Source of the DNA: an uncultured Bacteroidaceae bacterium | GTDB lineage: Bacteria > Bacteroidota > Bacteroidia > Bacteroidales > Bacteroidaceae | DNA: 64,000 bases | Direction: 5' to 3' | Assembly: GCA_934394435.1 (NCBI GenBank) | Contig: CAKRRN010000008.1 | Location: forward strand, 4,290-68,289 | Part shown: positions 1 through 64,000 of the stretch, one piece after another | How positions within the stretch are numbered: the first letter of the stretch is position 1 | How the letters are laid out: the number at the start of each line of letters is the position of its first letter | Notes under the pieces: model-generated | The model's input: only the letters and a program-made list of their open reading frames with translations | Told to the model about the DNA's origin: nothing | The model's database searches: none | Translations under genes and position numbers: made by a program

Positions 1-555
1 ATACTCGATTTCAGCGCTGTAGCAAAAGGATTCGGTGTAGACCAAGTGGCATCTCTCTTCCGAGACAAAGGCATAGAGAACTTTATGGTCGAGATTGGAG
101 GAGAAGTCGTCTCACACGGCAAGAATCCCAAAGGAGAACCGTGGCGCATAGGCATCAACAAGCCTGATGACGATGCAGAAAACGAGCAAACAGAACTTCA
201 AGACATCATAGAGCTGAACGACTGTGCCATTGCCACCAGCGGCAACTATAGAAACTTCTATATGCACAACGGAAAGCGCGTGGCTCATACCATAGACCCA
301 CACAGCGGCTACCCCGTGCAGCACAGTATACTGAGTAGCACGGTACTGGCTCCCACGTGTGCAATGGCAGACGGGTTCGCCACAGCCTTCATGGTGATGG
401 GACTCGAGAGTGCGAAGACCGTATTGCAGCAGCACCCAGAACTACAGGCATACTTCATTCTTTCCACACCCGAGGGTAAGTATGCCACCTGGTGTACAGA
501 CGGACTGAAGAAGGTGCTTGCGAAAACGAAGGGGAAAGGCTCTGAAGGAGCTTAA
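1..555 (+). CDS. apbE: FAD:protein FMN transferase (ApbE family), C-terminal part; 5' end lies outside the window
   Basis: The frame is open from nt 1 (ILDFSAVAKGFGVDQ...) to TAA at 553-555. The ATSGNYRNF and HTIDPHSGYP blocks are typical of the ApbE core. Confidence 0.8.
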   Translation: MLDFSAVAKGFGVDQVASLFRDKGIENFMVEIGGEVVSHGKNPKGEPWRIGINKPDDDAENEQTELQDIIELNDCAIATSGNYRNFYMHNGKRVAHTIDPHSGYPVQHSILSSTVLAPTCAMADGFATAFMVMGLESAKTVLQQHPELQAYFILSTPEGKYATWCTDGLKKVLAKTKGKGSEGA

Positions 556-698
556 CCACTCCCTTGCGGAGTTAAGTCAAATGAGGCAAAGCGAAGTTCA
601 CTTCTGCTTTACCAGGGCGAGAAAACGAAGGATGCGAATCCAGGGGATAACTCTGAAGGAGTCCCGTTAAAGTAAACCTCATATAGAGAGAAAGCGTG

Positions 699-1409
699 AT
701 GGACATAAGTACAAAATATAAGCTCCTAACCCACATGCCCCTGCTGCAGGGACTCAGCGGACAGGATTTGGCACGTCTGGAAGAAATACACGGATTAGAG
801 GTGGAGACAATCCCTTCCAGCCCGCAGCCCCTGCTCAACCAAGGAGACACCTGTACCCACCTGCTTCTGGTGGCCAACGGAGTGCTTCGCAGAAAATATG
901 TTAGCCAAGACGGGCGTATTCGTCTTGCAGCAAACCTGCATTCTCCCTTGGCAGTAGAGCCAGAAAACCTCTACGGACTACATTGCCATTACCATAACTC
1001 CTATTTTGCAGAAACAGACCTGCAGGTCATTAGTATCAGAAAGGCAGACGTGGGAAAATGTCTGATGAACGTACCAGTATTTCGCTACAATCTGCTCAAC
1101 TATCTCTCCGCCGTAGCTCATAAGCAGACCCTACTGATGACCCCTTATCCTCCACGCACAGTCGTGGGTAAATTCCTGCATCTGCTTGATATCCTTTGCC
1201 GAGAAGGCGACAGCGAAATCAGCATGAGCGTGAAAATGACAGACCTGGCTCTTTACCTTGAAGAAACACGGCTTACCGTATCGCGCATGCTCAACCGCCT
1301 GGCTTCCCAACAGATTATCGGACTCGCACGCTCCACCATCACCCTGCGCTCGCTAAATAAACTCCGAACGTATCTGAACGAAACAGATGTTTACACTCAA
1401 GCCAAATGA
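699..1409 (+). CDS. Crp/Fnr-family transcriptional regulator
   Basis: About 236 aa. N-terminal cNMP-binding-like fold (LLQGLSGQDLARLEE...) and a C-terminal HTH (MTDLALYLEETRLTVSRMLNRL). ATG at 699 is preferred to GTG at 696. Confidence 0.7.
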   Translation: MDISTKYKLLTHMPLLQGLSGQDLARLEEIHGLEVETIPSSPQPLLNQGDTCTHLLLVANGVLRRKYVSQDGRIRLAANLHSPLAVEPENLYGLHCHYHNSYFAETDLQVISIRKADVGKCLMNVPVFRYNLLNYLSAVAHKQTLLMTPYPPRTVVGKFLHLLDILCREGDSEISMSVKMTDLALYLEETRLTVSRMLNRLASQQIIGLARSTITLRSLNKLRTYLNETDVYTQAK

Positions 1410-1508
1410 GTAAAGCGAAACTCGCTTCCGCTCTTACCATGGTGAGAAAACGAAGGAGGCCAAGAATACATTCATAAATAAACATACACACACAAGAATA
1501 TACACAGA

Positions 1509-3581
1509 ATGACAGACAATACAAGACAAAATCCCCTCCTCAGCGGAGAATACGGCACACCCTTCAATACAGCTCCATTCGGACAAATCACACTTGAAGA
1601 CTTCGAGGAAGCCATCATGGAAGGTATGCAACAGGAAGATGCCGCCATCCAGAAAATGACAGACAACCAGGAGGAACCTACCTTCGAGAATACCATATTG
1701 CCACCCACAGATGAGCTCCTCAATCGTGCCACCACCATCTTCTTCAACCTTCTGAGCTGCTGTACGTCTGACGAGGCAGACCGTCTGGCAGAGAAACTCT
1801 CGCCACTCCTGACCGAACATTCCAACAAGATTCTGCTCAATAGGAAACTCTTTGAGCGCATACGCTACGTCAAACAGCATGCCACAAACCTTACGCCAGA
1901 AGAGCAAAAAGTGCTCGACAATGCCTTTGAAGGATTCGAGCGAGGAGGAGCTTGCTTAGACGACAAAGACAAACAGACGCTCACACATATGCGCGTGGAA
2001 CTCTCCACCCTCACACTTCAGTTCAGTCAAAACTGTCTGAAGGAGACCAACGCATACAGCCTTCACGTGACAGACCGGGCACAGCTGACGGGACTGCCCG
2101 ACACAGCCATTGAGGCTGCCGAATTAGCCGCCAAACAGAAGGGAATGCAAGGATGGCTCTTTACCCTGCACCAACCCAGTTACGGACCATTCATGACCTA
2201 CGCAGACAACAGAGAGCTCCGATGCCAGATGTACAAGGCCAAGAACACCCTCTGCTGCAAGGGAGGAGAGCACGACAACCAGCAAATTGTAAAGCGCATC
2301 GTCAGTCTCCGACGTCAGATAGCACAACTGTTGGGGAACCACACCTACGCAGACTATGTGCTCAAGCACAGGATGGCAGAAAACACCTCAAACGTATACG
2401 CACTCATCAATCAGCTGATGGAGGCATACATGCCCAAGGCTAAAGAGGAAGTGGCAGAGGTGGAGGCACTTGCGAAAAGCATCGAAGGAGACGATTTCGT
2501 ACTCCAACCCTGGGACTATTCCTACTATGGACAGAAACTGAAGAAACAACGCTTCGACCTCGACTCAGAAATGCTGCGTCCCTACTTCCAGCTCGAAAAC
2601 GTAAAGCAAGGCATCTTTGGCCTCGCCACCAAACTATACGGAATCACATTCCAGCGCAGAGAAGACATTCCCGTGTACCATCCCGATGTAGAGGCCTATG
2701 AGGTACTCGACGAAGACGGATCATACCTGGCAGTCCTCTATGCCGACTTCTACCCACGCGAGAACAAACAGAGCGGAGCCTGGATGACCAGCTATGCGGA
2801 GCAGTACATTGACCGCGAGGGCACAGACCACCGCCCACATGTGAGCATCACCATGAATCTCACCAAACCCACAGCTGACAAGCCCTCGTTGCTCACACTG
2901 GGCGAGGTGGAAACCTTCCTTCATGAGTTCGGACACGCCTTACACGGAATTTTCTCCCACGTGCGCTTCATGTCGCTCAGCGGCACAAACGTTTACTGGG
3001 ACTTCGTAGAGCTACCCTCGCAGTTTATGGAAAATTACTCCACACAGCAACAGTTCCTGAGCACCTTCGCACACCATTATCAGACAGGCGAACCCATGCC
3101 AGTTTCTCTAATCCAACGTGTACGCGACAGTGCCAATTTCCAATGCGGATACCTCTGCATACGCCAGCTCAGCTTCTGTCTGCTGGACATGGCATACTAC
3201 GACCGAAGCGAAGATTTCACCCAAGACGTACCCACATTCGAGAAACAAGCATGGGCCAAGACACAGCTGCTTCGTCAGTTGCCCGAAGCATGTATGTCTG
3301 TTCAGTTCGGACACATCATGAGTGGAGGCTACGCAGCAGGATACTACAGCTACAAGTGGGCAGAGGTACTCGATGCAGACGCCTTCAGCATGTTCCTACA
3401 AAACGGAATCTTCGACCGCACCACAGCCTCACGCTTCCGTCATGAGATACTCGAACGCGGAGGTACTGAGCCACCCATGCAACTCTACAAGCGCTTCCGT
3501 GGACAAAAGCCCACCATCGATGCGTTGCTCAAGCGAAACGGAATACAAGAAACAGTTCACCACCCCACTCAAAACACATAA
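1509..3581 (+). CDS. dcp: M3-family peptidyl-dipeptidase (Dcp/oligopeptidase A-like)
   Basis: 690 aa with the zincin motif HEFGHALHG and the downstream E of the M3 family. Length is typical of Dcp. Confidence 0.9.
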   Translation: MTDNTRQNPLLSGEYGTPFNTAPFGQITLEDFEEAIMEGMQQEDAAIQKMTDNQEEPTFENTILPPTDELLNRATTIFFNLLSCCTSDEADRLAEKLSPLLTEHSNKILLNRKLFERIRYVKQHATNLTPEEQKVLDNAFEGFERGGACLDDKDKQTLTHMRVELSTLTLQFSQNCLKETNAYSLHVTDRAQLTGLPDTAIEAAELAAKQKGMQGWLFTLHQPSYGPFMTYADNRELRCQMYKAKNTLCCKGGEHDNQQIVKRIVSLRRQIAQLLGNHTYADYVLKHRMAENTSNVYALINQLMEAYMPKAKEEVAEVEALAKSIEGDDFVLQPWDYSYYGQKLKKQRFDLDSEMLRPYFQLENVKQGIFGLATKLYGITFQRREDIPVYHPDVEAYEVLDEDGSYLAVLYADFYPRENKQSGAWMTSYAEQYIDREGTDHRPHVSITMNLTKPTADKPSLLTLGEVETFLHEFGHALHGIFSHVRFMSLSGTNVYWDFVELPSQFMENYSTQQQFLSTFAHHYQTGEPMPVSLIQRVRDSANFQCGYLCIRQLSFCLLDMAYYDRSEDFTQDVPTFEKQAWAKTQLLRQLPEACMSVQFGHIMSGGYAAGYYSYKWAEVLDADAFSMFLQNGIFDRTTASRFRHEILERGGTEPPMQLYKRFRGQKPTIDALLKRNGIQETVHHPTQNT

Positions 3582-3588
3582 TCACACT

Positions 3589-4017
3589 ATGGACAAACAG
3601 AAAGAACTCGACAGCCGGTACCTCAGGATGGCACACATCTGGAGCGAAAACAGCTACTGCAAGCGACGCCAAGTGGGAGCGCTCATCGTAAAAGACAAAC
3701 GCATCATCAGCGATGGGTACAACGGCACACCATCTGGATTCGAAAATGTATGCGAAGACGATAACAACCTCACCAAACCCTACGTGCTCCACGCCGAGGC
3801 CAACGCCATCACTAAAATAGCCCGAAGCAACAACAACAGCGACGGTAGCACACTCTACGTCACAGACTCGCCCTGTGTGGAATGCTCCAAGCTCATCATA
3901 CAGGCTGGCATCAGACGAGTGGTCTACGCACGCGAGTACAGGCTGGCAGACGGAGTAGAACTCCTGCGCAGGGCTGGGGTTGAGGTGGAATTCCTGCCCG
4001 TATCCGAGCTTGAATAA
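3589..4017 (+). CDS. dCMP (deoxycytidylate) deaminase
   Basis: 142 aa starting at MDKQKELD, inside the longer ORF 3322-4017. Zn-deaminase motifs HAEANAI and PCVECSKLI are present. The upstream part of the ORF overlaps the dcp 3' end and is low-complexity. Confidence 0.85.
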   Translation: MDKQKELDSRYLRMAHIWSENSYCKRRQVGALIVKDKRIISDGYNGTPSGFENVCEDDNNLTKPYVLHAEANAITKIARSNNNSDGSTLYVTDSPCVECSKLIIQAGIRRVVYAREYRLADGVELLRRAGVEVEFLPVSELE

Positions 4018-4086
4018 TTCAGAGTATACCCTCATCCCACACTCAGAATCAAAAAAAACACAACACACATATATATACGTACATAT

Positions 4087-5721
4087 ATGAACAACAACAT
4101 TAAAGAAAGGCTCACACCGCTACTCATCTCACTTGGTGTCGTTGTCGGAATACTGATTGGCACCTTCTGCACAAGCCATTTCTCAGGCAACCGTTTAAGC
4201 ATCATCAATACCGGCACAAACAAGCTCAGCTATCTGCTACAGATAATTGACAACAACTACGTCGACACCGTAGACATGGCACAGCTGGTAGAAGACGCCA
4301 TGCCTGGCATACTGAAAGAGCTCGATCCACACAGCAGCTACCTAAGCGTACAAGATGCCAAGGAAGCTGACGATGACCTGCGCGGCTCATTCAGCGGAAT
4401 AGGTGTTAGCTTCGTCATGCAGAAGGATACCGTAAACGTAATGTCCGTCATCCATGGAGGTCCCGCAGAAAAAGTAGGCATACTGGCTGGCGACCGCATC
4501 ATTACCGCCAACGACTCTAACCTCGTGGGAATGCAGTCACAAGACGTGATGAAACACCTCAAGGGAGCCAAGGGAAGCAAGGTCAAGCTGGGAATCGTAC
4601 GACACGGAGCAAAAGGCGTCACCACCTTCACCGTCGTACGTGGAGACATCCCCGTTGTAAGCGTAGATGCCTACTATATGATCAACGACGATACAGGATA
4701 CCTGCGCGTCAAGAACTTTGGTGAACAGACCTATGCTGAGATGCTGGTAGCACTGGCTGAACTGAGCGTCAAGGGCATGAAGGGACTCGTGGTCGACCTA
4801 CGAGGAAACGCAGGAGGATACATGCACATTGCCATACAGATGGCAAACGAATTCCTACCCAAAGGCAGACTGATTGTGTACACACAAGGGCGGAAAAGCC
4901 CCAGAGAGGAATTTCGGAGCGATGGGAGAGGCACCTTCCAGACAATTCCCCTGGTTGTGCTCATGGACGAGGGAAGCGCAAGCTCAAGTGAGATCTTCGC
5001 TGGAGCCATTCAAGACAACGACAGGGGAACCATCGTAGGCAGACGCTCCTTCGGAAAAGGACTCGTACAGCAGCCCGTAGAGTTTCGCGATGGGAGTGTG
5101 GTTCGCCTCACCATCGCACGATACTACACACCCAGCGGACGATGCATACAGAAACCCTATGAAAAGGGACATGGAGAAGACTACGAGAACGAACTCCTGG
5201 CACGCTACGAGCGAGGAGAATTCTTCTCACAAGACAGCATACACCAAGACGGACCCTCCTATAAGACACGTATCGGACGAACCGTCTATGGAGGAGGAGG
5301 TATTGTGCCCGATGTCTTCATACCAGAAGACACCACTGCCCTCACCTCTTACTACCGCGAAGCACTCTTAACAGGACACATACGGCAGTTCGCCTTCGCC
5401 TATACAGATGCCAACCGAGACAAACTCATGCAGTATCCCACAGCATCGAAAATGGAAGCCTACCTGCGCACACAGTCGCTGCTCGAACAATTCGCACGCT
5501 TCGCTGACAAGCATTCGCTCCGACGCAGAAACCTCATGCTCTACAAGAGCCGTCGCCTCTTCGAGCGTGCCATCTATGGAAACATCATCTATAATGCCCT
5601 CGACATGAGCGAATACATTCAATTCCTCAACGAAAGCGACCCGACCGTGCTACGCGCTGTAGACATCCTTGAGAAAGGAGAGTCTGTACCAAAGAAACCC
5701 CAGAAGGATAAAAAATCATAA
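4087..5721 (+). CDS. S41-family C-terminal processing peptidase with PDZ domain
   Basis: N-terminal TM anchor, PDZ block GPAEKVGILAGDRII, and catalytic block GSASSSEIFAGAIQDNDRGTIVGRRSFGKGLVQ. Confidence 0.9.
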   Translation: MNNNIKERLTPLLISLGVVVGILIGTFCTSHFSGNRLSIINTGTNKLSYLLQIIDNNYVDTVDMAQLVEDAMPGILKELDPHSSYLSVQDAKEADDDLRGSFSGIGVSFVMQKDTVNVMSVIHGGPAEKVGILAGDRIITANDSNLVGMQSQDVMKHLKGAKGSKVKLGIVRHGAKGVTTFTVVRGDIPVVSVDAYYMINDDTGYLRVKNFGEQTYAEMLVALAELSVKGMKGLVVDLRGNAGGYMHIAIQMANEFLPKGRLIVYTQGRKSPREEFRSDGRGTFQTIPLVVLMDEGSASSSEIFAGAIQDNDRGTIVGRRSFGKGLVQQPVEFRDGSVVRLTIARYYTPSGRCIQKPYEKGHGEDYENELLARYERGEFFSQDSIHQDGPSYKTRIGRTVYGGGGIVPDVFIPEDTTALTSYYREALLTGHIRQFAFAYTDANRDKLMQYPTASKMEAYLRTQSLLEQFARFADKHSLRRRNLMLYKSRRLFERAIYGNIIYNALDMSEYIQFLNESDPTVLRAVDILEKGESVPKKPQKDKKS

Positions 5722-5771
5722 GACGGAGAGAGAGAAGAGACAGCCTCTCCTCCACCCCAAGACAGAAATCA

Positions 5772-5815
5772 AGAGGGCGTGTGTTCCGCAGAATACACGC
5801 CCTCTCTATTTTTCT
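5772..5815. terminator. Bidirectional intrinsic terminator between convergent genes
   Basis: Perfect 11-bp stem AGAGGGCGTGT (5772-5782) / ACACGCCCTCT (5795-5805) followed by CTATTTTTCTTT. It lies between the protease stop (5721) and the stop of the minus-strand gene at 5817. Confidence 0.65.
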
Positions 5816-5816
5816 T

Positions 5817-6056
5817 TCAGAACCCTCTGTCTCTCCCTCTATTCCAGTTCACAGAGTCGCTTGCCTCTCCCAAGCACAGAAGCAGGATAATAGCAAGAAG
5901 CGGACTGCCCAAAAAAGCAACTATCAACCACGCTACAGCACTGCGGTTCCGCCTCTCTGCCATCTTCGCCACCAGAACATAAAGTACGACAACTATAGCC
6001 AGAGTGACAGCAGCCACCAACAATCCTAAGATTGCAAATCCAAAAACCTGAGTCAT
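5817..6056 (-). CDS. Small (79 aa) two-TM membrane protein, paralog of 6641-6952
   Basis: Hydrophobic segments. About 40 residues (LYVLVAKMAERRNRSAVAWLIVAFLGSPLLAIILLLCLGE) are identical to the 103-aa ORF at 6641-6952. The KxxxxxWxxxxxxxPxxG pattern resembles small PLDc_N-type membrane proteins; that assignment is weak. Confidence 0.5.
   Translation of the reverse strand: MTQVFGFAILGLLVAAVTLAIVVVLYVLVAKMAERRNRSAVAWLIVAFLGSPLLAIILLLCLGEASDSVNWNRGRDRGF
5869..5985. repeat. 117-bp direct repeat, copy 1 (partner at 6675-6791)
   Basis: Hand alignment to 6675-6791 gives 8 mismatches in 117 nt. The repeat lies inside the small membrane protein ORF. Confidence 0.85.
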
Positions 6057-6457
6057 TTCATTTTTATTTTTTTATTCTTAATATCAGAGAGCAACAACAA
6101 GCACGCACATCGTACAGCCACTCTCGTAAGCATTCCAGCAGGAAAACCTACAAAACAAAGTTAATATAATATTTTCTGGATAGAACGAAAAACAGCAAAA
6201 AAATCAAAAACCATAAAAAAGAACAAGCCCTTCATTCACAACACTATCCAAGATGTGTTTTTCTCAAATCGCTCATCTGAAAATTCAACTTTCCTTTTAT
6301 CTTCAAGCCGCAGAGGAAAATCCAGTATTCCGATTAGTCTTTATACCCCCATTTCCAATCTACAGACAAGCAAGCTTGATCAGATAAGCATAGGTTGTAG
6401 CTGTGAATTTGCGTCCTAAGTTCCCCTGGGGCTATCGGGTGAGTCCCCTCCCCCCTC

Positions 6458-6497
6458 AAAAAATAGGGCTGGCACTTCTCATAAGGTACCAACCCTA
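6458..6497 (-). terminator. Intrinsic terminator closing the island operon
   Basis: On the minus strand, a 12-bp stem (6497-6486 / 6475-6464, two G-U pairs) is followed by TTTTTT (6463-6458). It sits about 145 nt downstream of the stop at 6641. Confidence 0.6.
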
Positions 6498-6640
6498 AAT
6501 GATTTTTGTTGGAAAGAGATTACCGTACAGCAATAATTCTAAACAAATAAGAATCTTTACTCTTGCGCCTGTTACTATGCCACTCTGATAAGTCAACCTA
6601 CATTTAGTTTTTCATCATTTGTTTGTCAAAATATTTATAT

Positions 6641-6952
6641 TTATCGTATTGTTGAGTCGTTATTTTCTGATTCCCCCAAACACAAAAGTAGGATAATAGC
6701 AAGAAGCGGACTGCCCAAAAAAGCGACTATCAACCATGCGACAGCACTGCGGTTTCGCCTCTCTGCCATCTTCGCCACAAGAACATAAAGTCCTATAACA
6801 AGGGCAATAATTCCTATCACAAAACACAATACCCAAATGACCATTCCAACAATAAGCCAAATATTCTGTTCTTCGTCAAGACTGTCTGTCGTATGCGCAA
6901 AGATGAAGATAGGCAAAATGAATCCTAAAAGCAAGGTCATTAGTCTTTTCAT
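6641..6952 (-). CDS. Small (103 aa) multi-TM membrane protein, last gene of the island operon
   Basis: ATG lies 14 nt after the stop of the upstream gene. There are three hydrophobic segments, and the C-terminal about 40 aa are identical to the 5817-6056 product. Confidence 0.55.
   Translation of the reverse strand: MKRLMTLLLGFILPIFIFAHTTDSLDEEQNIWLIVGMVIWVLCFVIGIIALVIGLYVLVAKMAERRNRSAVAWLIVAFLGSPLLAIILLLCLGESENNDSTIR
6675..6791. repeat. 117-bp direct repeat, copy 2 (partner at 5869-5985)
   Basis: See copy 1. All differences fall in a stretch where the two encoded peptides are identical, so they are synonymous. Confidence 0.85.
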
Positions 6953-6966
6953 GTCTTTCCTACCTA

Positions 6967-7530
6967 TTAAAGTTCTTCCAATTCAGCATCACCATCCGTA
7001 TTCTCCGTTTTCAAGAACGAGAGGAACAGTCGCAGAAAGGCAGTCTCTTTGAAGAAACAATTTGGGTCTACCTCCATCTGTTCTGAAATGTAGGAAAGTC
7101 CGTAGTTTGCATACTGCTCCATCTTGTCAATCAGTTGGTCCACAATCTTCCTGCTGCTAACTTCTCCTTTGTCCAAAGCAATCAAATCGACATCTGTGCG
7201 AGCTATCAATGCAGCAAAAATAAACTTCTGGAGTTTCTCGTAAGGCATTCTGCCCCCTCTGGGCTCAATATTACCCCATTTCTGTATTGGCCACCCAAAC
7301 TTCTTTCTCTTTGCTCTGTCCTCTACCAATGGCTTAGTGCTGTCAAAGTACAGCCCTATGAAGAATGCTATGATAAACATTTCATAACCTGCTCCATATG
7401 GTTTTGCGCGAACAGCCTGATAAGAATTTCGCCCACGACCATAGTCACAAAACACATCCATGACTGACTCTTGATATCGAGTTTCCCATTCAGGGTCTCT
7501 CCTGCTCCATAATTCGAATAAACTCTCCAT
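6967..7530 (-). CDS. Island protein, 187 aa, unknown function (partner of the DndD-like ATPase)
   Basis: ATG lies 2 nt after the stop of the 722-aa gene. AT-rich codon usage matches the island. I recognise no motif. There is one hydrophobic stretch, YEMFIIAFFIGLYF. Confidence 0.65.
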   Translation of the reverse strand: MESLFELWSRRDPEWETRYQESVMDVFCDYGRGRNSYQAVRAKPYGAGYEMFIIAFFIGLYFDSTKPLVEDRAKRKKFGWPIQKWGNIEPRGGRMPYEKLQKFIFAALIARTDVDLIALDKGEVSSRKIVDQLIDKMEQYANYGLSYISEQMEVDPNCFFKETAFLRLFLSFLKTENTDGDAELEEL

Positions 7531-7532
7531 CG

Positions 7533-9701
7533 TTATTTTAGTTTTTCTACCAAAGTTCTTATTGTTGCCATGTTTCTATTGTCGAAATTGGCTGCTTTCT
7601 TTATACGATAAACAATACACGTCAGCTTATCTACTTCGTTTATACGCAGTTCTCCCTTTGTAATAAAGTCTTTTGTGACAATGATGCATTGTTTGTTCAG
7701 TTTATCAATGACATTATAGAATCTTTCTTCTTTAGAATCTCCAAAAGATGATGTTGCGGCATCAAATATAAGTGGGTAGTTTTCATCGCGTTTCTGGTCT
7801 GTGAAGTCGGAAATTGCGAATAGAACAGATATGTACATTACGGTTTCCTGCGAGCCAGAAGGCTTTTTGATTTCACTACCATTAGAACTAAAGAGTTTAA
7901 TCTCTGTGGTGTCCTCTATAGTATGACACAAGCGTATCTCCCCATGGAAGTCCTGTGCGCTCAGTTTCTCCAGATATTCGTTTGCCCGATCTTCCAGATC
8001 AGCAAGAAAGCGTCGCAGATTCTCCTTTTTCGCGTTCTCAAATGCTTTTGCTATTTGTTCCAGCACAAGGTGAACATCTTGATAAACCTTTACCAGACTA
8101 TTCTGTGGGTTCAGTTCACCAAACTTCTTGCGCAATTCTGTTTCCTTTTCTGTCAGACCTTTTAGTTCTTCCTGTAAGTTTGTCAAGCGTTGCACTGCAC
8201 GTTCCTTTTGTTCGAACATGTTTTTGATGTCCTTGAAATCCTTTTGAAGCAATTCCTCTGGCATATTATCAGCCTGAATAAGCAGTCGTGCCTTGTTGTC
8301 TTCCGCATCCTGCTTCTTTTCATTCTCAACTTTAAGGTCTGCACGCCATCTGTCTTCAAGTTGCAAACGGTCATCTATATCAGATGCGATACGAGCAACC
8401 TCTGCTTCCGTACTTCCACCCAAATTTATACTCAGGTTATGTATTTCCTCAACATAGTCCGAAACGAACAGTTGCTTTTCTTCAAGTCTCGTTCTCGCTT
8501 CCTCCAGTTTGGCTTTTTCTTCTATGTGTCTTTTGTATTCTCTGAGTTTGTTAACCATGAATTCATAAGCAGCAGACCCTTCTGGGGCTGGTCTTCCACA
8601 AACCTTACATACATGGTCGTTTATCATCTCCTGCATGGTTTCTTCATTCGGAAGATACCAGGGCAACTCTGGCACTCCGTTAGCCAAAAGTCCCCTAACC
8701 TCGTTATAGGCTTTCAGTTTTCCTCTTTCCATTCCTCTCTGCTCATCGAATTCCTTTTCTTGAAACCGTTTCGCCTTACTATATTGCTGACTCTTCTTTT
8801 TAAACTCAGCCAGTATGGAAGAAAAAGCGCAAAGAATCCATTGTTTGTCCAGCAGAGCCGCATTCTTGTCCACAGCAGAAATGTTTGCCTTCAACTTACT
8901 GATTTTATCACTAAGCGATTTGATGCGCTCACTTATCTCATTGTACCGCTCTGATATTTCCTGGTTTTCTGCAAGTGCGTCCAGTTTTGTCGAGTATAGA
9001 TTTATAGAATCATTTTTCTCCTTTATTTCCTTCTTCTTTTCCAGAATTTCCCCAGACAACCGATTCAGTTGTGCTTCCAGAAGCCGCGCCTCATCTGATA
9101 TTTTTTTATCCGACTTACATTCTTTCAGAAAAGCAGAATTTGATTTCTCTTCAAAGATGGCTGAGAGTTTCACTAGTTCATCAAACTTACGTATGTCAGA
9201 ATATTTATCCACAAGTTCTTTCAGCGCAGTCCTATCCTGAAACACATTCAAGTCAGATTCTCCCTTAAACATACTATACCTCTGGATAAAAGCATCAAAA
9301 CATCTGTTGATAAGGTTTTTTCCAGAAATAGGTTCACGCTCTATGCCGTTTCCCTCGTATCCTCTGAATGTAAGTGATGATGTAGAGAACTCGGATTCTG
9401 ATTTACGTTCAAATGAGAAACGCTTCTCCACGTACTTTTCTTCGCCATCATGCTCAAACAACATAGATACCATCAGCTCGTCACTTTCTCCAACCTCCAG
9501 TTTTGACTTTCTCATCTCCGAAACGTTATCGATGCTGTTGTTTTCAACAGATGTATTGAACAACCATTGCAGAGCCTCAAAAAAAGTGGTTTTTCCATCG
9601 CCATTATCCCCGATGATGAGTGTCAGACCATCAGAAAACTCGAAGCTATTCTCTCCGTAATAACTTCGGAAATTTTTTATTGTCAGTCGTTTAATTAGCA
9701 T
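7533..9701 (-). CDS. DndD-like SMC/RecF-type ABC ATPase with coiled coil and CxxC hook
   Basis: N-terminus LTIKNFRSYYGENSFEFSDGLTLIIGDNGDGKTT (Walker A). Long K/E/L-rich coiled coil interrupted by HVCKVCGRP (CxxC). C-terminal SGSQ signature-like block and PLIFDAATSSFGD (D not followed by E, as in the DndD IDTPLGRLD block). Confidence 0.75.
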   Translation of the reverse strand: MLIKRLTIKNFRSYYGENSFEFSDGLTLIIGDNGDGKTTFFEALQWLFNTSVENNSIDNVSEMRKSKLEVGESDELMVSMLFEHDGEEKYVEKRFSFERKSESEFSTSSLTFRGYEGNGIEREPISGKNLINRCFDAFIQRYSMFKGESDLNVFQDRTALKELVDKYSDIRKFDELVKLSAIFEEKSNSAFLKECKSDKKISDEARLLEAQLNRLSGEILEKKKEIKEKNDSINLYSTKLDALAENQEISERYNEISERIKSLSDKISKLKANISAVDKNAALLDKQWILCAFSSILAEFKKKSQQYSKAKRFQEKEFDEQRGMERGKLKAYNEVRGLLANGVPELPWYLPNEETMQEMINDHVCKVCGRPAPEGSAAYEFMVNKLREYKRHIEEKAKLEEARTRLEEKQLFVSDYVEEIHNLSINLGGSTEAEVARIASDIDDRLQLEDRWRADLKVENEKKQDAEDNKARLLIQADNMPEELLQKDFKDIKNMFEQKERAVQRLTNLQEELKGLTEKETELRKKFGELNPQNSLVKVYQDVHLVLEQIAKAFENAKKENLRRFLADLEDRANEYLEKLSAQDFHGEIRLCHTIEDTTEIKLFSSNGSEIKKPSGSQETVMYISVLFAISDFTDQKRDENYPLIFDAATSSFGDSKEERFYNVIDKLNKQCIIVTKDFITKGELRINEVDKLTCIVYRIKKAANFDNRNMATIRTLVEKLK

Positions 9702-9705
9702 AGTC

Positions 9706-9942
9706 CTATACGCTTTTCTTTAAAAATTCCGTAATTTCCTTGTAGATTTCTCTGTCAGAAGCTCCCTCTGAAGCGCGTATAATAATATGTGCCACAGCAT
9801 TTATAACATAATTGTCAGAATCCTCAGCTTGGTAAGCAGAGGTGAAATTCAAGTCGCTTTCGCTATACTTTCCAAACTTCATCAGTTCTGGATTGAGCAG
9901 AACAGCCTCCAGCATTTTGTCGTTGTTAGTCATGTATGCCAT
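9706..9942 (-). CDS. Island protein, 78 aa, acidic, unknown function
   Basis: Sits between the helicase gene (2-nt gap) and the SMC gene (4-nt gap). No recognisable motif. Confidence 0.5.
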   Translation of the reverse strand: MAYMTNNDKMLEAVLLNPELMKFGKYSESDLNFTSAYQAEDSDNYVINAVAHIIIRASEGASDREIYKEITEFLKKSV

Positions 9943-9944
9943 AT

Positions 9945-12167
9945 CTATAAAATTGATAGATTATAATATGAAACAGTTTCTTCTAATTCTCTGTATGTAT
10001 AGTCCGCATTTTCTGAGAGAGAAGCAAAATCACGCACACGTTTCAGTTCTATCTCAAGCAGACTCCTTTCCATGTTGTAACTTTCTTCAGAGTCGCTAAC
10101 CCATGGTGCAACTATCAAGTCATGGATTATCGCTCGGTGCTTGTCCTTATGCTTACGCAGGATTCTTCCTCTTCTCTGCACAAATTGCCGTGGGTTACCT
10201 GTACTTGCACAAAAAATAGCCATTTCGCTACGCGGCACGTCGACACCTTCGTCCAGACACTTCATGGATGTCAAAACTTCAAGACGCCCGCAGGCAAAGT
10301 CATCCAAGAGCTTGGTACGTTCTCTGGAATCTGAGGTAAACTCCCTTACGGTCGTTTGCGGACTTGTTCTGTAGACCATCTGGGTGTATCTGTCTATCAG
10401 ATGTTCAGACACTTCATCCACTCCCAAAGCATCTGTTGTCTCGAACAAATCTGAAACCGCGTCTGGGCTGTTTCCTTCAGGAACATAAACCAACGTATAT
10501 TTCAGATTGCCCTTTTCTTTGTATCGCTCCTTCAGTATGGCCTCAAATACAGGCTCCTTCTGCTGGGCTTTATGAATAATGCGCTTTCGCTTCAGCAAAA
10601 GAGCTGTCAATATGTCGTTCCCTTGTGCGAACGAATCTCTGTCATAACTAAAGAATTTAGAAAGTTGCCTTGATATTCTCAGATAATCAGCCATTTCCGC
10701 ATCGTTCAACCTCACGACATGAGGATAGTAATAATAACGGCACAGGAAATCATTATCTATGGCCTCACGCATCGAATACTCGAATGTAAAACCATCCGTA
10801 CTACCAAAGAAAGTATTTATCCTCTGGTTACCCAAGTCATCAAACTGACGGTAAGGAGTGGCAGACAAGCCTATTCTTCTCAGATAGCGGATGCTGTCCA
10901 TTCTATCCAGCATTCTCCTCGACCCCATATTATGTGCCTCATCTGCAATCAAAAGAGTTCTATTCTTCGAGAAAGAGTTGAGAGAAGAGAACACATTGTC
11001 CCTTACAAACGAGGAATAGGTTGAGATGATAATGAATGAGTCACCACATCCAGACCGATTAAAGTCTTCTTTCAGATGAAGCAAATCCACCTCGTTTCTC
11101 CAATTCTTGTTTTTAGAATAGACAGTATAGACATTTGAGAAGTCGAACTTCTTGCATTCATCCACCCATTGCTCTACCAATGTTTGGGTTGGTACAAGGA
11201 TGATTGCTTTATAATATCCCTTCCTCTTATAAATCTCCAACAAGCAATTGAGCGATGTAATGGTCTTGCCTGTACCTGTTGCCATCGCAAATAGACCTTT
11301 TTGCCCATTGCTCTTCCAATTTTCGAAGGCTTGATGCTGATATTCGCGAGGACCAGAAGGATAAGGAAAATGAGGCTCTTTGGTATAGTTGTCTTCGCAT
11401 ACCATAGGTAAGACATCGCTCCTATCTGCTTCTGTTCTCCTTTCCTTTATATTCTTGAGTTTCCTTTCCACATCGAGCAATTCTTCCACATCCTTACCTC
11501 CAAAAGTAGACACGACCGCCACCTCAAGTTCTTTGGGAGAAAGATATTCTACCCCTCCCTTTTGATGACTCATAATTGATTCGAACTCTACCCGCTGGCT
11601 TTCTATGCGCTTGCGCACCATAGTGTCAATGCTGTCACTACGATCAATTTTGATTTCCTCTATATTATTGAACAAACCGCTTACCGTGAAGTTTGCAGAA
11701 CCCGTAAAGGAAGTCACACTATCTCCGTCCCTAAACTGTCCAGATTTCGTATGAGCAATACCTCTACGATTACGTGGACATATGATACGAATGTCTATCC
11801 GCTTGTTATAAATAAGGAATGCAAGGCATTCGAAAAACTGCTGCTGATATTCGTCTAAGGTTTGTCTTAACGACTCAAAGTCAGTTAGGTCAAAGCAGTC
11901 TATCAACCCACCGTATACGCCTTTGCTTATGGCATTTTTGTCTGACTCTGAGACTATATGATTTATCACAAGGCGCATTCTTCCACCGTTGACGATAAAT
12001 GTGGCAAATCCATCGGCAAGCACACTTATCGCAGCTGAACTGAAATAGCCCAGTTGAAGGTCAAACTCTGTACTATTTCTCAACCCATCATTGAAGAATC
12101 TCTCTGGTGAATTATATTCTCCAGGACGATAAGTGCCGTCCTCTGCCCAGTTTACATCATATAGCAT
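9945..12167 (-). CDS. PLD-family (single HKD) nuclease domain fused to SF2 DEAH helicase
   Basis: N-terminal IAHTKSGQFRDGD...GSANFT (one HKD-like motif). Helicase motifs: LFAMATGTGKT (I), LIADEAHNMG (II), LGLSATP (III), QRRGRILR (VI). ATG at 12167 is preferred. The ORF-track start at 12203 is a TTG that overlaps the upstream gene. Confidence 0.8.
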   Translation of the reverse strand: MLYDVNWAEDGTYRPGEYNSPERFFNDGLRNSTEFDLQLGYFSSAAISVLADGFATFIVNGGRMRLVINHIVSESDKNAISKGVYGGLIDCFDLTDFESLRQTLDEYQQQFFECLAFLIYNKRIDIRIICPRNRRGIAHTKSGQFRDGDSVTSFTGSANFTVSGLFNNIEEIKIDRSDSIDTMVRKRIESQRVEFESIMSHQKGGVEYLSPKELEVAVVSTFGGKDVEELLDVERKLKNIKERRTEADRSDVLPMVCEDNYTKEPHFPYPSGPREYQHQAFENWKSNGQKGLFAMATGTGKTITSLNCLLEIYKRKGYYKAIILVPTQTLVEQWVDECKKFDFSNVYTVYSKNKNWRNEVDLLHLKEDFNRSGCGDSFIIISTYSSFVRDNVFSSLNSFSKNRTLLIADEAHNMGSRRMLDRMDSIRYLRRIGLSATPYRQFDDLGNQRINTFFGSTDGFTFEYSMREAIDNDFLCRYYYYPHVVRLNDAEMADYLRISRQLSKFFSYDRDSFAQGNDILTALLLKRKRIIHKAQQKEPVFEAILKERYKEKGNLKYTLVYVPEGNSPDAVSDLFETTDALGVDEVSEHLIDRYTQMVYRTSPQTTVREFTSDSRERTKLLDDFACGRLEVLTSMKCLDEGVDVPRSEMAIFCASTGNPRQFVQRRGRILRKHKDKHRAIIHDLIVAPWVSDSEESYNMERSLLEIELKRVRDFASLSENADYTYRELEETVSYYNLSIL

Positions 12168-12181
12168 AACATATTGGATTT

Positions 12182-13282
12182 TCAGATAAAACAATTGGCA
12201 CAAACGTATTCATCACCAAAAAGTTCAGCGAGACTTGTACCTTTGTTCTTGCTTTTGTTGGCTTCCTGCCGCTTGATGATATCCAACTTTACCTGTCGAA
12301 TGCGCTCCGGCTTAATTAAATCAGCCAAGCTCTCATTCTGAATCCAAGTATAGCCATCCTTTTCAAAAGACATTGCTTTCTTGTATAGGTCAGGATGCTG
12401 CTCGTAGAGCCAAATCCACTCTATTTTCTGTTGAAAGAAACAGAAATAGCAACCACTTCTACTACGACAATAAGTGCCTGTTTTACCATCTACCTCGAAA
12501 GGGATCTCTTCATAATAAGCAGGCACTCCCACTCCGCTTTCTCTCAACAGCCGGAAGATGTCTTCCTTTACCAAAACCTCATCATTATCAATCAGCGGAA
12601 ATGAATCAAGATGACCTACTGGATAATCAGTAGTCTTCAAAAAATCAAACACAGCATGATTGAACATCTTCACATTTACGTCCAATAATGCATTCAGCTT
12701 CTTGGAGTAAAAGAATTGTTTGGTGATAGGCTTTTTAAGGACGTCCATCAAGTCCTCTTTCATCATGCCATCTGGGCACAATTTGTCATAGATGTCGATA
12801 ATCTGCTCTTGGTTTTCCTTATGCAAGAACTTATTGATAACATCCACACTCCAGATATTCCTTCTGAAAGGAAAGACTGACTGAATATTTGGTTTGGATG
12901 ATACATAGCCATCACGGTCTTCATCACCACGGATTCCCACGTACGAAACCGCATAGTCATCGCCCACATACCTCTCAAACTCATCCAGTTTCATTTTCTT
13001 AGTACACCAACGAGCTTGTGGTGAAGGCAAGAAGCCTCCAGCAGCTTTCAAGAAATGCTCAAAAGGCGTTGGCTCAGGACTGTCTTCCGCAGCCCTAAGT
13101 CTTTTGATACTTCCGAGATAAGCACTCAGTCTATCTATCAGTAGTTCTGTCTCCGCCAACTCACACCCAGTATCCGAGTTATAATACTCAATCTTCAAGG
13201 TTGGGTATTTCTGTTTGAGATAGATGGCAAGTGCAGCACTATCCTTTCCACCAGATATTCCTAATATATTTCGTACTTTCAT
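12182..13282 (-). CDS. PP-loop ATP pyrophosphatase of the PAPS-reductase/DndC/SspD-like family
   Basis: N-terminal ILGISGGKDSAALAIYL (SGGKDS PP-loop) and a C-terminal Cys cluster YCRSRSGCYFCFF (C-x6-C-x2-C). 366 aa. Confidence 0.8.
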   Translation of the reverse strand: MKVRNILGISGGKDSAALAIYLKQKYPTLKIEYYNSDTGCELAETELLIDRLSAYLGSIKRLRAAEDSPEPTPFEHFLKAAGGFLPSPQARWCTKKMKLDEFERYVGDDYAVSYVGIRGDEDRDGYVSSKPNIQSVFPFRRNIWSVDVINKFLHKENQEQIIDIYDKLCPDGMMKEDLMDVLKKPITKQFFYSKKLNALLDVNVKMFNHAVFDFLKTTDYPVGHLDSFPLIDNDEVLVKEDIFRLLRESGVGVPAYYEEIPFEVDGKTGTYCRSRSGCYFCFFQQKIEWIWLYEQHPDLYKKAMSFEKDGYTWIQNESLADLIKPERIRQVKLDIIKRQEANKSKNKGTSLAELFGDEYVCANCFI

Positions 13283-13306
13283 TTTCGTTTTTGTTTGCAG
13301 AAAAGA

Positions 13307-16300
13307 CTATTTGCCTAACTTCTTATTTAATATTTTCAGTAATGTGCATACTGACACATTGTCGTTTTCTACCCTATCAAGGAGTTTGTCTATATTTTTT
13401 TCCAGTTCCTCCGATTTCTGCAATTCACTCTCTGGCAATCGGAATGTTTGAGAATGAATGTTATTTCCCTTGGTAGAAACTAAATCCAGCGAATAGATTT
13501 CATCCGACTCATATTTAGCTACTTTCGAGATATCCGAGTATTTCTCACATTCACGAAAGAGCATAATCAGACTATCAATCAACTTCTCCTCTTGCTCATC
13601 ACGCAATCGCTCCAATGGCTGTTCCAATGCAGTATAACATATTGATTGATACCATTCATTCCTATTGTCAAACTCAGCCATCACATGCTGATAGAATTCT
13701 TTCAATCTATCCGTTAGCAAATACTCTTTGACATTGGCAAGACGTTGTCTTATCGTTACAACGTATCCTGAATAATCGTAAGAGTCAATGCCCAATGTGT
13801 CAAGCAAACGGCCTTCCACACGGTCTATCATATCGGAATAGCAAGAACGCAGTTCCTTGACAGCACGGTTGATTACATAGCAAAATTCCTCTACTTTCTT
13901 TGGATTCTGCAATGCTTCCTTATCATAGCCCAATGTCTCAGGCAAATCTTCAAAGAAGGTTTTCTCTGGGTCTTTTGCCTTAGCTAATGTATCACGGAAC
14001 TTTGCCGTCTGCTCATGATTGAACTTACGGGTATGCTTGGCATAGTCATTCAGTCTCTTGTTGTAGAAGAAAAAGAACGGTTTGATGGTCTCTATGAAAT
14101 CATCGCTCTTGATACTCCCCATAGCCTCAACGTTCAGAAACTTTCTGTACTGATTAAAGATTTGCACCTTTACTCCCGTCACATCAAAAGCCTTGATAAA
14201 ATATTCACCTGGATGCTTCTGCAACAATTCAAAGAACTCCATATTGATGTTCGGAATATAAGCTCCATTGGCTCCATATAGAGAGTAGTCTTGCTTCTTT
14301 ATATATAAATAGGTAGGAATCCAAAAGTCCAAGAATCCTTGCTTCAATTTATATGGTTTAGCCGACAACTTCTTTATCAGTTCAGAAATCTTACGAGCCT
14401 TAAAAGTTGTCGATTTCAAAAACTCTTCACATGCTTCCCACAAAGGCATAATTCCCTCATTAGAGGGCACATCAGAGAACTCCCCATTCATATGAAGCCC
14501 CGTGCTTTTCAACAGAGAATAATAGATGGTCTTCTCTGGAGGAAATTTATCGGCAGGGAATCCTAAATCAGCCTCACTGCTTTGGCTTAGCAATGCAGCC
14601 AAGTACTTTCCCTTAGCACAGGATATGGAACTGCTCAACTTATGCTTATTAAACAATTCGTTATTCATCACTGGTGTTTGTGAATAAATCTCATCACAAA
14701 CCACAGAGAGCAACTGGTTGAATTCTCGCAAAGAGCGGACTTCTCTTTCCTCTCCCTTGAATATCCATGTGACATCTCCACTATAAGCAAACAAGCTCTC
14801 GCTGATAGACTTATTGAGCACCACCTTCTCATACTCCATCAGGTTGTTTATCTCATTGATTGCCACCTTGTCCGACTTATCAATCAGGACTTTACTCAAT
14901 ATGTATTTGAATTTCTCTATTTGATAAAGATGAGATACCAACTCGTCAGTATTTCTAAAACAAACAAAGATGATAGCATTTTCACTCTTCGCGCTGAGTT
15001 CACAAAGCTCCTCTAATACAGTTTTATGAGATGAAAATATCAGCTGTATGAATCCATCTGTATCGCCAACAGGAGTTTTATCCGCACCTTCTCCAAGCAC
15101 CTCATATTCAAAATACCTTGGAGTTCCTTTTTGGAAATAGCAAGCCTTTACTGGAGCTACCTTCTTGAAACAATAGTTTCTGATGTCATCCACATAATTC
15201 ACAGGACGACTCACCACCAATCCCGCTTTGCGTATCTCATCCTCTATGTTTATGTCTGTTCCATCAAACAAAATATAACGGAGCTTATAGTTGGCATAAC
15301 GGATTATCTTGAATTGCTCCAACTTATTCAAGAGACTCGTTGGGTTCTCTATATCTAAAGCCATCTTTGCATACGCAGCTGTTTTCTCTCGGTTCATTTT
15401 GAAAGAAGAATTGCCAAAAAGGTTCAATAAACCAATAGCCTTCACCAACTTGATGGCATCTACCAAATCCGTCTTCGTATTCCAAAGTTGTCCCTCCACT
15501 CTCTCAATGGCGACTTGCATAGAACTCCATTGCATAGAATCGGCATTAGCCTCTTTCAGATAAGAGTAGAAGTTGTAATAAATGTAATCATAGCAGCACT
15601 GAAGCTGATAGACCTTACCAGCAAACTCCGACAAAGAGTTTCGTCCCCTTGCATTCAAGAAAGAAAACAAGGAGCGTTCGTTTTGTCCGTATCGCTGAAT
15701 GGCTTGCGTAATAACACAAGCGGCAAAAGGCTCTAATGGAGACAACGCATGAGCGGTCGCTTTCGAGAAACTTTGAGAGACAAAACCCGTCTTCTTCGCT
15801 AATGAAGCCAAAGATTCTATTGTCTTTTCGTTGCTCCGCTTATCCAACAAATCTGACTTTATCTGCATCGAAGCCAAATAAAGAAGTTGCTCTACAGGCT
15901 CCACAAATACCAACTCCTGGAAACGTCCCTTTACTTTGGTCCACTCCTCCTTTTGAACCTCGTTGAGCTTTCGCGAATATGCGTTGAAATTCTGATGAAG
16001 TGTAGTCAAAAGCAAAATGTTTCTTGTTGGCACATTGACAAATTCTGCCAACTTTTGCATAAAGTAAAGTTCTCTTTCTGGATTATTCTTGGCTGCATGC
16101 TCCAAGACCTTGCCAAATTCATCAATAAAGATAACCAAAAACTTACCTTGGCTCTTCAGCTTATTGTATCTATTGCGAAGCTCGTCAAGAATGCTACCTG
16201 TTGTGCCCTCCACAGATAGTTTCTGACTTAACAACACAGAAAGTTCCTTATAGTCACCAATAATTTTAAGAATCTCGAATCTCTTTTTCCCCGAAAGTTC

Positions 16301-16531
16301 CGTAGGATTCAACAATTCATATTGCTTTCCACCCATCAAGTCTCTCTCTAATGCCAACAAGAAACTTGATTTACCCGTTCCGTATGAGCCAATAATCGTA
16401 TAAGAATGAACCCCAGAGCGGAATCCGTTTACGATACCCTCAGCCACCTGTCGGGCATTGGGAGTAACTATATATTGAGCCTCTTTCGCAAAGCCCTCTT
16501 CTATATTTGCGGATAAACTAAACTGTCGCAT
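13307..16531 (-). CDS. Large (1074 aa) P-loop NTPase, SspC/BrxC-like by position and motifs
   Basis: Walker A IIGSYGTGKSSFLLAL and Walker B FLVIFIDEFGKVLEH near the N-terminus. The remaining about 850 aa have no motif I recognise. The start overlaps the upstream gene by 14 nt. Confidence 0.7.
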   Translation of the reverse strand: MRQFSLSANIEEGFAKEAQYIVTPNARQVAEGIVNGFRSGVHSYTIIGSYGTGKSSFLLALERDLMGGKQYELLNPTELSGKKRFEILKIIGDYKELSVLLSQKLSVEGTTGSILDELRNRYNKLKSQGKFLVIFIDEFGKVLEHAAKNNPERELYFMQKLAEFVNVPTRNILLLTTLHQNFNAYSRKLNEVQKEEWTKVKGRFQELVFVEPVEQLLYLASMQIKSDLLDKRSNEKTIESLASLAKKTGFVSQSFSKATAHALSPLEPFAACVITQAIQRYGQNERSLFSFLNARGRNSLSEFAGKVYQLQCCYDYIYYNFYSYLKEANADSMQWSSMQVAIERVEGQLWNTKTDLVDAIKLVKAIGLLNLFGNSSFKMNREKTAAYAKMALDIENPTSLLNKLEQFKIIRYANYKLRYILFDGTDINIEDEIRKAGLVVSRPVNYVDDIRNYCFKKVAPVKACYFQKGTPRYFEYEVLGEGADKTPVGDTDGFIQLIFSSHKTVLEELCELSAKSENAIIFVCFRNTDELVSHLYQIEKFKYILSKVLIDKSDKVAINEINNLMEYEKVVLNKSISESLFAYSGDVTWIFKGEEREVRSLREFNQLLSVVCDEIYSQTPVMNNELFNKHKLSSSISCAKGKYLAALLSQSSEADLGFPADKFPPEKTIYYSLLKSTGLHMNGEFSDVPSNEGIMPLWEACEEFLKSTTFKARKISELIKKLSAKPYKLKQGFLDFWIPTYLYIKKQDYSLYGANGAYIPNINMEFFELLQKHPGEYFIKAFDVTGVKVQIFNQYRKFLNVEAMGSIKSDDFIETIKPFFFFYNKRLNDYAKHTRKFNHEQTAKFRDTLAKAKDPEKTFFEDLPETLGYDKEALQNPKKVEEFCYVINRAVKELRSCYSDMIDRVEGRLLDTLGIDSYDYSGYVVTIRQRLANVKEYLLTDRLKEFYQHVMAEFDNRNEWYQSICYTALEQPLERLRDEQEEKLIDSLIMLFRECEKYSDISKVAKYESDEIYSLDLVSTKGNNIHSQTFRLPESELQKSEELEKNIDKLLDRVENDNVSVCTLLKILNKKLGK

Positions 16532-17381
16532 TCTTATAATATTTATCTAAAACGTCTATGCCTGTTAAAGAAAGACCTTCCCTAAACAATAGCTGACGAA
16601 TACCAGCATTGTCACTATACTGAACATAATCAGAATACGCTTCACCAATAGATTGTACCATATCTATCACCTCTGCGTCTGTCATGCAGAACATCAACCC
16701 AATCTCTTGCAAAGTATCGTAAGAAACGGACTTATCCTCACCTTTCTCTTGCAAAATAGCATATAGAAAGATTTCCATAGGGACCTTTCGCTTGCCCTCA
16801 ATATTAAAGGTGAACGATTTGCCATTATCCTCTGTTCTGATTAAATCCAAATCTATGAGAAGAGAAGAATAATCCTCAAAAGACTTTGCCTTATAAGGCT
16901 GGGCATAGTTTTGCAACAAGACACCCACGTCCTTCTTGGTAGTATTGGCATTAAACGGTTTGTCTTTCCTATCATCTATCATGAGTCTCTTGACAAAACT
17001 TACAAGCTGGTCTCTCTCAAAAGCCTTTCTTTCTTTCTGAAACTGTACAAAAGCGATATGATAAAGAGTTGCCTCTCTTTGACTTACTAACAGGTAATGA
17101 AGCAACCACAATGTTCCCAAACTCTCGATGTACTTATCTACGCCATCTGTTCCGTCAAAAAGATATTTCGCTATCTTTGTTGGCTTATCTTGCTCAGACA
17201 ATCCGAAAACCTTCAGCCAATAACGGATAGAAGAAACCATATTCTTGCCTACCCCCAAAGCGACAACCGCATCAGAAGCATTGAAGTTTCCTCCATCTAT
17301 CATAAAATTATATCCCTTGGTGAGCCATAAAGTTTTACAAGGAAAAGATTCATGCCCAGAGAGCGTGTATTTATTGTACAT
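16518..17381 (-). CDS. DUF4007-like protein (SspB-like), first gene of the island operon
   Basis: N-terminus LSGHESFPCKTLWLTKGY and LGVGKNMVSSIRYWLKVFGL match my recollection of the DUF4007 signature (GHE.F..R..WL.K / LGVGKNMV.S.RYW). 287 aa. Confidence 0.65.
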   Translation of the reverse strand: MYNKYTLSGHESFPCKTLWLTKGYNFMIDGGNFNASDAVVALGVGKNMVSSIRYWLKVFGLSEQDKPTKIAKYLFDGTDGVDKYIESLGTLWLLHYLLVSQREATLYHIAFVQFQKERKAFERDQLVSFVKRLMIDDRKDKPFNANTTKKDVGVLLQNYAQPYKAKSFEDYSSLLIDLDLIRTEDNGKSFTFNIEGKRKVPMEIFLYAILQEKGEDKSVSYDTLQEIGLMFCMTDAEVIDMVQSIGEAYSDYVQYSDNAGIRQLLFREGLSLTGIDVLDKYYKNATV

Positions 17382-18137
17382 CTATCCAGTAAAGACAGCC
17401 GAATCCCAAAGCCGAAATGTTTAATCCTCCTGCGTTTGTACCTCTACAAAAAAGGAAGCGTGGGATCCTTCACTTGCCCATCCCACTACTCGAAGGCCTT
17501 CGCATTGCCCAACTGTCGAGACGGACAATGCAGAAAGCCCACGCTTGTATGGCATATAGCTCTGCATATAAAGGAAACAGCACGAAGGACACAAGACACT
17601 ATCATGTCCGCATCCACACACATAACTGTTCGCTGCAGGTTACAATACACCTACCGTGGACATTCACCCATTGTCTCACCTGCTGACAGTTTGGTAAAGT
17701 TGCGAAGTTTACGAGTAGTCGCAGACGAGCGTCAAGTAAACGCCCTTTCCGTAAAAGTAGCACCCTCCCCACCCCCTCTGGGGCTTTCTGCGAGGATAAT
17801 GCCTTGCAAATATAAGGATTTTTTATATACGGTTATCCGTCAAAGCACTAAAACAATATAATATTCTCATCCTTTTCCAACTCCTCAAACGTTAGCGGAG
17901 TGCTCCACCTGCCATAAGACTCTACGCAGAAGCATCACTACACCAACCTCGGGCGAAGAGACGACGGAACACTCTATCCCCAAAAGCTATGGATGGATAA
18001 CGTAAATGTGAATACAGACTAAGTATGCCTTCGCACAGCGACAACAGGAGAGGAAAAAGGCTCTGGAGAGAGAAAGGGTAAAAGGAATTTCCCACACTAA
18101 TCAAACTCTCGAAATCTTAATCTTATAGTTCTTAAAA

Positions 18138-18287
18138 CCAAATCGGTCATTAGAAAATTTTGCTTCCATTTTATCTCAAAATAGAGCAAAAGTCACGTAT
18201 TATGTTAGCATACAGATACTATAACGAGAGTATAACCTGATATAGTCTAACTTTTTGCATGGGAAAAATCTCTAATGACCGATTTGG
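18138..18287. mobile_element. MITE-like element, about 150 bp, with 17-bp perfect terminal inverted repeats
   Basis: CCAAATCGGTCATTAGA (18138-18154) is the exact reverse complement of TCTAATGACCGATTTGG (18271-18287). No ORF lies inside. The same TIR occurs at 24753/24949 and 50702. Confidence 0.6.
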
Positions 18288-18579
18288 GTTAAACAAACAG
18301 TAAGCAAACAAAATGAAGTACAATATCTCAAAAAAAAGACCGCTTCAAAGATGCAAAATCTGGGCAAAAGGAGAGAATTTTTAGCACTTTTGCTCTCGCA
18401 AGTGTCTCGAGACATGTACGAAGCCATTGTGCCCACAATTTTCCCTTCGCTCGGAGCAAACATAAGTGGAGCGGAATTTCTGTATCACGACCTCTCATGG
18501 AAGGAAACGAGCGGTATGTAGACCTATCCTGGTGGCAGGAAATTTATCTTATGCAAAGATTTATCCATTCGGGGATTTT

Positions 18580-21303
18580 TTACGGTTTTTCCGTACGCAG
18601 CACATACGAGCCTGAGCCAACCTCCATGACTGTATATCCAGCCTTCTCCTGCACCTTACGGATGCCCTTGCCCGTTGGCGGAAACACTCGGAAACGGTTT
18701 GGAATGCTCACGCGTGCCTCGGTACCTGCAGGAATCTCAATGCGCCACACAAGGTTGTTTCCCTCGCGCTGCCATTCGCTCTTGATGGGCCCCGAAGCGC
18801 TCTGGTAGGCTGCTTTCACATGATGAAGTTCCTCTGGGAAGCAAGGTTTCATTTCCAGATGACGATACCCCCGTGTGCCCTCCATCTGTCTGATGCCAGC
18901 CAGATCTTCGTAGTACCATAGCAGGAGGTCGCCCAACAGCATTACATGATTGCCGCTGTTCATTGCTGGGTTGGCTGTATCACCGTTCCACAACTCCCAA
19001 ATGGTGGTGGCTCCGTGGTCAATCATGTATCCGTAACTGGGGTAGCTGCGCTGGGTGACTATTTTCATAGCCAGGTCTGTATGGCCACGGCGCGTCAGAC
19101 CACGCATCAGATGCTGCATGCCCAGCACGCCACAACTCACGTGACCTCCAAACTTATCTTCCGTCACGCGCACGATGTTTTCCATCACACGTTCCTCTGC
19201 ACCTGCTGGCACCAGTCCCAGCTCGAGCGACAGGAGGTTGGCTGTGACGGTGTTGTTGCTATACTGAGCCGTTTCGGGGTTGAAGAACTTGCGGTTGTAA
19301 GCCTCCTTGATGCTCTGTTGCAGCTTGGCATAGTATCTGACGTCTGCTCCCAGTCCCAGCTCTTCGCCCATCTCCATCATCATCCGTAGGCAGTCGTAGA
19401 AAACGGTGGTGCCCAGCACTCTGCCGTCTGTAATGCGCTCAGGATCTTGGCTGTTGATGAGTTCTTTGCTTTCGGGAGGCATACACCAGTCGCCATAATT
19501 GTCGCGCACAACCACACCGTCCTCCATCAGTTCATTCTCCACATACTGCATCCAGCGTCTGAGGGCAGGATAGTGCTCTCTGACAGCCTGCAGGTCTCCT
19601 TCGTGTCTGAAGAGCATGTAGGTGGCGTAGACGAATGCGGCTTGCCAGGTAACATTCTGGCTGTAGAGCTTCAGATGTACAGGACAGATGTCGCTCACGT
19701 GACCTCCGTCTAATTGGGTATCCTCAATGTCGTGCAGCCATTTGTAGTAGAGCGCGCTGTTGTCAAACAGTATGTTTTCGCCAAAACAACCTGTCACGCG
19801 GTCGCCTGTCCAACCCAAACGCTCGTCGCGCTGTGGACAGTCCATAGGCATACCTTGATAATTGCCCCGTATGCCCCACTGGGCATTGTGGAACAGCTGG
19901 TTGAGTAGCTCGTTGTCGCACTCAAATGTGGCACGCTCCTCCATGAGGTCGTATTGTACTTCGCCCAGGATGTCTCCCTGTGAGGGAGCTTTCGTCACTC
20001 CGCTGATTTCCACATAGCGGAAACCCTGGTACACGAGTGAGGGCTGATAGCAAAACGTGCCATCCACGGCGGGAATGTATGTGTTTGTACTTCGTGCGCT
20101 TCGCAGGTTGGCTGTATAGAGGCTGTCCTTATGCACAGGATCCAGAATCTCTGCATGGCGGATGACCACAGGTTGTCCAGCTCTGCCACGCAACTTGACG
20201 CGCAGTTGCCCCACCATATTCTGACCCATATCCACCAGGTAACGCCCCTCACCTGTTTGCCGTATGCTCTGGGGCTTCACGCTCAATTGGGTACGTCGGC
20301 CCGGACAAGGTTGTGGCAGTAGGCTTCCGCCAGGAGCATTCATACGTGTAGCATGCTCCCATGCTGAGTCGTCGAATCCAGGCTTTGTCCAGCCCTTCTC
20401 CTCCAGCCGTGCGTCGTAAAGTTCACCCGTATAGAGATTGTTTGAACGGATGGGTCCTCTCGTGCTGGCACGCCATTTCTCTGACGTGCCTACAACAAGC
20501 GTGTCGTGTGGTGTCTCTACCACCAATTGCGCCATGAGACGGGGCAAGCCAAATGAGGTGTGCTCACGCCTAAGTCCCAGAGCGTAGCCGTTGCCCAATA
20601 CCGTTGCGATGGCATTCTCGCCCTTGTGCAGGAGAGAGGTGACGTCGTAAGTGTTGTAATAGACTGTCTTGTCGTAACCGCTCAGAACCGTTCCGAACAC
20701 GTCTTGACTGACAGGTTGCCCATTGATGAATGTGCTGCTCACACCCATGCCGCTGATGTAAAGTCGCGCTCGCACTACCTTGTCTGCCACATGGAACTCG
20801 TGTCTCAGGTAGCGTGCCGCAAGGTCCTTGCAGCCTCCTTCTTCCACCACCACCTTGTCATCATCTTTCACTCCAATCCAGCTGGCACTCCAGTTGTTGT
20901 ATTTCAGTCCAGTCGTGAACTTTTCTACCGCGCTCTTCACACACTCGCCTGTGTTGAGCCACACGGTCACCTGCCAGTAGACGTCCTTCTGGCTGGGAAG
21001 TTTGCGCCCTTGATAAGGCACCTGAAGCGTTTCTGTACTCTCTACCCGTTCGGAGTCCCAAAGCAACTGGTCGCCCTGACGTTTAAGCTCGGCAACGCTG
21101 GGAGCTACCACGATACGATAAGCTACCTGCCAAACATCCTGTTTTCCACTCTCCACTTGCCATGAGAACTGAGCTGTGCGCATCACTCCTGCAGCCTCCG
21201 ACATACGGTTTACCCGCAGTCCCTTCACTCTGCTTGCAGCCAATCCCACTCCAATACTCAAAGCACAGAGCACTAACATCATCCATATTCTCTTCATCAT
21301 CAT
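18580..21303 (-). CDS. GH78-family alpha-L-rhamnosidase, secreted
   Basis: Signal peptide MMMKRIWMMLVLCALS. Rhamnosidase N-domain-like block ARLYISGMGVSSTFINGQPV...YNTYDVTSLLHKGENA and the DCPQRDERLGWTGD block. Confidence 0.8.
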   Translation of the reverse strand: MMMKRIWMMLVLCALSIGVGLAASRVKGLRVNRMSEAAGVMRTAQFSWQVESGKQDVWQVAYRIVVAPSVAELKRQGDQLLWDSERVESTETLQVPYQGRKLPSQKDVYWQVTVWLNTGECVKSAVEKFTTGLKYNNWSASWIGVKDDDKVVVEEGGCKDLAARYLRHEFHVADKVVRARLYISGMGVSSTFINGQPVSQDVFGTVLSGYDKTVYYNTYDVTSLLHKGENAIATVLGNGYALGLRREHTSFGLPRLMAQLVVETPHDTLVVGTSEKWRASTRGPIRSNNLYTGELYDARLEEKGWTKPGFDDSAWEHATRMNAPGGSLLPQPCPGRRTQLSVKPQSIRQTGEGRYLVDMGQNMVGQLRVKLRGRAGQPVVIRHAEILDPVHKDSLYTANLRSARSTNTYIPAVDGTFCYQPSLVYQGFRYVEISGVTKAPSQGDILGEVQYDLMEERATFECDNELLNQLFHNAQWGIRGNYQGMPMDCPQRDERLGWTGDRVTGCFGENILFDNSALYYKWLHDIEDTQLDGGHVSDICPVHLKLYSQNVTWQAAFVYATYMLFRHEGDLQAVREHYPALRRWMQYVENELMEDGVVVRDNYGDWCMPPESKELINSQDPERITDGRVLGTTVFYDCLRMMMEMGEELGLGADVRYYAKLQQSIKEAYNRKFFNPETAQYSNNTVTANLLSLELGLVPAGAEERVMENIVRVTEDKFGGHVSCGVLGMQHLMRGLTRRGHTDLAMKIVTQRSYPSYGYMIDHGATTIWELWNGDTANPAMNSGNHVMLLGDLLLWYYEDLAGIRQMEGTRGYRHLEMKPCFPEELHHVKAAYQSASGPIKSEWQREGNNLVWRIEIPAGTEARVSIPNRFRVFPPTGKGIRKVQEKAGYTVMEVGSGSYVLRTEKP

Positions 21304-21355
21304 CTTTTTCTTTATCTTTAGTTCTACTTAGTTTTTTTCCCCCTCCCTCAAGAAG

Positions 21356-24049
21356 TCAGATTCTTCCTGCCTGGGCTATCATGTTGCGCACATTCTTCAC
21401 AAATTCGCGGTCTGCCGCCAGTCGCTCCAGAGTGAGGTGCATGCGGTAACGCCAATAGTGGTGAGGATTGGCTGGAATGTTGATACGCTCTGACTCCACA
21501 TCGGGCGAAGCCAGCCTGTCACTGGTAGAGAGCCAGTCCTGCAGGCTCAGCAGACAGAGCATGGAGGGCGAATCCAGATGACGCTTTACAATCTCGCCAC
21601 ACAGCCAACTGGGCATCACCCTTGGTGCGTCGCCCTCATGATGGAGCACATGGCGCCAATAAAGGCTGGCTCGCTCGGGTTCCTCTTGCCACCAGCCACG
21701 CAGCGTAGGCATATCGTGAGTAAAAATCGTACATACGCTGCGGTAAGGATTATCTGCCAGGTTGGCAAAGAGCAGACCATAGGTCTTCGGCATGGTCTGT
21801 ATCTCAAGAGTGAGAATGCGCAAACGCTCCAACACGGGTTGCACACAACTGGGCACCATACCCAGATCTTCGGCGCACACCAACATGTGTGTGGACTCCA
21901 TCAAGACGGGTAGCACACGCATGGCGTGCTCCTCCCAGAGCTGCTCGTTTCGCTCATAGAAATAATGGTGATGGATACGGCGGAAGGCCTCCTGCTCTGA
22001 GGGTGTGAGAGCATGAAAGACAAACTCGCCATCAGCCCCTATGCGAGGATGAAACAGATGGTGGTGTTGCTCATCAGTAACGAAAAGCACCTGGGCGGTA
22101 AGGCGGAACAGTCCCTGGCGCAGACGTGTGGTACGCTCGGTGCCATCCTCGGGGAACCGCTCCAGTATCTGTCTCTGTGTGTGCAGACCTGTCTGCAGCC
22201 GATAGCGTCCGTTGGCAGACGGCTGTCTCTCCAGACAATGCTCTCTCACCCATCCTGCCAGATCCGCAAAGATGGCGTTGAGCACCGAATCCGTAATATA
22301 AGGCTCTGTCATCCACTCGCGCTTGAAGGGAAGCCCCATGCCCTCAATCTCCTCCTCGCTCATGCCAAGCGCAGGAGAGAAGTGGCCCAGCAGACCATCT
22401 ACGCAGCAGAGTGGAATCTGCCAGATGCGGAAGAAGCCCAGCACATGGTCAATACGAAATGCATCGAAATAGTGCGACATCTTCTCCAAGCGCGCACGCC
22501 ACCATTCGTAGCCATCCTGTGCCATTGCCTCCCAGTTGTAGGTGGGGAATCCCCAGTTTTGTCCTGTTGCGCTAAAGGCATCGGGCGGAGCACCAGCCTG
22601 ACAATCCATGTGGAAGAGTCCTGGAGAGGTCCAAGCCTCTACGCTTGACGGACTTATACCGATGGGGATGTCGCCCTTGAGCCACACGCCCATCTCGTGA
22701 GCATGTGCGGCAGCCTCTCTCAACTGCCTGTCAAGCAGAAACTGCACAAAGGCGTAATATCCTGTCTCCTGCGCCCTACCATCCACCAGGCTGCGTATCT
22801 TGCCAGCCTCGTAGACCGAATGCTCTGGCCATTGGGTAAAATCGCACGTGCCGTACTCATCGCGTAGCAGACAAAATGCCGTGTAAGGCAGCAGCCAGTC
22901 TTCGTTCTCGGAAAGAAACTTCTTGTATTCGTCAGTATCCATCGCCTCTGCCCCCTCTTGAGCGTAGAGCGCGTGTAGATAGTCGTGCGTCAGATGATTC
23001 ACCGCCTCGTAGTCTACTTGTGGCAGGGCATTCAGTTCAGCAGCTCTGGCTTCGAAGTGACTCATCTCTGCAAAGGACTTCAAGCGAGGTAGCTGTCTGA
23101 GGTCAACATACATGGGATGCAGAGCATAGATGCTGATGGCACTATAGGGATAACAGTCGCGCCATGTATGGGTCTGCGTGGTGTCATAGACGGGCAGCAG
23201 CTGTATGGCGTGCATACCTGTTTGTGCAGCAAAATCAGCCAAACTTGCCAAGTCTCCGAAGTCACCTGCCCCCTGGCTCCCCTCGCTGCGAAGTGAGAAG
23301 ACGGGAATCACCACTCCTGCCACACGCCACCGTCCTTCGGGCAGATGCAGATTATGGTCGCAGACCGCCAACACCGTAGAAGCAGCCACCGTCGAAAGCG
23401 AAGGGCTCTGACGGTTGTTTCCCTGCTCCCATTCCAGCACGCTGCCCGTCTGCTCATCGAGCACCACATACTTATATTCGAAGGGCATACGCAGCCCCTC
23501 TGCGTTTATAGAAAGAACCCATTCGCTGGAAGCCTCCTTCTGCATACGCATGGCCTGGCTGATGTTCCATCCACCCAATTGCGGTTGGTTGCCAACCAAA
23601 GCCAGCACCTGCCCTGCACCTAACTGGGGAGCCAGCACACGAAACACTATCGTACGTGCGTAATAGACGAGACACGATGCTCCACACGGGCGATGTGCTG
23701 GTGCGCCACTATGCTCGTAAGCCGAGGTAAACAGATGGTTGCTCTCTGGAATGTCGCGCCAGTAATCGGGAAAGACAAACGAAAGGTCATCCCGAGCAGG
23801 AAACCTTCTGGGCACGGCACACCACTCGCGTCTCACCACTCTGCCATCCTTCATCACCACGTATGAGTAAACAAACGCGCGTACATCGCGTCCGTGCAAG
23901 GTAAAACTCCCTGTCCACGAATGTCCGTCTTCCGTTGCAAGCGGAAACAATACGTGACCGCGTCCGCCACCCACTCGCTCTGTCTCAATCTCAACAGACA
24001 GGCTTTCGCCCCAATGCGTACGGTAATCTATGCTGAAAGTCAGTTTCAT
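21356..24049 (-). CDS. malQ: 4-alpha-glucanotransferase (GH77) with N-terminal starch-binding-like domains
   Basis: LLPVYDT...YPYSAISIYALHPMY, GDIPIGIS, NWGFPTYNW and FRIDHVLGFFRIW blocks. Start taken at MKLTFSIDYRTHWG (24049). The 24-codon upstream extension is I/Y-rich AT sequence. Confidence 0.9.
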   Translation of the reverse strand: MKLTFSIDYRTHWGESLSVEIETERVGGGRGHVLFPLATEDGHSWTGSFTLHGRDVRAFVYSYVVMKDGRVVRREWCAVPRRFPARDDLSFVFPDYWRDIPESNHLFTSAYEHSGAPAHRPCGASCLVYYARTIVFRVLAPQLGAGQVLALVGNQPQLGGWNISQAMRMQKEASSEWVLSINAEGLRMPFEYKYVVLDEQTGSVLEWEQGNNRQSPSLSTVAASTVLAVCDHNLHLPEGRWRVAGVVIPVFSLRSEGSQGAGDFGDLASLADFAAQTGMHAIQLLPVYDTTQTHTWRDCYPYSAISIYALHPMYVDLRQLPRLKSFAEMSHFEARAAELNALPQVDYEAVNHLTHDYLHALYAQEGAEAMDTDEYKKFLSENEDWLLPYTAFCLLRDEYGTCDFTQWPEHSVYEAGKIRSLVDGRAQETGYYAFVQFLLDRQLREAAAHAHEMGVWLKGDIPIGISPSSVEAWTSPGLFHMDCQAGAPPDAFSATGQNWGFPTYNWEAMAQDGYEWWRARLEKMSHYFDAFRIDHVLGFFRIWQIPLCCVDGLLGHFSPALGMSEEEIEGMGLPFKREWMTEPYITDSVLNAIFADLAGWVREHCLERQPSANGRYRLQTGLHTQRQILERFPEDGTERTTRLRQGLFRLTAQVLFVTDEQHHHLFHPRIGADGEFVFHALTPSEQEAFRRIHHHYFYERNEQLWEEHAMRVLPVLMESTHMLVCAEDLGMVPSCVQPVLERLRILTLEIQTMPKTYGLLFANLADNPYRSVCTIFTHDMPTLRGWWQEEPERASLYWRHVLHHEGDAPRVMPSWLCGEIVKRHLDSPSMLCLLSLQDWLSTSDRLASPDVESERINIPANPHHYWRYRMHLTLERLAADREFVKNVRNMIAQAGRI

Positions 24050-24186
24050 CCTTATATAATATATATAAATTACATGATAGATTGTACATGCAAATTTAGT
24101 GGAAAAGAGAGAGAGAGACAACTTTTTCTATAGAAACATCAATCAAATTCTTGGAGGTAATGTAGAAAAGATGTACCTTTGTCATA

Positions 24187-24443
24187 GAAACAAGCAAGCG
24201 AGCTACAGACCTACCGCACTGGTTCGACTGGGATACTCATCAATAATTTACATGAAACCGAGAAAAGTTTCATTTGCCAATGGCGGGCCACGCTCCGAAA
24301 GGAGTTCCGATGAGGACGGTGGATTACAAAGGCGATGAACACTCAAAACCTATTCATTCGGAGTTTCATCACATCACCAGTGCGGTTCCCATAGGAGCGG
24401 ACAGGAGTGCAACAAGACGCGCTTCTGCCCGCTCTCCTTTTTT
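24187..24443 (+). ncRNA. Candidate structured small RNA of unknown class
   Basis: ORF-free region. There is a -7-like TACCTTTG at 24174-24181, an 11-bp perfect long-range helix 24213-24223/24376-24386, a GNRA hairpin CTCC-GAAA-GGAG at 24293-24304 at the midpoint, and a T6-tailed stem at the 3' end. Confidence 0.4.
24394..24443 (+). terminator. Intrinsic terminator-like stem plus T6
   Basis: GGAGCGGACAG...CTGCCCGCTCTCC forms an imperfect stem followed by TTTTTT (24438-24443). Confidence 0.45.
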
Positions 24444-24752
24444 ATAGAAGCAAAAAGAAAACGGCTCTGTTTATTTTGGTTCGACCGATAAACCAATGGG
24501 AGCTTCGGAAGTAAAATCACAGGCATAACCTGTACTTATAAGCCAACCTGCTTGTCTGTACAAAGGATATAATAATAAGGTCCATACGAAACGGCTCAAT
24601 TTATTTTCTTAGTTGGAGAAAAATATTTTCCCAGTTAGGAAAAAAGAAAAGCCCTATTGTGGCCCACTATTATCGTTTCATAAAATGGATAGTGCGTCTA
24701 CCTTTTTACTCTGTTTATACTGTGAGAAAACGTATCTACGGAAATCAATAAA

Positions 24753-24949
24753 CCCAAATCGGTCACTAGACCGAAACAAAGAACCCATTCCTGCTGATGG
24801 ATAGTTCTTGCCAATCCCTATCAGCCTTTCTTCCGGCAGATTGTTTCCAGACTTGTCTTGACATAGCCCACTATGCCTTCGACACGTCTGAAAACAATCT
24901 GCTCGAAAAAAAAAACTAATATGAATCAGTATCTAATGACCGATTTGGG
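24753..24949. mobile_element. MITE-like element, 197 bp, with 18-bp TIRs (1 mismatch)
   Basis: CCCAAATCGGTCACTAGA (24753-24770) versus TCTAATGACCGATTTGGG (24932-24949). The interior is roughly 90% identical by eye, in inverted orientation, to 50534-50702. Confidence 0.7.
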
Positions 24950-24964
24950 ATAAAAAGTCACTCT

Positions 24965-25003
24965 AAAAAGTAAGCCGTCTTCATTGGCCAATGAAGACGG
25001 CTT
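24965..25003 (-). terminator. 32-bp perfect palindrome followed (minus strand) by a T5 run
   Basis: AAGCCGTCTTCATTGG/CCAATGAAGACGGCTT at 24972-25003. On the minus strand it is followed by ACTTTTTAG. It lies about 285 nt downstream of the mfd stop. Confidence 0.4.
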
Positions 25004-25053
25004 CAATAGCCTTTGAAGACGACTTACTTGGGCTTTGAAGACTATATTACTTG
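24992..25053. repeat. TGAAGAC motif repeated three times at exact 22-bp spacing
   Basis: TGAAGAC at 24992, 25014 and 25036, plus an inverted copy GTCTTCA at 24977. The last two units share GCYTTGAAGAC...TTACTTG. Confidence 0.6.
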
Positions 25054-25286
25054 CAATACCCCCTTAGCATCCATCCTTACCCTTGTGAAAACGGTTTCCT
25101 CTCTATTAGCCTGTCCTCGTCAAATTTCAGCTGAAGCTAATTCTATATTCCACCTCTTGGTTTATCTGGTAAGCCTATATTGTCTCTGAGCTTTACGACT
25201 ACACCTTGGAGGCTCTGATTCTACGGTGATGGTTCGTCCCTCTCCCCTCATCCACAAGAGAAAGGACCGAGGAAGCGTTGACTTCC

Positions 25287-28200
25287 TTAGTTTGCAGACG
25301 AAGAGGAACTGGCGGAAGCGTCTGGGCTGGTGCAGAGACTTATCTGGTGGAGAATGTCGAGCGCGGCTTTTACGGAAGGTACGTTGGTGAGGAGCAAACT
25401 GCGGTGCCCATTCTCCTCCTGAAGTCTGCAGAGATGGATGTTGGTGGTGGCAAAGGCAATAATCTGTCCGAAAGCCTGACTCTGGAAGAAGGTAGTGTGC
25501 TCGTTTGAGACAAAAAAGAGTCGCATGCGTGCCTTTTTGAGCACAATGCGTTCCGCTCCGAAATGACACGCCAGACTGCGCAGACTGACCACACGTATGA
25601 GTTCGTCAGCCTCTGCTGGGATGGGGCCAAAGCGGTCTTGCAGTCTGCGTCGGAAGTCGTTGACCTGAGCGTCTGTCTGGAGCGAGTCAAGTTCCCGATA
25701 CAGGAGCATACGCTCAGCGGATGTGGGCACGTATGCTTCGCTGAAACTCATGGGCAGATCGCTTTCGACAATACACTCGTCGGGCTGCAATACGCAGTCT
25801 TCTGCAGACGTCTCCTGTTGCTGCTCCGTCTGAGTCTGAAACTCCTCTCTCTTGAGCTCACTTACAGCCTGCGAGAGTATCTTCTGATAAGCTTCGTATC
25901 CCAGGTCGGCAATGAATCCGCTCTGCTCGGCTCCGAGCAGATTTCCTGCCCCACGTATGTCGAGGTCCTGCATGGCTATCTGTATGCCGCTACCAAGCGC
26001 TGAGAAGTTCTCGATGGCCTGCAGTCTTCGGCGTGCATCCTGTGGAAGAAGTGCCAGAGGGGGAGCCATCAGATAACAGAAAGCTTTTCGTGCGGCACGC
26101 CCCACGCGTCCTCTCATCTGATGCAGGTCGCTCAGTCCGAAGCATTGCGCCCCGTTGATGATGATAGTGTTGGCATTGGGGATGTCGAGTCCGCTCTCGA
26201 CGATAGTGGTGGAGAGAAGCACGTCGTAGTCGTAGTTGGCAAAGGAGAGCATTACCTGTTCGAGCTCTTCGCTGGGCATTCGTCCGTGTCCTACCGCCAC
26301 ACGCGCGTCGGGCACACAACGTAGAATAAGCGCCTGCAGGTCGGGAATCTGGCTGATACGTGGTGTGACGAAGAGTACCTGCCCTCCCCTGCTCATCTCA
26401 AATTCAATAGCCTGCGTGATAATCTGTGCACTAAAGGTGCAGAGCATCGTCTGTATGGGTCGTCTGTTGGGTGGAGGGGTCTGAATGACGCTGAGGTCTC
26501 TGGCTCCCATGAGACTGAACTGGAGTGTGCGTGGGATGGGTGTGGCGGTGAGCGTGAGCGTGTCGACGTTTGTCTTCATCTGCCGTAGCTTCTCTTTGGT
26601 AGAGACACCGAATTTCTGCTCCTCGTCAACGATAAGTAGTCCGAGGTCCTTGAAGCGAACGGTCTTTCCGAGGAGTTTCTGTGTGCCGATGAGAATGTCG
26701 ATACGTCCCTGTCGCAGGTCTTCGAGAATCGTTTTCGTTTGTGCTGCCGAGCGTGCACGACTGAGGTATTCCACCCGTACAGGCATGTCCTTGAGACGGG
26801 TAGAGAAGGTATGGAAATGCTGATACGCTAATATGGTGGTGGGCACAAGGAGCGCCACCTGCTTGCCGTCGGCACACGCCTTGAAGGCTGCCCTTACGGC
26901 AATCTCCGTTTTTCCGAACCCTACGTCTCCACATATGAGACGGTCCATGGGCTGTGCTTTCTGCATGTCTGCCTTCACCTCTCTGGTGGCTTTCTGTTGG
27001 TCGGGTGTATCCTCGTAAAGGAAACTGGCTTCGAGCTCGTGCTGAAGGTACCCATCGGGGCTGAAGGCAAATCCCTTCTCATGCTGCCGTTGGCTGTAGA
27101 GCCGTATGAGGTCGCGTGCAATGTCCTTGATGTGCGACTTGGTGCGTTGCTTCATACGCTCCCAGGCTCCTGTGCCAAGCGCGCTTAGGCGTGGTGGCTC
27201 GCCCTCTTTTGCTCTGTATTTCGACACCTTGTGGAGCGCGTGTATGGATACGAACACCACATCATCGTTCTTATAGATAATCTTGATGACCTCCTGCCAA
27301 GTATCACCATTCGGAATGCGCACGAGTCCGCCAAACCGTCCTATCCCGTGGTCAATGTGTACTACGTAGTCTCCTATCTGAAACTGCTGCAACTCCTTGA
27401 GCGTGAGTGCCAACTTGCCGTTTCGTGTGCGGTCGCTGCGCAGGGTGTAGCGATGGAAACGGTCGAAGATCTGATGGTCTGTGAAGCAGCATATCCGCAG
27501 GTCTGAATCGATAAATCCCGCGTGGAGTGTGTGATCAATAGGTGTGAATCGGAGGTCGCTCTGGCGGTCGCTGAAGATGGCTTCGAGCCGCTTTGTCTGA
27601 CTTTCTGCATCGGAAAGCACGTAGAGAGTGTAGCCCTGTCCGATATAGTCTTGGAAACAACGGAAAATGAGGTCGAAATTCTTGTGGAAGACAGGTTGAG
27701 CAAGGGTGTGCGCCTCGAGCGTGAGAGTATCCTCTGTGGCGGATTCTGCTGAGGAAACGGTGTGAGGGCCGAGTGTGACACTTCTGAAGGCTTGCAACTG
27801 CTGACGGAATTCGTTGGGACTGACAAGGAGCGTACGTTTCTCAAGGGGAAGTCCAGCAAGCATTCCTGCTGTGTCTGGGGTAGGAAGGTCCGTACGGGAG
27901 CCTGCTGCGGCTTTACCAGGAAGTGCGTCAAGAGTGTCGGCAGGATACTCTTCAGTCTGCTGCGAGACGATTGCCTGTGAGGTGAATCCCTCGTCCCAGA
28001 TCTGTCCGACAAGGTCTGCCACGTAAGCCGTATCGCACCCAACGAGCAACGTGTCTGAGGGGAGGAAAGAGAGAAAAGACTGCAAGGCGTAATCGCCCTC
28101 TCCTGCGGCAGAAGAAGGTATGATGCTGGCCTGTGTGAGACGCGAGACACTCAGCTGGTCTTGTACGTCGAAGAGGCGTATGCTGTCCACTTCGTCACCA

Positions 28201-28814
28201 AAGAAGTCGACGCGATAGGGATATTCGCAGGAATAAGAATAGACATCGAGCAGGCTGCCTCGCAGGGAGAATTGTCCAGGCTCGTAGACATAGTCGGTAC
28301 GCTGAAAGCCAAGCTCGAGGAGTGTCTGCTGCACCTGCATAATATCAAGATGCTGATGAAGGGAAATCTCTAAAGTGTGTCGCTTGAGCTGCGTGCTGTC
28401 CTCCACCCTCTCAGCCATGGCCTGTGGACTGGCAACAAGAAAGAGGGGTCTGCCAGGCGAAAGGAGTCTGCTGAGCGCCTGCGTACGCAGGATGATATTG
28501 GCAGAATCGCGCTGTCCGTATTTGACAGCTCGCTTGAAACTGGAGGGGAAGAGCAGCACATACTCATCACCAAGTAGCTGTGTCAGGTCTTGATAGAAAT
28601 AGGCAGCCTCTTCCTCATCGGGCAGAATGAAGAGCAAGGGTGCGCCCAGGAGCTGGGGCGAGCGTGTGGCAAGTGCCGCAAAAAAGAGTGCAGAGGAGCT
28701 GCCCTGCAGTCCAGACAAACGTATGTGGCGGAATTTTCCGTCCTGTATGACGTGCGCAAAGCGTTGTATGAGCGGATGGCGTGCGTAGATTTCCAGCAGT
28801 TTCTGTATTTCCAT
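25287..28814 (-). CDS. mfd: Transcription-repair coupling factor
   Basis: 1175 aa from MEIQKLLEIY. Contains the CarD/TRCF block IGDYVVHIDHGIGRF, helicase motifs GDVGFGKTE, LIVDEEQKFG and LTATPIPRT, and HQMRGRVGR. Confidence 0.95.
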   Translation of the reverse strand: MEIQKLLEIYARHPLIQRFAHVIQDGKFRHIRLSGLQGSSSALFFAALATRSPQLLGAPLLFILPDEEEAAYFYQDLTQLLGDEYVLLFPSSFKRAVKYGQRDSANIILRTQALSRLLSPGRPLFLVASPQAMAERVEDSTQLKRHTLEISLHQHLDIMQVQQTLLELGFQRTDYVYEPGQFSLRGSLLDVYSYSCEYPYRVDFFGDEVDSIRLFDVQDQLSVSRLTQASIIPSSAAGEGDYALQSFLSFLPSDTLLVGCDTAYVADLVGQIWDEGFTSQAIVSQQTEEYPADTLDALPGKAAAGSRTDLPTPDTAGMLAGLPLEKRTLLVSPNEFRQQLQAFRSVTLGPHTVSSAESATEDTLTLEAHTLAQPVFHKNFDLIFRCFQDYIGQGYTLYVLSDAESQTKRLEAIFSDRQSDLRFTPIDHTLHAGFIDSDLRICCFTDHQIFDRFHRYTLRSDRTRNGKLALTLKELQQFQIGDYVVHIDHGIGRFGGLVRIPNGDTWQEVIKIIYKNDDVVFVSIHALHKVSKYRAKEGEPPRLSALGTGAWERMKQRTKSHIKDIARDLIRLYSQRQHEKGFAFSPDGYLQHELEASFLYEDTPDQQKATREVKADMQKAQPMDRLICGDVGFGKTEIAVRAAFKACADGKQVALLVPTTILAYQHFHTFSTRLKDMPVRVEYLSRARSAAQTKTILEDLRQGRIDILIGTQKLLGKTVRFKDLGLLIVDEEQKFGVSTKEKLRQMKTNVDTLTLTATPIPRTLQFSLMGARDLSVIQTPPPNRRPIQTMLCTFSAQIITQAIEFEMSRGGQVLFVTPRISQIPDLQALILRCVPDARVAVGHGRMPSEELEQVMLSFANYDYDVLLSTTIVESGLDIPNANTIIINGAQCFGLSDLHQMRGRVGRAARKAFCYLMAPPLALLPQDARRRLQAIENFSALGSGIQIAMQDLDIRGAGNLLGAEQSGFIADLGYEAYQKILSQAVSELKREEFQTQTEQQQETSAEDCVLQPDECIVESDLPMSFSEAYVPTSAERMLLYRELDSLQTDAQVNDFRRRLQDRFGPIPAEADELIRVVSLRSLACHFGAERIVLKKARMRLFFVSNEHTTFFQSQAFGQIIAFATTNIHLCRLQEENGHRSLLLTNVPSVKAALDILHQISLCTSPDASASSSSSAN

Positions 28815-29148
28815 TTTTCTTCTTCCTCTCTCTTCTCTGTTTTGTATACTTTTATAGTAATTCTCACACTTCCAGTTGCTTCCGTATGACGGAGGCTTCC
28901 TTACTACTCTATCTCCCTTCACTCATATACACACACGTTCCCCCCCTCAAAGAAGCGTTTCCTACGCAGCTCGAAGTGACTCCCCACTCTCGCACACGCG
29001 CACGTACTCTTATATTATATAAATTATCCATTCGATGAGGAATAGACTCTATACTTCATCTCCCTCCCACACCTCGGTGCGAAAGAAAGACTACGGATGA
29101 AGGGAGGAGTAGACTACGGAAAAGGCAATACTTTTTTTTCTCTACAGG

Positions 29149-31404
29149 CTACAGACTTTCGAGAAAAGCTTCTGCCTGCCAAAGCGTATCGGCTTTGCCC
29201 ACATCCATCAGTTTCAGTCCTGGTTGCACGTATCCGTGGATGTCCACCCTATCACAAATCTTCAAATAGAAATCGATGATACTGAACTTCAGAGGCCACT
29301 CGTTGAAATATTCAAACAAAGAGGGTTTCATGTAATGAATGCCTGCAAAAGCGAGCTTTCGGCATTGGCTTACGTCAAGGTCTGGATAGGGAGAGCGCAC
29401 CTGCCCCGTGGCTATGTTGGTCCAGCCCACTAGGCGCATATCGTCGGAGAAGAGCAGATAACGCTGGGTGGAGCGTTCGGACACGAGCAAAGTGGCAGGG
29501 TAAGAGACAGCAAACTGGACGAACTGATGTAGATCGACATTGCTCAAGATATCTACATTATGGATGAGAAATCCGTCTTGTGCGCTACTCAAGAAGGGTA
29601 CGGCGTGTTTGATGCCTCCTCCCGTATCGAGAAGCTCAGAGCGTTCGTCGGAGAAGCGTATGCCCATGTCCTGCGGATTCTGTTTTACCCATTGCTCTAT
29701 CATGTCGGCAAAATGGTGTACGTTGATGACCACGTCTCTGCAGCCGAAGTCGCGCAACTTCTCCAACTGATGCTGCAAGAGCGGTTTTCCAGCCACGGGC
29801 ACAAGTGCCTTAGGCATGTGGTCAGTGAGGGGTTTGAGCCTTGTGCCAAGCCCTGCCGCGAATATCATGGCACGCACGGGAGGGAAGGTTTGCTGTATGT
29901 GCTGCTCACGGTGCTGTACGTGCACCTCTACTCCAAATTTTTGATGGATGTGCTCAGCCAGATGCTGTGCGCTATAGACACTTCGGTGCTGTCCGCCCGT
30001 ACAACCGAAGGAGAACATCAGACTGGTGAACCCTCTCTGTATGTATCTGAGCACGTGTGCGTCTGCCAGCTTGTATACGCTGTCGAGAAAGGTAAGTATC
30101 TCTCCATCATCTTCCAGAAAGCGAATGACGGGTTCGTCGAGTCCAGTCAGATTCTTATATGGTTCGTAGCGCCCAGGGTTGTGCGTGCTTCGACAATCGA
30201 AGACGTAGCCTCCTCCGTTTCCGCTGGGATCCTCAGGGATGCCTTTTCTAAACGAGAAGCTCCATACACGTACCACCAACGGTCCCTTGCCATCATACTT
30301 GCTGAAGGTGGCAAGCCCGTCTTGTGGGTGTGTGTTGTAGGGAGTGAAAGAGGTGGTTCGATATCCGTCCGCTCTTGGTGCGGGCTTTTCGTCGTGTGGC
30401 TGGAATTGTGGGAGTGCCACCAGACGTGTGAGCACTTCGTTCAGATAAGGGTACGGACAGCCACCCTGTTCGAGTAGTTGCTGCAGACTGCGCATGGCAG
30501 GCGGTATGCTCTTGAGGAAATGACTCTTGCGCTCAAAATATCCGCGAAAGCCATAAGCACCCAAGACCTGTAAGAGACGGAAAAGCACGCAGAGACGCAG
30601 TCCACGATGAAATTCCTGGTCGTTGACCTCGATGTATAATTTCAGATGCTCCAGATAGACGGCAATCAGTTCCTGACGCAGGCTGTCGGGATAACAAGCG
30701 GACGCCTGCCACAGGAAGCTTGCAACATCGTATTGCACAGGTCCTCTTCTGCCCCCTTGGAAATCGATGAAATAGGGATTTTCTTGAGCATCGAGCATAA
30801 CGTTTCGCGCCTGAAAATCACGATACATGAAGGCGTCTGACTGAAGGGCGACAATATCCTTAACAAAGAGTTGAAAGGAGGCTTCAAGCTTCAGCTCATG
30901 GAAGTCGAGCCCTGTGGCTTTGAGAAAGCAGTATTTGAAGTAGTTGAGGTCGAAGAGCACATTGGTGGCATCCAAAGCCTCCTGCGGATAGCATTGTTTG
31001 AAATCAAGCCCTCTTGCCCCACGTATCTGTATGGAGGGCAGCAGTGCCATGGTGCGACGCAGCAGTTCGCGTTCGTGCTGGTTGTATCTGCCATGTGCCT
31101 CACGTCCGCCCTGCAAGGCTTGGAAAAGAGTATTGTCACCCAAGTCAGTCTGCAAATAGCGCAGGCCATCGGAACTGCAGGCAAGTACTTTGGGAACGGG
31201 TAGGCGACGCAGATTGAAATGCTGTGCCAGATAGCAAAAAGCATGGTTCTCATCCCGACTGGTTCCCACAACGCCTACCACGCTGCTTCCATCCTCCGCA
31301 CACAAGCGGAAATACTGACGGTTGCTACCAGCGCCTGGCAGAGGGTTGCATGAGCAAGCATCATGGCCAGAGTATTCTTTATATAATTGAAGTAGTTGTT
31401 CCAT
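29149..31404 (-). CDS. Triple fusion: AmgK-like sugar kinase / RapZ C-terminal-like domain / MurU-like sugar-1-P nucleotidyltransferase
   Basis: N-terminal GSNRQYFRL, YRDFQARNVML and FIDFQGGRRGPVQYDVASFL (APH/AmgK pattern). Middle WSFSFRKGIPED...YVFDCRSTHNP...FGCTGGQHRSV (RapZ C-domain pattern). C-terminal MIFAAGLGTRLKPLTDHMPKALVPVAGKPLL (NTP-transferase). Confidence 0.75.
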   Translation of the reverse strand: MEQLLQLYKEYSGHDACSCNPLPGAGSNRQYFRLCAEDGSSVVGVVGTSRDENHAFCYLAQHFNLRRLPVPKVLACSSDGLRYLQTDLGDNTLFQALQGGREAHGRYNQHERELLRRTMALLPSIQIRGARGLDFKQCYPQEALDATNVLFDLNYFKYCFLKATGLDFHELKLEASFQLFVKDIVALQSDAFMYRDFQARNVMLDAQENPYFIDFQGGRRGPVQYDVASFLWQASACYPDSLRQELIAVYLEHLKLYIEVNDQEFHRGLRLCVLFRLLQVLGAYGFRGYFERKSHFLKSIPPAMRSLQQLLEQGGCPYPYLNEVLTRLVALPQFQPHDEKPAPRADGYRTTSFTPYNTHPQDGLATFSKYDGKGPLVVRVWSFSFRKGIPEDPSGNGGGYVFDCRSTHNPGRYEPYKNLTGLDEPVIRFLEDDGEILTFLDSVYKLADAHVLRYIQRGFTSLMFSFGCTGGQHRSVYSAQHLAEHIHQKFGVEVHVQHREQHIQQTFPPVRAMIFAAGLGTRLKPLTDHMPKALVPVAGKPLLQHQLEKLRDFGCRDVVINVHHFADMIEQWVKQNPQDMGIRFSDERSELLDTGGGIKHAVPFLSSAQDGFLIHNVDILSNVDLHQFVQFAVSYPATLLVSERSTQRYLLFSDDMRLVGWTNIATGQVRSPYPDLDVSQCRKLAFAGIHYMKPSLFEYFNEWPLKFSIIDFYLKICDRVDIHGYVQPGLKLMDVGKADTLWQAEAFLESL

Positions 31405-31455
31405 AGCAGATATTTACATATACATATTTTTTTATGTGTGTGTGATTCTCCTTTA

Positions 31456-32658
31456 TCAGACAGTCCGCTTCCAGATACGTATCACCCTTTGCCTTACAGC
31501 CAAAATGTTCAGCAGAGCCACCACAAAGAGCAAGATGAGTCCCGCAGAAAAGGCTCCAGCAAGACCAGCATCCTGCATGGTGGGAAACATCATCCACAGG
31601 CGTTCCATATACAAATGCCTGATGCCACAGAGCAGAAGCAAAGCGATAATCAACACTGCCACATTGATAGCCAGCGTGAGAATCTGATAAGGACGTGCCA
31701 CAGCAGACGGACTGTAACCGATGAGCATAAGATTGCGCAGCTTCTCGGTATTCTTCTGTACGAGCAGATAGATGCTCAACATCAGTATATAGAGCGAGAG
31801 CAGACATATGAGCAACCCGATACCCATCACAACTCCAGAAGCCACCTTGAGGAAATAAGTTGCCTTGCCGCTTTCGGCTTTGTCATCGCTGAGCTCGTAG
31901 GCATGCTGGTCCATATAGCTGACAATGGCATCGTCGGCAGGATTATCCACCTCTACAATCAGACGCGTGGGCGCAGGCTCAGCATCAGGTGCAAAACGCG
32001 CGTTGCTCCAGGAGATGAAATCCTGGGGAACGAGAATGGTATTCAACCGTGAACTGAAGCCGACAACCTTAGCCTTATACTCCTCTCTCCTACCGTTTCC
32101 GCTTAGGGTTACGGTCATATCTACAAGACCAGCCACTCCCTCGGATATCTTGGGCAACTGTTGACTTTGCGCGAATCCAAAATTGTAGATGGCGAGGTAG
32201 GTGCGAGGCAAGATAATGGGAACAAGAGGCTGTTCGGGATTGAAAGACCAACGGCTGAGATGAGCATCGACATACTGGTCGGGAACACTCTCGAAGAACA
32301 TGTCGGTGGAGAAACTGGCCATACCGTCAATTCCCATCCTGCACTGGACACTATAGTGGCTGGCTGTGAACGCTCCCACCGAACGGCAGAAGGGTTGCTT
32401 TCGCAGCTGTTCGATTTCCTGCTTGTCGAATGCCTGTGTGTCACTTCCTCCCAAGGCGGAGGCGGCAGACACATGCTTGCTGACAATCAGATAGTCGGGT
32501 TTGAGGATGCCATCCTGCCCATTCAAGAGGGGTTTCACATCCACGTAGAACTGCAATCCAAGCAGGAGAATAAGCACACCCAGAAGATTAGCAGCAAAGA
32601 ACCCACCAAACTGCAAGGGGCTTATATGACGACGAAGCAACTTCCAGACAAGACTCAT
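31456..32658 (-). CDS. FtsX-like ABC transporter permease
   Basis: 400 aa with an N-terminal TM, a large extracytoplasmic domain and a C-terminal 3-TM bundle. The start overlaps the ATPase stop (ATGA). Confidence 0.7.
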   Translation of the reverse strand: MSLVWKLLRRHISPLQFGGFFAANLLGVLILLLGLQFYVDVKPLLNGQDGILKPDYLIVSKHVSAASALGGSDTQAFDKQEIEQLRKQPFCRSVGAFTASHYSVQCRMGIDGMASFSTDMFFESVPDQYVDAHLSRWSFNPEQPLVPIILPRTYLAIYNFGFAQSQQLPKISEGVAGLVDMTVTLSGNGRREEYKAKVVGFSSRLNTILVPQDFISWSNARFAPDAEPAPTRLIVEVDNPADDAIVSYMDQHAYELSDDKAESGKATYFLKVASGVVMGIGLLICLLSLYILMLSIYLLVQKNTEKLRNLMLIGYSPSAVARPYQILTLAINVAVLIIALLLLCGIRHLYMERLWMMFPTMQDAGLAGAFSAGLILLFVVALLNILAVRQRVIRIWKRTV

Positions 32659-33299
32659 AATCTGAAGATTTTTGAATAAGGTAAATCCATATGTTTTCCA
32701 ACGCTGGTGACGACAAGACCTGCGCCCTGGCTACGCGCCTCGGAGAGCATCACCTCAGCCATGGTACGACTGTTGGCATCATCAAGGTGGCTTATAGGTT
32801 CGTCTGCCAACAGGAAGCTAAAAGGCTGCACAAGCGCACGTATCATGGCCACACGCTGCTGCTGTCCGAAACTCATACGTCCCACCAACTCATTGCGCTT
32901 ATCGGCAATACCGAAGGCCTCGAACCACTCGTCCACCTGCTTAGGAGCGCGCCAATGTGTGAGGTTGTTTTTAATCTGCACATTCTCAAGTGCCGTCAAT
33001 TCGGGAAAGAGCCTCAGCTCTTGAAACAGATGACTCAAAGCCGTGCGCCGAACCTCTACCCATTGAGCTACAGAAAGGCTTCGGATATCGGTATTGTCGA
33101 ACAGGATACGTCCCTCATAGTCGTTGCGATAACCAATCAGATAACTGCAGAGACTGGTCTTGCCCGTCCCGCTGGCCGCTTCTATGAGGTAGACACCACC
33201 TCGCTCCAGCGTAAGAGACTTTTGCCAGACATCGCTTTCGCTCATGTTTCTACCGTGAAAGATATTTGGCAAAGCCTTATCAAGAATTATTTTATCCAT
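32655..33299 (-). CDS. ABC transporter ATP-binding protein
   Basis: Walker A ASGTGKTSL, signature-like MSFGQQQR and Walker B LLADEPISHLD. Confidence 0.85.
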   Translation of the reverse strand: MDKIILDKALPNIFHGRNMSESDVWQKSLTLERGGVYLIEAASGTGKTSLCSYLIGYRNDYEGRILFDNTDIRSLSVAQWVEVRRTALSHLFQELRLFPELTALENVQIKNNLTHWRAPKQVDEWFEAFGIADKRNELVGRMSFGQQQRVAMIRALVQPFSFLLADEPISHLDDANSRTMAEVMLSEARSQGAGLVVTSVGKHMDLPYSKIFRL

Positions 33300-33333
33300 T
33301 TTATTTTTCTTGCTTTCCGTTTACAGATGCCCT

Positions 33334-34704
33334 TCAGTCTTTTTCGTCAGACAGCTTTGCTGCTGTCCGCCTCACGCGCAGAGTTAGAGTATCAAATTGT
33401 TTTAATGATTCCATCACAGCTGAGAACTGTTTGTCCATCAGAAGGAAGAGAAATCCTGCGTTGTCAGCCAAGGCTGGCAGTGAGACTTGTGCATAGAGGA
33501 CAGCCCCTTCTGCATCGTCCACAATATTGTCGGGGTTACGTTCTGCCTCCCGACAGGCATCCAGAAACGTGTGTCTGTCTGTAGATGCAACCAAGATACC
33601 TTGACTAACTCCAAAGCAGAAGGTCTGTCCCAAAGCACTCAGGCTAAAGCAACTGTCTGACAAGGAGGTCAGATTCATGCCTAACCCTTGAGCAAAACCC
33701 TGTCCCCAATCGCTGCTGTTCTGCAAGAAACGTGTGTCAGAAAGTTGCGCCTTGAGCAAAGAGCCAGAGAGTGCATCGCCCGTACGTGGAATACCTAATG
33801 TGAGAGCTCCCCTAAGAGAACGTATCATCATGTCGGCATCAATGCACATATTGAGGGCAAGGAGCTGCGTCCGCAGACGCGGCAACTTGCGCAAGTTCTT
33901 GAGCAAGAGTTCTCCGTCTACTCCTACAGAAAGACTGGCCAAAAGGTCTGGACTGAGCTTAGCTACAGCATTTCTCCCCAATGGCAGCAAGAAGGAAGTG
34001 CTTGCTTCGGCATTAGGGCAAACGAGTTCGGCATCAAGAAGCAGAGTCTTGCCTTGTGGTTTCAGATTCACAAACACATCTCCATCCCACAGTCCGCTAC
34101 ACGCATCTGCCATTTCTGGTACAAAACGCGTCATCAGGTGACGCGCCAGAGTTGCAGAAAAAGCCACACTCAGAGGTGCATCATTGTCCTGCCCCATCTG
34201 TTGCAGCAGTCGATTTTCTGCTTTTTCATTTTGGCGCATTAGCCCAGCCATTTTCCCACGTGTGCGGTCCATTTCTTGTTCGGAAAGCGGTCCGTATGCC
34301 AGACAACGATCATCAGAGAAGGCCAGAAGCCAGTTGCTCCATCGAGTCCAATACATTCCTCGCTGACTCTCTATGGAAAGTCCTCTCTCACGTAGCAAAG
34401 ACTCCCATCTCTTGCGACTGGCAAGAGGGAGAAGCACACCTGTGGCATTTTCTCCATCGACAAAGGCAAATATTTGTTTCTCCAAATCCAATCCGCTATT
34501 CTCCAGAAAAGCCTGTTGCTCTGCAGAGGGCACAAACACATGTTCCTGGCCTAGCTTCCGTACATCTAACACAGTAACAGCCTGCATCTGTTTGGGCAGG
34601 GAACTCATATATGTATTTTTCCTGTGCAGAAAGAAGATTACGGCTGAGGCGGCAAGCAGAAGTCCCAGCACTCCCAACGAAATGTATCGTACCTTATGAG
34701 TCAT
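33334..34704 (-). CDS. Membrane-anchored hypothetical protein (456 aa)
   Basis: Single N-terminal TM (ISLGVLGLLLAASAVIFFL). No recognised motif. It is the first gene of the co-directional block 34704->29149. Confidence 0.6.
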   Translation of the reverse strand: MTHKVRYISLGVLGLLLAASAVIFFLHRKNTYMSSLPKQMQAVTVLDVRKLGQEHVFVPSAEQQAFLENSGLDLEKQIFAFVDGENATGVLLPLASRKRWESLLRERGLSIESQRGMYWTRWSNWLLAFSDDRCLAYGPLSEQEMDRTRGKMAGLMRQNEKAENRLLQQMGQDNDAPLSVAFSATLARHLMTRFVPEMADACSGLWDGDVFVNLKPQGKTLLLDAELVCPNAEASTSFLLPLGRNAVAKLSPDLLASLSVGVDGELLLKNLRKLPRLRTQLLALNMCIDADMMIRSLRGALTLGIPRTGDALSGSLLKAQLSDTRFLQNSSDWGQGFAQGLGMNLTSLSDSCFSLSALGQTFCFGVSQGILVASTDRHTFLDACREAERNPDNIVDDAEGAVLYAQVSLPALADNAGFLFLLMDKQFSAVMESLKQFDTLTLRVRRTAAKLSDEKD

Positions 34705-34809
34705 AAGCCTTGTTTTTTATTACATATATTATGTGTGCGTGTATGAGAGAGGATAAGTTTCTTTTAGAGTACTGTCCTCTGATCCTCTTTTCCCAAGAAA
34801 GACCTTAGC

Positions 34810-35547
34810 TCAGAAGGGCAACTGATGCGAAAGTTGCATCATATGTACCGCCACCAGAGCCGCTGTCTCAGTACGCAGCCGGCTCTTGCCCAACGTGACA
34901 CTCCTCCAACCCAAACGCTCGGCCTGACGCACCTCTTCGATACTAAAATCTCCCTCTGGACCTACGAGAACGGTTACATCTGAGCCTGACTGGAGAAGGT
35001 CAAACAAAGGAAGGATAACGCTTTCTTGACTGATGTCGTGAGGATCGTAACAATGACAGATGAAGCGTTCGCTTGTCTGATTCGCACGCATGAAACTGTC
35101 CAAACCCTGCATAGGGTTAACCTTCGGCATCCACGCCTTGTGGCTCTGCTTTACGGCAGATATCACGATACGCTCTATGCGTTCTGTCTTCAACTGATGA
35201 CGTTCGCTATACTGACAGTCAACAAAGGAAAACTCATCCACACCAATCTCCGTGGCTTTCTCGACCATCCATTCCACCCGTTCGCTCATCTTGGTTGGTG
35301 CCATGGCTATGTGCAGATGTCCTGTCCAAGCACGTTGCTGAGGCATACTCTCGATGATTCTGTAGAGGCAACGATGACCTGTTTGTGCGGAAATCTCTGC
35401 ACGGAGAAACATACCGTCACCATCCATCAGATTGATTTCGTCGCCTACGCCCAACCTAAGCACTCTCAGCGCATGCTTGGCCTCATCGGCAGGAAGCTCA
35501 CACTCATGCAAGGCGTCTGGCACATAGAAAAATCGTGTTTCCTTCAT
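34810..35547 (-). CDS. rsmE: 16S rRNA (uracil1498-N3)-methyltransferase
   Basis: 245 aa. N-terminus RFFYVP...DEAKHALRVLRLGVGDEINLMDGDG and C-terminal LVGPEGDFS...LGKSRLRTETA, which is the RsmE pattern. Confidence 0.85.
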   Translation of the reverse strand: MKETRFFYVPDALHECELPADEAKHALRVLRLGVGDEINLMDGDGMFLRAEISAQTGHRCLYRIIESMPQQRAWTGHLHIAMAPTKMSERVEWMVEKATEIGVDEFSFVDCQYSERHQLKTERIERIVISAVKQSHKAWMPKVNPMQGLDSFMRANQTSERFICHCYDPHDISQESVILPLFDLLQSGSDVTVLVGPEGDFSIEEVRQAERLGWRSVTLGKSRLRTETAALVAVHMMQLSHQLPF

Positions 35548-35637
35548 TTATATGTAGTTTTATTCTCTCTCTGGGATGACTTTTTTTTACATAGTCTTTT
35601 ACCCTTCCTCTGAATGACTCTTTTTATATATGTGGCT

Positions 35638-36909
35638 TTATTTTCCTTCTGGCTGATGCTTATAGCGGAATAAAAGGGCAAAAGCAATAGCCACCAACAA
35701 TGAATATGCTGCAAAAATATACCAGCACGTATTCCATCCATGCCAAACCGCCATGGAACCTGCCTGGGCAGGAAGATTGAACACATAATGGTTTACAACC
35801 ACCTGAGCACACAACGTGCCGATAGTTGCGCCAAATCCGTTGGTCATCATCATGAAAAGCCCCTGGGCAGAGTTTCTAATACTGAGGTCCGTCTCCTTGT
35901 CTACGAAGAGAGAACCGCTGATATTAAAGAAGTCAAAAGCCACGCCATAGACAATCATACTCAACACGAACCATACTACTCCACTTCCTGGATTTCCGAC
36001 AGCAAAGAACAGATAGCGAAGTACCCATGCAAGCATGGCCACAAGCATGACACGCTTGATTCCAAAACGCTTCAGGAAGAAGGGAATCAGCAGGATGCAA
36101 AGTGTCTCGCTTATTTGGCTCAGTGAAATCAGGATGTTGGCATGCTGCACCCCAAAAGTATCCTTGAACTCTTCTATATTGCCAAACGACGTGATAAAGG
36201 GATTGGCAAATCCATTGGTAATCTGCAAACAAACGCCCAAAAACATGGAAAAAATAAAGAAGAGTGCCATACGGTACGAACGGAAGAGCAGAAAGGCTTT
36301 TAACCCCAAAGCATCGACAAGGCTCTTATGCTCGCCCTTGCTCGTACGGCAAGGGGGCATCGTCAGAGCATAGACTGCCATAAGTATGCTGAGCAGACCG
36401 CTCCAACCAAACTGCAAGGGAGTAGACTGCATTCCGCCCAAATCCACAATCCACATACTTATGATAAAACCAACCGTTCCAAACACGCGAATGGGGGGAA
36501 AGGATTTTACCGTATCTAATCCAGCCTGATCAAGTGCGCTGTACGCCACGCTGTTAGAAAGCGCAATAGTGGGCATGAAGAATGCCACGCTGAGCGTATA
36601 GAGTGTAAACAAGGGGGCGAATTGTACTGTATCGGCTGACTGCCAACCGTATACACATGCAGCAAGCATAAAGATTCCCGCCATCAGATGGCAAAGCGAA
36701 AGCAGACGTTGTGCCTGCATCCAGCGATCTGCCACAATACCCATAAGTGCAGGCATACACAAGGAGACAAACCCCTGTACACTGTAGAACCACCCTATCT
36801 GTCCTGCCATTCCTACATTGGCCAGATAGGTACCCATAGATGTCAGGTAAGCACCCCAGACGGCAAATTCCATGAAGTTCAAAGCCGTCAGTCTGATTTT
36901 CATATTCAT
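35638..36909 (-). CDS. Nucleoside:H+ symporter family (NupG-like MFS) permease
   Basis: 423 aa, 12 TM-like. N-terminus IRLTALNFMEFAVWGAYLTSMGTYL is typical of the Nuc_H_symport family. Confidence 0.8.
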   Translation of the reverse strand: MNMKIRLTALNFMEFAVWGAYLTSMGTYLANVGMAGQIGWFYSVQGFVSLCMPALMGIVADRWMQAQRLLSLCHLMAGIFMLAACVYGWQSADTVQFAPLFTLYTLSVAFFMPTIALSNSVAYSALDQAGLDTVKSFPPIRVFGTVGFIISMWIVDLGGMQSTPLQFGWSGLLSILMAVYALTMPPCRTSKGEHKSLVDALGLKAFLLFRSYRMALFFIFSMFLGVCLQITNGFANPFITSFGNIEEFKDTFGVQHANILISLSQISETLCILLIPFFLKRFGIKRVMLVAMLAWVLRYLFFAVGNPGSGVVWFVLSMIVYGVAFDFFNISGSLFVDKETDLSIRNSAQGLFMMMTNGFGATIGTLCAQVVVNHYVFNLPAQAGSMAVWHGWNTCWYIFAAYSLLVAIAFALLFRYKHQPEGK

Positions 36910-36960
36910 AACGCGTAATTTTGTCAGTTTGTTTTCTTTGGCTTATACACAATGATACAA

Positions 36961-38142
36961 TCACTCAATATATAGTACCAATCCCTTCAGATACTCACCC
37001 TCTGGATGATAAATATTGATGGGATGGTCAGCTGGTTGATGCAACTGATGAAGAATGCGGACACGACGATGCGCCAACGTGGCTGCTGTAAAGACAGCCA
37101 TGCGGAACTGGTCTTTGCTTACAGCCTGTGAGCAACTGAAGGTAAACAGAATGCCTCCAGGTGCTATTTTCTCCATGGCTTTGGCATTCAGCTTAGTGTA
37201 CCCACGAAGGGCATTCTTTACCGCATCGCGATGTTTGGCAAAAGCTGGAGGATCCAGAACAACCAAATCATAAGGAACTGTCATCTCGTCAAGAAAGCGG
37301 AAAGCATCCTCGGCAAAAGCCTCGTGACGATTATCGTTGGGAAAATTCAGTTCCACGTTCGCACGCACCAGTTCCACAGCCTTGCTGCTGCTATCTACCG
37401 AATGTACCAAGCTGGCTCCTCCGCGAAGAGCATACACGCTAAATCCACCCGTATAGCAAAACATATTCAGCACCTTACGCCCACGAGCGTAGTGTTCAAG
37501 TAAGCTACGGTTCTCTCGTTGGTCTACAAAGAAACCGGTCTTCTGCCCCTTCAGCCAGTCTATATGGAAACGCAGTCCATTCTCCGTGGCTACGTCCGTA
37601 TGGCTTTCTCCCATCAGGAAGCCGTTACCTCCGTCCACCGTGGCCTTGATGGGTAAGGTGGTCTCGCTTTTATAAAAGATAGAATCCAGACGACTACCCA
37701 TCACCTGACTTAGAGCTTTGGCTATCTGCACACGACTGACGTGCATACCCACACTATGAGCCTGCATGACCGCAGTCTTCCCATATACGTCTATCACTAG
37801 ACCAGGCAAACCATCCCCCTCGCCATGTACCAAACGAAAGGTGTCTCCGTTTTCCGAATCAGCCAAGCCTATGGATTGGCGTACTTGAAGAGCTGTGGCA
37901 AGACGCTCTTGCCAGAAGGATTCGTCAATAAGCCGTTGCTCGAAAGAGAGAACACGTACGGCAATACTGCCCACTTGCCAATGTCCAAGGCAGAGGAAAT
38001 CACCCAGGCTATCAAGTACCGTCACTACATCTCCCTCCTCAGGATTTCCCTCCAGACGCATTACAGCACCTGAGAATATCCAGGGATGGAACCTTTTGAG
38101 GCTTTCTTCTTTGCCTCGTCGCAATATCACTTTTTTATCCAT
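36961..38142 (-). CDS. rlmI: Class I SAM-dependent rRNA methyltransferase (RlmI-like)
   Basis: 393 aa. N-terminal PUA-like block (LKRFHPWIFSGAV), SAM domain VLNMFCYTGGFSV and DPPAFAK. Confidence 0.8.
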   Translation of the reverse strand: MDKKVILRRGKEESLKRFHPWIFSGAVMRLEGNPEEGDVVTVLDSLGDFLCLGHWQVGSIAVRVLSFEQRLIDESFWQERLATALQVRQSIGLADSENGDTFRLVHGEGDGLPGLVIDVYGKTAVMQAHSVGMHVSRVQIAKALSQVMGSRLDSIFYKSETTLPIKATVDGGNGFLMGESHTDVATENGLRFHIDWLKGQKTGFFVDQRENRSLLEHYARGRKVLNMFCYTGGFSVYALRGGASLVHSVDSSSKAVELVRANVELNFPNDNRHEAFAEDAFRFLDEMTVPYDLVVLDPPAFAKHRDAVKNALRGYTKLNAKAMEKIAPGGILFTFSCSQAVSKDQFRMAVFTAATLAHRRVRILHQLHQPADHPINIYHPEGEYLKGLVLYIE

Positions 38143-38926
38143 TCTGTCCTGTTGTTTCTGTCATTTCATGCTTCACAGATTCGGTCCTCTTGCTTTTTGC
38201 CACGACACGACTCTTGCGTGTTCTCTGGGGTTTGGGATTCGTTTCTTCCGCAGACGTTTTGTTCTCAGTTGTTCCCTCCAAAACGAAATTTATCGGTCTA
38301 ACAGGATCCGATACAGGCATTACCTGCAAGAGATAACCTGCTGAGCGCAGTTGCATCATTCTTTCGTATAATTGTATGCATGCCCAAGCGTCTGTGGCAG
38401 CATACTGCTTCTGTGCATCGCTCAAGATGTCCGCCTCCCAGTTTGAGAGTCGTTGTGCCTTGCTGATACGTCCGCCCAACAAATTGGCGTACAGTTTTTG
38501 CAGACTAAGGTCCTTCAATCCCATCTCCTTGGCTATCTGCTGAATCTCAATAAAAGTTCCTGGCATAAAACTCTCTCTGCGCTGCAATCCGAAAAGGTCA
38601 TCACGCCAGGAAAGTCCCACCTTTATGGTTTCACCTTCGTCAGAAAGCAGTCGGATCAGACACTTAGGCAATCCGATAACATTCAGCCGAAACAGGAAAC
38701 AAACCTCTCTACTACTTACTTGCATAAGAGCGACAAGCGAAGAATGTCCTTTTTGAAACTGTGGTTTTGTTTCCGTATCAAACCCAAGAATTGGTTGCGA
38801 CAGCAAATAAGCCACGGCCTTCTCCGCTTCATACTCACTTTGTACCACCTCTATGCGTCCTTCGAAAAGAACACGCTCAAGCCCACTTATGTTTTCCTTG
38901 TCGAACTTATCTAATATTGTCTCCAT
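38135..38926 (-). CDS. 3'-5' exonuclease domain protein (RNase D/DnaQ-like)
   Basis: ILGFDTETKP (ExoI DxE) and QKQYAATDAWA (ExoIII Y-x3-D), with a basic C-terminal tail. Confidence 0.7.
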   Translation of the reverse strand: METILDKFDKENISGLERVLFEGRIEVVQSEYEAEKAVAYLLSQPILGFDTETKPQFQKGHSSLVALMQVSSREVCFLFRLNVIGLPKCLIRLLSDEGETIKVGLSWRDDLFGLQRRESFMPGTFIEIQQIAKEMGLKDLSLQKLYANLLGGRISKAQRLSNWEADILSDAQKQYAATDAWACIQLYERMMQLRSAGYLLQVMPVSDPVRPINFVLEGTTENKTSAEETNPKPQRTRKSRVVAKSKRTESVKHEMTETTGQNG

Positions 38927-39455
38927 CCCCCTGCTTGTCCATCGTATATTTCAAGCGGTGCAGACGTCGAAGACTATTGACCAACGTTTGCCCCCAGTAA
39001 AGTTCAAAACTATCACGTACTGCCCAAAGAGCATCTTCCATACAATGCTCCAAGCGCTGTTGGTAAACCCACACAAAATTACGTAAGGGTTGATACACGT
39101 CTGCCAAAGACTCGCTCAAACTCACCCATCTACACTCGTCTGTGTCGCTGGCTTCGTCCCTTACCAGATCCTCGTATTCGTCCCAATCCTTTAGAACATC
39201 CTTCACACATCCGCGCACATATTCATAATCCTGTTCCGTCACATGGTCATCAGCAAGAAACTGACCGTCTGTCTCCATTGGGTCGAGCGTCTGACCATGC
39301 CAATACAACACAGGGACCAGGCGAAGCATATCATTCACGAATTCCATACGATCACGCCCCGCACATTGCTCCAACGCAGCACAAAACTCTGTGGCTGCTG
39401 TCAGAAACTCCATTACAGGACGAGCATAAATCGTTTTTTTCAATTCTTCTTTCAT
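38907..39455 (-). CDS. DUF5063-like protein
   Basis: 182 aa, acidic and helical. Its position next to the exonuclease and rlmI-like gene is the usual Bacteroidales neighbourhood. The assignment is from memory. Confidence 0.55.
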   Translation of the reverse strand: MKEELKKTIYARPVMEFLTAATEFCAALEQCAGRDRMEFVNDMLRLVPVLYWHGQTLDPMETDGQFLADDHVTEQDYEYVRGCVKDVLKDWDEYEDLVRDEASDTDECRWVSLSESLADVYQPLRNFVWVYQQRLEHCMEDALWAVRDSFELYWGQTLVNSLRRLHRLKYTMDKQGDGDNIR

Positions 39456-39599
39456 TCTGCCACTATAGCATTTTCTTTATCCATGCAAAGATACGAAAAT
39501 TCCTTTTCCCTACACGGCTAATGAGCATCATTTTTGCATTTGGGAAACTCATCTGACCCAAGTTCCCAAATCGGACAAAGAGAGCCAAAACAGCACTGT

Positions 39600-40982
39600 C
39601 TAAATGTGGCAAGCACTTCGCAAAGGACTACGCTTCAGAATTAGGAAAAAGATACAAAAGAGGACGGTGGCATTTATGACCCAACTGATAGGATAGCAAT
39701 AAGACAGGAAGGCAAGCGTGGGATTGAGCGGAAACACACGATAGAGCCAGAGAAGCCGCACTCCGCAAATAAAAAAAACGCATACCAGCGTAGGCGTGAG
39801 CGAATGTCCCAAAGCCCGAAGCAATCCAGAGAGAGTCTCATTGCAGGAATGTACCGCATAGAAGGTCAACACAATGATGATGCGCTGGGCAGACAGACGG
39901 ATGACCTCTGGCTCCGAAGAGAACAAGGAACTCAGGGGAGAGGCAAAAAACACAAACACCAGGCTGACAAACATGGTGGCTCCCGCACCCAGCAAGATAG
40001 TGTCGCGAATAACCCTACGGCACCTTGCATAGAGCTTTGCCCCATGGTTCTGACTGAGAAAAGAGGTTCCTGCTTGAGCAAAAGCATTTGCCACAAAATA
40101 ACAGAAGTAATCGTAATTGAGCGAAACGGTATTGGCAGCTATTGCCGTGGAGCCCAAAGAATTGATTCCACCCTGAATCAGCACATTAGAGAAATTGAAC
40201 ATCATGCCCTGTACACCAGCAGGTATACCGATTACGGCAATACTACGCAACGTTTCCCAATGAATGCGAATCTGACTAAGATGCAACCGCAAGCCGCCAT
40301 GCTCCTTACGCAAAAGATGCGTCAACATGATAGAACTAAGCACAGAAGAGATGAGTGTGGCTATTGCCACTCCCTCTACACTCATGTGGCATCTTACCAC
40401 GAAAAACAGATTGAGTGCCACATTTACCACTCCGCTCAGAGCCATCACTATCAGAGGACGACGGGTGTCACCCTTGCTACGCAAAACAGCCGCGGAGAAA
40501 TTCATCAGCATCATAAAGGGCATTCCCAGAAAATAAATGCGGAAATAGAGTACTGCCAAATTCATAATCTCCGCTGGGGTGTCAAGCCAGAGGAGTATCC
40601 TGTCTGCAGCAAACCAGCCGAATACTGCCAGAAAGACTCCGCTCACGAGGGAAAGGGCTATAGAAGTATGTACTGCATATGAGACACGGCGCTCATCTTG
40701 CTCACCCAAGAAACGAGCTATCACCACATTGGCTCCCACACTCAGACCCACAAAAAGATTGATCATCAGATTGATGATGAAGGCATTGGCCCCAACGGCA
40801 GCTAAAGCAGAGCTACTGGCAAAACGCCCCACCACAGCCACGTCTGCGGCATTAAGCAACTGCTGCAGGAAAGCGGTACCTGCCACAGGAAGTGCAAACC
40901 ACACCATCTTGATGGCTATCGGACCGTTAAGCATGTCCAAGTGAGAGGATTCACGCTCTTGAGGAGTGTTGTTATTCTGCAT
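39600..40982 (-). CDS. MATE-family efflux transporter
   Basis: 460 aa, 12 TM. N-terminus GPIAIKMVWFALPVAGTAFLQQLLNAADVAVVG is typical of the MatE repeat. Confidence 0.85.
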   Translation of the reverse strand: MQNNNTPQERESSHLDMLNGPIAIKMVWFALPVAGTAFLQQLLNAADVAVVGRFASSSALAAVGANAFIINLMINLFVGLSVGANVVIARFLGEQDERRVSYAVHTSIALSLVSGVFLAVFGWFAADRILLWLDTPAEIMNLAVLYFRIYFLGMPFMMLMNFSAAVLRSKGDTRRPLIVMALSGVVNVALNLFFVVRCHMSVEGVAIATLISSVLSSIMLTHLLRKEHGGLRLHLSQIRIHWETLRSIAVIGIPAGVQGMMFNFSNVLIQGGINSLGSTAIAANTVSLNYDYFCYFVANAFAQAGTSFLSQNHGAKLYARCRRVIRDTILLGAGATMFVSLVFVFFASPLSSLFSSEPEVIRLSAQRIIIVLTFYAVHSCNETLSGLLRALGHSLTPTLVCVFFICGVRLLWLYRVFPLNPTLAFLSYCYPISWVINATVLFCIFFLILKRSPLRSACHI

Positions 40983-41013
40983 TTATCTTGCTGAGGTTTT
41001 AAAAGTGAAAAAT

Positions 41014-41056
41014 ACGGTCTGGCTCTCCTTATTCAAAGAGTCAGACCGTTTTTTTT
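41014..41056. terminator. Bidirectional intrinsic terminator
   Basis: 13-bp stem ACGGTCTGGCTCT / AGAGTCAGACCGT (one G-U on plus) followed by T7-8 on plus. A-run/T5 context on minus, downstream of the OMP gene stop (41129). Confidence 0.6.
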
Positions 41057-41128
41057 GAACAGATACTTTCTGACATAATGACTTCTACACTCCTCTCTGA
41101 GGAGTCTACGTCATACAAACTTGTGGGT

Positions 41129-42721
41129 TTAGAACTTATAGCCCAACGTACATACGATGCTTTGCCGCGTCATGTTCACATCCACAGGATTGATACTGAC
41201 ATTCTTCAACTCTGGATTAGCTTGAGTAAAAGAGGTCTCGCCCTGTGCGAAAGAGGTATCGAAGGCATGGAAGTCGGCACTCTGATTGCGCACCTTATAC
41301 GCCAAATCTACATAGAAGCCCTTCAAGCGGTAACCCACGCCCAAAGTGAGGATGTTGGTGTCGCCCCAACGCATGTAGCTGGTGCTGGTGGCATAGTCCA
41401 TGGCTGCACTATTGATGTTGTACTGGTCAAAACCCACTTGGTTCTTATACGCTGAGGTGATATAGTTGTAACCAAGTCGCAAGGCAAGTGCGCTCACGGG
41501 ACGATACTCCACGCCCGCACGCAGGGTATGTACTCCCTTTAGGGTCTGTTTGGTATGCTGGTTCATAGCCTTGTCGGTAGTGTTGGAAAACGAGCTGTGA
41601 TAGTTGTCCCACTCGTCATACTTAGGATAACCCATGTGCATGCTACCATAGTTGGCATACTCATAGTCCACATCCCAAGCAAAAGACTTGCCCACGGTAC
41701 TTCCCATGCTGGCACGCACCTTCCATGGAGAGCGTACGGTATATTCCAGATAACTCTCCTTCTGGTCTGTACGCTGGTTCCCCACCAGGTCGGTAAGGTC
41801 ATACAGGGTACTACTCTTTAGCCTATACCACGTGGGGGTTTCTACAGCCAGACCCATTCTGAAAGGATTATTTTCGATGGGACGCACGATGAAGCCCAAT
41901 TTTACGTTGACACCATAGCCCGTTATCTTATGGTCATTATAAAGTGAATAATCGCCCTGTACGGTTTCCTTCTGGTCATTCACATAGCTATTCTGCTCTG
42001 TATACTCTGTCCAAGAGCGATAGTCCACATTATCGAATCCTATATTCAAGCCCACATAAGTGCGATCCATAACGTTGGCACTGAAGTTAATATCATAGCC
42101 CTGCAGACTTCCTGCCGAGTGTCGTGTGTAGAAACTTCTTTCGCCACCGTACTTGTTATAGTAGCCAGTCGCCTTGTCTGGATTTTGCTCATCACCGTAG
42201 ATAGGGGTCAGCCACTGGTTGTCCACCGCCAAACCTGCCAGATTGTACTGCGTATCATAGGCACTCGAAGCCAGTTCGGCTATCTGGTCCATCTGACTGA
42301 GCCCATTCAGATTGGCATTATCTGCATAGAAATTATAATTGTAGTTGGCTTTCTTCTGATAGTTGAAACCGACGTTGAAGTAGGGACACTTTTCGTTTCC
42401 CATCCTCACGCTGTACACAAATCCCATCTGGTCAAAAGTACCCGTACCACGATTCTCAGTATCAATTCGTTGTTTGTTCCATTGTCCGCCGAAGGTGAGT
42501 CCCACGTCGCTCTTGCGATAAAGACCTATGCCAGCAGGGTTCCAACTCATTACGCCCAGATCCGCGCCCAATGCACCCATTGCACCACCCATACCCACAT
42601 AACGTGCGGTACCGATTAGATCTTGAGAACTGTTGGTCAACTGCTCGTTCATAAATGTATTCTGCGCCTGTCCCCCTGTTGCCACAAGGAGCAACACGGT
42701 TGCCAAATCTACTCTTTTCAT
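41129..42721 (-). CDS. Outer-membrane beta-barrel protein (FadL/PorV-like)
   Basis: Signal peptide, N-terminal ARYVGMGGAMGALGAD...WNPAGIG motif, alternating beta-strand pattern and a C-terminal ...CTLGYKF. Confidence 0.6.
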   Translation of the reverse strand: MKRVDLATVLLLVATGGQAQNTFMNEQLTNSSQDLIGTARYVGMGGAMGALGADLGVMSWNPAGIGLYRKSDVGLTFGGQWNKQRIDTENRGTGTFDQMGFVYSVRMGNEKCPYFNVGFNYQKKANYNYNFYADNANLNGLSQMDQIAELASSAYDTQYNLAGLAVDNQWLTPIYGDEQNPDKATGYYNKYGGERSFYTRHSAGSLQGYDINFSANVMDRTYVGLNIGFDNVDYRSWTEYTEQNSYVNDQKETVQGDYSLYNDHKITGYGVNVKLGFIVRPIENNPFRMGLAVETPTWYRLKSSTLYDLTDLVGNQRTDQKESYLEYTVRSPWKVRASMGSTVGKSFAWDVDYEYANYGSMHMGYPKYDEWDNYHSSFSNTTDKAMNQHTKQTLKGVHTLRAGVEYRPVSALALRLGYNYITSAYKNQVGFDQYNINSAAMDYATSTSYMRWGDTNILTLGVGYRLKGFYVDLAYKVRNQSADFHAFDTSFAQGETSFTQANPELKNVSINPVDVNMTRQSIVCTLGYKF

Positions 42722-42784
42722 AAGATTTTTCCTAATATCCGAAATAGGTTTATAGTTTCTTCACTTTTTTATCTCATCACATCT

Positions 42785-43861
42785 TTAACGACCACCGCGA
42801 CCGCCACCTCCGTGAGAACCACCACTGAAGCCACCGCCTCCGCGAGAACCACCACCGAAGCCACCGCCACTGAAGCCACCGCCACTGAAGCCACCGCCAC
42901 GAGAACCTCCACTATACGAAGAAGATGAGCCACGACTGTAAGTTGAGTTGGAAGACCCACGGCTATAAGTCGAACTGGAGGAGCCACGGCTATAAGAGTC
43001 AGAGGAACGACTACCAGTAACTCCTGTACGTCCGCCACGCTGAACCGTAGAGGAGCCATAAGAGCGCGTACCTGTTGCAGAACGTCCATACGAGGATCCC
43101 ATACGAGAGGAACCTACTCTGCCACCCCGAACGGTGGATGAATAATTACCACCACCAGTCATGTATCTTCCGCCACGCTCACCATGGTTGCGGTAGGCAA
43201 GGCTTGGACGATGGGGAACAAAGTCGCGATAATATCCGTGAGGACCCCATCCGCAATCCCATCCTGGATGATGATGCCAGCCCCATCCCCAGTCAAACCA
43301 GCTATAGTAGCCATAATGATAATAGGGCATATACCATCCATACCAAGGATCATACCAGGGGTCGTACCATCCGTAACAGATGTCCCACATGAAGGGGTCA
43401 TAAAAGTAACGACCTCTAAACCGATAAAGCCTGGAGGAATAATAATAGTCATCATCGTAATATCCTGCTTCGTCACGATATCGGTCTGATGGCTCAGGAT
43501 CCACACCGTAAGCTTCATCCATTTTTTGTCCTGGCGCATAACGACTGGCAACAGCATTACCGCTACTGTCAACCGTGCTCACGTATAGTGTGTCGCCGAC
43601 CAGACGAGTTGTAACCTTGTCCGACGAACTACCTCTACGATTATACTCATCCACATTTCTCAACTTACCCGTATGATAATCGGCATCCGCATCGTCTGAG
43701 GATTCTACAGGAGTGGAATCCACGCGTATTGGCTTTACGGTTTTCTCTGTCTTGGCCTTTTTCTTACCCGGAACGAAATACATGTCATCGTCTGTGCTTT
43801 GTGCCAGCATCGTCAGAGGAAGTGCTGAAAGGGCCAGAAGTAACATCACTTTTGTTTTCAT
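42785..43861 (-). CDS. Secreted low-complexity protein with a W/Y/P-rich core and S/G/R (RGG/FG-like) tail
   Basis: Signal peptide MKTKVMLLLALSALPLTMLAQ. Core YGWYDPWYDPWYGWYMPYYHYGYYSWFDWGWGWHHHPGWDCGWGPHGYY. Tail SRGSSSSTYSRGSSNSTYSRGSSSSYSGGSRGGGFSGGGFSGGGFGGGSRGGGG.... Confidence 0.6.
   Translation of the reverse strand: MKTKVMLLLALSALPLTMLAQSTDDDMYFVPGKKKAKTEKTVKPIRVDSTPVESSDDADADYHTGKLRNVDEYNRRGSSSDKVTTRLVGDTLYVSTVDSSGNAVASRYAPGQKMDEAYGVDPEPSDRYRDEAGYYDDDYYYSSRLYRFRGRYFYDPFMWDICYGWYDPWYDPWYGWYMPYYHYGYYSWFDWGWGWHHHPGWDCGWGPHGYYRDFVPHRPSLAYRNHGERGGRYMTGGGNYSSTVRGGRVGSSRMGSSYGRSATGTRSYGSSTVQRGGRTGVTGSRSSDSYSRGSSSSTYSRGSSNSTYSRGSSSSYSGGSRGGGFSGGGFSGGGFGGGSRGGGGFSGGSHGGGGRGGR
42857..42901. 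repeat. 3 x 15-bp in-frame tandem repeat (encodes GGGFS units)
   Basis: GAAGCCACCGCCACT at 42857 and 42872, and GAAGCCACCGCCACG at 42887. Confidence 0.8.
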
Positions 43862-44024
43862 ATTCCTTGTTGTTTTATTTTAACATCACAAAGTTAGCCT
43901 CTTTCAGCGAGACATCCAAAAGGATTTAACCTATTTGCAAGAGGAAAATTCCCCCATTAGACTTTTTTATGATAATTTTGTCGTCTGATAAAGATTTTCA
44001 TCTGAAGCAACCATACACAAAATC

Positions 44025-44891
44025 ATGAAGTATACAGAAGTCACATTTCAGATTACGCCTTACAGCCAAACGGCATCTGACCTCCTGGCGGCTCTGCTGG
44101 GCGAAGAGGGATTCGAAACATTCGAAGACACAGAGAACGGACTGAAAGCTTACATACAACAAACTCTTTGGAACGAGCAACAAGTACGTTCCGCGCTTAA
44201 AGAATTTCCCCTGGAGAATTGCCACATTGACTTTTTGGCACAGGAAGCACCTTACCAGGACTGGAACCAAACATGGGAGGAAGAGGGTTTCCAACCAGTG
44301 ACCATAGGAACGACAATCGTTGTTCACGACACCAAACACACCAACGTCCCACACATGCCCTACGACATCTGTATATCACCAAGGCAAGCTTTCGGAACAG
44401 GAAACCATTACACCACACGCATGATTCTGCAATGGATCTCAGAGAAAGACCTAAAAGGAATGCAGGTGGTGGATGCTGGTACGGGTACGGGGGTGCTCAG
44501 CATCATGTGCGTAATGAAGGGGGCGGAACACATTCTGGCATACGACATCGATGAATGGAGTGCCGACAACGCACGAGACAATCTCTTGCTCAACGGCATC
44601 GGTTCGGCAAAAGTGGAAGTGAAGTTGGGGGATGCCTCTTTGCTGAAAGACGTGACGGGTATCAACCTGCTGATGGCCAATATTAACAGGAATATTCTGT
44701 TGGCAGACATGCAAACATTTATAAATACACTTGCCGATGAAGGCTTACTGGTCTTGAGCGGATTCTACGAGGAGGACGTGCCCATGCTGATGGGAGAAGC
44801 CGAGCGTATGGGCATGCACCCATGCGACATGAAGACGACAGACCACTGGACCATGTTGGTACTGAAAAAGGAGGGAAAGCATCTTCGCTAA
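44025..44891 (+). CDS. prmA: Ribosomal protein L11 methyltransferase
   Basis: 288 aa. PrmA N-terminal pattern and SAM motif VVDAGTGTGVLSI. Confidence 0.9.
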   Translation: MKYTEVTFQITPYSQTASDLLAALLGEEGFETFEDTENGLKAYIQQTLWNEQQVRSALKEFPLENCHIDFLAQEAPYQDWNQTWEEEGFQPVTIGTTIVVHDTKHTNVPHMPYDICISPRQAFGTGNHYTTRMILQWISEKDLKGMQVVDAGTGTGVLSIMCVMKGAEHILAYDIDEWSADNARDNLLLNGIGSAKVEVKLGDASLLKDVTGINLLMANINRNILLADMQTFINTLADEGLLVLSGFYEEDVPMLMGEAERMGMHPCDMKTTDHWTMLVLKKEGKHLR

Positions 44892-44971
44892 GCCAATGAG
44901 CAAAGTGATGCTTGTTTCTGCTTTGCCATAGCAAGAAAATAAAGGGTTACTCCCCAGAGTGTGTATAGAGG

Positions 44972-46213
44972 TCACTCAAACCTAATGCTACGCGCTGGAT
45001 GAATGGTAGAAATAATACAACTGGGCAATACAAGTGCGAGCATACTGGCCACAAGGGTGAAAAGATTGATCAGAAGGAAATAAGGCCAACAGAAGAGTAC
45101 TGGGACGCAATCCACATAATAGACATCGGCATCCAAGTGAATCAAGCCTGTAAAATGCTGAAGAGCGAGCAGACCCAAGGCAAGCAAATTGCCAAACAAC
45201 ATGCCACGGAGTATGATAAACGAGGCATAGTGCAAGAAGAGTGTACGCATCTCACCATTGGTGGCACCCATGGCTTTCATCACACCAATAAAGTTGGTAC
45301 GCTCCAGAATGATGATAAGCAGACCGCTAATCATCGTAAAGCCTGCCACACAGGTCATGAGAATGAGAATCACCCACACATCCATATCTAACAAGTGAAG
45401 CCAAGCAAATACCTGAGGGTAAAGCTCACGGATAGTCATCGACGTATATTGCGCACCATAAGCATCCTGTTTCTTATTGATTCTCTTTACAATACGATTA
45501 CTTACCTCGTCTAACCGTTCAAAGTCGCTCACCAGAACCTCTGCTCCTGAAAACTGGTTGGTATCCCACCCCAGCAGACGATGTACCGTATACAAATCAG
45601 CAAACACAATTTGACTGTCAAAGTCAGACAGATGAGTGCAATATATTCCGCTTACACGAAAACGACGTGCCCTAACAGCGTTCTCGAAGAAATAGGCATA
45701 GACGTCTGACCCAACTTTCAGCCTCAACTTATTTGCCAGCTGACTGGAGATAAGGAGTTGCCCAGAAGATGCCGAGTCGGTAAACACAGGCATCTCGCCC
45801 TCCACCAAATGACTGGAAAGGAAGTTTGTATCATACTCCTGCCCCACCCCACGAAACATCACTCCTTGGAAAGTGTCATCTGTCTTCAGCATTCCTGGTT
45901 TGGTACAGAATCGTTGTACATGAGCAACACCCGATACAGAAGAGAGACGCTTCATCACATCCTCATCTATCACGATGGGTTTCATCTCCTCCGCACCCAG
46001 ACTCTCATAACTGAACACTTGTACATGCGCCCCGAAACCAAGCAGCTTCGACTGCACCTCCTTCTGAAAGGCAAGCGCAATAGAGACACTTATAAGCATT
46101 ACAGCCACTCCTATGGCAACGCCCAACGTGGATATGCTGATGGCTGGACGCGACACCCGTCCCACATCACTCTGATGTGAAAACATGCGCTTAGCCATCA
46201 TCCATGTGTACAT
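44972..46213 (-). CDS. LolE/FtsX-family ABC transporter permease
   Basis: 413 aa with an N-terminal TM, a MacB-like periplasmic domain and a C-terminal FtsX 3-TM bundle. Confidence 0.8.
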   Translation of the reverse strand: MYTWMMAKRMFSHQSDVGRVSRPAISISTLGVAIGVAVMLISVSIALAFQKEVQSKLLGFGAHVQVFSYESLGAEEMKPIVIDEDVMKRLSSVSGVAHVQRFCTKPGMLKTDDTFQGVMFRGVGQEYDTNFLSSHLVEGEMPVFTDSASSGQLLISSQLANKLRLKVGSDVYAYFFENAVRARRFRVSGIYCTHLSDFDSQIVFADLYTVHRLLGWDTNQFSGAEVLVSDFERLDEVSNRIVKRINKKQDAYGAQYTSMTIRELYPQVFAWLHLLDMDVWVILILMTCVAGFTMISGLLIIILERTNFIGVMKAMGATNGEMRTLFLHYASFIILRGMLFGNLLALGLLALQHFTGLIHLDADVYYVDCVPVLFCWPYFLLINLFTLVASMLALVLPSCIISTIHPARSIRFE

Positions 46214-46292
46214 GCCTCTCTCTCTTATATTACTTACTTCTTACTTGTGAGATACAAAATAGAAGGACAAAATGTCTTACCCTTCCTTCTCC

Positions 46293-47492
46293 CTACCGAA
46301 TGGTGCCAGGATAGGCTTCCAACGCCTTCTGAAGGACAAAGAGAGCACGGTTAAGGTCTTCCTTCTTGAGTACGTATGCCAAACGTACCTGATCGCGTCC
46401 CGCTCCAGGAGTCGTATAGAAACCTGCTGCAGGAGCCATCATCACGGTCTCACCCTCATAGTTAAAATCGCTCAAGCACCATGCACAAAACTTCTCTGCA
46501 TCGTCAACTGGCAACTTGGCAACCGTATAAAAGGCACCCATAGGAATGGGGCTATAGACTCCAGGAATACGGTTCAGTCCGTCTATCAGACACTTTCTCC
46601 GCTCCACATACTCGTCATATACTTCCCTGCCATACTCCTCTGGCTCATCCAGACTGGCCTCCGCAGCAATCTGACCTATCAATGGAGGACTAAGGCGAGC
46701 CTGGCAGAATTTCATTACAGCCTGACGCACCTGAGCATTCTTGGTTATCAAGGCACCTATGCGGATGCCACATTCGCTATAACGCTTACTGACGGAATCA
46801 ATGAGCACTACGTTCTGCTCTATACCCTCCAGATGACAAGCACTTATATAAGGACTACCCGTATAGATAAACTCACGATACACCTCGTCTGAGAAGAGAT
46901 AAAGGTCATACTTCTTCACCAAGTCGCGTATCTGATTCATCTCCCTGCGTGTGTAGAGATACCCTGTTGGGTTGTTGGGATTGCAGATGAGGATAGCTCG
47001 AGTGCGCTCGTTGATGAGTTGCTCAAACTTCTCCACCTTGGGCAAAGAGAAACCCTCATCGATAGTTGTCGCTATGGTTCGGATGACAGCACCTGCCGAA
47101 ATGGCAAATGCCATATAGTTGGCATAGGCTGGCTCTGGTACGATAATCTCGTCACCTGGATTCAGACACGCTAAAAAGGAGAACAGCACAGCCTCAGATC
47201 CACCACTGGTGATGATGATATCCTCTGGAGTAAGATTGATGTGGTACTTTTCATAATACTTCACCAATTTGGTCCTATAGCTCAGATATCCCTGACTCGG
47301 ACTGTACTCCAAAATCTGACGGTCTATATTCTTAATTGCGTCAATCGCCGCTCGGGGAGTGGGCAGGTCTGGCTGTCCGATATTCAGATGATAAACATGG
47401 ACACCTCTCTGCTTGGCTGCATAAGCCAAGGGAGAAAGTTTCCTAATAGGAGACTCAGGCATCTGCATACCTCGAGAGGAAATTTCTGGCAT
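46293..47492 (-). CDS. PLP-dependent aminotransferase, class I (aspartate/aromatic-type)
   Basis: 399 aa from MPEISSRGMQMPESPIRKL. Contains NPNNPTG and the SVSKRYSECGIRIG (PLP lysine) blocks. Confidence 0.85.
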   Translation of the reverse strand: MPEISSRGMQMPESPIRKLSPLAYAAKQRGVHVYHLNIGQPDLPTPRAAIDAIKNIDRQILEYSPSQGYLSYRTKLVKYYEKYHINLTPEDIIITSGGSEAVLFSFLACLNPGDEIIVPEPAYANYMAFAISAGAVIRTIATTIDEGFSLPKVEKFEQLINERTRAILICNPNNPTGYLYTRREMNQIRDLVKKYDLYLFSDEVYREFIYTGSPYISACHLEGIEQNVVLIDSVSKRYSECGIRIGALITKNAQVRQAVMKFCQARLSPPLIGQIAAEASLDEPEEYGREVYDEYVERRKCLIDGLNRIPGVYSPIPMGAFYTVAKLPVDDAEKFCAWCLSDFNYEGETVMMAPAAGFYTTPGAGRDQVRLAYVLKKEDLNRALFVLQKALEAYPGTIR

Positions 47493-47613
47493 TATCTTAT
47501 CCTGTTTGATTTGTTTGGTCCTGCAAAGGTACAACAAAAGCGCAAAACACAAGCCATCGCACTAACGATTTGTTTTCCCCAGTCATTTCTCTTCCCCTAT
47601 GCCAACTGGGTAC

Positions 47614-48981
47614 TCACACGTATTTCTCTATTTGACTGAGATTCTTCTGCACATCCTCGTCCGTCAACTCATAGTTCTGCAACGAGCCAGAGAGGTATTG
47701 GTCATAAGCTGTCATATCTATAAGTCCGTGACCAGAGAGATTAAAGAGAATCACCTTCTCCTCACCCGACTCCTTGCACTTCTCTGCCTCGTTCACGGCT
47801 GCCGCTATGGCATGGCAACTCTCTGGAGCAGGAATGATACCCTCAGCACGAGCAAAAAGCATACCTGCCTTAAAGGAGTCGAGCTGCTTGATGTCCATAG
47901 CCTCCATCAGTCCGTCTTTAAGCAACTGGCTCACGATGACGCCTGCGCCATGATAGCGCAAGCCACCTGCATGTATGTTTGCAGGCATAAAGTTGTGACC
48001 CAGTGTGTACATGGGCAACAAAGGAGTGTACCCTGCCACATCGCCAAAGTCATATTGGAAGACTCCATGGGTCAACTTAGGACAGCTGGCTGGCTCGGCT
48101 GCCACGAAACGAGTATGCTTCCCTTCCAGAATATTATGACGCATAAAGGGAAACGAAATACCACCGAAATTCGAACCACCACCAAAACAGCCTATCACCA
48201 CATCAGGATACTCACCTGCCTTCTGCATCTGTTTCTCTGCCTCTAGACCGATAATGGTCTGATGCAGGGTTACATGGCTCAATACTGACCCAAGCGTATA
48301 CTTGCAGTTGGGAGTGTTCATGGCAAGTTCTATGGCCTCCGAGATGGCAGTCCCCAGCGAGCCTTGATTGTTGGGGTCCTTAGTCAAGATATCCTTACCT
48401 GCACGAGTCGACATAGATGGCGAGGCTGTCACCTGCGCACCGTACGTCTGCATGATGCTGCGTCGGTAAGGCTTCTGGTTGTAAGAGATCTTCACCTGAT
48501 AGACAGCAGCCTCCAAACCAAACACGCGCGCGGCATAACTGAGTGCTGCACCCCATTGTCCAGCACCTGTCTCAGTGGTGACATTGGTCACGCCCTGCTT
48601 CTTGCAGTAATAAGCCTGTGCTAAAGCAGAATTCAGCTTATGCGATCCCACGGGACTGACACTCTCGTTTTTGAAATAGATATGAGCAGGCGTACCCAAT
48701 GCCTTCTCCAGCCCATAAGCACGCACCAAAGGAGTAGAACGATAATACTTATACATATCTCTCACTTCCTCTGGAATGTCTATCCACGCATGCGTCTGAT
48801 CCAACTCCTGTCTAGCCAATTCCTCAGCGAAAATAGGAAACAGATCCTCAGCCTTCAAGGGTTGCTTGGTGGCAGGATTCAATGGGGGCAAAGGCTTATT
48901 CACCATATCCGCCTGTATGTTATACCACTGTGTAGGTATCTCTTCTTCCGTCAGAAAAAAACGCTTCTGCTTATTGCTCAT
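47614..48981 (-). CDS. trpB: TrpB-like PLP enzyme (tryptophan synthase beta, type 2)
   Basis: 455 aa from MSNKQKRFF (ATG at 48981; 48990 is a TTG). Contains GSHKLNSA (PLP lysine) and GCFGGGSNFGG. The long N-terminal extension is typical of TrpB2. No trpA is adjacent. Confidence 0.8.
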   Translation of the reverse strand: MSNKQKRFFLTEEEIPTQWYNIQADMVNKPLPPLNPATKQPLKAEDLFPIFAEELARQELDQTHAWIDIPEEVRDMYKYYRSTPLVRAYGLEKALGTPAHIYFKNESVSPVGSHKLNSALAQAYYCKKQGVTNVTTETGAGQWGAALSYAARVFGLEAAVYQVKISYNQKPYRRSIMQTYGAQVTASPSMSTRAGKDILTKDPNNQGSLGTAISEAIELAMNTPNCKYTLGSVLSHVTLHQTIIGLEAEKQMQKAGEYPDVVIGCFGGGSNFGGISFPFMRHNILEGKHTRFVAAEPASCPKLTHGVFQYDFGDVAGYTPLLPMYTLGHNFMPANIHAGGLRYHGAGVIVSQLLKDGLMEAMDIKQLDSFKAGMLFARAEGIIPAPESCHAIAAAVNEAEKCKESGEEKVILFNLSGHGLIDMTAYDQYLSGSLQNYELTDEDVQKNLSQIEKYV

Positions 48982-49533
48982 ATCTCTCAACTTTAATTAT
49001 ATATTCACACAGGATTATACACCGTAAGTGTAACGCACTACAAATTTACAAAATTATAAGCAAACATAAGCATTCCTCTGCCTATTTTTAATCTTCAGCC
49101 TACCATTTAGTGAGTCCCTACATTTTGCAACATATAAAAGTTTTATTGGACTGCATTTTTTAGAACTTCAATATTTAGAACTCCGATATTTCATTTTTAC
49201 CTTTCACAAAGTACATTCCGTACATATTGCGTTGGATTAGATTATTTAATTCAAATTAAAATCCTTTTATCAATTCTTTAAATTCGAAAACAACAATATC
49301 CGAACTTTGTCTGCTAACGGTTTTCTTTTCATACTTGACGATATTTCCAGCCCATCTTGTGGATTTCAAATCGGCTTTATTACGTTAACGATGATGTCCG
49401 CAGAAGATATCCTTGCATTTCTTGAGATGAAAGAAGAATCCATCTGTCTGATTTGTATCTTTACTTTGGTCTATGTTTCACCGAACCTCATTCGTTTGTT
49501 TTCCCTTCCATTCCCGTATCATTTCCGCTTCGT

Positions 49534-49665
49534 GATAGGAGCTTGATAGGAGAATGATAGGAGAACGATAGGAGAACGATAGGAGAACGATAGGAGAATG
49601 ATACGGAAACGATACGGAAACGATACGGAAACGATACGGAAACGATACGGAAACGATACCAAACT
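49534..49665. repeat. 12 tandem 11-bp units in two sub-blocks
   Basis: Six GATAGGAG(CTT/AAT/AAC) units at 49534-49599, five exact GATACGGAAAC units at 49600-49654, and a degenerate GATACCAAACT at 49655-49665. An inverted GATACGG-like copy lies at about 49513-49526. Confidence 0.9.
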
Positions 49666-49828
49666 CATACATAGAGAAGATGGCAACTATTTTATGGCTA
49701 TAGCCACAATGTGTACACAAGGACCAAATACCCCTGTGTTGCAAAAGTACATGAAAGCCGATATTAGAATTATCGTCAGCAATAAACCGTTATGGAAACA
49801 GGTATTTGAACAAAATTTGTAAGTAAAC

Positions 49829-49882
49829 AAAATGACACTTTGTAACAGCCCCTAATAGGACTTGCCACAAAGTGTCGTTTTT
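49829..49882. terminator. Bidirectional intrinsic terminator downstream of the lipoprotein gene
   Basis: Perfect 10-bp stem GACACTTTGT (49834-49843) / ACAAAGTGTC (49867-49876), flanked by an A-run 5' and GTTTTT 3'. It lies 73 nt after the minus-strand stop at 49956. Confidence 0.55.
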
Positions 49883-49955
49883 GTGAAGCGGGACTATAAC
49901 GTGTACCCAAATATTAGGTGCTATTTCTAACTTTTGGGATTTAACCAGAGGTTAT

Positions 49956-50339
49956 CTATTTGCTATTTTGTGGAGTAAGCATATCTGTAATCTTCTTGTC
50001 AGACCGATAGTATCGTTCATTTTTGAAAGTCAGATAGTTGTCACCTAAAACACCTTCCTTTATACCAATTATAAGTTTCTGCCCTACTACTCTATATTGT
50101 AGTTTTTCTATCAGTCGCAAAACCTTTGAATTATCATCAAGAGCATAGTATTCAACAGTTTCTTTACCGAAGTATAAGGCTGCAGCACTACCATCATTAA
50201 CATTCTCCTCACTAGCAAATTGATGTATCCAAACTGTTCCTGTCAAGGAACGTGAGTCTTCCTCATTCTTGTCGCAAGAGGACATAATGCATAGTATTGA
50301 TAGAAATAACAAATATAAGTATTTTCTAATTTTCCCCAT
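49956..50339 (-). CDS. Orphan lipoprotein (127 aa), unknown function
   Basis: MGKIRKYLYLLFLSILCIMSSC: signal peptide with a lipobox-like Cys. The gene is AT-rich and isolated between repeat arrays. Confidence 0.5.
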   Translation of the reverse strand: MGKIRKYLYLLFLSILCIMSSCDKNEEDSRSLTGTVWIHQFASEENVNDGSAAALYFGKETVEYYALDDNSKVLRLIEKLQYRVVGQKLIIGIKEGVLGDNYLTFKNERYYRSDKKITDMLTPQNSK

Positions 50340-50507
50340 AATTTGAATTTTCTTTAATTCTACCATTTTGTTACTTTTTTGATTAAACTTAATTTTTTTT
50401 CGAGTGCAAAATTATAATGTTATTATTGTCCATGCAAGTACAATCATCATGGGTCGGAGAAATTGAGGCATGAATCCCTATAAATCGCCGATGAACCTTA
50501 TCCAACT

Positions 50508-50702
50508 ACCCTACGAATCGTTCATAGGCGAAAATATTAGTCTTTTTTTCGAGCAGATTGTTTTCTGACGTGTCAAAGGCATAGTGGGCTATGTCAAAAC
50601 AAGTCTGGAAACAAGATGCCGGAAGAAAGGCTGATAGGGATTGGTAAGAACCATCCATCAGCAGGAATGGGTTCTTTGTTTCGGTCTAATGACCGATTTG
50701 GG
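50508..50702. mobile_element. MITE-like element, inverted copy of 24753-24949 with one degenerate TIR
   Basis: The right TIR TCTAATGACCGATTTGGG (50685-50702) is intact. The interior 50534-50684 aligns to the reverse complement of 24771-24921. The left end CCCTACGAATCGTTCATAGG is a decayed TIR. Confidence 0.6.
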
Positions 50703-50777
50703 TTAAATCTATCACTTACAAAAATAGGTAGTTTTTGGCCGGAATAGAAACCCTGACTAACAAAACACGAAAATCCA

Positions 50778-50859
50778 AGCTTATAGGATACATTGAAAAG
50801 TATCTTAAGATACTTCGCAAAGTATCCTAAGATACTTGGCCATGTATCTTAGGATACTT
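50778..50859. promoter_or_regulatory. Array of three 16-bp palindromes plus one half-site, phased at exactly 22 bp
   Basis: AGTATCTTAAGATACT (50799-50814, perfect), AGTATCCTAAGATACT (50821-50836), TGTATCTTAGGATACT (50843-50858) and the half-site TAGGATAC (50784-50791). Dyad centres are 22 bp apart. Confidence 0.55.
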
Positions 50860-50947
50860 TATGAGACTATTTTTTCATCCATCAGAACAATTCCAACGGA
50901 ACGTCTGGTGTCACCAGATTTGCTACTTTATCGGAGAGGAAGAGACT

Positions 50948-51817
50948 TCAGATACGATCAAGCACTTCTTTTATCAAAGTGTCTATAGTACTTTTGTAGC
51001 CCACATTTGCCTCTTTTGCCACACGATTGGCAATCACCATGCAACAGGTGGTGGCTCTGTGACCAAGAAGTTTACTCAAACCGGCAAGAGCTGAAGACTC
51101 CATCTCGAAGTTGGTTATCCGCAGTCCCTCATACTCGAAGCACTCCACCTTGGCATTCTGATCGGGATCTGCCAATGGAATACGGAGTCTGCGCCCCTGA
51201 GGACCATAAAAACCGCCACAGGCAATGGTGATGCCATGTACCATATCCTCGCCTGCTATGCGTGCGGTCAACTCTGGATCTGCCTCGATAACATAGGGAG
51301 CACACAGAAGCGGATTCCAATGCATATGCTCCGTAAAGGCTTTCTCAAGCGCAAGATCACACACCTCATTACGCCCAGCATAGAAATTGAGTAAACCGTC
51401 AAAACCGATACTCTTCTCGCTGATAATGAACGTGCCAACGGGCGTATAAGGCTGTAGACCTCCACACGTGCCCACACGTACAATCTCCAACGAGGTTTTC
51501 TCCGTTTTCTCCGTACGGCTGTTGAAATCGATATTTACCAAGGCATCTAGTTCGTTTACAACAATATCAATATTGTCACAACCGATACCCGTGCTCACAA
51601 CCGAAATTCTCTTTCCTTGATACATTCCTGTCACAGAATGAAACTCGCGGCTCTGTACCTCCATCTCCAAGTCTGTAAGATGTGAGGCTACAAGACTCAC
51701 CCTGCCTGGATCACCAACCAGAATGACCTTTTGTGCAAGTTGCTCTGGTCTTAGATGTAAATGGAAAACGCTACCATCCTGATTGAGGATGAATTCAGAT
51801 TCTTCAAATCGTCTCAT
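50948..51817 (-). CDS. Nucleoside phosphorylase (PNP_UDP_1 family, uridine phosphorylase-like)
   Basis: 289 aa. VILVGDPGRV, TGIGCDNIDIV and RVGTCGGL blocks, and a C-terminal EMESSAL motif. Confidence 0.8.
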   Translation of the reverse strand: MRRFEESEFILNQDGSVFHLHLRPEQLAQKVILVGDPGRVSLVASHLTDLEMEVQSREFHSVTGMYQGKRISVVSTGIGCDNIDIVVNELDALVNIDFNSRTEKTEKTSLEIVRVGTCGGLQPYTPVGTFIISEKSIGFDGLLNFYAGRNEVCDLALEKAFTEHMHWNPLLCAPYVIEADPELTARIAGEDMVHGITIACGGFYGPQGRRLRIPLADPDQNAKVECFEYEGLRITNFEMESSALAGLSKLLGHRATTCCMVIANRVAKEANVGYKSTIDTLIKEVLDRI

Positions 51818-51867
51818 GGTGCTATAGGTATTTTATTTTGTTTCTTTTTTTTGTAAAGGAGTCAGAC

Positions 51868-53118
51868 TTACTTCTCGAGCTCAGTCTTGCGCAAGAGTTT
51901 CTCTTGCTTCCTCATGTCAGCCTGTTGCTGTTCGAACTTAGCTTCCAGAATGCGAATCTGAGGAGCAAGTGTCGCCTTGTTGGGCTTGCTTGCCTGTGCA
52001 TACTGGTCGCGAAGCTTCTGCAGTTCGGTAGCCGTCTTCTCGGTCTCCTTACGCGATTCAAGCAGCCATGACATCATCTCACGCGCCTTAGCGTTATGGA
52101 AATCATCAAGAGTCTGGCAGATGTGACTGTCGTTGACCACGAAATAGAAGTCTCCCTTCTTTTCAGAATGCGTCCCCTCTCCCTTCAGCGAACTAAGTCT
52201 CTGCTGCGCCTGCTTCACCATCTTCTGATCTGTCCATGTATCACGAATACTGGCTATGCGTGCTAGACTTCTCAACTGGAACTCTTCTACAGCCCCTTCC
52301 TCATACGTTCTGCGTGTCTCGTTGGGAATGAAAGTATACAGGCACACGTAGCCCTCAGCCTGGTTACGGTCTGTGGCAAACCATCCAAGATTATTGAACT
52401 CATCTATGGCAAAGAGATAATCATTTGCAGGAGAATTGAAAGGCATTCCCAGATTTTCGGGCGTCAGATATTTGTGCTCATCTGCATCATAACGAGTCAT
52501 ATAAATGTCGTACCCCCCTAGACTCTCCTCATTCTGCGCAGCAAAATAGAGTGTCTGTCCGTCAGAAAGCATAAAGGGGTAGTTCAGATTATCCTCGTCA
52601 TCATCGTCAATGCCGCGCAAAGGAGAAGGCTTCGACCACTCATCGCCATTCAAGACACTCTCATAAAGTTTCAGCACACCACCCTTGTCGAGTGCAGAAA
52701 ACACTATCTTATTCTTCAACTGGTTTTCAAACACCACACAGTCAGGCGCATCCTTCTTTCCGAAATAATGCTCATAAGTATCTACCGTTCCGCTCTCCGA
52801 ACCAAGTGTAAGAGCCTCGAGCAACTTCGATTTGGAGAGCACCAGACTGTCGATGATAGTCACACGCTCCGTGGCATGTAACTTCACGCTGTTCTTCTGT
52901 GCCACCTCCAACAGACTATCCTCTGTCTCTGTTGACTTTCTTTTCTTTTCAAGCAAATTTATTTTCTGTTGCAGAAGCTCCTCGGCCTTCGTAAAATCGT
53001 ATTGCAACATAGCCTCCCTAATGGGCGCATCAAGTTCCTCAGCGCTAACCTTTCCCCTCTGGGCAGAAACATTAGCACAACACACTGAGAATATAGCTGC
53101 TAACAGATACTTATTCAT
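51868..53118 (-). CDS. Secreted hypothetical protein (416 aa)
   Basis: Signal peptide MNKYLLAAIFSVCCANVSAQ. Mid-region LSDGQTLYFAAQNEESLGGYDIYMTRYD resembles TolB/PD40-type repeats. The C-terminal tail is coiled-coil-like. Confidence 0.55.
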   Translation of the reverse strand: MNKYLLAAIFSVCCANVSAQRGKVSAEELDAPIREAMLQYDFTKAEELLQQKINLLEKKRKSTETEDSLLEVAQKNSVKLHATERVTIIDSLVLSKSKLLEALTLGSESGTVDTYEHYFGKKDAPDCVVFENQLKNKIVFSALDKGGVLKLYESVLNGDEWSKPSPLRGIDDDDEDNLNYPFMLSDGQTLYFAAQNEESLGGYDIYMTRYDADEHKYLTPENLGMPFNSPANDYLFAIDEFNNLGWFATDRNQAEGYVCLYTFIPNETRRTYEEGAVEEFQLRSLARIASIRDTWTDQKMVKQAQQRLSSLKGEGTHSEKKGDFYFVVNDSHICQTLDDFHNAKAREMMSWLLESRKETEKTATELQKLRDQYAQASKPNKATLAPQIRILEAKFEQQQADMRKQEKLLRKTELEK

Positions 53119-53122
53119 TCTT

Positions 53123-53488
53123 TCACTTAAATATAAAATAGACTGCCAAAACTAAGCAAACCATAGCCGCAAGGTGGTTCCAATGCAACTGCTGCCCCTG
53201 AAACAAGACATTGGCAACCAAGCAAAAGACCACAAGCGAGATAACCTCTTGGATAATTTTGAGCTGCATAAGCGTAAACGGACCACCATTCCCCTCGAAG
53301 CCAATTCTGTTGGCTGGCACCTGGAAACAATACTCCAAAAAGGCAATACCCCAGGAAAAAGCGATAACAGCGATGAGGGGCCACGATTTCGTGACTCCCA
53401 CATCCTGCATCTTCAGATGGCCATACCAAGCCAAAGTCATAAAGAGGTTACTGCAAACGAGCAGTCCAACCGTCTGAATTCCTCTCAT
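53123..53488 (-). CDS. DMT-superfamily small membrane protein (DUF486-like)
   Basis: 121 aa, 4 TM. N-terminus LLVCSNLFMTLAWYGHLK. The start overlaps the upstream stop by 4 nt. Confidence 0.65.
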   Translation of the reverse strand: MRGIQTVGLLVCSNLFMTLAWYGHLKMQDVGVTKSWPLIAVIAFSWGIAFLEYCFQVPANRIGFEGNGGPFTLMQLKIIQEVISLVVFCLVANVLFQGQQLHWNHLAAMVCLVLAVYFIFK

Positions 53489-55860
53489 TTACCAATCAAA
53501 TACTGATTCATGGCTGCGGCAGCACGTCTGCCATCACCCATGGCAAGGATAACCGTAGCACCTCCACGCACGATATCGCCACCAGCAAATATCATGGGGA
53601 TGTTGGTCTGCATACCCTCGTTTACTACAATTGTATTCTTTCTGCCTAATTCCAGACCTTGTATAGAGGTGGGAACAATAGGATTGGGCGATACACCTAC
53701 AGCCACAATAGCTTGATCTATGGCTATCGTCTCTGTGGCTCCAGGAATGGGTCGTGGACTTCTGCGACCAGAAGCATCTGGCTCGCCAAGCTCCATTTTC
53801 TGCAACACCACCTCCGTAACATTGCCTTTCTCATCGGCATGATACTCGATAGGATTGTGCAGAGTAAGGAACTCTATACCCTCCTCTTTCGCATGCTTCA
53901 CCTCCTCCAGTCGCGCAGGCATCTCTGCCTCGCTACGACGATAGGCAATAAACACACGCTCTGCACCCAAACGCTTAGCTGTTCGGCAACTATCCATAGC
54001 CGTGTTGCCACCACCTACAACCATCACACTCTTGGCCTTGCGGATAGGAGTAGCATATGCAGGATTAGAGGCATCCATCAGATTCACACGAGTCAAATAC
54101 TCGTTGGAGCTCATAATGCCATTGGAGTTCTCACCAGGGATACCCATAAAATTGGGAAGTCCGGCACCCGAACCAACAAAAATGCCCTGGAAGCCCTGCT
54201 GCTCCAGTTCGTCTACCGTGATGGTCTTGCCCACCACACAGTCTTTCTGGAACTTCACACCTATCTTCTCCAGATTGCTGATTTCCACATCTACAATCTT
54301 ATTGGGCAAACGGAATTCTGGGATACCATACTTCAGCACACCACCAATCTCATGCAAAGCCTCGAACACGGTCACATCATAGCCTGCCTTCGCCATGTCT
54401 CCAGCAAAACTCAGTCCGCTGGGTCCAGAACCGATAACAGCCACTTTCTTACCGTTCTTCTCTGCCACTTCGGGCAAAGCCATACATCCGCTCTCGCGCT
54501 CAAAGTCTGCGGCAAAACGCTCCAGGTTACCAATAGCCACAGCTGGCTCGTTCATCTTCAGATGTATACACTGGCTCTCACACTGCTTTTCCTGCGGACA
54601 TACACGTCCGCACACAGCTGGCAGAGCCGATGTGCTCTTCAAAACGCGAGCCGCATTCAGGAACTCTCCACGTTCGATATTCTTGATAAACGATGGAATA
54701 TTGATACTCACAGGACAGCCTTTCATACAGGTTGGATTAGCACAGTCCAGACATCTCTTTGCCTCGGTCATTGCCTGCTCCACAGTCAAGCCTTGATTCA
54801 CCTCCTCAACACGAGTGGTAGCACGATAAGTAGGATCTAATTCTGGCATCTTGCACCGCTCTATCTGAGTACGCTCCTTAGCTTTCATACTCTTGCGCAA
54901 CTGCTCACGATAGGGAGCCGAACGGTCTATCAGCTCTGCCACAGGTGTAGTGGTATCCATTTGCTCCACGCTCAAGGGAGCCACAGGAGCTTTCTCAGCC
55001 TTAGCTGATACAACCTCCTCCGCAGGAGCTTCACCACGAAGTGCTCTCTGATAAGCCTCCATTGCAGCTAATTCCTCTGCCTTGAATGCACCACCACGCT
55101 GGAGCATCTCGTTAAAGTCCACCTGATGTCCGTCAAACTCAGGACCATCCACACAAACGAACTTGGTCTTGCCACCCACGCTGATACGACACGCACCACA
55201 CATACCCGTACCATCTACCATAATGGTATTGAGCGATACATCGGTGGGAATCTCATATTTCTTGGTCAGCAGGCAGCAGAACTTCATCATGATGGCAGGA
55301 CCGATAGCAAAGCATTTATCCACCTTTTCACGCTGGATAACCTCTTCCATACCAACCGTCACCACACCCTGCTTGCCATAAGATCCATCATCTGTCATGA
55401 TGATTACCTCGTCAGAACTCTTGCGCACCTCATCCTCAAGGATTATCAAGTCCTTACTGCGGCCAGCAATAACGCTTATCACACGGTTGCCAGCGGCCTT
55501 GAGAGCCTGAATGATAGGCAACATAGGAGCAGTGCCCACACCACCTCCAGCACACAAGACTGTGCCATAGTTCTCGATATGAGTGGCCTTACCCAAAGGA
55601 CCCACCACATCTGCAATATAATCACCTTCTTTGAGCGCACACAACTGACTGGTGCTCGCACCCACAGTTTGGATGACCAAAGTAATGGTGCCCTTCTGCA
55701 CGTCGCTTCCTGCTATGGTAAGCGGAACACGCTCGCCCTTCTCGTCCACACGAACAATTACAAAATGTCCTGCACGACGTGCCTTGGCTATAAGAGGAGC
55801 TTCCACCTCCAGTTTGAACACCTTCTCCGAAAACTGTGTTTTGCTTATTATTTTATTCAT
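53485..55860 (-). CDS. Fusion of PyrK/NfnA-like FAD/NAD(P)-binding [2Fe-2S] protein and GltD/NfnB-like NADPH oxidoreductase
   Basis: The N-terminal about 280 aa carry GHFVIVRVDEKGERVPLTIAG and the CGACRISVGGKTKFVCVDGPEF cluster. The C-terminal part carries Cys-rich 4Fe-4S motifs (CLDCANPTCMKGCP, CGRVCPQEKQCESQC) and two Rossmann motifs (VAVIGSGPSGL, VMVVGGGNTAMD). Confidence 0.85.
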   Translation of the reverse strand: MNKIISKTQFSEKVFKLEVEAPLIAKARRAGHFVIVRVDEKGERVPLTIAGSDVQKGTITLVIQTVGASTSQLCALKEGDYIADVVGPLGKATHIENYGTVLCAGGGVGTAPMLPIIQALKAAGNRVISVIAGRSKDLIILEDEVRKSSDEVIIMTDDGSYGKQGVVTVGMEEVIQREKVDKCFAIGPAIMMKFCCLLTKKYEIPTDVSLNTIMVDGTGMCGACRISVGGKTKFVCVDGPEFDGHQVDFNEMLQRGGAFKAEELAAMEAYQRALRGEAPAEEVVSAKAEKAPVAPLSVEQMDTTTPVAELIDRSAPYREQLRKSMKAKERTQIERCKMPELDPTYRATTRVEEVNQGLTVEQAMTEAKRCLDCANPTCMKGCPVSINIPSFIKNIERGEFLNAARVLKSTSALPAVCGRVCPQEKQCESQCIHLKMNEPAVAIGNLERFAADFERESGCMALPEVAEKNGKKVAVIGSGPSGLSFAGDMAKAGYDVTVFEALHEIGGVLKYGIPEFRLPNKIVDVEISNLEKIGVKFQKDCVVGKTITVDELEQQGFQGIFVGSGAGLPNFMGIPGENSNGIMSSNEYLTRVNLMDASNPAYATPIRKAKSVMVVGGGNTAMDSCRTAKRLGAERVFIAYRRSEAEMPARLEEVKHAKEEGIEFLTLHNPIEYHADEKGNVTEVVLQKMELGEPDASGRRSPRPIPGATETIAIDQAIVAVGVSPNPIVPTSIQGLELGRKNTIVVNEGMQTNIPMIFAGGDIVRGGATVILAMGDGRRAAAAMNQYLIGK

Positions 55861-55872
55861 CTGTCTGATTCT

Positions 55873-55905
55873 GTTGTTGGATGGTTGTTGGATGGTTGTT
55901 GGACA
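55873..55905. repeat. 3 x 11-bp tandem repeat in the leader of the Nfn-like gene
   Basis: GTTGTTGGATG at 55873 and 55884, and GTTGTTGGACA at 55895. On the coding (minus) strand this reads CCAACAACCAT x2-3, ending 12 nt before the ATG. Confidence 0.85.
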
Positions 55906-55907
55906 AT

Positions 55908-57227
55908 TTACTTTATCATGTCACAGCCCATATAGGGTACAAGTGCTTTAGGTATGCGAATACCCTCCTCTGTCTGATTATTCTCCAGCAGAGCCGCTAC
56001 AATACGAGGCAGCGCCAAAGCGGAGCCATTCAGTGTATGCGCTAGCTCTGTTTTCTTGTCGGCAGTACGGCGTACACGGCACTTCAGGCGATTGGCTTGA
56101 TACGTATCAAAATTGCTTACCGAACTAACCTCAAGCCAACGCTTCTGAGCCTCAGAATATACCTCGAAGTCATAACAGATACTGCTGGTAAAGCTCATGT
56201 CTCCACCGCAAAGACGCAGGATACGGTACGGCAGTTCCAATTTCTTGAGCAACCCTTCCACGTGTGCAAGCATCTCCTTGTGTGAGGCATCAGAATGCTC
56301 AGGAGTGTCTATACGTACGATCTCTATCTTGCTAAACTCATGTAAGCGGTTCAAGCCACGCACATCCTTACCATAACTACCTGCCTCACGACGGAAGCAT
56401 TCAGTATAAGCACAGTTTTTGATGGGCAGGTCTTTCTCATCGATAATAACATCACGATAGATATTTGTCACAGGCACCTCTGCCGTGGGGATAAGATAGA
56501 GATCATCTACTTCACAATGATACATCTGACCTTCCTTATCAGGCAACTGACCCGTGCCGTAACCACTTGCTTGGTTTACCACCGTAGGAGGCATTATCTC
56601 TTCGTAGCCTGCAGCTCTTGCTTCGTCCAGGAAGAAATTTATAAGCGCGCGCTGGAGTCTTGCCCCTTGTCCGCGATAGACTGGGAAACCAGCACCCGTA
56701 ATCTTCACCCCTAAATCGAAATCAATCAGATTATACTTCTTAGCCAACTCCCAATGAGGCAGACGAGCACTTTCTATCACAGGATTAGCATCCCAATTCC
56801 CTACGGTGTCTTTTCCTTCCACACACTCCTTGAGCGAGCTTTTCACTACCCAATTATCCTCTGCACCCGTACCTTCTGGAACAATATCGTACGGAATATT
56901 GGGAATTGTGCAAAGCAAAGCTACAAGATTGCGCTCAGCTTCCGACTTCTTGTCTTCCAACTGGCGATTGGTTTCCTTCAGTTTTGCCACCTCTGCCTTC
57001 ACAGCATCAGCTTCCTCCTTTTTACCTTGTTTCATCAGTCCACCTATCTCTGCAGCCATCTTCTTGGCTTTTGATAGGTTTTCATCTAATTCTGCCTGAG
57101 TCAGGCGACGGGTCTTGTCGAAACTAATGACTTCCTCTATTGTCTTGGCAGCATTGGGGAAATGCTTCTTTTCCAGACCACGTACCACGCGGTCTTTCTC
57201 TTCGGTAATGAGTTTTAGCGTAAGCAT
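55908..57227 (-). CDS. serS: Serine--tRNA ligase
   Basis: 439 aa with an N-terminal coiled-coil arm and class II motifs (FRREAGS..., LNGSALALPR). Confidence 0.95.
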   Translation of the reverse strand: MLTLKLITEEKDRVVRGLEKKHFPNAAKTIEEVISFDKTRRLTQAELDENLSKAKKMAAEIGGLMKQGKKEEADAVKAEVAKLKETNRQLEDKKSEAERNLVALLCTIPNIPYDIVPEGTGAEDNWVVKSSLKECVEGKDTVGNWDANPVIESARLPHWELAKKYNLIDFDLGVKITGAGFPVYRGQGARLQRALINFFLDEARAAGYEEIMPPTVVNQASGYGTGQLPDKEGQMYHCEVDDLYLIPTAEVPVTNIYRDVIIDEKDLPIKNCAYTECFRREAGSYGKDVRGLNRLHEFSKIEIVRIDTPEHSDASHKEMLAHVEGLLKKLELPYRILRLCGGDMSFTSSICYDFEVYSEAQKRWLEVSSVSNFDTYQANRLKCRVRRTADKKTELAHTLNGSALALPRIVAALLENNQTEEGIRIPKALVPYMGCDMIK

Positions 57228-57322
57228 ATCTTTATGTTATAATTCTTTCATTTTAACAAGCACAAAGTTACTACTATTTCACGAAATAGACAGAACGAGC
57301 ATACCTAAATTTAGGTATAAAC

Positions 57323-57366
57323 AAAAAAGGGAGTGCATATGTACTACATACGCACCCCTTTTTTTT
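57323..57366 (-). terminator. Intrinsic terminator after rpmA (bidirectional geometry)
   Basis: A6 + GGGAGTGCATATG ... CATACGCACCCC + T8. It lies about 85 nt downstream of the rpmA stop on the minus strand. Confidence 0.6.
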
Positions 57367-57448
57367 ACTTTTTTTTCGGCAAAAGTTTCTTACTTCGACT
57401 TACCTCGAAGAAAGTCTTCTTGTCTACCTATTTTTATACAGATTCAAG

Positions 57449-57712
57449 TTATGCCTCTGCTACAGGTACCACGCTTACTGTGCTACGATCTCTACGACCC
57501 TTCTTAAACTCCACAGTACCGTCTACCAAAGCATAGAGAGTATCATCCTTACCCATACCAACATTCTGACCAGGATAATGACGAGTACCACGCTGGCGGA
57601 CAATCACATTACCAGCAATACACTTCTCACCACCGAATATCTTCACACCGAGTCGCTGTGCTGCAGACTCACGACCGTTCTTAGAACTGCCGACACCTTT
57701 TTTATGTGCCAT
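57449..57712 (-). CDS. rpmA: 50S ribosomal protein L27
   Basis: [16 protein letters not shown]...[10 protein letters not shown], the canonical L27 sequence. Confidence 0.97.
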
Positions 57713-57737
57713 TTCTTGTTTCTCCTCAGTTTAATTG

Positions 57738-58055
57738 TTAAGCGATAACTTCCTTGATAGTCAACTCAGTAAACTGCTGACGATGACCGTTCAACTTACG
57801 ATAGCCCTTACGACGCTTCTTGTGGAACACCAGTACCTTGTCACCCTTTACCAGAGTTGACTTCACCTCTGCCACCACTTTAGCACCCTCCACAGTGGGA
57901 GCACCCACGGTGATGTTGCCATCCTTGTCTACCAACAACACTTTCTCAAACTCAACAGTCTGACCAGCCTCTGCAGTTGCCATGTGATGCACGAACAACT
58001 TCTTTCCAGCCTCTGCCTTGAACTGCTGACCGTTAATCTCTACGATTGCGTACAT
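57738..58055 (-). CDS. rplU: 50S ribosomal protein L21
   Basis: [20 protein letters not shown]...[17 protein letters not shown], the canonical L21 sequence. Confidence 0.97.
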
Positions 58056-58141
58056 TTTTTATTATTATTAAACGGGTTTTGACCGCAGGGCGAAGCCAAC
58101 TCGTGGCTCACTTTTATAGCCTGTGCGGCATAATTCGGCTG

Positions 58142-58173
58142 CAAAAGTACAACTTTCTGCCTAAACGAGCAAA
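58142..58173 (-). promoter_or_regulatory. Bacteroidota-type promoter of rplU-rpmA (-33 TTTG / -7 TAnnTTTG)
   Basis: The minus strand reads TTTG (58173-58170), a 20-nt spacer, then TACTTTTG (58149-58142). It lies about 90 nt upstream of the rplU ATG. Confidence 0.5.
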
Positions 58174-58247
58174 ATTTTCTTTCTCTTTTTTACATTTACA
58201 ATCGAAAGCGGTTCTGACATATTATCGTGTCATACTATAGCCACACA

Positions 58248-59651
58248 TTATTTTCTCATCCATCGGTCCGTACGGAAACGAAGCAAAAAGATGATGCCAC
58301 GAAAAGTGAGTTCCACAGCCATGGCTATCCACACACCCTGCAATCCCATACTGCCAGCCAACAAAGAGGCAAGAACAATACGCACCACCCATATACTGCC
58401 CAAATTCATAGTGCAAGGAACCAGCGTGTCTCCTGCACCCACAAATACACCATAGCATACAATGCTGGCAGCAAACATAGGCTCTGCAAAAGCTTCGATA
58501 CGAAGAACGCTTACCGTCAATCCTCTCACAGCCTCATCTGGAGTCATCAGAGTCATTAGCGCAGGTGAGAACACATACATCACAATCGCCATAAAGGTCA
58601 TAACGGCTATTCCCATACCAACGCTTATACGTCCGAAACTACGTGCTAAACGAAGTCTCTTGGCTCCCAAACTCTGCCCCACAAGAGCTGTAGCCGCATC
58701 CGAAATGCCATAGCCTGGCATGTAACAGAGCGCCTCTACCGTGATGCCAAAACTATTGGCGGCAATGGCAATCGTACCGAGTGGGGCAACGATAATAGTA
58801 CTCACTATCTGGGCACCACACAGCACTACATGCTCAACTGCAAGAGGGAAAGCTATGCGCAGGGCTTTTGCAAGCGTCTGCCCTTGTGGGCGAAACGTAC
58901 CTGTATCTTGACACAGATTGAGTTCACGACTGCGCACACAAACAAACCAACACATGGCAAGCGAGCAAACCACAAAAGCCAGCAGAGTGCCCAACCCTGC
59001 TCCCACTACCCCAAGACCTGCACCAGGAATAACAATCCCGCACACCTCTCGAGTTGGAAAAATAAGAAAGAGATTGAAAACAACATCAAGCAGACACATG
59101 AGGATGTTCAAGAAACTGGGCACATGCATATTTCCGCTACAGCGAAGCATTCCGCTACAGAGCGAATTCAGTTGGGAAAACGGAATTCCAAGACTGAAGA
59201 TCAAGAAATACATTGATGCATCGTGACATATTTCCTCTCCTCCACCCAACCAATGCGGAAGATACGAACTGATGGCAACACCGATAGCACTAAGCGTAAG
59301 AGCGAAAAAGAGGCAAGAGATAAAACTCTGCCGCAACACGTGACGAGCCTCTGCCATTTCACCTGCTCCTATCCTATGTGCCACCTGGACGTAGAAACCC
59401 ACGCTGGCAGAAGAACACAGACTACCAAAGAGCCAGAGCGTAGTACTCACCAGTCCAATGCTGGCACTCGCCTTGGCACCAAGGCTACCCACCATGCTGG
59501 CATCTATGTACTGCATGAGAATATGTACCAGCTGAGCCATCATGCTGGGCAAACTGAGCAAAGCCGCCAGCATAAGCTGATGGCTTCCCGTCATCTTCTC
59601 ACCATTACGAATACGAGCGAGAAGCGAATCCTTATATTGAGTATAACTCAT
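58248..59651 (-). CDS. MATE-family efflux transporter
   Basis: 467 aa, 12 TM, with the MatE repeat pattern. The start overlaps the upstream stop (ATGA). Confidence 0.85.
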   Translation of the reverse strand: MSYTQYKDSLLARIRNGEKMTGSHQLMLAALLSLPSMMAQLVHILMQYIDASMVGSLGAKASASIGLVSTTLWLFGSLCSSASVGFYVQVAHRIGAGEMAEARHVLRQSFISCLFFALTLSAIGVAISSYLPHWLGGGEEICHDASMYFLIFSLGIPFSQLNSLCSGMLRCSGNMHVPSFLNILMCLLDVVFNLFLIFPTREVCGIVIPGAGLGVVGAGLGTLLAFVVCSLAMCWFVCVRSRELNLCQDTGTFRPQGQTLAKALRIAFPLAVEHVVLCGAQIVSTIIVAPLGTIAIAANSFGITVEALCYMPGYGISDAATALVGQSLGAKRLRLARSFGRISVGMGIAVMTFMAIVMYVFSPALMTLMTPDEAVRGLTVSVLRIEAFAEPMFAASIVCYGVFVGAGDTLVPCTMNLGSIWVVRIVLASLLAGSMGLQGVWIAMAVELTFRGIIFLLRFRTDRWMRK

Positions 59652-60886
59652 GCCAGACTATTCACATACGTCTCAATGCGCAAGGCTGCCTGCATAAGTC
59701 TGGCCCTCTGCGTAGCCAGGTTTATACGCACGAAGCCTTCGCCACCCTTTCCATAATGAGAACCAGGAGCAAGGCGCACACTCTGCTGCTTTATCAACAG
59801 TTGACAAAACTCTTCATCGTTCATGCTACACGCGCGCACATCCACCCACATAAGATAGGTGGCTTCTAAAGGCATGATACGCAACGATGGACAATGTTCA
59901 CCAAGGTACGTAGCCAGAGCTTGGTAGTTGCCCCATAAATAATGGCAAAGCTCATTGAGCCATTCCTCGCCGCAGGTATAAGCTGCCTCTGTGGCCACCA
60001 GACCAAAAGGATTCACATCACACACCTCATGGATATTGACAGCACGATCTATGCGACCACGAACCTCCTCATTGGCACATACAATTTGGGCATTTTGCAA
60101 GCCTGCCATGTTAAACGCCTTGCTGGCACTCGTACAGACACAAGCATGCCGAAGAATAGGATGGTCGAGCGCATAAAGCGAAAGAAAGGTCTGCCCAGGC
60201 ATAGTAAGCTCACAATGTATTTCATCTGATACAAGAAACACATTGTTTCTGAGACATATATCCGCAATCTTCTCAAGCTCTGTTTTACTCCACACTCTGC
60301 CTGTCGGGTTATGAGGTGAGCAGAGCAACATCACACTCACATCTGGTTTACAGGCACGCTGTTCCAAGTCCACGAAATCAATCACATACCTGCCATCTTC
60401 TCCCACTTGCAACTGGCTTTCCTCTGCCCTACAACCCAAATTACGTATACTGCTATAGAAACAGTTATACACCGGTGAGAGGGTCAGCACTCCATCGCCC
60501 GGATGAGTCATCGCCCTCAGAATAGCACTTATGGCTGGTACGACACCAGGAACCACAATCATCCAGTTTCGTTCATAATGTACCTTGTGCCTGTTCTTAT
60601 GCCACCGAACGATACTTTCATAATAAGAGTCTGTGGGAACAGCATAACCGAACACCCCATGCTCAAGCCGTTTGGCAAGGGCTTCGCGCACACAGGGTGC
60701 TGCCTGGAAATCCATATCTGCCACCCACAAGGGATAATCGCTACAGGGCTCATCATCCCACTTCATACAGCCAGACCCTCTGCGGTCAACAGGGATATCG
60801 AACAGACAAGACGCACATTCTGCTCCAGACTGAGCCTTGAGAGCAGCTAAAGAAGAAGAAAAGGTATCAGAGCACACGTTTTCCAT
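59648..60886 (-). CDS. MalY/PatB-family PLP-dependent C-S lyase (cystathionine beta-lyase-like)
   Basis: VDRRGSGCMKWD N-terminal block, SPHNPTGRVW, and SASKAFNMAGL (PLP lysine). ATG at 60886 is preferred. The track start at 60931 is a TTG with a longer overlap. Confidence 0.85.
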   Translation of the reverse strand: MENVCSDTFSSSLAALKAQSGAECASCLFDIPVDRRGSGCMKWDDEPCSDYPLWVADMDFQAAPCVREALAKRLEHGVFGYAVPTDSYYESIVRWHKNRHKVHYERNWMIVVPGVVPAISAILRAMTHPGDGVLTLSPVYNCFYSSIRNLGCRAEESQLQVGEDGRYVIDFVDLEQRACKPDVSVMLLCSPHNPTGRVWSKTELEKIADICLRNNVFLVSDEIHCELTMPGQTFLSLYALDHPILRHACVCTSASKAFNMAGLQNAQIVCANEEVRGRIDRAVNIHEVCDVNPFGLVATEAAYTCGEEWLNELCHYLWGNYQALATYLGEHCPSLRIMPLEATYLMWVDVRACSMNDEEFCQLLIKQQSVRLAPGSHYGKGGEGFVRINLATQRARLMQAALRIETYVNSLA

Positions 60887-61733
60887 CCACAATAATTTGA
60901 CAATCTGCAGGCTTACGTTGGTTTTCATCAATTATCAGTTCACCTACGCTCTCCACAGCAATATACCCACTTGTCGGATTCTTGATGCTGGGCACATACC
61001 CCTTGATGGTTGCTTTTATAGTACTATACTCAAAAGCCAAAACAGCATCCTCACCGATAGTGCAATCCTCCATATAGAGATTCTCACAATAGCATAGAGG
61101 TTGTTCGCCTGTAATATGACAACGTATAAGACGGAGATTACGGCTGTACCAAGCCAGATATTCGCCATTGATGACACTATCCTCCACGGTCACATTCTCG
61201 CTATCCCACAAAGCGTCTTTTGAGTTGAGCACACTATTGCGGATAGTGACTCCACGGCTATACTGAAAGGCATAATTACCCTCCTGATGATAATTTTCCA
61301 ACAGCACATCATCGGTGTGCATGCCCAGATAGTCGGCATTGTCGGCACGTGAATCCCTAATGACAACACCCTTACAATCCCAAAGGGTTTCTTTCGCATC
61401 GCTAAACTGACAACGCTCTACCGTAACCCCATTCATGCGACGAAACATCTTGGGAGCATCCACCTGACAGTCCACCATATGTACATCGCTACTATACCAG
61501 AGCGAACTGCGTGCACCTGGCATAAAGAGGCTGTTGCGCACGTCGAACCGACGGCATTCCCAAAAGACATATTTGCCATCGAAGGTACATCCCTCAGCCT
61601 CTATGTTTCCTGATTCCTTGATAGAAGACTCACCCGTATGTATAGTTACATGCTCAAGACGTGCATCATGCAACCTGTAAAGGGGTCGCTCCCCCCAGTA
61701 TTCTTTGTCTTTTATTAAAGTTTTCTGTGACAT
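60867..61733 (-). CDS. Parallel beta-helix repeat protein (DUF3737-like)
   Basis: 288 aa with periodic about 22-aa repeats carrying N/D-x-hydrophobic turns (VTIRNSVLNSKDALWDSENVTVEDSVINGEY...). The family name is from memory. Confidence 0.5.
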   Translation of the reverse strand: MSQKTLIKDKEYWGERPLYRLHDARLEHVTIHTGESSIKESGNIEAEGCTFDGKYVFWECRRFDVRNSLFMPGARSSLWYSSDVHMVDCQVDAPKMFRRMNGVTVERCQFSDAKETLWDCKGVVIRDSRADNADYLGMHTDDVLLENYHQEGNYAFQYSRGVTIRNSVLNSKDALWDSENVTVEDSVINGEYLAWYSRNLRLIRCHITGEQPLCYCENLYMEDCTIGEDAVLAFEYSTIKATIKGYVPSIKNPTSGYIAVESVGELIIDENQRKPADCQIIVDGKRVL

Positions 61734-61909
61734 TTACAATCTCTCTTACTTAATATTTCGTTAGATTACATCCATACAACATTCTCCGTCACTCACCAAG
61801 GCGCACAAAAACGTATGTGTAACGAATGTATTATCGCCACACACCACGCAATTCATTCCACCATTACCTTGGAGGTAGAAGGAGACAGAAGCCCTTCTCC
61901 CCCTTACCT

Positions 61910-62317
61910 CTACTTCAACTTGTCGTTGCAGAGTCTAATAGCCTGATAAGCTTGAGGCGTTGTGAGCACAGTCTTAAATTTCGCATAATAACGAGTGCGC
62001 ACCTCCAGTTCGCCCGACTCCTGCTTCTGTTTGCTCTGAAACAGTTCGTCACATTGCTGCGCCGTGAGCTTTCCCGTTTCCTCAGCCTTCTGATACTTTT
62101 CCCTCAAAGCTTTTCGGGGAGCTTTCACACGCGCAATCTCTTGATAATACTGGACAAGCAGAGGACGAAACTTGGCTACAGCCTCCTTGCTGAGGGAGAG
62201 ATTCTTGAGCACATAGGCTATATGTGCATCCTGTTTGCCAGCACCACACACATCTGTGGGAGCAGCCATGAACATCATGCAGAATAAACTGCAAGCAATT
62301 AGAAACTTGTGTGTCAT
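61910..62317 (-). CDS. Small periplasmic helical protein (135 aa), unknown function
   Basis: Signal peptide MTHKFLIACSLFCMMFMAAP. The rest is K/E/Q-rich and helical. Confidence 0.5.
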   Translation of the reverse strand: MTHKFLIACSLFCMMFMAAPTDVCGAGKQDAHIAYVLKNLSLSKEAVAKFRPLLVQYYQEIARVKAPRKALREKYQKAEETGKLTAQQCDELFQSKQKQESGELEVRTRYYAKFKTVLTTPQAYQAIRLCNDKLK

Positions 62318-62593
62318 CGTCTCAACATTTTTAATGTTTGTGTAAAAGGATTAAGCAACCGAACGCTAATAGGGAGTTATTCCACTACCCTAAATACGTT
62401 CAACAACTGCAAAGATAAGGCTTTTCCCGTTGTAACAAAGTACACATTTGACGAGAATTATTACCATTATTACATCTTTTCACGTTTCTGTTTATATGTC
62501 ATCTGATGGAATAATGTTCAATTTCACTTGTTCAATTGTTCCTTTTGTAATATCTTTGCACATAACAAAATATATAAAATCAAAACGACCGTA

Positions 62594-63532
62594 ATGCAAG
62601 ACTCTACAAAAATAGAAGAACTCAGTTTGGAAGACATAAAGGAGAAATACCACCTCACAGAAGAAGACTACACGAATGGAGTCGCTTATGGCAACAACAT
62701 GGTTGTGTCTCACAACGTATGTCCCAGCGAAATTACTTACAAAAATAACTTCTCAAGCCCCATACGTCCCCAGTTCTCCATTATTTTTCTATGTACAAAG
62801 GACAACACACTCATACGTTGCAACTCCATCGAATGCCGCATACAGGTCAACACTCTATTTGTGTGCAAACCAGGTAGCGTGATACAATTCATAGATGGAA
62901 ATCTGGAGCAGGTAAGTGTCATATGCTCATCAGAAAAGCCAGATGGTGTGATGAGTCTTTCCCTGCAAAAACTGTTGCCACACTACACAGAACTGGAAGC
63001 TCTGACAGTCTTAAAACTGAGTGCACACGAGACCAAACGACTAAACACAATGATAGGATTCCTGTCCGATGCCATCAAGGCTGACCACGATCTGCTCTTC
63101 TATCACGAGTCTGTCAAGGCACAAGCCTCTGCTTTGATATTCAACATACTCAACTTATTCTGCTCTGGACTCGATCTGAATAAATCCATCCAGCATACTG
63201 CACACTATCGCCAGCAGGACTACGTAAGGCAGTTTATGTCGCTCCTGAGTCTGCACTTCCGTCAGCAACGCAGAGTGACCTTCTATTCTGACCAAATGCA
63301 CATCACGCCCAAATACTTAGGGACAATAGTGACGCAACAGACTGGGCGGACAGTTTCAGACTGGATAGACCACTTCGTAGTGTCAGAGGCAAAGGTGCTA
63401 CTGGGCAGTTCGAGTCTCACCATACAGGAGATTACCTACAAACTGAACTTCCCCAACCAGAGCTTCTTCTGCAAATACTTCAAAGCCCACACGGGGCTAA
63501 CCCCTTCTGAATTCCGTAGTCAAAACAAATAA
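62594..63532 (+). CDS. AraC-family transcriptional regulator
   Basis: 312 aa from MQDSTKIEE. C-terminal double HTH (TPKYLGTIVTQQTGRTVSDWI ... IQEITYKLNFPNQSFFCKYFKAHTGLTPSEFR). Confidence 0.85.
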   Translation: MQDSTKIEELSLEDIKEKYHLTEEDYTNGVAYGNNMVVSHNVCPSEITYKNNFSSPIRPQFSIIFLCTKDNTLIRCNSIECRIQVNTLFVCKPGSVIQFIDGNLEQVSVICSSEKPDGVMSLSLQKLLPHYTELEALTVLKLSAHETKRLNTMIGFLSDAIKADHDLLFYHESVKAQASALIFNILNLFCSGLDLNKSIQHTAHYRQQDYVRQFMSLLSLHFRQQRRVTFYSDQMHITPKYLGTIVTQQTGRTVSDWIDHFVVSEAKVLLGSSSLTIQEITYKLNFPNQSFFCKYFKAHTGLTPSEFRSQNK

Positions 63533-63547
63533 GATGAGGAAACAGTC

Positions 63548-64000
63548 ATGGAAATCCAGTTCTCAGAAATAACAAAATACAATCAGGTTAGCGTTACTGA
63601 GATAAACAGACTGCTCTGCCAACTGTCTCCACACGCCACTCCCATAAGCGAGAAGCAGATGAAAGAAATCATCTCCGCACCAAACAGCCACATGTTCGTC
63701 TTGCTCGAAGGAGAAAAAGTCATAGGCATGGTCACCATAGGCACCTATCAGACACCCACAGGCAGAAAAGCCTGGATAGAGGATGTCGTAGTAGACGAAA
63801 TATACAGAGGGCACGGATATGGAAGGATTATAATAGAGAGAGCAATCCTTTTTATCAACCAATCCAGAGAGACCACCCTTATGCTTACCTCGAGACCAGA
63901 GAGAGAGGCTGCAAACAAGTTGTATCAGAGCATGGGATTCACACGGAAACAGACCAACGTATACAAAATGGAATTAGGTAAGCATAAGATCAGTCAGCGT
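63548..64000 (+). CDS. GNAT-family N-acetyltransferase, 3' end outside the window
   Basis: Absent from the ORF track because there is no stop in the window. ATG at 63548 is followed by 151 open codons. Motif A is IEDVVVDEIYRGHGYGRIIIERAI. Confidence 0.75.
   Translation, partial: MEIQFSEITKYNQVSVTEINRLLCQLSPHATPISEKQMKEIISAPNSHMFVLLEGEKVIGMVTIGTYQTPTGRKAWIEDVVVDEIYRGHGYGRIIIERAILFINQSRETTLMLTSRPEREAANKLYQSMGFTRKQTNVYKMELGKHKISQR

Follow-up and report, generated by a model that had tools for sequence, protein, structure and literature searches.

The window, by which the whole analysed stretch of 64,000 nucleotides is meant, carries on its minus strand eight tightly packed ORFs that run from 17381 down to 6641 and encode, in gene order, proteins of 287, 1074, 366, 740, 78, 722, 187 and 103 aa. 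The ORF list given in the initial annotation is reproduced, with junctions that range from a 14-nt overlap (sspB/sspC) to a 24-nt gap (sspC/sspD). The fourth ORF can be extended to a TTG at 12203, which gives 752 aa, while the ATG at 12167 gives 740 aa; tblastn alignments of homologues open at residues 12-16, and 740 aa is likewise the length given by an independent gene caller. With this ATG as the start of pbeA, the gap between sspD and pbeA is 14 nt. The block has about 40% GC and its flanks 50-55%: in 1-kb windows, GC is 0.38-0.44 over 6001-18000, against 0.50-0.53 on the left and 0.53-0.56 on the right, which bears out the earlier description of a low-GC, compositionally foreign block. 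No tRNA is found in the window. The genes and the end of the operon are as follows.

16518..17381, minus strand: sspB, 287 aa, DUF4007 triple-wHTH DNA-recognition component (PADLOC SspB, Pfam DUF4007)
13307..16531, minus strand: sspC, 1074 aa, ORC/Cdc6-BrxC-like P-loop ATPase (PADLOC SspC PDLC02776)
12182..13282, minus strand: sspD, 366 aa, PP-loop ATP pyrophosphatase with a Cys cluster, predicted sulfur-inserting enzyme (PADLOC SspD)
9945..12167, minus strand: pbeA, 740 aa, single-HKD PLD nuclease fused to a DEAH SF2 helicase (PADLOC PbeA PDLC02706)
9706..9942, minus strand: pbeB-like gene of a small acidic protein, 78 aa, pI 4.7 (position and size)
7533..9701, minus strand: pbeC-like gene of a "CxC" coiled-coil ABC ATPase, 722 aa, with a zinc hook (Pfam AAA_23, PADLOC PbeC)
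6967..7530, minus strand: pbeD-like gene, 187 aa, candidate DndE cognate (position; acidic C-terminal tail ending in DDxPExL)
6641..6952, minus strand: 103-aa membrane ORF, accessory, outside the conserved cassette
about 6497-6458, minus strand: intrinsic-terminator-like hairpin and U-run at the operon end

The terminator that had been proposed at 6497-6458 is recovered by RNAfold as a 12-bp stem (AGGGUUGGUACC...GGUGCCAGCCCU) followed by AUUUUUUG; a simple terminator scan gives no match there because the hairpin loop is too long. The 103-aa membrane ORF, which the initial annotation counted as the eighth gene of the system, is rejected as a system component, being present in only 2 of 80 surveyed loci (L001 and L030, the two closest, with 55-56% identity). 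It is left uncalled by one of two metagenome gene calls. The 3' 128 nt of this ORF are 90.6% identical to positions 5866-5993.

The sspBCD genes and the Pbe cassette

SspB matches the PADLOC SspB model over its full length (E 3.1e-88) and Pfam DUF4007 with 253 bits (E 4.1e-75, cutoff 27). SspC covers positions 6-1038 of the 1039 of its PADLOC profile with 1179 bits (E 0) and matches the BrxC model more weakly (205 bits); its Walker A motif GxYGTGKS is present in 63 of 64 homologues and its Walker B motif DEFGK in all 64. SspD, with the highest conservation in the operon (66-96% identity across related loci), matches the single PADLOC SspD model with E 4.6e-83 in two stretches separated by an insert. 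Its SGGKDS motif is found in 73 of 74 homologues, and C278, C281, C361 and C364 are invariant in all 74. The DndC models give SspD at most about 23 bits in PADLOC and 18.9 bits for TIGR03183, whose cutoff is 290. The earlier likening of the first three genes to SspB, SspC and SspD thus stands. A six-frame motif scan, which is not a rigorous search, detects no cysteine desulfurase signature in the window, in agreement with the reported lack of SspA/DndA. A linked sspA is not needed by sspBCD, and sspA is dispensable or replaceable by IscS (PMC12914056).

PbeA matches PADLOC PDLC02706 with 1033.9 bits over profile positions 3-722 of 722 and contains the Pfam domains ResIII, DEAD and Helicase_C. 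Its best NCBIfam match is TIGR04095, "DNA phosphorothioation system restriction enzyme", with 392 bits, below the cutoff of 600. Of 67 homologues, 66-67 share residues H151, K153, D159, G168, S169 and N171, and the same holds for the helicase motifs I, II (DEAH), III and VI. The 78-aa protein lies between pbeA and the pbeC-like gene, which is the position of PbeB, a 66-aa protein in the type system. It is found by tblastn in 68 of the 80 loci with a median pI of 4.67 among homologues. Neither this protein nor the 187-aa protein matches any model in PADLOC (at E ≤ 10), Pfam or NCBIfam.

The 722-aa ATPase matches Pfam AAA_23 (E 1.4e-17) and AAA_15, and weakly the PADLOC PbeC model (77 bits), at its N-terminal residues 1-305 only. 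Its Walker A motif GxNGDGKT, the central coiled-coil C365-K-x-C368 and the PLIFDA motif are invariant in 74 of 74 sequences. It had been described as DndD-like, which is not upheld, as it matches PbeC, LmuB and the generic AAA_23 model instead of DndD. The 187-aa protein follows directly, in the PbeD position, and is found in 72 of the 80 loci; a database search gives 733 homologues, none of them with a Pfam domain. The top PDB match in Foldseek of its AF2 model (pLDDT 75, pTM 0.74) is Escherichia coli DndE, 4LRV, with E 3.6 and TM 0.45, which is not significant, and a profile search against PDB sequences gives no match to DndE. The only PDB sequence match of the PbeB/PbeD search, 2lvs (E 0.049), is discarded; it falls in a C-terminal HTH-like extension of a few homologues that is absent from the window protein.

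Among the profile families named in the initial annotation, DUF4007, ResIII/Helicase_C and AAA_23 are found, while PAPS_reduct (at E ≤ 0.01) and the DndC and DndD equivalogs are not. A classical Dnd system is rejected, with the DndC (≤23 bits) and DndD models at noise level; PADLOC and NCBIfam models find among the operon proteins neither DndC, DndD or DndE of a dndCDEA writer nor DndF, DndG or DndH. BREX type 4 is rejected as well, given that none of the eight proteins matches PglZ or BrxL, that SspC prefers its own model to BrxC and that BrxP reaches only E 0.004.

Putative promoter and leader RNA

The region upstream of sspB contains a putative promoter and a structured leader, with the following elements.

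17807..17814, minus strand: putative Bacteroidales-type -7 promoter motif TAtaTTTG, read from the sequence at the 5' edge of the conserved leader
17382..17806, minus strand: structured leader RNA, about 430 nt, reaching from the promoter motif to sspB (conserved DNA, covariation)
about 17746-17726, minus strand: leader hairpin
17720-17655 pairing with 17544-17483, minus strand: long-range "rod" helices
17544-17538 (GCGUGGG) with 17464-17458 (CCCACGC), minus strand: helix 1 of the alternative, terminator-like fold
17529-17518 (AUUGUCCGUCUC) with about 17484-17473 (GGGAUGGGCAAG), minus strand: helix 2 of the alternative fold
17457-17445, minus strand: U-run after the helices of the alternative fold
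about 17414-17395, minus strand: small covarying hairpin just before the sspB ATG

The TTTG of the promoter motif lies at the same alignment position in related loci; we take TAnnTTTG to be the -7 consensus of Bacteroides promoters. The leader is conserved at the DNA level, contains no conserved ORF and is placed directly upstream of sspB in 17 loci by an nhmmer profile. RNAalifold finds compensatory changes in 20 of 44 pairs. When pairs are counted over 15 and over 86 sequences, none of 500 shuffles reaches the observed score, and about 93% of the cells are paired, against about 40% in slid controls; for the alternative fold the values are 98% against 42-52%. The short hairpins are missed by local RNAalifold on MAFFT sub-blocks, since the alignment does not keep the structural register. 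With two mutually exclusive covarying folds, the leader looks like an attenuator and may control termination ahead of sspB.

Rfam 15 gives nothing for the leader region at gathering scores in a search of the whole window, only chance matches in a regional search at E ≤ 10, and no match overlapping the RNA in twenty other leader members. Copies of the leader stand in front of very diverse genes in at least 150 loci; in 8 loci the gene is brxP. It is not specific to Ssp-Pbe operons, since only 1 of 137 further copies precedes sspB. One unannotated match occurs in an annotated phage collection and none in a plasmid collection. A DNA-level inverted repeat (inverton) is rejected by the many G-U pairs that form on one strand and by several nested short helices, and a missed protein gene by the lack of a conserved ORF and by indels that are not multiples of three. 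A housekeeping sRNA serving as an integration hotspot is also discarded, as both flanks vary, the element moves with its cassette between genomic contexts and a same-strand ORF lies close downstream in most copies.

Linkage of the modules and possible function

The loci surveyed are the 80 closest of 248 PbeA relatives, four of which lie on contigs that open within pbeA or shortly ahead of it. In each of the other 76, which have sequence upstream of pbeA and come mostly from Prevotella and other Bacteroidales, the genes follow the order sspB-sspC-sspD-pbeA-p78-pbeC-p187. Isolates that carry the operon include Segatella copri G8, Prevotella dentasini JCM 15908 and Lepagella muris NM04_E33. As the survey took the closest PbeA relatives, the 76/76 linkage holds for this clade and not for Pbe in general. 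With a probability of roughly 0.7, the block came in by horizontal transfer and is a defence operon of the restriction-modification kind, based on phosphorothioate and made of two known modules. ORFs 1-3 are assigned by their profile matches to an SspBCD writer and ORFs 4-7, by matches and position, to a PbeABCD cassette, so the parts as such are not new; the pairing of an Ssp-type writer with Pbe looks new and is described in none of the searchable literature that mentions both systems. The initial proposal of a modification-linked defence operon is in keeping with these assignments.

Phosphorothioate (PT) marks made by studied Ssp systems are single-stranded and located at short motifs. In the mechanism proposed here, SspB, responsible for DNA recognition, SspC, an AAA+ ATPase, and SspD, a PP-loop/Fe-S sulfur transferase, would mark the host chromosome in this way. 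The sulfur would be supplied by a cysteine desulfurase presumably encoded elsewhere, as the window shows none in the six-frame motif scan. Scanning the DNA and reporting its modification status may fall to PbeC, the zinc-hook ABC ATPase, together with the DndE-like 187-aa protein as its partner, and PbeA, with its HKD nuclease and DEAH translocase, would attack unmodified incoming DNA or block its replication, while the small acidic PbeB-like protein could be a regulatory or inhibitory subunit. Transcription would start at the Bacteroidales-type promoter and pass through the leader of about 430 nt, which may fold either into the long rod, allowing read-through, or into the terminator-like structure. 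Protection by PbeABCD requires PT in the system where it was described (Xiong 2019, PMC6459918).

It is also conceivable, if unlikely, that the Pbe half is an abortive-infection and not a restriction system, in which PbeB would restrain PbeA, and phage interference with PbeB or with PT writing would unleash PbeA on host DNA. [quoted passage not shown] The acidic 78-aa protein shows the lowest conservation in the operon (33-79% identity) and falls below tblastn detection in 12 loci; it nevertheless has conserved positions, unlike a purely disordered peptide. The archaeal system is moreover escaped by PT-modified virus, which fits self/non-self discrimination (PMC6459918), and the sequence holds nothing that separates self-targeting from non-self-targeting.

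Less credible still is that the two modules are independent neighbours, SspBCD being a solitary epigenetic PT writer and PbeABCD a CxC-ABC/HKD-helicase system that stands alone and is blind to Ssp marks. CxC/Pbe systems occur in many taxa without any PT module, are argued to act often independently of such modules, and their role as a PT-dependent restriction arm was questioned (Krishnan et al., PMC10853773); 320 of 553 pbeAC pairs have no dndCD nearby (Xiong 2019, PMC6459918). Among the related loci, PbeC and p187 identities correlate with each other (rho 0.93 for identity to the window protein) and not with those of the Ssp genes (rho about 0; -0.03 against SspC), as expected of independent evolution, and loci of the L029 type join SspBCD proteins that are 89-96% identical to those of the window to Pbe proteins that are 43-61% identical. 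Against independence, in 76/76 informative loci the modules adjoin each other on one strand with their order unchanged, only 14 nt separate sspD from pbeA in the window, and no conserved promoter or leader lies between the modules in related loci. The identity of PbeA follows that of SspC and SspD (rho 0.61-0.62) and not that of PbeC (rho -0.18), which argues for functional coupling of the modules. Genes inserted at the sspD-pbeA junction are in addition sometimes PT-linked: one locus (L045) has SspE there (E 3e-266), and therefore both SspE and PbeABCD, and another (L073) has a DndB-like protein.

That the SspD-like enzyme installs something other than the canonical single-strand PT at CpsCA, with another motif or chemistry that would make the operon a new modification type, is improbable: SspD fits its model in two stretches around an insert and lacks a PAPS_reduct match, and several different motifs are marked with PT by BREX type 4 relatives in Bacteroidales (PMC12914056), but the SGGKDS motif and Cys cluster of SspD are invariant, its identity is high, the SspB and SspC matches are full length and CpsC is carried by gut isolates with sspBCD (PMC12914056).

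A known restriction partner is lacking for 83.9% of sspBCD clusters (PMC8092258); on the preferred reading, a PT-based operon of two coupled modules, Pbe is a concrete and conserved candidate for that role in a broad set of gut Bacteroidales. The operon is also a natural test case for the dependence of Pbe effectors on single- or double-stranded PT, which is disputed between the papers of Xiong and Krishnan. A broader reading, to which we give slightly less than an even chance, is that SspBCD-PbeABCD is a third Ssp-coupled defence class in its own right, widespread among gut Bacteroidales, whose zinc-hook ABC ATPase and DndE-like partner would read single-stranded PT to license the HKD-helicase. 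In the same reading the leader, about 300-430 nt long, would be a portable and so far uncatalogued attenuator RNA. In Bacteroidales and their mobile elements it would gate many horizontally acquired genes, among them defence genes (Ssp-Pbe, BREX type 4, GajB-like helicases), capsule-regulator genes (UpxY/NusG-like) and genes of surface proteins. If the third class is real, it would be the first evidence of a writer-agnostic Pbe effector. The leader RNA is a separate lead, a large structured element that accompanies many accessory genes across a dominant gut phylum, and could point to a general gate on the expression of genes gained by horizontal transfer.

Comparison with known systems

The leader resembles attenuators, riboswitch expression platforms and put/EAR processive-antitermination RNAs in its location between a promoter and the first gene and in having two exclusive, covariation-supported folds, one of which ends in a stem and a U-run. 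It differs from such RNAs in its length of about 300-430 nt, the lack of an Rfam 15 match and of an obvious ligand or leader peptide, and from metabolite riboswitches in preceding functionally unrelated genes.

BREX type 4 (BrxP, BrxC, PglZ, BrxL) is a PT-writing system of gut Bacteroidales (PMC12914056). It shares with this operon the phylum, the leader, a BrxC homologous to SspC and a BrxP that is in effect an SspD-SspB fusion, while the operon has neither PglZ nor BrxL. The published partners of Ssp are SspE and SspFGH, and that of Pbe is DndCDEA. As in SspABCD-SspE (Xiong 2020) and SspABCD-SspFGH (Wang 2021, PMC8092258), an sspBCD PT writer is followed here by an effector; sspA is unlinked or dispensable, a situation also seen in E. 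coli 3234/A. The effector of the present operon is PbeABCD and not a DUF262-DUF1524 SspE or SspFGH.

The PbeABCD cassette was published as DndCDEA-PbeABCD (Xiong et al. 2019, Nat Commun, PMC6459918) and re-annotated, under the name of CxC ABC ATPase-DndE anchored system, as an HKD-SF2 nuclease, a small protein, a CxC-type ABC ATPase and a DndE cognate (Krishnan et al. 2024, NAR, PMC10853773). The initial claim that no described system carries both ATPase types together with a PLD-helicase is contradicted by DndCDEA-PbeABCD. The proposal of an undescribed system survives in the coupling of SspBCD to Pbe, while ORFs 4-7 correspond to published PbeABCD in order and not to an unprecedented mixture; about half of it is refuted because each half of the operon matches a curated model in the right order (SspBCD, and PbeA over its full length). 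Both operons have an HKD-SF2 helicase, a small protein, a zinc-hook coiled-coil ABC ATPase and a protein of about 150-190 aa in the same order, and in both a same-strand PT-writing module immediately precedes the four genes. PbeB, PbeC and PbeD are here strongly diverged from the PADLOC models, a DndD-DndE pair and a linked desulfurase are missing, and the writer is SspBCD instead of DndCDEA, so the expected mark is a single-stranded and not a double-stranded PT.

Gene content and boundaries of the operon

The block is an SspBCD module, the writer of DNA phosphorothioate (PT), coupled to a PbeABCD cassette, a widespread combination whose pairing is undescribed in the searchable literature. The initial annotation had taken it for an undescribed mixed system; the pairing still looks new, but the parts are the known SspBCD and PbeABCD. 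A wholly new system is rejected, since both halves are already described. The genes, which lie on the minus strand between 17381 and 6641, are assigned as follows.

Assignment of the eight minus-strand ORFs
ORF 1: SspB; PADLOC E 3e-88, Pfam DUF4007 253 bits
ORF 2: SspC; PADLOC 1179 bits, full length
ORF 3: SspD; PADLOC E 5e-83
ORF 4: PbeA; PADLOC 1034 bits, positions 3-722 of 722; Pfam ResIII, DEAD, Helicase_C and a weak PLDc_2
ORF 5: 78 aa; no library match, even at E≤10
ORF 6: PbeC (weak); Pfam AAA_23 and AAA_15; PADLOC PbeC at just 77 bits, N-terminal part only
ORF 7: 187 aa (6967-7530); no library match, even at E≤10
ORF 8: 103-aa membrane ORF; nothing in PADLOC below E 0.4, sub-threshold Pfam/NCBIfam matches only

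PADLOC matches to all three proteins bear out the resemblance of ORFs 1-3 to SspB, SspC and SspD noticed at first reading. The best NCBIfam match of ORF 4 is TIGR04095, “DNA phosphorothioation system restriction enzyme”. The published pbeABCD is a four-gene cassette that follows dndCDEA, with a PbeB of 66 aa and a PbeD of 152 aa (Xiong et al. 2019, PMC6459918). Krishnan et al. 2024 (PMC10853773) re-annotated the four proteins, in order, as a fusion of an HKD nuclease with an SF2 helicase (PbeA), a small and fast-evolving protein (PbeB), an ABC ATPase of the “CxC” kind that bears a zinc hook (PbeC) and a cognate of DndE (PbeD). ORFs 4-7 match this cassette in order, sizes and architecture, which makes ORFs 5 and 7 the candidate PbeB and PbeD.

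The eight ORFs and their junctions, described earlier as running from a 14-nt overlap to a 24-nt gap, were reproduced by an ORF listing. ORF 4 read from a TTG has 752 aa; its start is probably the ATG at 12167, because alignments with homologues do not begin until residues 12-16 and a separate metagenome gene caller predicts 740 aa. With this start, the gap between sspD and ORF 4 is 14 nt. The proposed operon terminator was not picked up by a consensus terminator scan; RNAfold predicts a 12-bp stem there (about 6497-6458), with AUUUUUUG behind it, which resembles an intrinsic terminator. The low GC of the block was also recovered, at 0.38-0.44 over 6001-18000 against 0.50-0.56 in both flanks. 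No tRNA is present in the window. Apparently non-coding stretches of intermediate GC lie on both sides of the island, about 770 nt (17815-18579) before the rhamnosidase gene (18580-21303) and about 900 nt (5722-6640) before a 544-aa ORF (4087-5721). A Bacteroidales-1 (6S-like) RNA (Rfam RF01693, 140.6 bits) is found at 24212-24393 on the plus strand, within a second low-GC dip (24000-25500).

The last 128 nt at the 3’ end of the membrane ORF of 103 aa (6641-6952) share 90.6% identity with a stretch of a 79-aa ORF (5817-6056, minus strand), about 800 bp downstream. They form a tandem pair of paralogues for a tiny membrane protein that weakly matches a cardiolipin-synthase N-terminal-like region.

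Conservation and recombination of the cassette

PbeA relatives were sought with one genome per species; of the 248 obtained, the 80 best loci (51-85% identity, L001-L080) were fetched, and the eight proteins of the window were run against them by tblastn. Most belong to Prevotella, Segatella, Bacteroidaceae, Muribaculaceae and other Bacteroidales, and a few to Firmicutes or spirochaete bins. Cultured strains that carry the operon include Segatella copri G8 (CP146523), Prevotella dentasini JCM 15908, Prevotella corporis DSM 18810, Lepagella muris NM04_E33, Parabacteroides distasonis An897 and Phocaeicola coprophilus An818. Among these best 80 of 248, the order sspB-sspC-sspD-pbeA-p78-pbeC-p187, in which p78 and p187 are the genes of the 78-aa and 187-aa proteins, is kept wherever the contig has room. 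SspD is present in 76, the other four being contigs that begin at pbeA, and the 103-aa membrane ORF occurs in the two closest loci only.

Identity to the window falls into two blocks: one joins PbeA to SspBCD, the other consists of PbeC and PbeD. The correlations, which are crude because they are based on distance to one reference, are rho 0.84 for SspC-SspD, 0.61 for SspC-PbeA, 0.93 for PbeC-p187, -0.18 for PbeA-PbeC and -0.03 for SspC-PbeC. This pattern therefore suggests that the PbeA nuclease-helicase moves with the writer and that the PbeB-C-D part recombines freely. In Segatella copri G8 (L029), SspBCD are 89-96% identical to the window, and PbeA, PbeC and PbeD only 43-61%.

The Ssp-Pbe scaffold takes in further PT-linked effectors and regulators. 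Extra genes lie between sspD and pbeA in eight of the best 80 loci, and several are named by PADLOC, such as a full-length SspE (E 3e-266, L045:6814-9102) and a DndB-like protein (L073:2485-3720). The insert at L051:935-3041, also recognised by PADLOC, encodes a DUF262 (NsnA-like) protein and a Ser/Thr-kinase-like protein, and others (L055, L067 at about 6050-9360; L050, L072) include a GHKL-ATPase-like pair and a pair of AAA ATPases that match no model.

Comparison of 64-74 homologues found the following essentially invariant: Walker A and B of SspC, SGGKDS and four cysteines of SspD, H151, K153, D159 and G168-S169-x-N171 of PbeA together with its helicase motifs I, II (DEAH), III and VI, and Walker A and the mid-coiled-coil C365-K-x-C368 pair of PbeC. 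The acidic 78-aa protein (pI 4.7) has the lowest conservation in the operon.

The family of the 187-aa protein has at least 733 database members, none of which has a Pfam domain. The AF2 model of the 187-aa protein (pLDDT 75, pTM 0.74), searched by Foldseek against 350,542 PDB chains, has E. coli DndE (4LRV) as top match, short of significance at E 3.6 and TM 0.45; this agrees with the published annotation as a divergent DndE cognate and is not proof of it. The name “glycoside hydrolase family 15” on some UniRef/NCBI records of homologues (P0027, P0099, P0100) appears to be an annotation error passed on from record to record. In seven loci (L016, L020, L021, L026, L032, L033, L037) the PbeD-like protein reaches 380-382 aa by a C-terminal extension beyond the acidic tail, and extended forms also occur in L036 (483 aa) and L062 (279 aa). 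Within the extension are another conserved domain and an HTH-like segment that weakly matches PDB 2lvs (E 0.049).

A portable leader RNA upstream of sspB

The uncatalogued, putatively two-state leader RNA is the most novel element of the locus. It occupies about 430 nt on the minus strand (17382-17814 with its promoter motif), from a putative promoter motif TAnnTTTG (17814-17807) to the ATG of sspB, is conserved at the DNA level despite diverged proteins, and contains no conserved ORF. Neither the window copy nor any of 20 other members matches an Rfam 15 family. Thousands of unnamed microbiome RNA motifs have been predicted (Fremin and Bhatt 2021), and the leader could be among them.

Over 15 copies, RNAalifold gives 44 pairs, of which 20 show compensatory changes; 93.3% of cells are paired, against 39-47% with slid partners, and in 500 shuffles the observed score was never attained. 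An unbiased column-pair scan with formal counts over 86 non-redundant copies supports two mutually exclusive folds, a long-range rod (fold A) and a terminator-like fold (fold B), both predicted from covariation.

Pairing of the two predicted folds in 86 leader copies
Fold A: cells paired 92.9% (slid controls 38-42%); cells changed on both sides 553 (slid 51-116); pairs changed on both sides 26
Fold B: cells paired 98.4% (slid controls 42-52%); cells changed on both sides 53; pairs changed on both sides 11 (slid 2-5)

Fold A, with its 5’ strand at 17720-17655, contains a 7-9 bp helix that is hypervariable yet never loses complementarity. In fold B, CCCACGC (17464-17458) is the partner of GCGUGGG, and a U-run follows directly. 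It is the segments with a choice of two partners that are conserved, which fits the expectation for an attenuator.

Copies occur in other fetched loci (L001, L003, L004, L006, L007, L014, L019, L022, L024, L029, L030, L036, L052, L062, L070) and in further loci, L083-L219. In all, metagenomes from gut and rumen, together with IMG/VR contigs, contain at least 150 copies of about 300-430 nt. A core-pattern search gave at least 120 metagenome stretches and 17 IMG/VR contigs; all of these copies match the nhmmer profile, and among the matches listed sspB lies downstream in just one. The genes 3’ of the leader are very diverse; among the matches listed they include BrxP of BREX type 4 (E 6e-251) in eight loci and NusG/UpxY-like genes in six. 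GajB/UvrD-like helicases, a C5 methyltransferase and many lipoproteins, membrane and unannotated proteins are also found there. The 5’ genes are equally varied (73 clusters in 102 loci), and a same-strand ORF usually begins no more than about 100 nt from the RNA. Because genes on both sides are diverse and a single copy from the core-pattern search has sspB downstream, the leader is not specific to Ssp-Pbe; it is a portable module, not a component of that system as such. Abi-like genes in divergent orientation are the commonest upstream neighbour (8 of 102 loci), and an abiF RNA motif (RF03085) lies just upstream on the opposite strand at L196:2044-2080 and L184:2662-2695.

Nine Ssp-Pbe loci (L009, L010, L011, L015, L016, L020, L021, L025, L028) have a different, unrelated leader of about 330 nt right upstream of sspB, which is very highly conserved. 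It has a TTTG promoter motif at its start, GGUACGCC-loop-GGCGUACC, long-range complementary segments and, at its end, GGGUACGUUC followed by a U-run. Clusters of five, three and two loci have other upstream sequences, each conserved inside its own cluster.

Proposed mechanism and known systems

The best-supported reading of the gene content is a PT-based restriction-modification-like system. SspBCD, together with an unlinked desulfurase, would write PT marks, PbeCD would scan the DNA, unmarked DNA would be the target of PbeA, and PbeB may have a regulatory role. Published experiments back the writer half and the Pbe half, each on its own: Pbe protection depends on PT (PMC6459918), and CpsC is found in gut isolates that carry sspBCD (PMC12914056). 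It is unlikely that Pbe works in an abortive-infection mode, somewhat more doubtful still that the block holds two independent systems that are merely adjacent, and improbable that the modification is non-canonical.

Pbe is mentioned neither in the BREX type 4 study (PMC12914056) nor in the BREX-diversity study. Among the searchable, openly accessible papers that name both Ssp and Pbe, none reports the two as linked. The published partners of sspBCD are sspE and sspFGH; 83.9% of 2,678 sspBCD clusters carry neither, and further partners have been predicted (Wang et al. 2021, PMC8092258).

Follow-up and report, generated by a model that had tools for sequence, protein, structure and literature searches.

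The locus lies within a 64,000-nucleotide stretch of DNA from an uncultured Bacteroidaceae bacterium (hereafter, the window). At its center are three minus-strand open reading frames, one for a large ATPase and two for small proteins, and these are neighbored by a nuclease-helicase gene, the predicted genes of a phosphorothioate (PT) writer and a small membrane-protein gene. In order of coordinate, the genes are:

6641..6952, minus strand: 103-aa membrane protein, 14 nt past pbeD, a paralogue of a 79-aa ORF at 5817-6056
6967..7530, minus strand: pbeD-like gene, 187 aa, a divergent member of the 'DNA phosphorothioation-associated protein 4' family
7533..9701, minus strand: pbeC-like gene, 722 aa, a coiled-coil ABC ATPase
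9706..9942, minus strand: pbeB-position gene, 78 aa, an acidic, all-helical protein
9945..12203, minus strand: pbeA, an HKD (PLD) nuclease fused to an SF2 helicase
12182..13282, minus strand: sspD, the writer's sulfur transferase, of the PAPS-reductase type (PADLOC SspD, 4.6e-83)
13307..16531, minus strand: sspC, a large AAA+/BrxC-like ATPase of the writer module (PADLOC SspC, 1179 bits)
16518..17381, minus strand: sspB, which opens the operon and encodes the writer's DNA-binding subunit, a DUF4007 protein (Pfam DUF4007, 4e-75; PADLOC SspB, 3e-88)

The ORF list and translations of the window bear out the three ORFs of the original prediction, together with their 2- and 4-nt gaps and every motif quoted from them: 2 nt separate the pbeA stop from the start of the 78-aa gene, 4 nt separate the 78-aa and 722-aa genes, and 2 nt separate the 722-aa and 187-aa genes. 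No motif had been recognized in either small protein, and indeed neither has a match in Pfam or NCBIfam or a credible match in PADLOC. The silence of all three libraries would suit a reading in which the ATPase gene alone is real and the two small ORFs are artefacts or genes in decay. This reading can practically be dismissed, as it is already refuted by conservation: the 187-aa and 78-aa proteins have 733 and 72 database homologues, respectively, and their position is kept in ~70 related loci, so both ORFs represent real genes rather than chance. Their length is likewise maintained over ~70 loci, both contain invariant residues, and AlphaFold2 (AF2) models them confidently (pLDDT 82 for the 187-aa protein and 89 for the 78-aa protein).

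The 722-aa protein carries the following motifs, which support the earlier description of an ABC head of the Rad50/SMC type, split by a coiled coil whose apex bears a cysteine hook:

Walker A, residues 31-39: GDNGDGKTT
CxxC hook, residues 365-368: within HVCKVCGRP at 363-371
ABC signature, residues 615-618: SGSQ
Walker B, residues 643-647: PLIFDAATSSFGD at 643-655

The CxxC falls at the midpoint of the protein (residue 365 of 722) and is a candidate zinc hook. K37, C365, C368 and D647 are invariant among 52 orthologues, and the Pfam families AAA_23, AAA_15 and SMC_N match across residues 3-676. Asp647 of Walker B is followed by Ala rather than Glu; this missing Glu had been likened to DndD, correctly, as real DndD has VIIDTPLGR.

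The further proposal that the protein is DndD itself did not hold. No DndD model appears among its NCBIfam matches or the 25 PADLOC matches listed, which are led by PbeC models (best 2.6e-22, with PbeC matches limited to the N-terminal 300 residues). BLASTP against DndD gave an E-value of 0.008, confined to the first 45 residues (the P-loop region), and the DndD compared is hookless, with neither a CxC nor a CxxC. The two proteins share a related ABC ATPase clade, a Walker B without Glu, a small partner gene next door and an association with PT systems, whereas they differ in the hook, in the extent of their similarity, in the partner (DndE, PF08870, fails to match the 187-aa protein) and in the absence of a DndC gene near the window locus. 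The PbeC of Ruegeria pTHAF33_d, one of the four plasmid copies used as canonical Pbe reference loci, aligned over its full length by BLASTP (E 7e-17, ~22% identity). By sequence comparison, then, the 722-aa protein is a divergent PbeC homologue and not DndD. The hook is CKVC in the window and CEVC in G005, a genome with a distantly related Pbe module, and both have the CxxC spacing of Rad50; all four canonical PbeC proteins instead have CIC at 339-347. The CxC spacing that gives the published clade its name is therefore replaced in the 722-aa protein by CxxC.

Among solved structures, the nearest to the 722-aa protein are Rad50 and SMC heads. With Rad50/SbcC it shares a split ABC head, an antiparallel coiled coil and an apical CxxC; the similarity is confined to the N-terminal head lobe, the arms are far shorter, and the operon contains no gene of the Mre11/SbcD nuclease type, so that a Rad50/SbcC-Mre11/SbcD assignment was rejected.

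For the 187-aa protein, a DndE-like or dnd-associated partner had been suggested, and only the second description stood. HMM searches, profile-profile comparison and fold searches all failed to identify it as DndE: none of 42 family members matched PF08870 (a double RHH fold) in Pfam, and hhalign against DndE returned a non-significant 4.4% and 0.6%. The secondary structure of the 187-aa protein (strand-helix-helix, twice) is compatible with DndE but is no evidence of identity. The protein itself has no hit in Pfam, in NCBIfam at threshold or in the PDB; Foldseek against the PDB gave a best E-value of 3.2, and the family profile found only chance matches among PDB sequences. The PADLOC PbeD model was touched by only 3 of the 42 members (E ~0.01) and, across the phylum, yielded one spurious match in 401 genomes. 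By contrast, comparison of the family with canonical PbeD using hhalign gave 94.1% (E 1.2e-7) and 95.4% (E 1.9e-8), and an EEYANGGL-type motif is common to both. These profile alignments identify the 187-aa protein as a distant homologue of canonical PbeD, which is called 'DNA phosphorothioation-associated protein 4' by NCBI. It is larger than its counterparts, which measure 143-167 aa in the four plasmid copies and 152 aa in Xiong 2019. Its acidic pI of 5.0 is odd for a DNA-binding subunit and weighs against that proposed role. Some PbeD homologues carry the database label 'glycoside hydrolase family 15'.

As had been noted, the 78-aa protein is acidic, with a pI of 4.7. Of the 80 related loci, 72 have it, in each case flanked by pbeA and pbeC. 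Its AF2 model consists of five helices and matches no fold in the PDB (best E 1.3); its only library match is to the middle of an SspC model (12.8 bits, E 0.005). When the family was compared with canonical PbeB by hhalign, no sequence similarity was detected (0.3%). Canonical PbeB sequences also differ among themselves. The window protein, while unrelated to these in sequence, shows conservation and a predicted fold, and its distance matrix correlates with that of PbeC (0.85). We refer to it as PbeB by position and size only.

Directly upstream, and adjoining the trio, pbeA aligns with the PADLOC PbeA model from end to end, scoring 1034 bits, and also hits TIGR04095 (dnd_restrict_1) at 5e-117, a score under the curated cut-off of 600 bits; translation probably begins at the ATG at 12167. 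Residues H151, K153, D159, G168, S169 and N171 are invariant in 52 sequences, as are the GTGKT, DEAH and QRRGR motifs. On the other side, the 103-aa membrane protein is found only in the two nearest loci (L011 and L012) and lies outside the conserved cassette, and a 128-nt direct repeat (5866-5993 and 6672-6799, 91% identical) is present in the same region. Among the related loci examined, there is no conserved eighth gene past pbeD. A search of the genus for an empty insertion site found the two flanks on separate contigs in every relative, at only 66-78% identity, which leaves the island borders undefinable; the island has no match in the E. coli genome collection.

Each related Bacteroidales locus with enough flanking sequence has its genes in the order sspB-sspC-sspD-pbeA-pbeB-pbeC-pbeD. 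All seven genes were found in this order in 55 of 80 related loci; in the other 25, a contig end intervenes or PbeB is too diverged for tblastn. Every assessable locus, across 45-87% PbeC identity, has the same strand and order with short or overlapping intergenic gaps, and the canonical loci have an equal order of nuclease-helicase, small ORF, ABC ATPase and PbeD. The possibility that the trio might prove to be an independent, already named system was thus half right: the genes do belong to the named PbeABCD system, but they are not merely adjacent to SspBCD, as the seven genes form one conserved operon. Among 300 genomes sampled evenly across the order, each of the 7 that have a close PbeC, as well as one fragment, carries SspD on that contig at a distance of up to ~8 kb.

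Pairwise distances correlate at 0.77 within PbeB/C/D and 0.79 within SspB/C/D but at only 0.29 between the two blocks. These distance correlations show three co-evolving blocks, SspBCD and PbeBCD with PbeA in between. The low correlation between Ssp and Pbe shows that writer and effector halves are exchanged by recombination, and tight matching of writer and reader specificity is accordingly not evident. In G005 and G596, a more distant Pbe module carrying a PbeD of this family lies downstream of DndCDE, and in G506 such a module is convergent to SspBCD, indicating that the module pairs with either type of PT writer. Every distant Bacteroidales Pbe module examined adjoins a PT writer, either Dnd or Ssp.

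On its gene content, the locus is a predicted defence system composed of a writer (SspBCD) and an effector (PbeABCD). We take the trio to be the PbeB, PbeC and PbeD equivalents of PbeABCD, forming the second half of a seven-gene sspB-to-pbeD operon that functions as a PT writer and effector in the manner set out below, and we give this reading a probability of roughly three in four. Sequence analysis demonstrates that PbeA, PbeC and PbeD are homologous to the Pbe families, that the hook and catalytic motifs are intact, that gene order is invariant and that PbeB, PbeC and PbeD co-evolve as one block. The trio is part of the phosphorothioation world, as originally claimed. The predicted division of labor between the two ATPases also stands, SspC belonging to the writer and the 722-aa protein to the effector, but it is not new in principle, as it follows the known writer/effector logic of Dnd-Pbe systems. 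Two redundant ATPase pathways within one island, which had also been envisaged, give way to this arrangement of writer and effector.

Under the proposed mechanism, SspBCD and a cysteine desulfurase encoded elsewhere would place PT marks on host DNA. PbeC would dimerize via its zinc-binding CxxC hook and its ATP-engaged heads in the manner of Rad50, and, together with the obligate small partners PbeB and PbeD, would clamp or scan DNA and read the presence of PT. On unmarked invader DNA, the complex would engage or license PbeA, as HKD nuclease or SF2 translocase, resulting in a block to replication or in DNA cutting. PT dependence, the identity of the mark-reading subunit and any DNA cutting are what we infer from Xiong 2019 and Rakesh 2024. 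In the haloarchaeal system, all four pbe genes are required for defence, which is PT-dependent, and PT-modified virus escapes (PMC6459918); the same study observed no DNA cleavage, yet the HKD motif is intact in the PbeA of the window. In Rakesh 2024 (PMC10853773), PbeC is described as a hooked ABC ATPase, PbeD as its DNA-binding partner and PbeB as a small regulator.

The co-transcription of the trio with sspBCD is also what would be expected if PbeC and PbeD acted in writing, as DndD/DndE-like target finders that guide or extend modification by SspBCD, with the island then holding two alternative scanning ATPases. Rakesh 2024 (PMC10853773) lends this some weight: there, the hooked ATPase and the protein paired with it count as DndD-DndE cognates that might trigger modification or report its status. 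However, IscS and SspBCD sufficed to produce PT-linked d(CpsC) in E. coli JM109 (PMC8092258), indicating that SspBCD writes PT without a Pbe partner. Moreover, in an evenly drawn sample of 300 genomes of the order, 5 of the 14 that carry SspD are without PbeC, PbeBCD evolves apart from the Ssp block (0.29 versus 0.77-0.79), the 187-aa family has no significant DndE match, and PbeBCD accompanies PbeA and also Dnd writers that already own DndD and DndE. We consider a role in writing very unlikely.

A different reading of the same genes is suggested by the PADLOC model for Lamassu LmuB, which aligns full-length with the 722-aa protein (E 4e-20) and scores nearly as high as the PbeC models. PbeABCD could then be an autonomous, PT-blind defence, a Lamassu- or Rad50-like sensor of DNA ends or replication that stands beside SspBCD through the clustering of defence genes. 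Consistent with this, 320 of 553 PbeAC pairs in Xiong 2019 lack dnd genes (PMC6459918), Ssp and Pbe blocks recombine freely, and Rakesh 2024 questions whether Pbe serves as a dedicated module for PT restriction (PMC10853773). Lamassu resembles the window locus in being a defence ATPase with small partners, but the neighbors in the window are PbeA and PbeD, with no LmuA or LmuC homologue by PADLOC, and Lamassu was rejected as an identification. Linkage to SspBCD, as judged by order, strand and gaps at 45-87% PbeC identity, is far tighter than defence-island adjacency, and PbeC and SspD co-occur in 8 of 8 cases in the even sample. The Dnd or Ssp writer beside each distant module examined and the PT dependence of the haloarchaeal system (PMC6459918) also argue against PT-blindness, and we regard autonomy as unlikely.

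The writer-effector reading places the locus closest to DndCDEA-PbeABCD of Haloterrigena jeotgali A29 (PMC6459918) and its bacterial counterpart in Ruegeria pTHAF33_d, with which it shares the four-gene order (there with a partner of ~150 aa), homologous PbeA, PbeC and PbeD and a position directly downstream of a PT writer. The writer in the window is SspBCD rather than DndCDE, PbeC identity is only ~22%, and the window PbeD escapes the NCBIfam and PADLOC models. By comparison of sequences and predicted folds, the module departs from described PbeABCD in its Ssp partner, CxxC hook, larger PbeD and folded PbeB. The CxC ABC-ATPase/DndE-cognate systems of Rakesh 2024 (PMC10853773) similarly combine a hooked coiled-coil ABC ATPase, a small partner, an 'SP' protein and an HKD-SF2 enzyme; they differ in hook spacing and in a disordered rather than foldable small protein, and the relationship of their partner to DndE was not reproduced here (hhalign, 4.4% and 0.6%). 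In term searches of that paper, the CxC systems seemed to be coupled with Dnd genes or with methylases, and mention of an Ssp partner was not found. SspABCD-SspE and SspABCD-SspFGH (PMC8092258) likewise pair an SspBCD writer with a co-located effector, but PbeABCD is unrelated to SspE or SspFGH. No description of the Ssp-Pbe pairing was found in the literature searched, with a mention in Xiong 2020 (Nat Microbiol) possible.

The Ssp-Pbe pairing is common in gut Bacteroidales, with a Pbe-type module present in 8 of the 14 SspD-bearing sample genomes, a sizeable share of Bacteroidales sspBCD. We place at even odds the broader claim that SspBCD-PbeABCD represents a distinct type of PT defence, widespread in gut and rumen Bacteroidales, in which a Rad50-like, CxxC-hooked ATPase and two co-evolving small proteins form an obligate complex that reads Ssp-type PT and licenses PbeA. 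As ~84% of surveyed sspBCD clusters have neither SspE nor SspFGH alongside (PMC8092258), part of this large 'solitary' class would, if the pairing functions as proposed, gain an effector, and the Pbe reader would serve either writer type, Dnd or Ssp. Annotation tools detect PbeA, recognize PbeC weakly and are blind to the small subunits (Pfam, NCBIfam and PADLOC), so that such loci are scored as modification-only Ssp. One reader module found on either Dnd or Ssp writers amounts to a natural experiment that could reveal the PT-sensing Pbe subunit. Carriers include Prevotella, Segatella, Bacteroides and Muribaculaceae, abundant commensals of human and animal guts, so that the system has a bearing on how phages and plasmids move there.

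Between ~6000 and ~18000 the window is low in GC (about 40%, compared with about 50%), and the genes under study stand there within a close-packed row of eight ORFs on the minus strand (window 6641-17381):

16518-17381, minus: SspB, 287 aa; DUF4007, 3e-88 (PADLOC, Pfam and NCBIfam searches)
13307-16531, minus: SspC, 1074 aa; 1179 bits
12182-13282, minus: SspD, 366 aa; 5e-83
9945-12203, minus: PbeA, 752 aa; PADLOC PbeA model matched end to end, 1034 bits; TIGR04095
9706-9942, minus: 78-aa ORF in the PbeB position; assigned by position
7533-9701, minus: 722-aa ORF, PbeC-like; AAA_23, AAA_15 and SMC_N, with PADLOC PbeC models best
6967-7530, minus: 187-aa ORF, PbeD-like; profile match to canonical PbeD
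6641-6952, minus: 103-aa membrane-protein ORF, 14 nt after pbeD

The three ORFs of the original prediction, their 2- and 4-nt spacings and all of its quoted motifs were confirmed in the window. The 103-aa ORF is present in the two closest loci only; a search across related loci for a conserved gene 3' of pbeD found none. A 128-nt direct repeat (91% identical, 5866-5993 and 6672-6799) lies within this ORF and a second small membrane-protein ORF (79 aa, 5817-6056), and a MITE-like 33-nt inverted repeat (18129-18161 and 18264-18296, 85% complementary, arms 102 nt apart) lies just past the operon's first gene.

The four-gene half has the same layout as the published PbeABCD cassette, whose members are PbeA, PbeB (66 aa), the SMC-like PbeC and PbeD (152 aa) (Xiong 2019, PMC6459918). 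PbeA combines PLD/HKD and SF2 helicase domains, and TIGR04095 is named 'DNA phosphorothioation system restriction enzyme'. A re-annotation describes PbeA as HKD plus SF2 and PbeB as a small protein that evolves rapidly; PbeC is placed there as the sister of DndD, an ABC ATPase with a 'CxC' zinc hook, and PbeD as a DndE cognate (Rakesh et al., PMC10853773).

For the 722-aa protein, with Pfam matches to AAA_23, AAA_15 and SMC_N, the best PADLOC matches were PbeC models (2.6e-22, covering the N-terminal 300 residues), with a Lamassu LmuB model not far behind. By BLASTP the protein aligned along its full length with Ruegeria PbeC (E 7e-17), whereas its alignment with a real DndD was limited to the first 45 residues (E 0.008). 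Canonical PbeC proteins carry a CIC hook at their midpoint, DndD lacks the cysteine pair, and the window protein instead carries CxxC at its midpoint (C365 and C368), as in Rad50, as does PbeC of the congeneric genome G005, the one Dnd-linked sequence read for the hook. DndD was therefore rejected as its identity, and the 'DndD-like' label holds for superfamily and biological setting, not for family.

Neither the 187-aa nor the 78-aa protein had a Pfam, NCBIfam or credible PADLOC match. We compared a profile of the 187-aa family (42 members, from an exhaustive HMMER search yielding 215 representatives) with canonical Pbe loci carried on Ruegeria, Pseudanabaena, Halococcus and Lactiplantibacillus plantarum plasmids, where NCBI names PbeD 'DNA phosphorothioation-associated protein 4'. 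Pseudanabaena PbeD matched at 95.4% (E 1.9e-8) and a profile of four canonical PbeD sequences at 94.1% (E 1.2e-7), the match being carried by a shared EEYANGGL-type motif. A DndE profile built from PF08870 matches reached only 4.4%, and DndE against canonical PbeD 0.6%. The PbeD link is thus supported here and the DndE link comes from the literature; of the suggested 'DndE-like or dnd-associated' partner, the second half stands. The AF2 model (pLDDT 82, pTM 0.80) predicts strand-helix-helix twice, then C-terminal helices, an element order compatible with a double RHH; Foldseek found no PDB match.

In seven loci (L038:10049-11197, L044:12180-13541, L045, L046, L047, L058 and L085) a C-terminal extension brings PbeD to 249-483 aa overall; these extensions are mutually homologous, have no Pfam match and lack a free-standing counterpart 3' of pbeD in other loci. 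In NCBI/UniRef, several ~190-aa PbeD-like proteins from Alloprevotella, Paraprevotella and Bacteroidaceae (P0147, P0219, P0220) bear the name 'glycoside hydrolase family 15', which looks like propagated misannotation.

The 78-aa family is conserved among homologues, and its sole PADLOC match was to an SspC model (12.8 bits, E 0.005). In sequence it resembles none of the canonical PbeB proteins, and these do not resemble each other either. AF2 predicts a compact five-helix fold for it (pLDDT 89), with no match in the PDB. We assign it as PbeB by position. The three genes make up a divergent form of PbeBCD, with small subunits that current models miss.

A scan of species-representative genomes yielded 80 loci that encode a PbeC relative (45-87% identity), almost all of them in Bacteroidales (Prevotella, Segatella, Bacteroides, Parabacteroides, Muribaculaceae, Alloprevotella, Coprobacter). 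With window proteins as tblastn queries, sspB-sspC-sspD-pbeA-pbeB-pbeC-pbeD was found in one order and strand in 55 of the 80; in the other 25 a contig end interrupts or PbeB is too diverged for tblastn. In an evenly drawn set of 300 genomes from the order, with the window's genome added, SspD occurred in 14 and close PbeC in 7 plus one contig-end fragment, on the SspD contig within ~8 kb in 8/8 cases (fragment included); five SspD genomes had no PbeC. SspE or SspFGH stand beside only ~16% of 2,678 sspBCD clusters (SspFGH paper, PMC8092258), and CpsC is present in Bacteroidales isolates that have ssp genes (PMC12914056). The counts of 'PT genes + pbeA-D' in Sun et al. 2020 were made with haloarchaeal queries and did not split ssp from dnd. 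Our literature search found no paper on an Ssp-Pbe operon.

Cassettes whose PbeC shares 47-69% identity with that of the window also occur under the bin labels Lachnospiraceae, Oscillospiraceae, Bacilli, Flexilinea, Gastranaerophilales and Erysipelotrichaceae (L018, L022, L031, L054, L071, L083, L090), reflecting either mis-binned Bacteroidales contigs or cross-phylum transfer. At the sspD-pbeA junction, two loci (L062:3892-7469, L025:3941-7486), and by spacing ~15 more (e.g. L064, L067, L074-L076, L082, L084), hold a three-gene insert encoding a ~545-aa unknown, a ~370-aa protein that weakly matches BrxC/BrxD-type ATPases and a ~277-aa unknown, none with a PADLOC match; it may be an extra effector or regulator module within the operon. 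Another insert there (L041:5682-7497) encodes a 182-aa unknown and a 425-aa DndB-family protein (Pfam DndB 1.8e-32), and a Parabacteroides distasonis locus has a RhuM-family gene between sspC and sspD (L025:1824-2828, Pfam 2e-106).

Pairwise protein distances were correlated across 51 complete loci and the window.

Distance correlations (bootstrap ranges in brackets)
Within SspB/C/D: 0.79 (0.74-0.84)
Within PbeB/C/D: 0.77 (0.70-0.83)
Ssp against PbeBCD: 0.29 (0.15-0.44)
PbeA against PbeBCD: 0.48
PbeA against Ssp: 0.23

Of the individual pairs, PbeB-PbeC ranked highest (0.85). The window's Ssp block is nearest one locus (L013, 89-96% identity) and its Pbe block two others (L011 and L012, 79-89%). 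Together with the correlations, this indicates that PbeB, PbeC and PbeD evolve together as a single unit, consistent with a physical complex. Recombination swaps the writer and effector halves while gene order is unchanged.

A more distant Pbe module directly follows dndC-dndD-dndE in G005 and in G596, another comparison genome, with PbeC 24-27% identical to the window's and PbeD of the same family (hhalign 98.9% in G005; tblastn in G596). The same kind of module stands convergent to sspBCD in a third genome, G506. On this sequence comparison, the Pbe module pairs with either writer, Dnd or Ssp. The Dnd-linked PbeA of G005 (L114:549-3329, 926 aa) has ~200 extra N-terminal residues absent from window PbeA.

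The best-supported reading is that SspBCD and PbeABCD form a two-part PT defence system, in which SspBCD would act as PT writer and PbeABCD as effector. The catalytic and structural residues H151, K153, D159, GSxN, GTGKT, DEAH and QRRGR of PbeA and K37, C365, C368 and D647 of PbeC are intact and invariant, and PbeD and PbeB have invariant residues as well. In the haloarchaeal system, defence depends on PT together with all four Pbe proteins, virus that is PT-modified evades it, and replication is blocked with no visible degradation (PMC6459918); by analogy, the same properties would be expected here. DNA cutting by the PbeA HKD domain is denied by Xiong (PMC6459918), whereas Rakesh argues for it (PMC10853773). 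Relative to the described PbeABCD, what is new here is the coupling to Ssp, the CxxC hook and a PbeB that is predicted to be folded.

Follow-up and report, generated by a model that had tools for sequence, protein, structure and literature searches.

SspBCD-type phosphorothioation genes and PbeABCD-like effector genes probably form one defence operon in a Bacteroidaceae bacterium

The window analysed here is a 64-kb stretch (64,000 nucleotides) of DNA from an uncultured Bacteroidaceae bacterium. The analysis points to a gut bacterium of the Segatella/Prevotella type (Prevotellaceae). A low-GC island at about 5.7–18.6 kb of this window contains a run of genes in one orientation, listed below in the order of transcription together with the region upstream of them.

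17440..17814, minus strand: promoter box and structured RNA upstream of sspB
16518..17381, minus strand: sspB, 287 aa, DUF4007 protein
13307..16531, minus strand: sspC, 1074-aa P-loop ATPase, BrxC/PglY-related
12182..13282, minus strand: sspD, 366-aa PAPS-reductase-like PP-loop ATP pyrophosphatase
9945..12167, minus strand: pbeA-like gene, 740 aa, HKD (PLD-family) nuclease fused to an SF2 helicase
9706..9942, minus strand: small protein at the PbeB position, 78 aa (69 aa if translation starts at an internal ATG)
7533..9701, minus strand: pbeC-like gene, ABC ATPase with a CxxC hook
6967..7530, minus strand: protein at the PbeD position, 187 aa, conserved, with an acidic tail
6641..6952, minus strand: predicted membrane protein, 103 aa, at the operon tail

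The coordinates and lengths of the three ssp genes, the 14-nt overlap of sspB and sspC (positions 16518–16531), and the 24-nt gap between sspC and sspD (positions 13283–13306) are as given in a preliminary description of this DNA, which took the trio as a unit ending at position 12182. The operon does not stop there and is continued by four further genes: the ATG of the pbeA-like gene lies 14 nt past the sspD stop codon, no promoter or terminator signal stands out in this junction, and the following gaps, through the small protein, pbeC, and the 187-aa gene, are 2, 4, and 2 nt. All seven open reading frames from sspB to the 187-aa gene are intact, and an identical island was found in several human gut metagenomes. 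We consider it likely that the region is part of a seven- to eight-gene phosphorothioation-based defence operon, composed of an SspBCD modification half and a PbeABCD-like effector half. The 103-aa membrane protein is probably accessory to the core of the operon; it is present in near-identical metagenome contigs and has a homolog in only 2 of 80 related loci (L006 and L007).

The SspBCD-like assignment made in the preliminary description depended on similarity to the Ssp families, and this similarity was significant for all three proteins. SspB covers the full Pfam DUF4007 profile from residue 7 (E = 4.1e-75), matches the PADLOC SspB profile (E = 3.1e-88), and aligns over residues 7–285 with the SspB entries 6JUF/6LB9 of the PDB (E = 3.7e-18); by analogy with these, the 287-aa protein is taken as the DNA-recognition and nicking subunit of the module. 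SspC matches PADLOC SspC over its full length with 1179 bits, compared with only 205 bits for BrxC, and has a Walker A motif GSYGTGKS (residues 48–55) and a Walker-B-like VIFIDE (residues 133–138). SspD was identified by its PADLOC profile (E = 4.6e-83), with the match split over two stretches. The contiguous, co-oriented order sspB-sspC-sspD is present here and in related loci. Judged by these profiles and this order, the three genes represent a genuine but ordinary SspBCD DNA-phosphorothioation module.

Membership in other systems was rejected. For DndABCDE, SspD scores far below the DndC cut-off (18.9 bits against 290 for TIGR03183; the PADLOC DndC match, E = 7.5e-6, covers the PP-loop only), and there were no DndD or DndE matches. 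BREX type 4 (brxPCZL) occurs in the same host group, gut Bacteroidales, and makes phosphorothioate, its BrxP being in effect an SspD-SspB fusion and its BrxC an SspC homolog (PMC12914056). Here, however, SspB and SspD are separate proteins, the scores for BrxP (E = 0.004) and BrxC are far below those for SspD and SspC, and no BrxZ/BrxL-type proteins were found by Pfam among the scanned open reading frames of the window.

The 740-aa protein matches PADLOC PbeA over its full length with 1034 bits and contains the Pfam domains ResIII, DEAD, and Helicase_C together with a weak PLDc_2; its score against TIGR04095 (NCBIfam dnd_restrict_1) is 391.6 bits, below the cut-off of 600, which makes it a relative and not the curated equivalog. 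In 72 homologs, the HKD residues H139, K141, D147, G156, S157, and N159 and helicase motif I GTGKT (residues 298–302) are invariant, and motif II DEAH (residues 409–412) reads DE[A/C]H in all 72, with A at position 411 in 50 and C in 22. The protein is predicted to be the effector nuclease and translocase.

The small-protein frame fills the 243-nt interval between pbeA and pbeC, and in metagenome contigs it is annotated with a length of 69 aa. No gene of the cassette evolves faster (median identity 45%), and PbeB is known as a rapidly evolving small protein; the relatives checked have an interval of about 230–260 nt at the same place. The PbeC-like protein matches AAA_23 and AAA_15 in Pfam and Rad50/SMC-like families in NCBIfam, and its N-terminal head matches PADLOC PbeC weakly, at a level comparable with LmuB (E = 2.6e-22, 77 bits). 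It has a composition typical of coiled coils over about residues 170–590, and its mid-protein motif C365xxC368 shows no variation among 64 homologs, whose identities reach down to 32%. The 187-aa protein gave no Pfam (including DndE), PADLOC, or PDB sequence match; in a search of its AlphaFold model (pLDDT 76.6) against 350,542 PDB chains, the best Foldseek match was DndE (4LRV), which is not significant (E = 2.8, probability 0.14, TM 0.48 by target length). The putative assignments of PbeC and of the 187-aa protein as PbeD, the DndE cognate, are thus based mainly on position, size, and motifs.

These genes follow the order of the DndCDEA-PbeABCD or CxC ABC-ATPase-centred system known from Haloterrigena jeotgali A29 and many bacteria, in which four genes also lie directly downstream of a phosphorothioation module: HKD/SF2, a small protein of about 66–78 aa, a coiled-coil Cys-hook ABC ATPase, and a partner of about 150–190 aa. 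The type system agrees in gene order and sizes, its PbeB having 66 aa and its PbeD 152 aa (PMC6459918); in PbeA an HKD domain is fused to SF2, and PbeC belongs to the zinc-hook ABC ATPases (PMC10853773). The differences are that the modification module here is of the Ssp type (single-strand, SspB/SspC) and not DndCDE, that the PbeA-like protein falls below the dnd_restrict_1 cut-off, and that the DndE match of the 187-aa protein is not significant.

Two described Ssp systems share the modification genes and differ in the effector. SspABCD-SspE of Vibrio cyclitrophicus FF75 and E. coli 3234/A has the same sspB-sspC-sspD order with a DUF4007 SspB, a P-loop SspC, and a PP-loop SspD, and E. coli 3234/A is likewise without sspA; the present locus differs in having no SspE in the window, an SspD about 80–90 aa longer, and a Pbe-like effector downstream. 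IscS-SspBCD-SspFGH of Vibrio anguillarum FF-93 is also a three-gene modification module that relies on a housekeeping desulfurase, with a multi-gene effector, including an ATPase and a translocase, next to it. In the canonical short-SspD loci that we fetched, SspFGH-like genes of 766, 537, and 1817 aa lie downstream and there is no sspA. The window, by contrast, holds an HKD-SF2 nuclease-helicase and a zinc-hook ABC ATPase in place of SspF, SspG, and SspH homologs: tblastn with SspE of locus L044 and the SspF/G/H-like proteins of locus L087 gave nothing below E = 0.3 in the window.

The order sspB-C-D-pbeA-small protein-pbeC-187 aa recurs across related Bacteroidales loci. In 81 sources, namely the 80 related loci and the window itself, which matches by construction, PbeA was found downstream of SspD in 74, PbeC in 68, and the 187-aa gene in 65; the sources without downstream Pbe genes are mostly truncated contigs. 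Four relatives have a true SspE (PADLOC 884 bits) between sspD and pbeA, and in others the junction is occupied by a DndB-family gene or other defence genes. The identities of the two halves can be discordant: L001 has an SspD of 96% but a PbeC of 35% identity, and L006 has an SspB of 77% but a PbeC of 86% identity, indicating that lineages have exchanged Ssp and Pbe halves.

Such recombination at the sspD/pbeA junction, and the unrelated defence genes found there in about 15 relatives, would also be expected if the two sets of genes were independent neighbours in a defence island, that is, a solitary (epigenetic or redox) modification module beside an abortive-infection or restriction system that works on its own. 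SspBCD is known to exist as a solitary module (PMC8092258). CxC/Pbe modules are often found where phosphorothioation genes are absent, and doubt has been raised as to whether they depend on modification (PMC10853773); of 553 pbeAC pairs, 320 were described as 'solitary' (PMC6459918). However, that 2019 count is older than the discovery of Ssp, and ssp genes were not looked for in it. The 14-nt sspD-pbeA gap without an outstanding promoter or terminator signal and the retention of this adjacency across many genera also argue against independence, and we regard this explanation as unlikely.

The preliminary description called the PP-loop enzyme short, which is true only in comparison with DndC. 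With 366 aa, SspD exceeds canonical SspD (270–300 aa) by about 80–90 aa because of an all-helical insertion of about 90 aa at roughly residues 143–235, which is clade-specific and typical of Bacteroidales. The best 120 of 7680 scored homologs have 77–96% identity, are mostly 366–369 aa long, and come from Prevotella, Alloprevotella, Hoylesella, and other Bacteroidales. Across genera, the median identity is 81%; the PP-loop motif SGGKDS occupies residues 10–15. Because its domain is interrupted by the insertion, the 366-aa protein is not matched by Pfam PAPS_reduct at E <= 0.01, whereas a 55%-identical relative (P0241) and short SspDs are. The cysteine motif described as C-x6-C-x2-C is in fact YCRSRSGCYFC, or C272-x5-C278-x2-C281, and its first cysteine, C272, is conserved in the clade only; C93, C278, C281, C361, and C364 are kept across the SspD family. 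From this conservation, C93 is probably a sulfur-relay cysteine, and the CxxC pairs C278/C281 and C361/C364 probably hold a metal or Fe-S centre. The insertion could be a docking site for a non-dedicated sulfur donor.

The fold comparison proposed in the preliminary description agrees with the profile assignment: the top Foldseek matches to the AlphaFold model of SspD (pLDDT 90.5) are MnmA, APS reductase, and PAPS reductase. This bears on the fallback offered there, in which the PP-loop enzyme would make a non-phosphorothioate modification, such as a base modification via an adenylated intermediate as with QueC. The insertion, the extra C272, and the missed PAPS_reduct domain give this idea some footing. 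QueC structures, however, ranked only 36th and 48th, behind sulfur-transfer enzymes, and profile searches found no QueC family match and no Dpd partner beyond one marginal helicase match, so that membership in a QueC or 7-deazaguanine (Dpd) system was rejected. The conserved residues are those of sulfur-handling PP-loop enzymes, and the family-wide cysteine set is common to the 366-aa SspD and the short SspDs that match PAPS_reduct. The profile match within the canonical sspB-C-D order, the SspE and DndB genes inside the same cassette in relatives, and the presence of C-ps-C dinucleotides in gut isolates with sspBCD (PMC12914056) further oppose the fallback, which we consider very improbable.

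The absence of a desulfurase gene from the 64-kb window, reported earlier, was borne out by two approaches. Of the 44 non-overlapping open reading frames with 90 aa or more, 37 were scanned with Pfam, among them all those with 200 aa or more; the scan found no cysteine desulfurase and only two aminotransferases, both of class I/II (46293–47552 and 59648–60931), and tblastn of E. coli IscS against the window gave nothing below E = 0.69. This probe, validated against PDB IscS, DndA, and SspA, also found no desulfurase in any of 220 fetched loci; there was none within 10 kb in the 80 related loci and none beside the canonical short-SspD/SspFGH-type loci. The absence had been presented as remarkable, but it is ordinary: the lack of a linked sspA is normal and not a defining feature of the Ssp module. 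The typical sspBCD operon has three genes, while sspA may lie next to it or at another site, or IscS may take its place (PMC8092258, PMC12914056), and sspA is dispensable where IscS serves (PMC8092258). This literature supports the earlier suggestion of an unlinked housekeeping donor, and sulfur would be supplied, as in other sspA-less Ssp systems, by a cysteine desulfurase encoded elsewhere in the genome. It should be noted that in V. cyclitrophicus modification is lost when sspA is deleted, although the chromosome has an iscS (PMC7188994); whether a housekeeping donor serves therefore depends on the system, and for the present cassette such a donor is presumed.

That dedicated SspA is indispensable in V. 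cyclitrophicus, and that ten gut isolates with minimal dndCD or sspBCD sets had no detectable phosphorothioate (PMC12914056), could suggest a decaying or silent remnant with no dedicated sulfur donor, but this is highly improbable given the seven intact frames, the cross-genus conservation of SspD, the invariance of every catalytic motif, the identical island in several human gut metagenomes, and the lack of a linked desulfurase in all 80 relatives, which marks the absence as the ancestral state of a maintained family.

Upstream of sspB, a Bacteroides-type -7 box TAtaTTTG (positions 17814–17807) precedes a structured RNA of ~350 nt at about 17797–17449. Its 3' end has a long-range stem GCGTGGG...CCCACGC and a U-run (positions 17457–17446), 64 nt before the sspB ATG. 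About 20 of the 80 related loci have the conserved RNA ahead of sspB; RNAalifold gave 40 pairs, 13 of them with compensatory changes, 97% of cells were paired compared with 36–57% in slid controls, and the folding z-score was −4.68. A search of Rfam gave no match at E <= 1. The RNA may be a leader or attenuator, or else a small RNA in its own right. It is not specific to Ssp but generic: it also precedes many unrelated genes in metagenomes and, in three metagenome loci, BrxP-like genes. As dozens of otherwise unrelated cassettes for defence and surface proteins share it as a promoter-proximal element, accessory genes could have in it a common regulatory RNA.

Taken together, our results favour a single operon of SspBCD and PbeABCD-like genes, for which the Vibrio and E. 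coli systems that have been characterised suggest the following mechanism. SspB would recognise and nick a short motif, SspC would provide ATP-driven scanning, and SspD would take persulfide sulfur and place it in one DNA strand. The mark may, by analogy, be the C-ps-C made by known Ssp systems, including those of gut isolates. The PbeABCD-like module, which holds the place of SspE or SspFGH in the described systems, would most likely be the restriction arm against DNA without the phosphorothioate mark, if the two halves are functionally coupled.

We found no description of an Ssp-Pbe pairing in the literature. As a tentative and rather speculative extension, SspBCD-PbeABCD might be a third, so far unnamed Ssp effector pairing beside SspE and SspFGH, perhaps the default one in gut and rumen Bacteroidales, which would explain many 'solitary' pbeAC pairs; the SspD insertion and the upstream RNA, both lineage-specific, would then perhaps be functional adaptations.

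The finding originally flagged is itself routine, a standard SspBCD module in which a missing sspA is expected. Of more interest is the corrected picture, in which the Ssp module of Prevotellaceae and further Bacteroidales is tied to a Pbe-type nuclease and ATPase module instead of the effectors that have been studied to date. These bacteria are very abundant in human gut and rumen samples and poorly tractable, and the Ssp-Pbe operon is a testable candidate for phage and foreign-DNA exclusion in them. Many 'solitary' pbeAC pairs are worth re-reading, and the cassettes, some of which have SspE, DndB, or another insert at this junction while others have none, offer a natural series in which to study how mark and effector are coupled. 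Separately, the shared upstream RNA offers a lead on the control of accessory genes in Bacteroidales.

The three genes that the preliminary description had called SspBCD-like have exactly the coordinates and spacing it gave, and the operon runs on beyond 12182: the next ATG, at 12167, follows the sspD stop by 14 nt, and four further genes 3' of the pbeA-like gene are separated by gaps of 2-4 nt. There is no need to invoke a longer TTG-initiated ORF from 12203.

Features of the island and its flanks (window coordinates)
4087-5721, plus strand: S41 peptidase gene (housekeeping), one flank of the low-GC stretch
6641-6952, minus strand: 103-aa membrane protein, with a homolog in only 2 of 80 related loci (best 80 of 368)
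6967-7530, minus strand: 187-aa protein with an acidic tail
7533-9701, minus strand: ABC ATPase, 722 aa, with Rad50/SMC-like heads and a central C365-K-V-C368
9706-9942, minus strand: small protein, a 78-aa ORF, called as 69 aa by metagenome gene callers
9945-12167, minus strand: pbeA-like gene, 740 aa, matching PADLOC PbeA over its full length at 1034 bits
12182-13282, minus strand: sspD, 366 aa, after a 24-nt gap behind sspC
13307-16531, minus strand: sspC, 1074 aa, overlapping sspB by 14 nt
16518-17381, minus strand: sspB, 287 aa
17440-17814, minus strand: structured RNA of ~350 nt, preceded by its own promoter box of the Bacteroides type and closed by a terminator-like 3' end
18580-21303, minus strand: rhamnosidase gene, the other flank of the low-GC stretch

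The 287-aa protein is SspB (Pfam DUF4007, E = 4e-75; PADLOC SspB, 3e-88), and it matches the solved SspB structure 6JUF over nearly its whole length (E = 3.7e-18). The 1074-aa protein, with Walker A GSYGTGKS (residues 48-55) and VIFIDE (133-138), is SspC, matched over its full length by PADLOC SspC at 1179 bits and more weakly by the related BrxC; a search of the PDB by sequence found nothing for it. The 366-aa protein carries SGGKDS at residues 10-15 and is SspD (PADLOC SspD, E = 4.6e-83), with only marginal matches to DndC and BrxP. Profile matches and gene order therefore establish all three as members of the Ssp modification family, as had been proposed.

SspD was earlier called a short PP-loop enzyme, which is wrong for its family: it has 366 aa, whereas canonical representatives, from a search of clusters at 50% identity, have ~270-300 aa. 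A word-indexed protein search scored 7680 homologs at E <= 1e-5, the best 120 of which are 77-96% identical, mostly 366-369 aa long, and come from Prevotella, Alloprevotella, Hoylesella and other Bacteroidales. Canonical SspDs match the window protein in two separate segments (about residues 1-140 and 235-355), and the alignment places an insertion of ~90 aa at ~143-235 and a short second one at ~257-270, both seen only in the Bacteroidales clade and in a single relative of 55% identity. The ~90-aa insertion is all-helical in the AlphaFold model (pLDDT 90.5), in which the C-terminal tail has low confidence. The cysteine cluster, previously read as C-x6-C-x2-C, is actually C272-x5-C278-x2-C281, and the position of C272 is a tryptophan in canonical SspD. 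Cysteines kept family-wide are C93 (in RWCT), C278, C281 and the C-terminal pair C361-x2-C364, a set that would suit a relay cysteine together with a metal or Fe-S site held by four cysteines.

The PbeA-like protein matches ResIII, DEAD and Helicase_C in Pfam, with a weak PLD match, and reaches 391.6 bits with the NCBIfam model "DNA phosphorothioation system restriction enzyme", below the cut-off of 600. Across 72 homologs its HKD motif (H139, K141, D147, G156-S157-x-N159) is invariant, as is helicase motif I (GTGKT), and motif II reads DE[A/C]H in 72 of 72. C365-K-V-C368 of the ABC ATPase likewise does not vary among 64 homologs, including those with an overall identity as low as 32%. For the 187-aa protein there was no significant sequence match, and a few chance-level ones in Pfam and the PDB, in searches of Pfam and PADLOC to E = 10, of the PDB with the single sequence and a 35-sequence profile, and of Pfam with 35 family members. 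DndE (4LRV) is the best of 350,542 PDB chains for its model, at a non-significant E = 2.8 and a TM-score of 0.48 by target length, which is suggestive only of a possible DndE relative. It should be noted that some NCBI/UniRef records of this ~190-aa family (with homologs P0147, P0219 and P0220) are named "glycoside hydrolase family 15"; the name looks like an annotation error, since sequence, model and genomic context give it no support. Scans for sigma-70 promoters and terminators were uninformative: counts were those expected from shuffled sequence, and the promoters of Bacteroidetes are different.

Searching species-representative genomes with SspD gave 368 places, and conservation was assessed in the best 80 of these, almost all from Prevotellaceae or other Bacteroidales of gut and rumen.

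Conservation of the cassette genes (sources with >50% query coverage out of 81, that is, 80 loci and the window; median identity to the window over the loci only)
SspB: 76/81; 56%
SspC: 77/81; 60%
SspD: 81/81; 81%
PbeA-like: 74/81; 59%
Small protein: 54/81; 45%
ABC ATPase: 68/81; 47%
187-aa protein: 65/81; 53%

By these medians over 80 loci, SspD is by far the best-conserved cassette gene and the small protein the least. Gene order is identical wherever the genes were found in the 81 sources, and contig ends account for most missing cases. The two halves differ in their identities to the window: in one related locus (L001) SspD is 96% identical and the ABC ATPase 35%, and in another (L006) SspB is 77% and the ABC ATPase 86% identical. 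These discordant identities imply that the modification and effector halves have been shuffled by recombination between module variants.

The sspC/sspD and sspD/pbeA junctions of related loci are also hot spots at which other defence genes have been inserted. A true SspE (PADLOC, 884 bits) sits at sspD/pbeA in four loci (L041, L044, L055, L057), a DndB-family gene at a cassette junction in two (L076, L080), and a GmrSD_N protein with a Ser/Thr kinase at a junction in five (L039, L060, L067, L074, L075). Between sspC and sspD, a PDC-M31-like ATPase occurs in seven loci (L037, L039, L049, L055, L057, L072, L076), with its partner in six; further junction inserts elsewhere are RhuM, a YhcG nuclease and a HATPase protein. 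Loci with canonical short SspD have SspFGH-like genes in place of the Pbe-like module, and the window encodes no homolog of SspE, SspF/G/H or DndB.

The downstream genes match PbeABCD in order and sizes (known PbeB, 66 aa; PbeD, 152 aa; PMC6459918). In the re-annotation of that system (PMC10853773) it comprises a nuclease-helicase of the HKD-SF2 type, a small protein that evolves fast, an ABC ATPase with a zinc hook ("CxC") and a cognate of DndE. Gene identities, operon structure, and the conservation of active-site motifs and of adjacency are observed; the mechanism, modelled on characterised Ssp and Pbe systems, would most likely run as follows. An unlinked desulfurase would load persulfide onto SspD, and SspB, SspC and SspD would place a phosphorothioate on one strand at a short motif, as in Ssp systems. 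As in Pbe systems, the ABC ATPase and its small partner would survey the DNA, and the HKD-helicase would attack DNA without the phosphorothioate mark. The main rival to such coupling is that the Ssp and Pbe-like halves are independent neighbours, as has been argued for CxC/Pbe modules generally (PMC10853773), and the shuffling of the halves among loci is compatible with this; the 14-nt sspD/pbeA junction and the adjacency in 74 of 81 sources, the window included, argue against it.

The preliminary description also raised a chemistry other than phosphorothioation and proposed comparing SspD with DndC and QueC. The fold search lists QueC no higher than ranks 36 and 48; the nearest PDB folds are the tRNA 2-thiouridylase MnmA/TrmU (2hma, E = 1.3e-4), the Fe-S APS reductase (2goy) and PAPS reductases (1sur, 6vpu), followed by LarE and GMP synthetase; by sequence, the PDB gave only marginal MnmA matches (E = 0.15). 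The low TM-scores (0.2-0.5) reflect alignment of the PP-loop core alone. To our knowledge, no structure of SspD or DndC exists. Non-phosphorothioate chemistry is unlikely because of the Ssp profile match, the SspE and DndB-family genes in relatives' cassettes, and the C-ps-C of 34 gut isolates, all but two of which harbour sspBCD, with or without sspE (PMC12914056).

The desulfurase is absent from the 64-kb window, as first described, by a Pfam scan and by tblastn. The former covered 37 of 44 non-overlapping ORFs >=90 aa, including every ORF >=200 aa, and came no nearer to a desulfurase than two class I/II aminotransferases. One of these, at 46293-47552 (minus strand), weakly passes the Pfam Aminotran_5 threshold and could be misread as a desulfurase in a quick scan; it was rejected (class I/II, 183 bits, versus 28.6 bits for the secondary Aminotran_5 match), as was the second. 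In tblastn of the window, E. coli IscS gave a best E of 0.69; as a check, the same probe recovered IscS 1P3W from the PDB at 907 bits, together with DndA and SspA. An IscS/SspA-like gene lies within 10 kb in 0 of 80 related loci (best 80 of 368), the probe matched none of the 220 fetched loci, and the called genes of canonical short-SspD loci include no desulfurase. The lack of a linked donor, presented earlier as something out of the ordinary, is not unusual, given these results and the literature, according to which sspBCD usually forms an operon of three genes and sspA either lies next to it, lies elsewhere or has its function taken over by IscS (PMC8092258, PMC12914056). A caveat is that in V. 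cyclitrophicus chromosomal IscS cannot stand in for the dedicated SspA (PMC7188994).

The cassette lies in a stretch from roughly 5.7 to 18.6 kb with a GC content of ~0.40 versus ~0.50 elsewhere. A Bacteroidales-1 (6S-like) RNA at 24212-24393 (plus strand, 140.6 bits) identifies the window as Bacteroidales DNA. No tRNA gene, integrase or long flanking repeats were found at the island borders; as the exact S41-peptidase protein has no database record, no empty site was found either. One gut metagenome contig has this island, with 99.98% identity, at the corresponding site of the chromosome, Hadza and other gut contigs carry it at 97.4-99.3% identity where aligned, and left-flank genes are kept in three of five such contigs. 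The ends of metagenome contigs with the island tend to fall near window position 17530. Four otherwise near-identical contigs (L081, L082, L083, L085) have an additional ~840-bp insertion at 6351-6359, absent from the window and from L084; it includes a weak DDE_Tnp_1 ORF, and a 9-bp overlap of the alignments would fit a target-site duplication. Other local features are a 128-nt direct repeat (91% identity) at 5866-5993 and 6672-6799, in which a fragment of the 103-aa membrane-protein gene is duplicated in the non-coding stretch separating the island from the S41 peptidase gene, and ~750 nt without a convincing ORF (17822-18579) separating the rhamnosidase gene from the leader RNA, with a 33-nt inverted repeat (18129-18161/18264-18296).

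Upstream of sspB, ~440 nt are as well conserved as coding sequence in about 20 related loci among the best 80 of 368, namely L001-L011, L017, L033, L041, L052, L062, L066, L073, L077 and L079. This region starts with a Bacteroides-type -7 box (TAtaTTTG, 17814-17807, minus strand) and ends in a long-range stem and U-run 64 nt before the sspB ATG. RNAalifold gave 40 pairs, 13 with compensatory changes; 97% of cells are paired, versus 36-57% with partners slid, the covariation score is 0.40 versus 0.09-0.14, and the folding z-score is -4.68. The covariation supports the predicted structure, which had no Rfam match even at E <= 1.

The pattern of the 3' domain matches 7 viral contigs and at least 120 metagenome contigs, and its covariance model scores 51-102 bits in 87 of the 87 new loci searched among the matches listed. 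An alignment of 97 matches (92 distinct, 10 cassette loci included) has 99.5% of cells paired and seven compensatory pairs; being fitted to the model, it is biased towards the structure. We rejected an Ssp-specific role, sspB lying downstream in only 2 of 127 new loci among the matches listed. In this listed set (L094-L220) the RNA lies 6-75 nt 5' of very diverse genes, the first of which fall into 69 clusters in 114 loci and include SspB, BrxP-like PAPS reductases, UvrD-like helicases, vWA proteins, BspA-type LRR proteins, NusG paralogs and Dam methylase. The genes 5' of it are equally diverse in the same set, with a recurrent divergent ORF of ~300-330 aa in nine loci, Abi-like as judged by eye. 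One metagenome contig (L135) has two copies of the 3' domain 1 kb apart (13082-13179 and 14085-14182), so one locus can hold more than one copy of the RNA. It may be a leader or attenuator of a generic kind, an element for processive antitermination, or a small RNA in its own right; FopS, a small-RNA family of Bacteroides, may be a lead.

The modification trio belongs to a known family in which the absence of sspA is already described. In the literature covered, which is incomplete, the pairings described are Dnd-DndFGH, Dnd-PbeABCD, Ssp-SspE and Ssp-SspFGH (PMC12707154, PMC8092258, PMC6459918); we found no description there of an Ssp-Pbe pairing, and a gut-microbiome survey of ssp genes nowhere mentions pbe. 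The upstream RNA may be newer than the Ssp finding itself.
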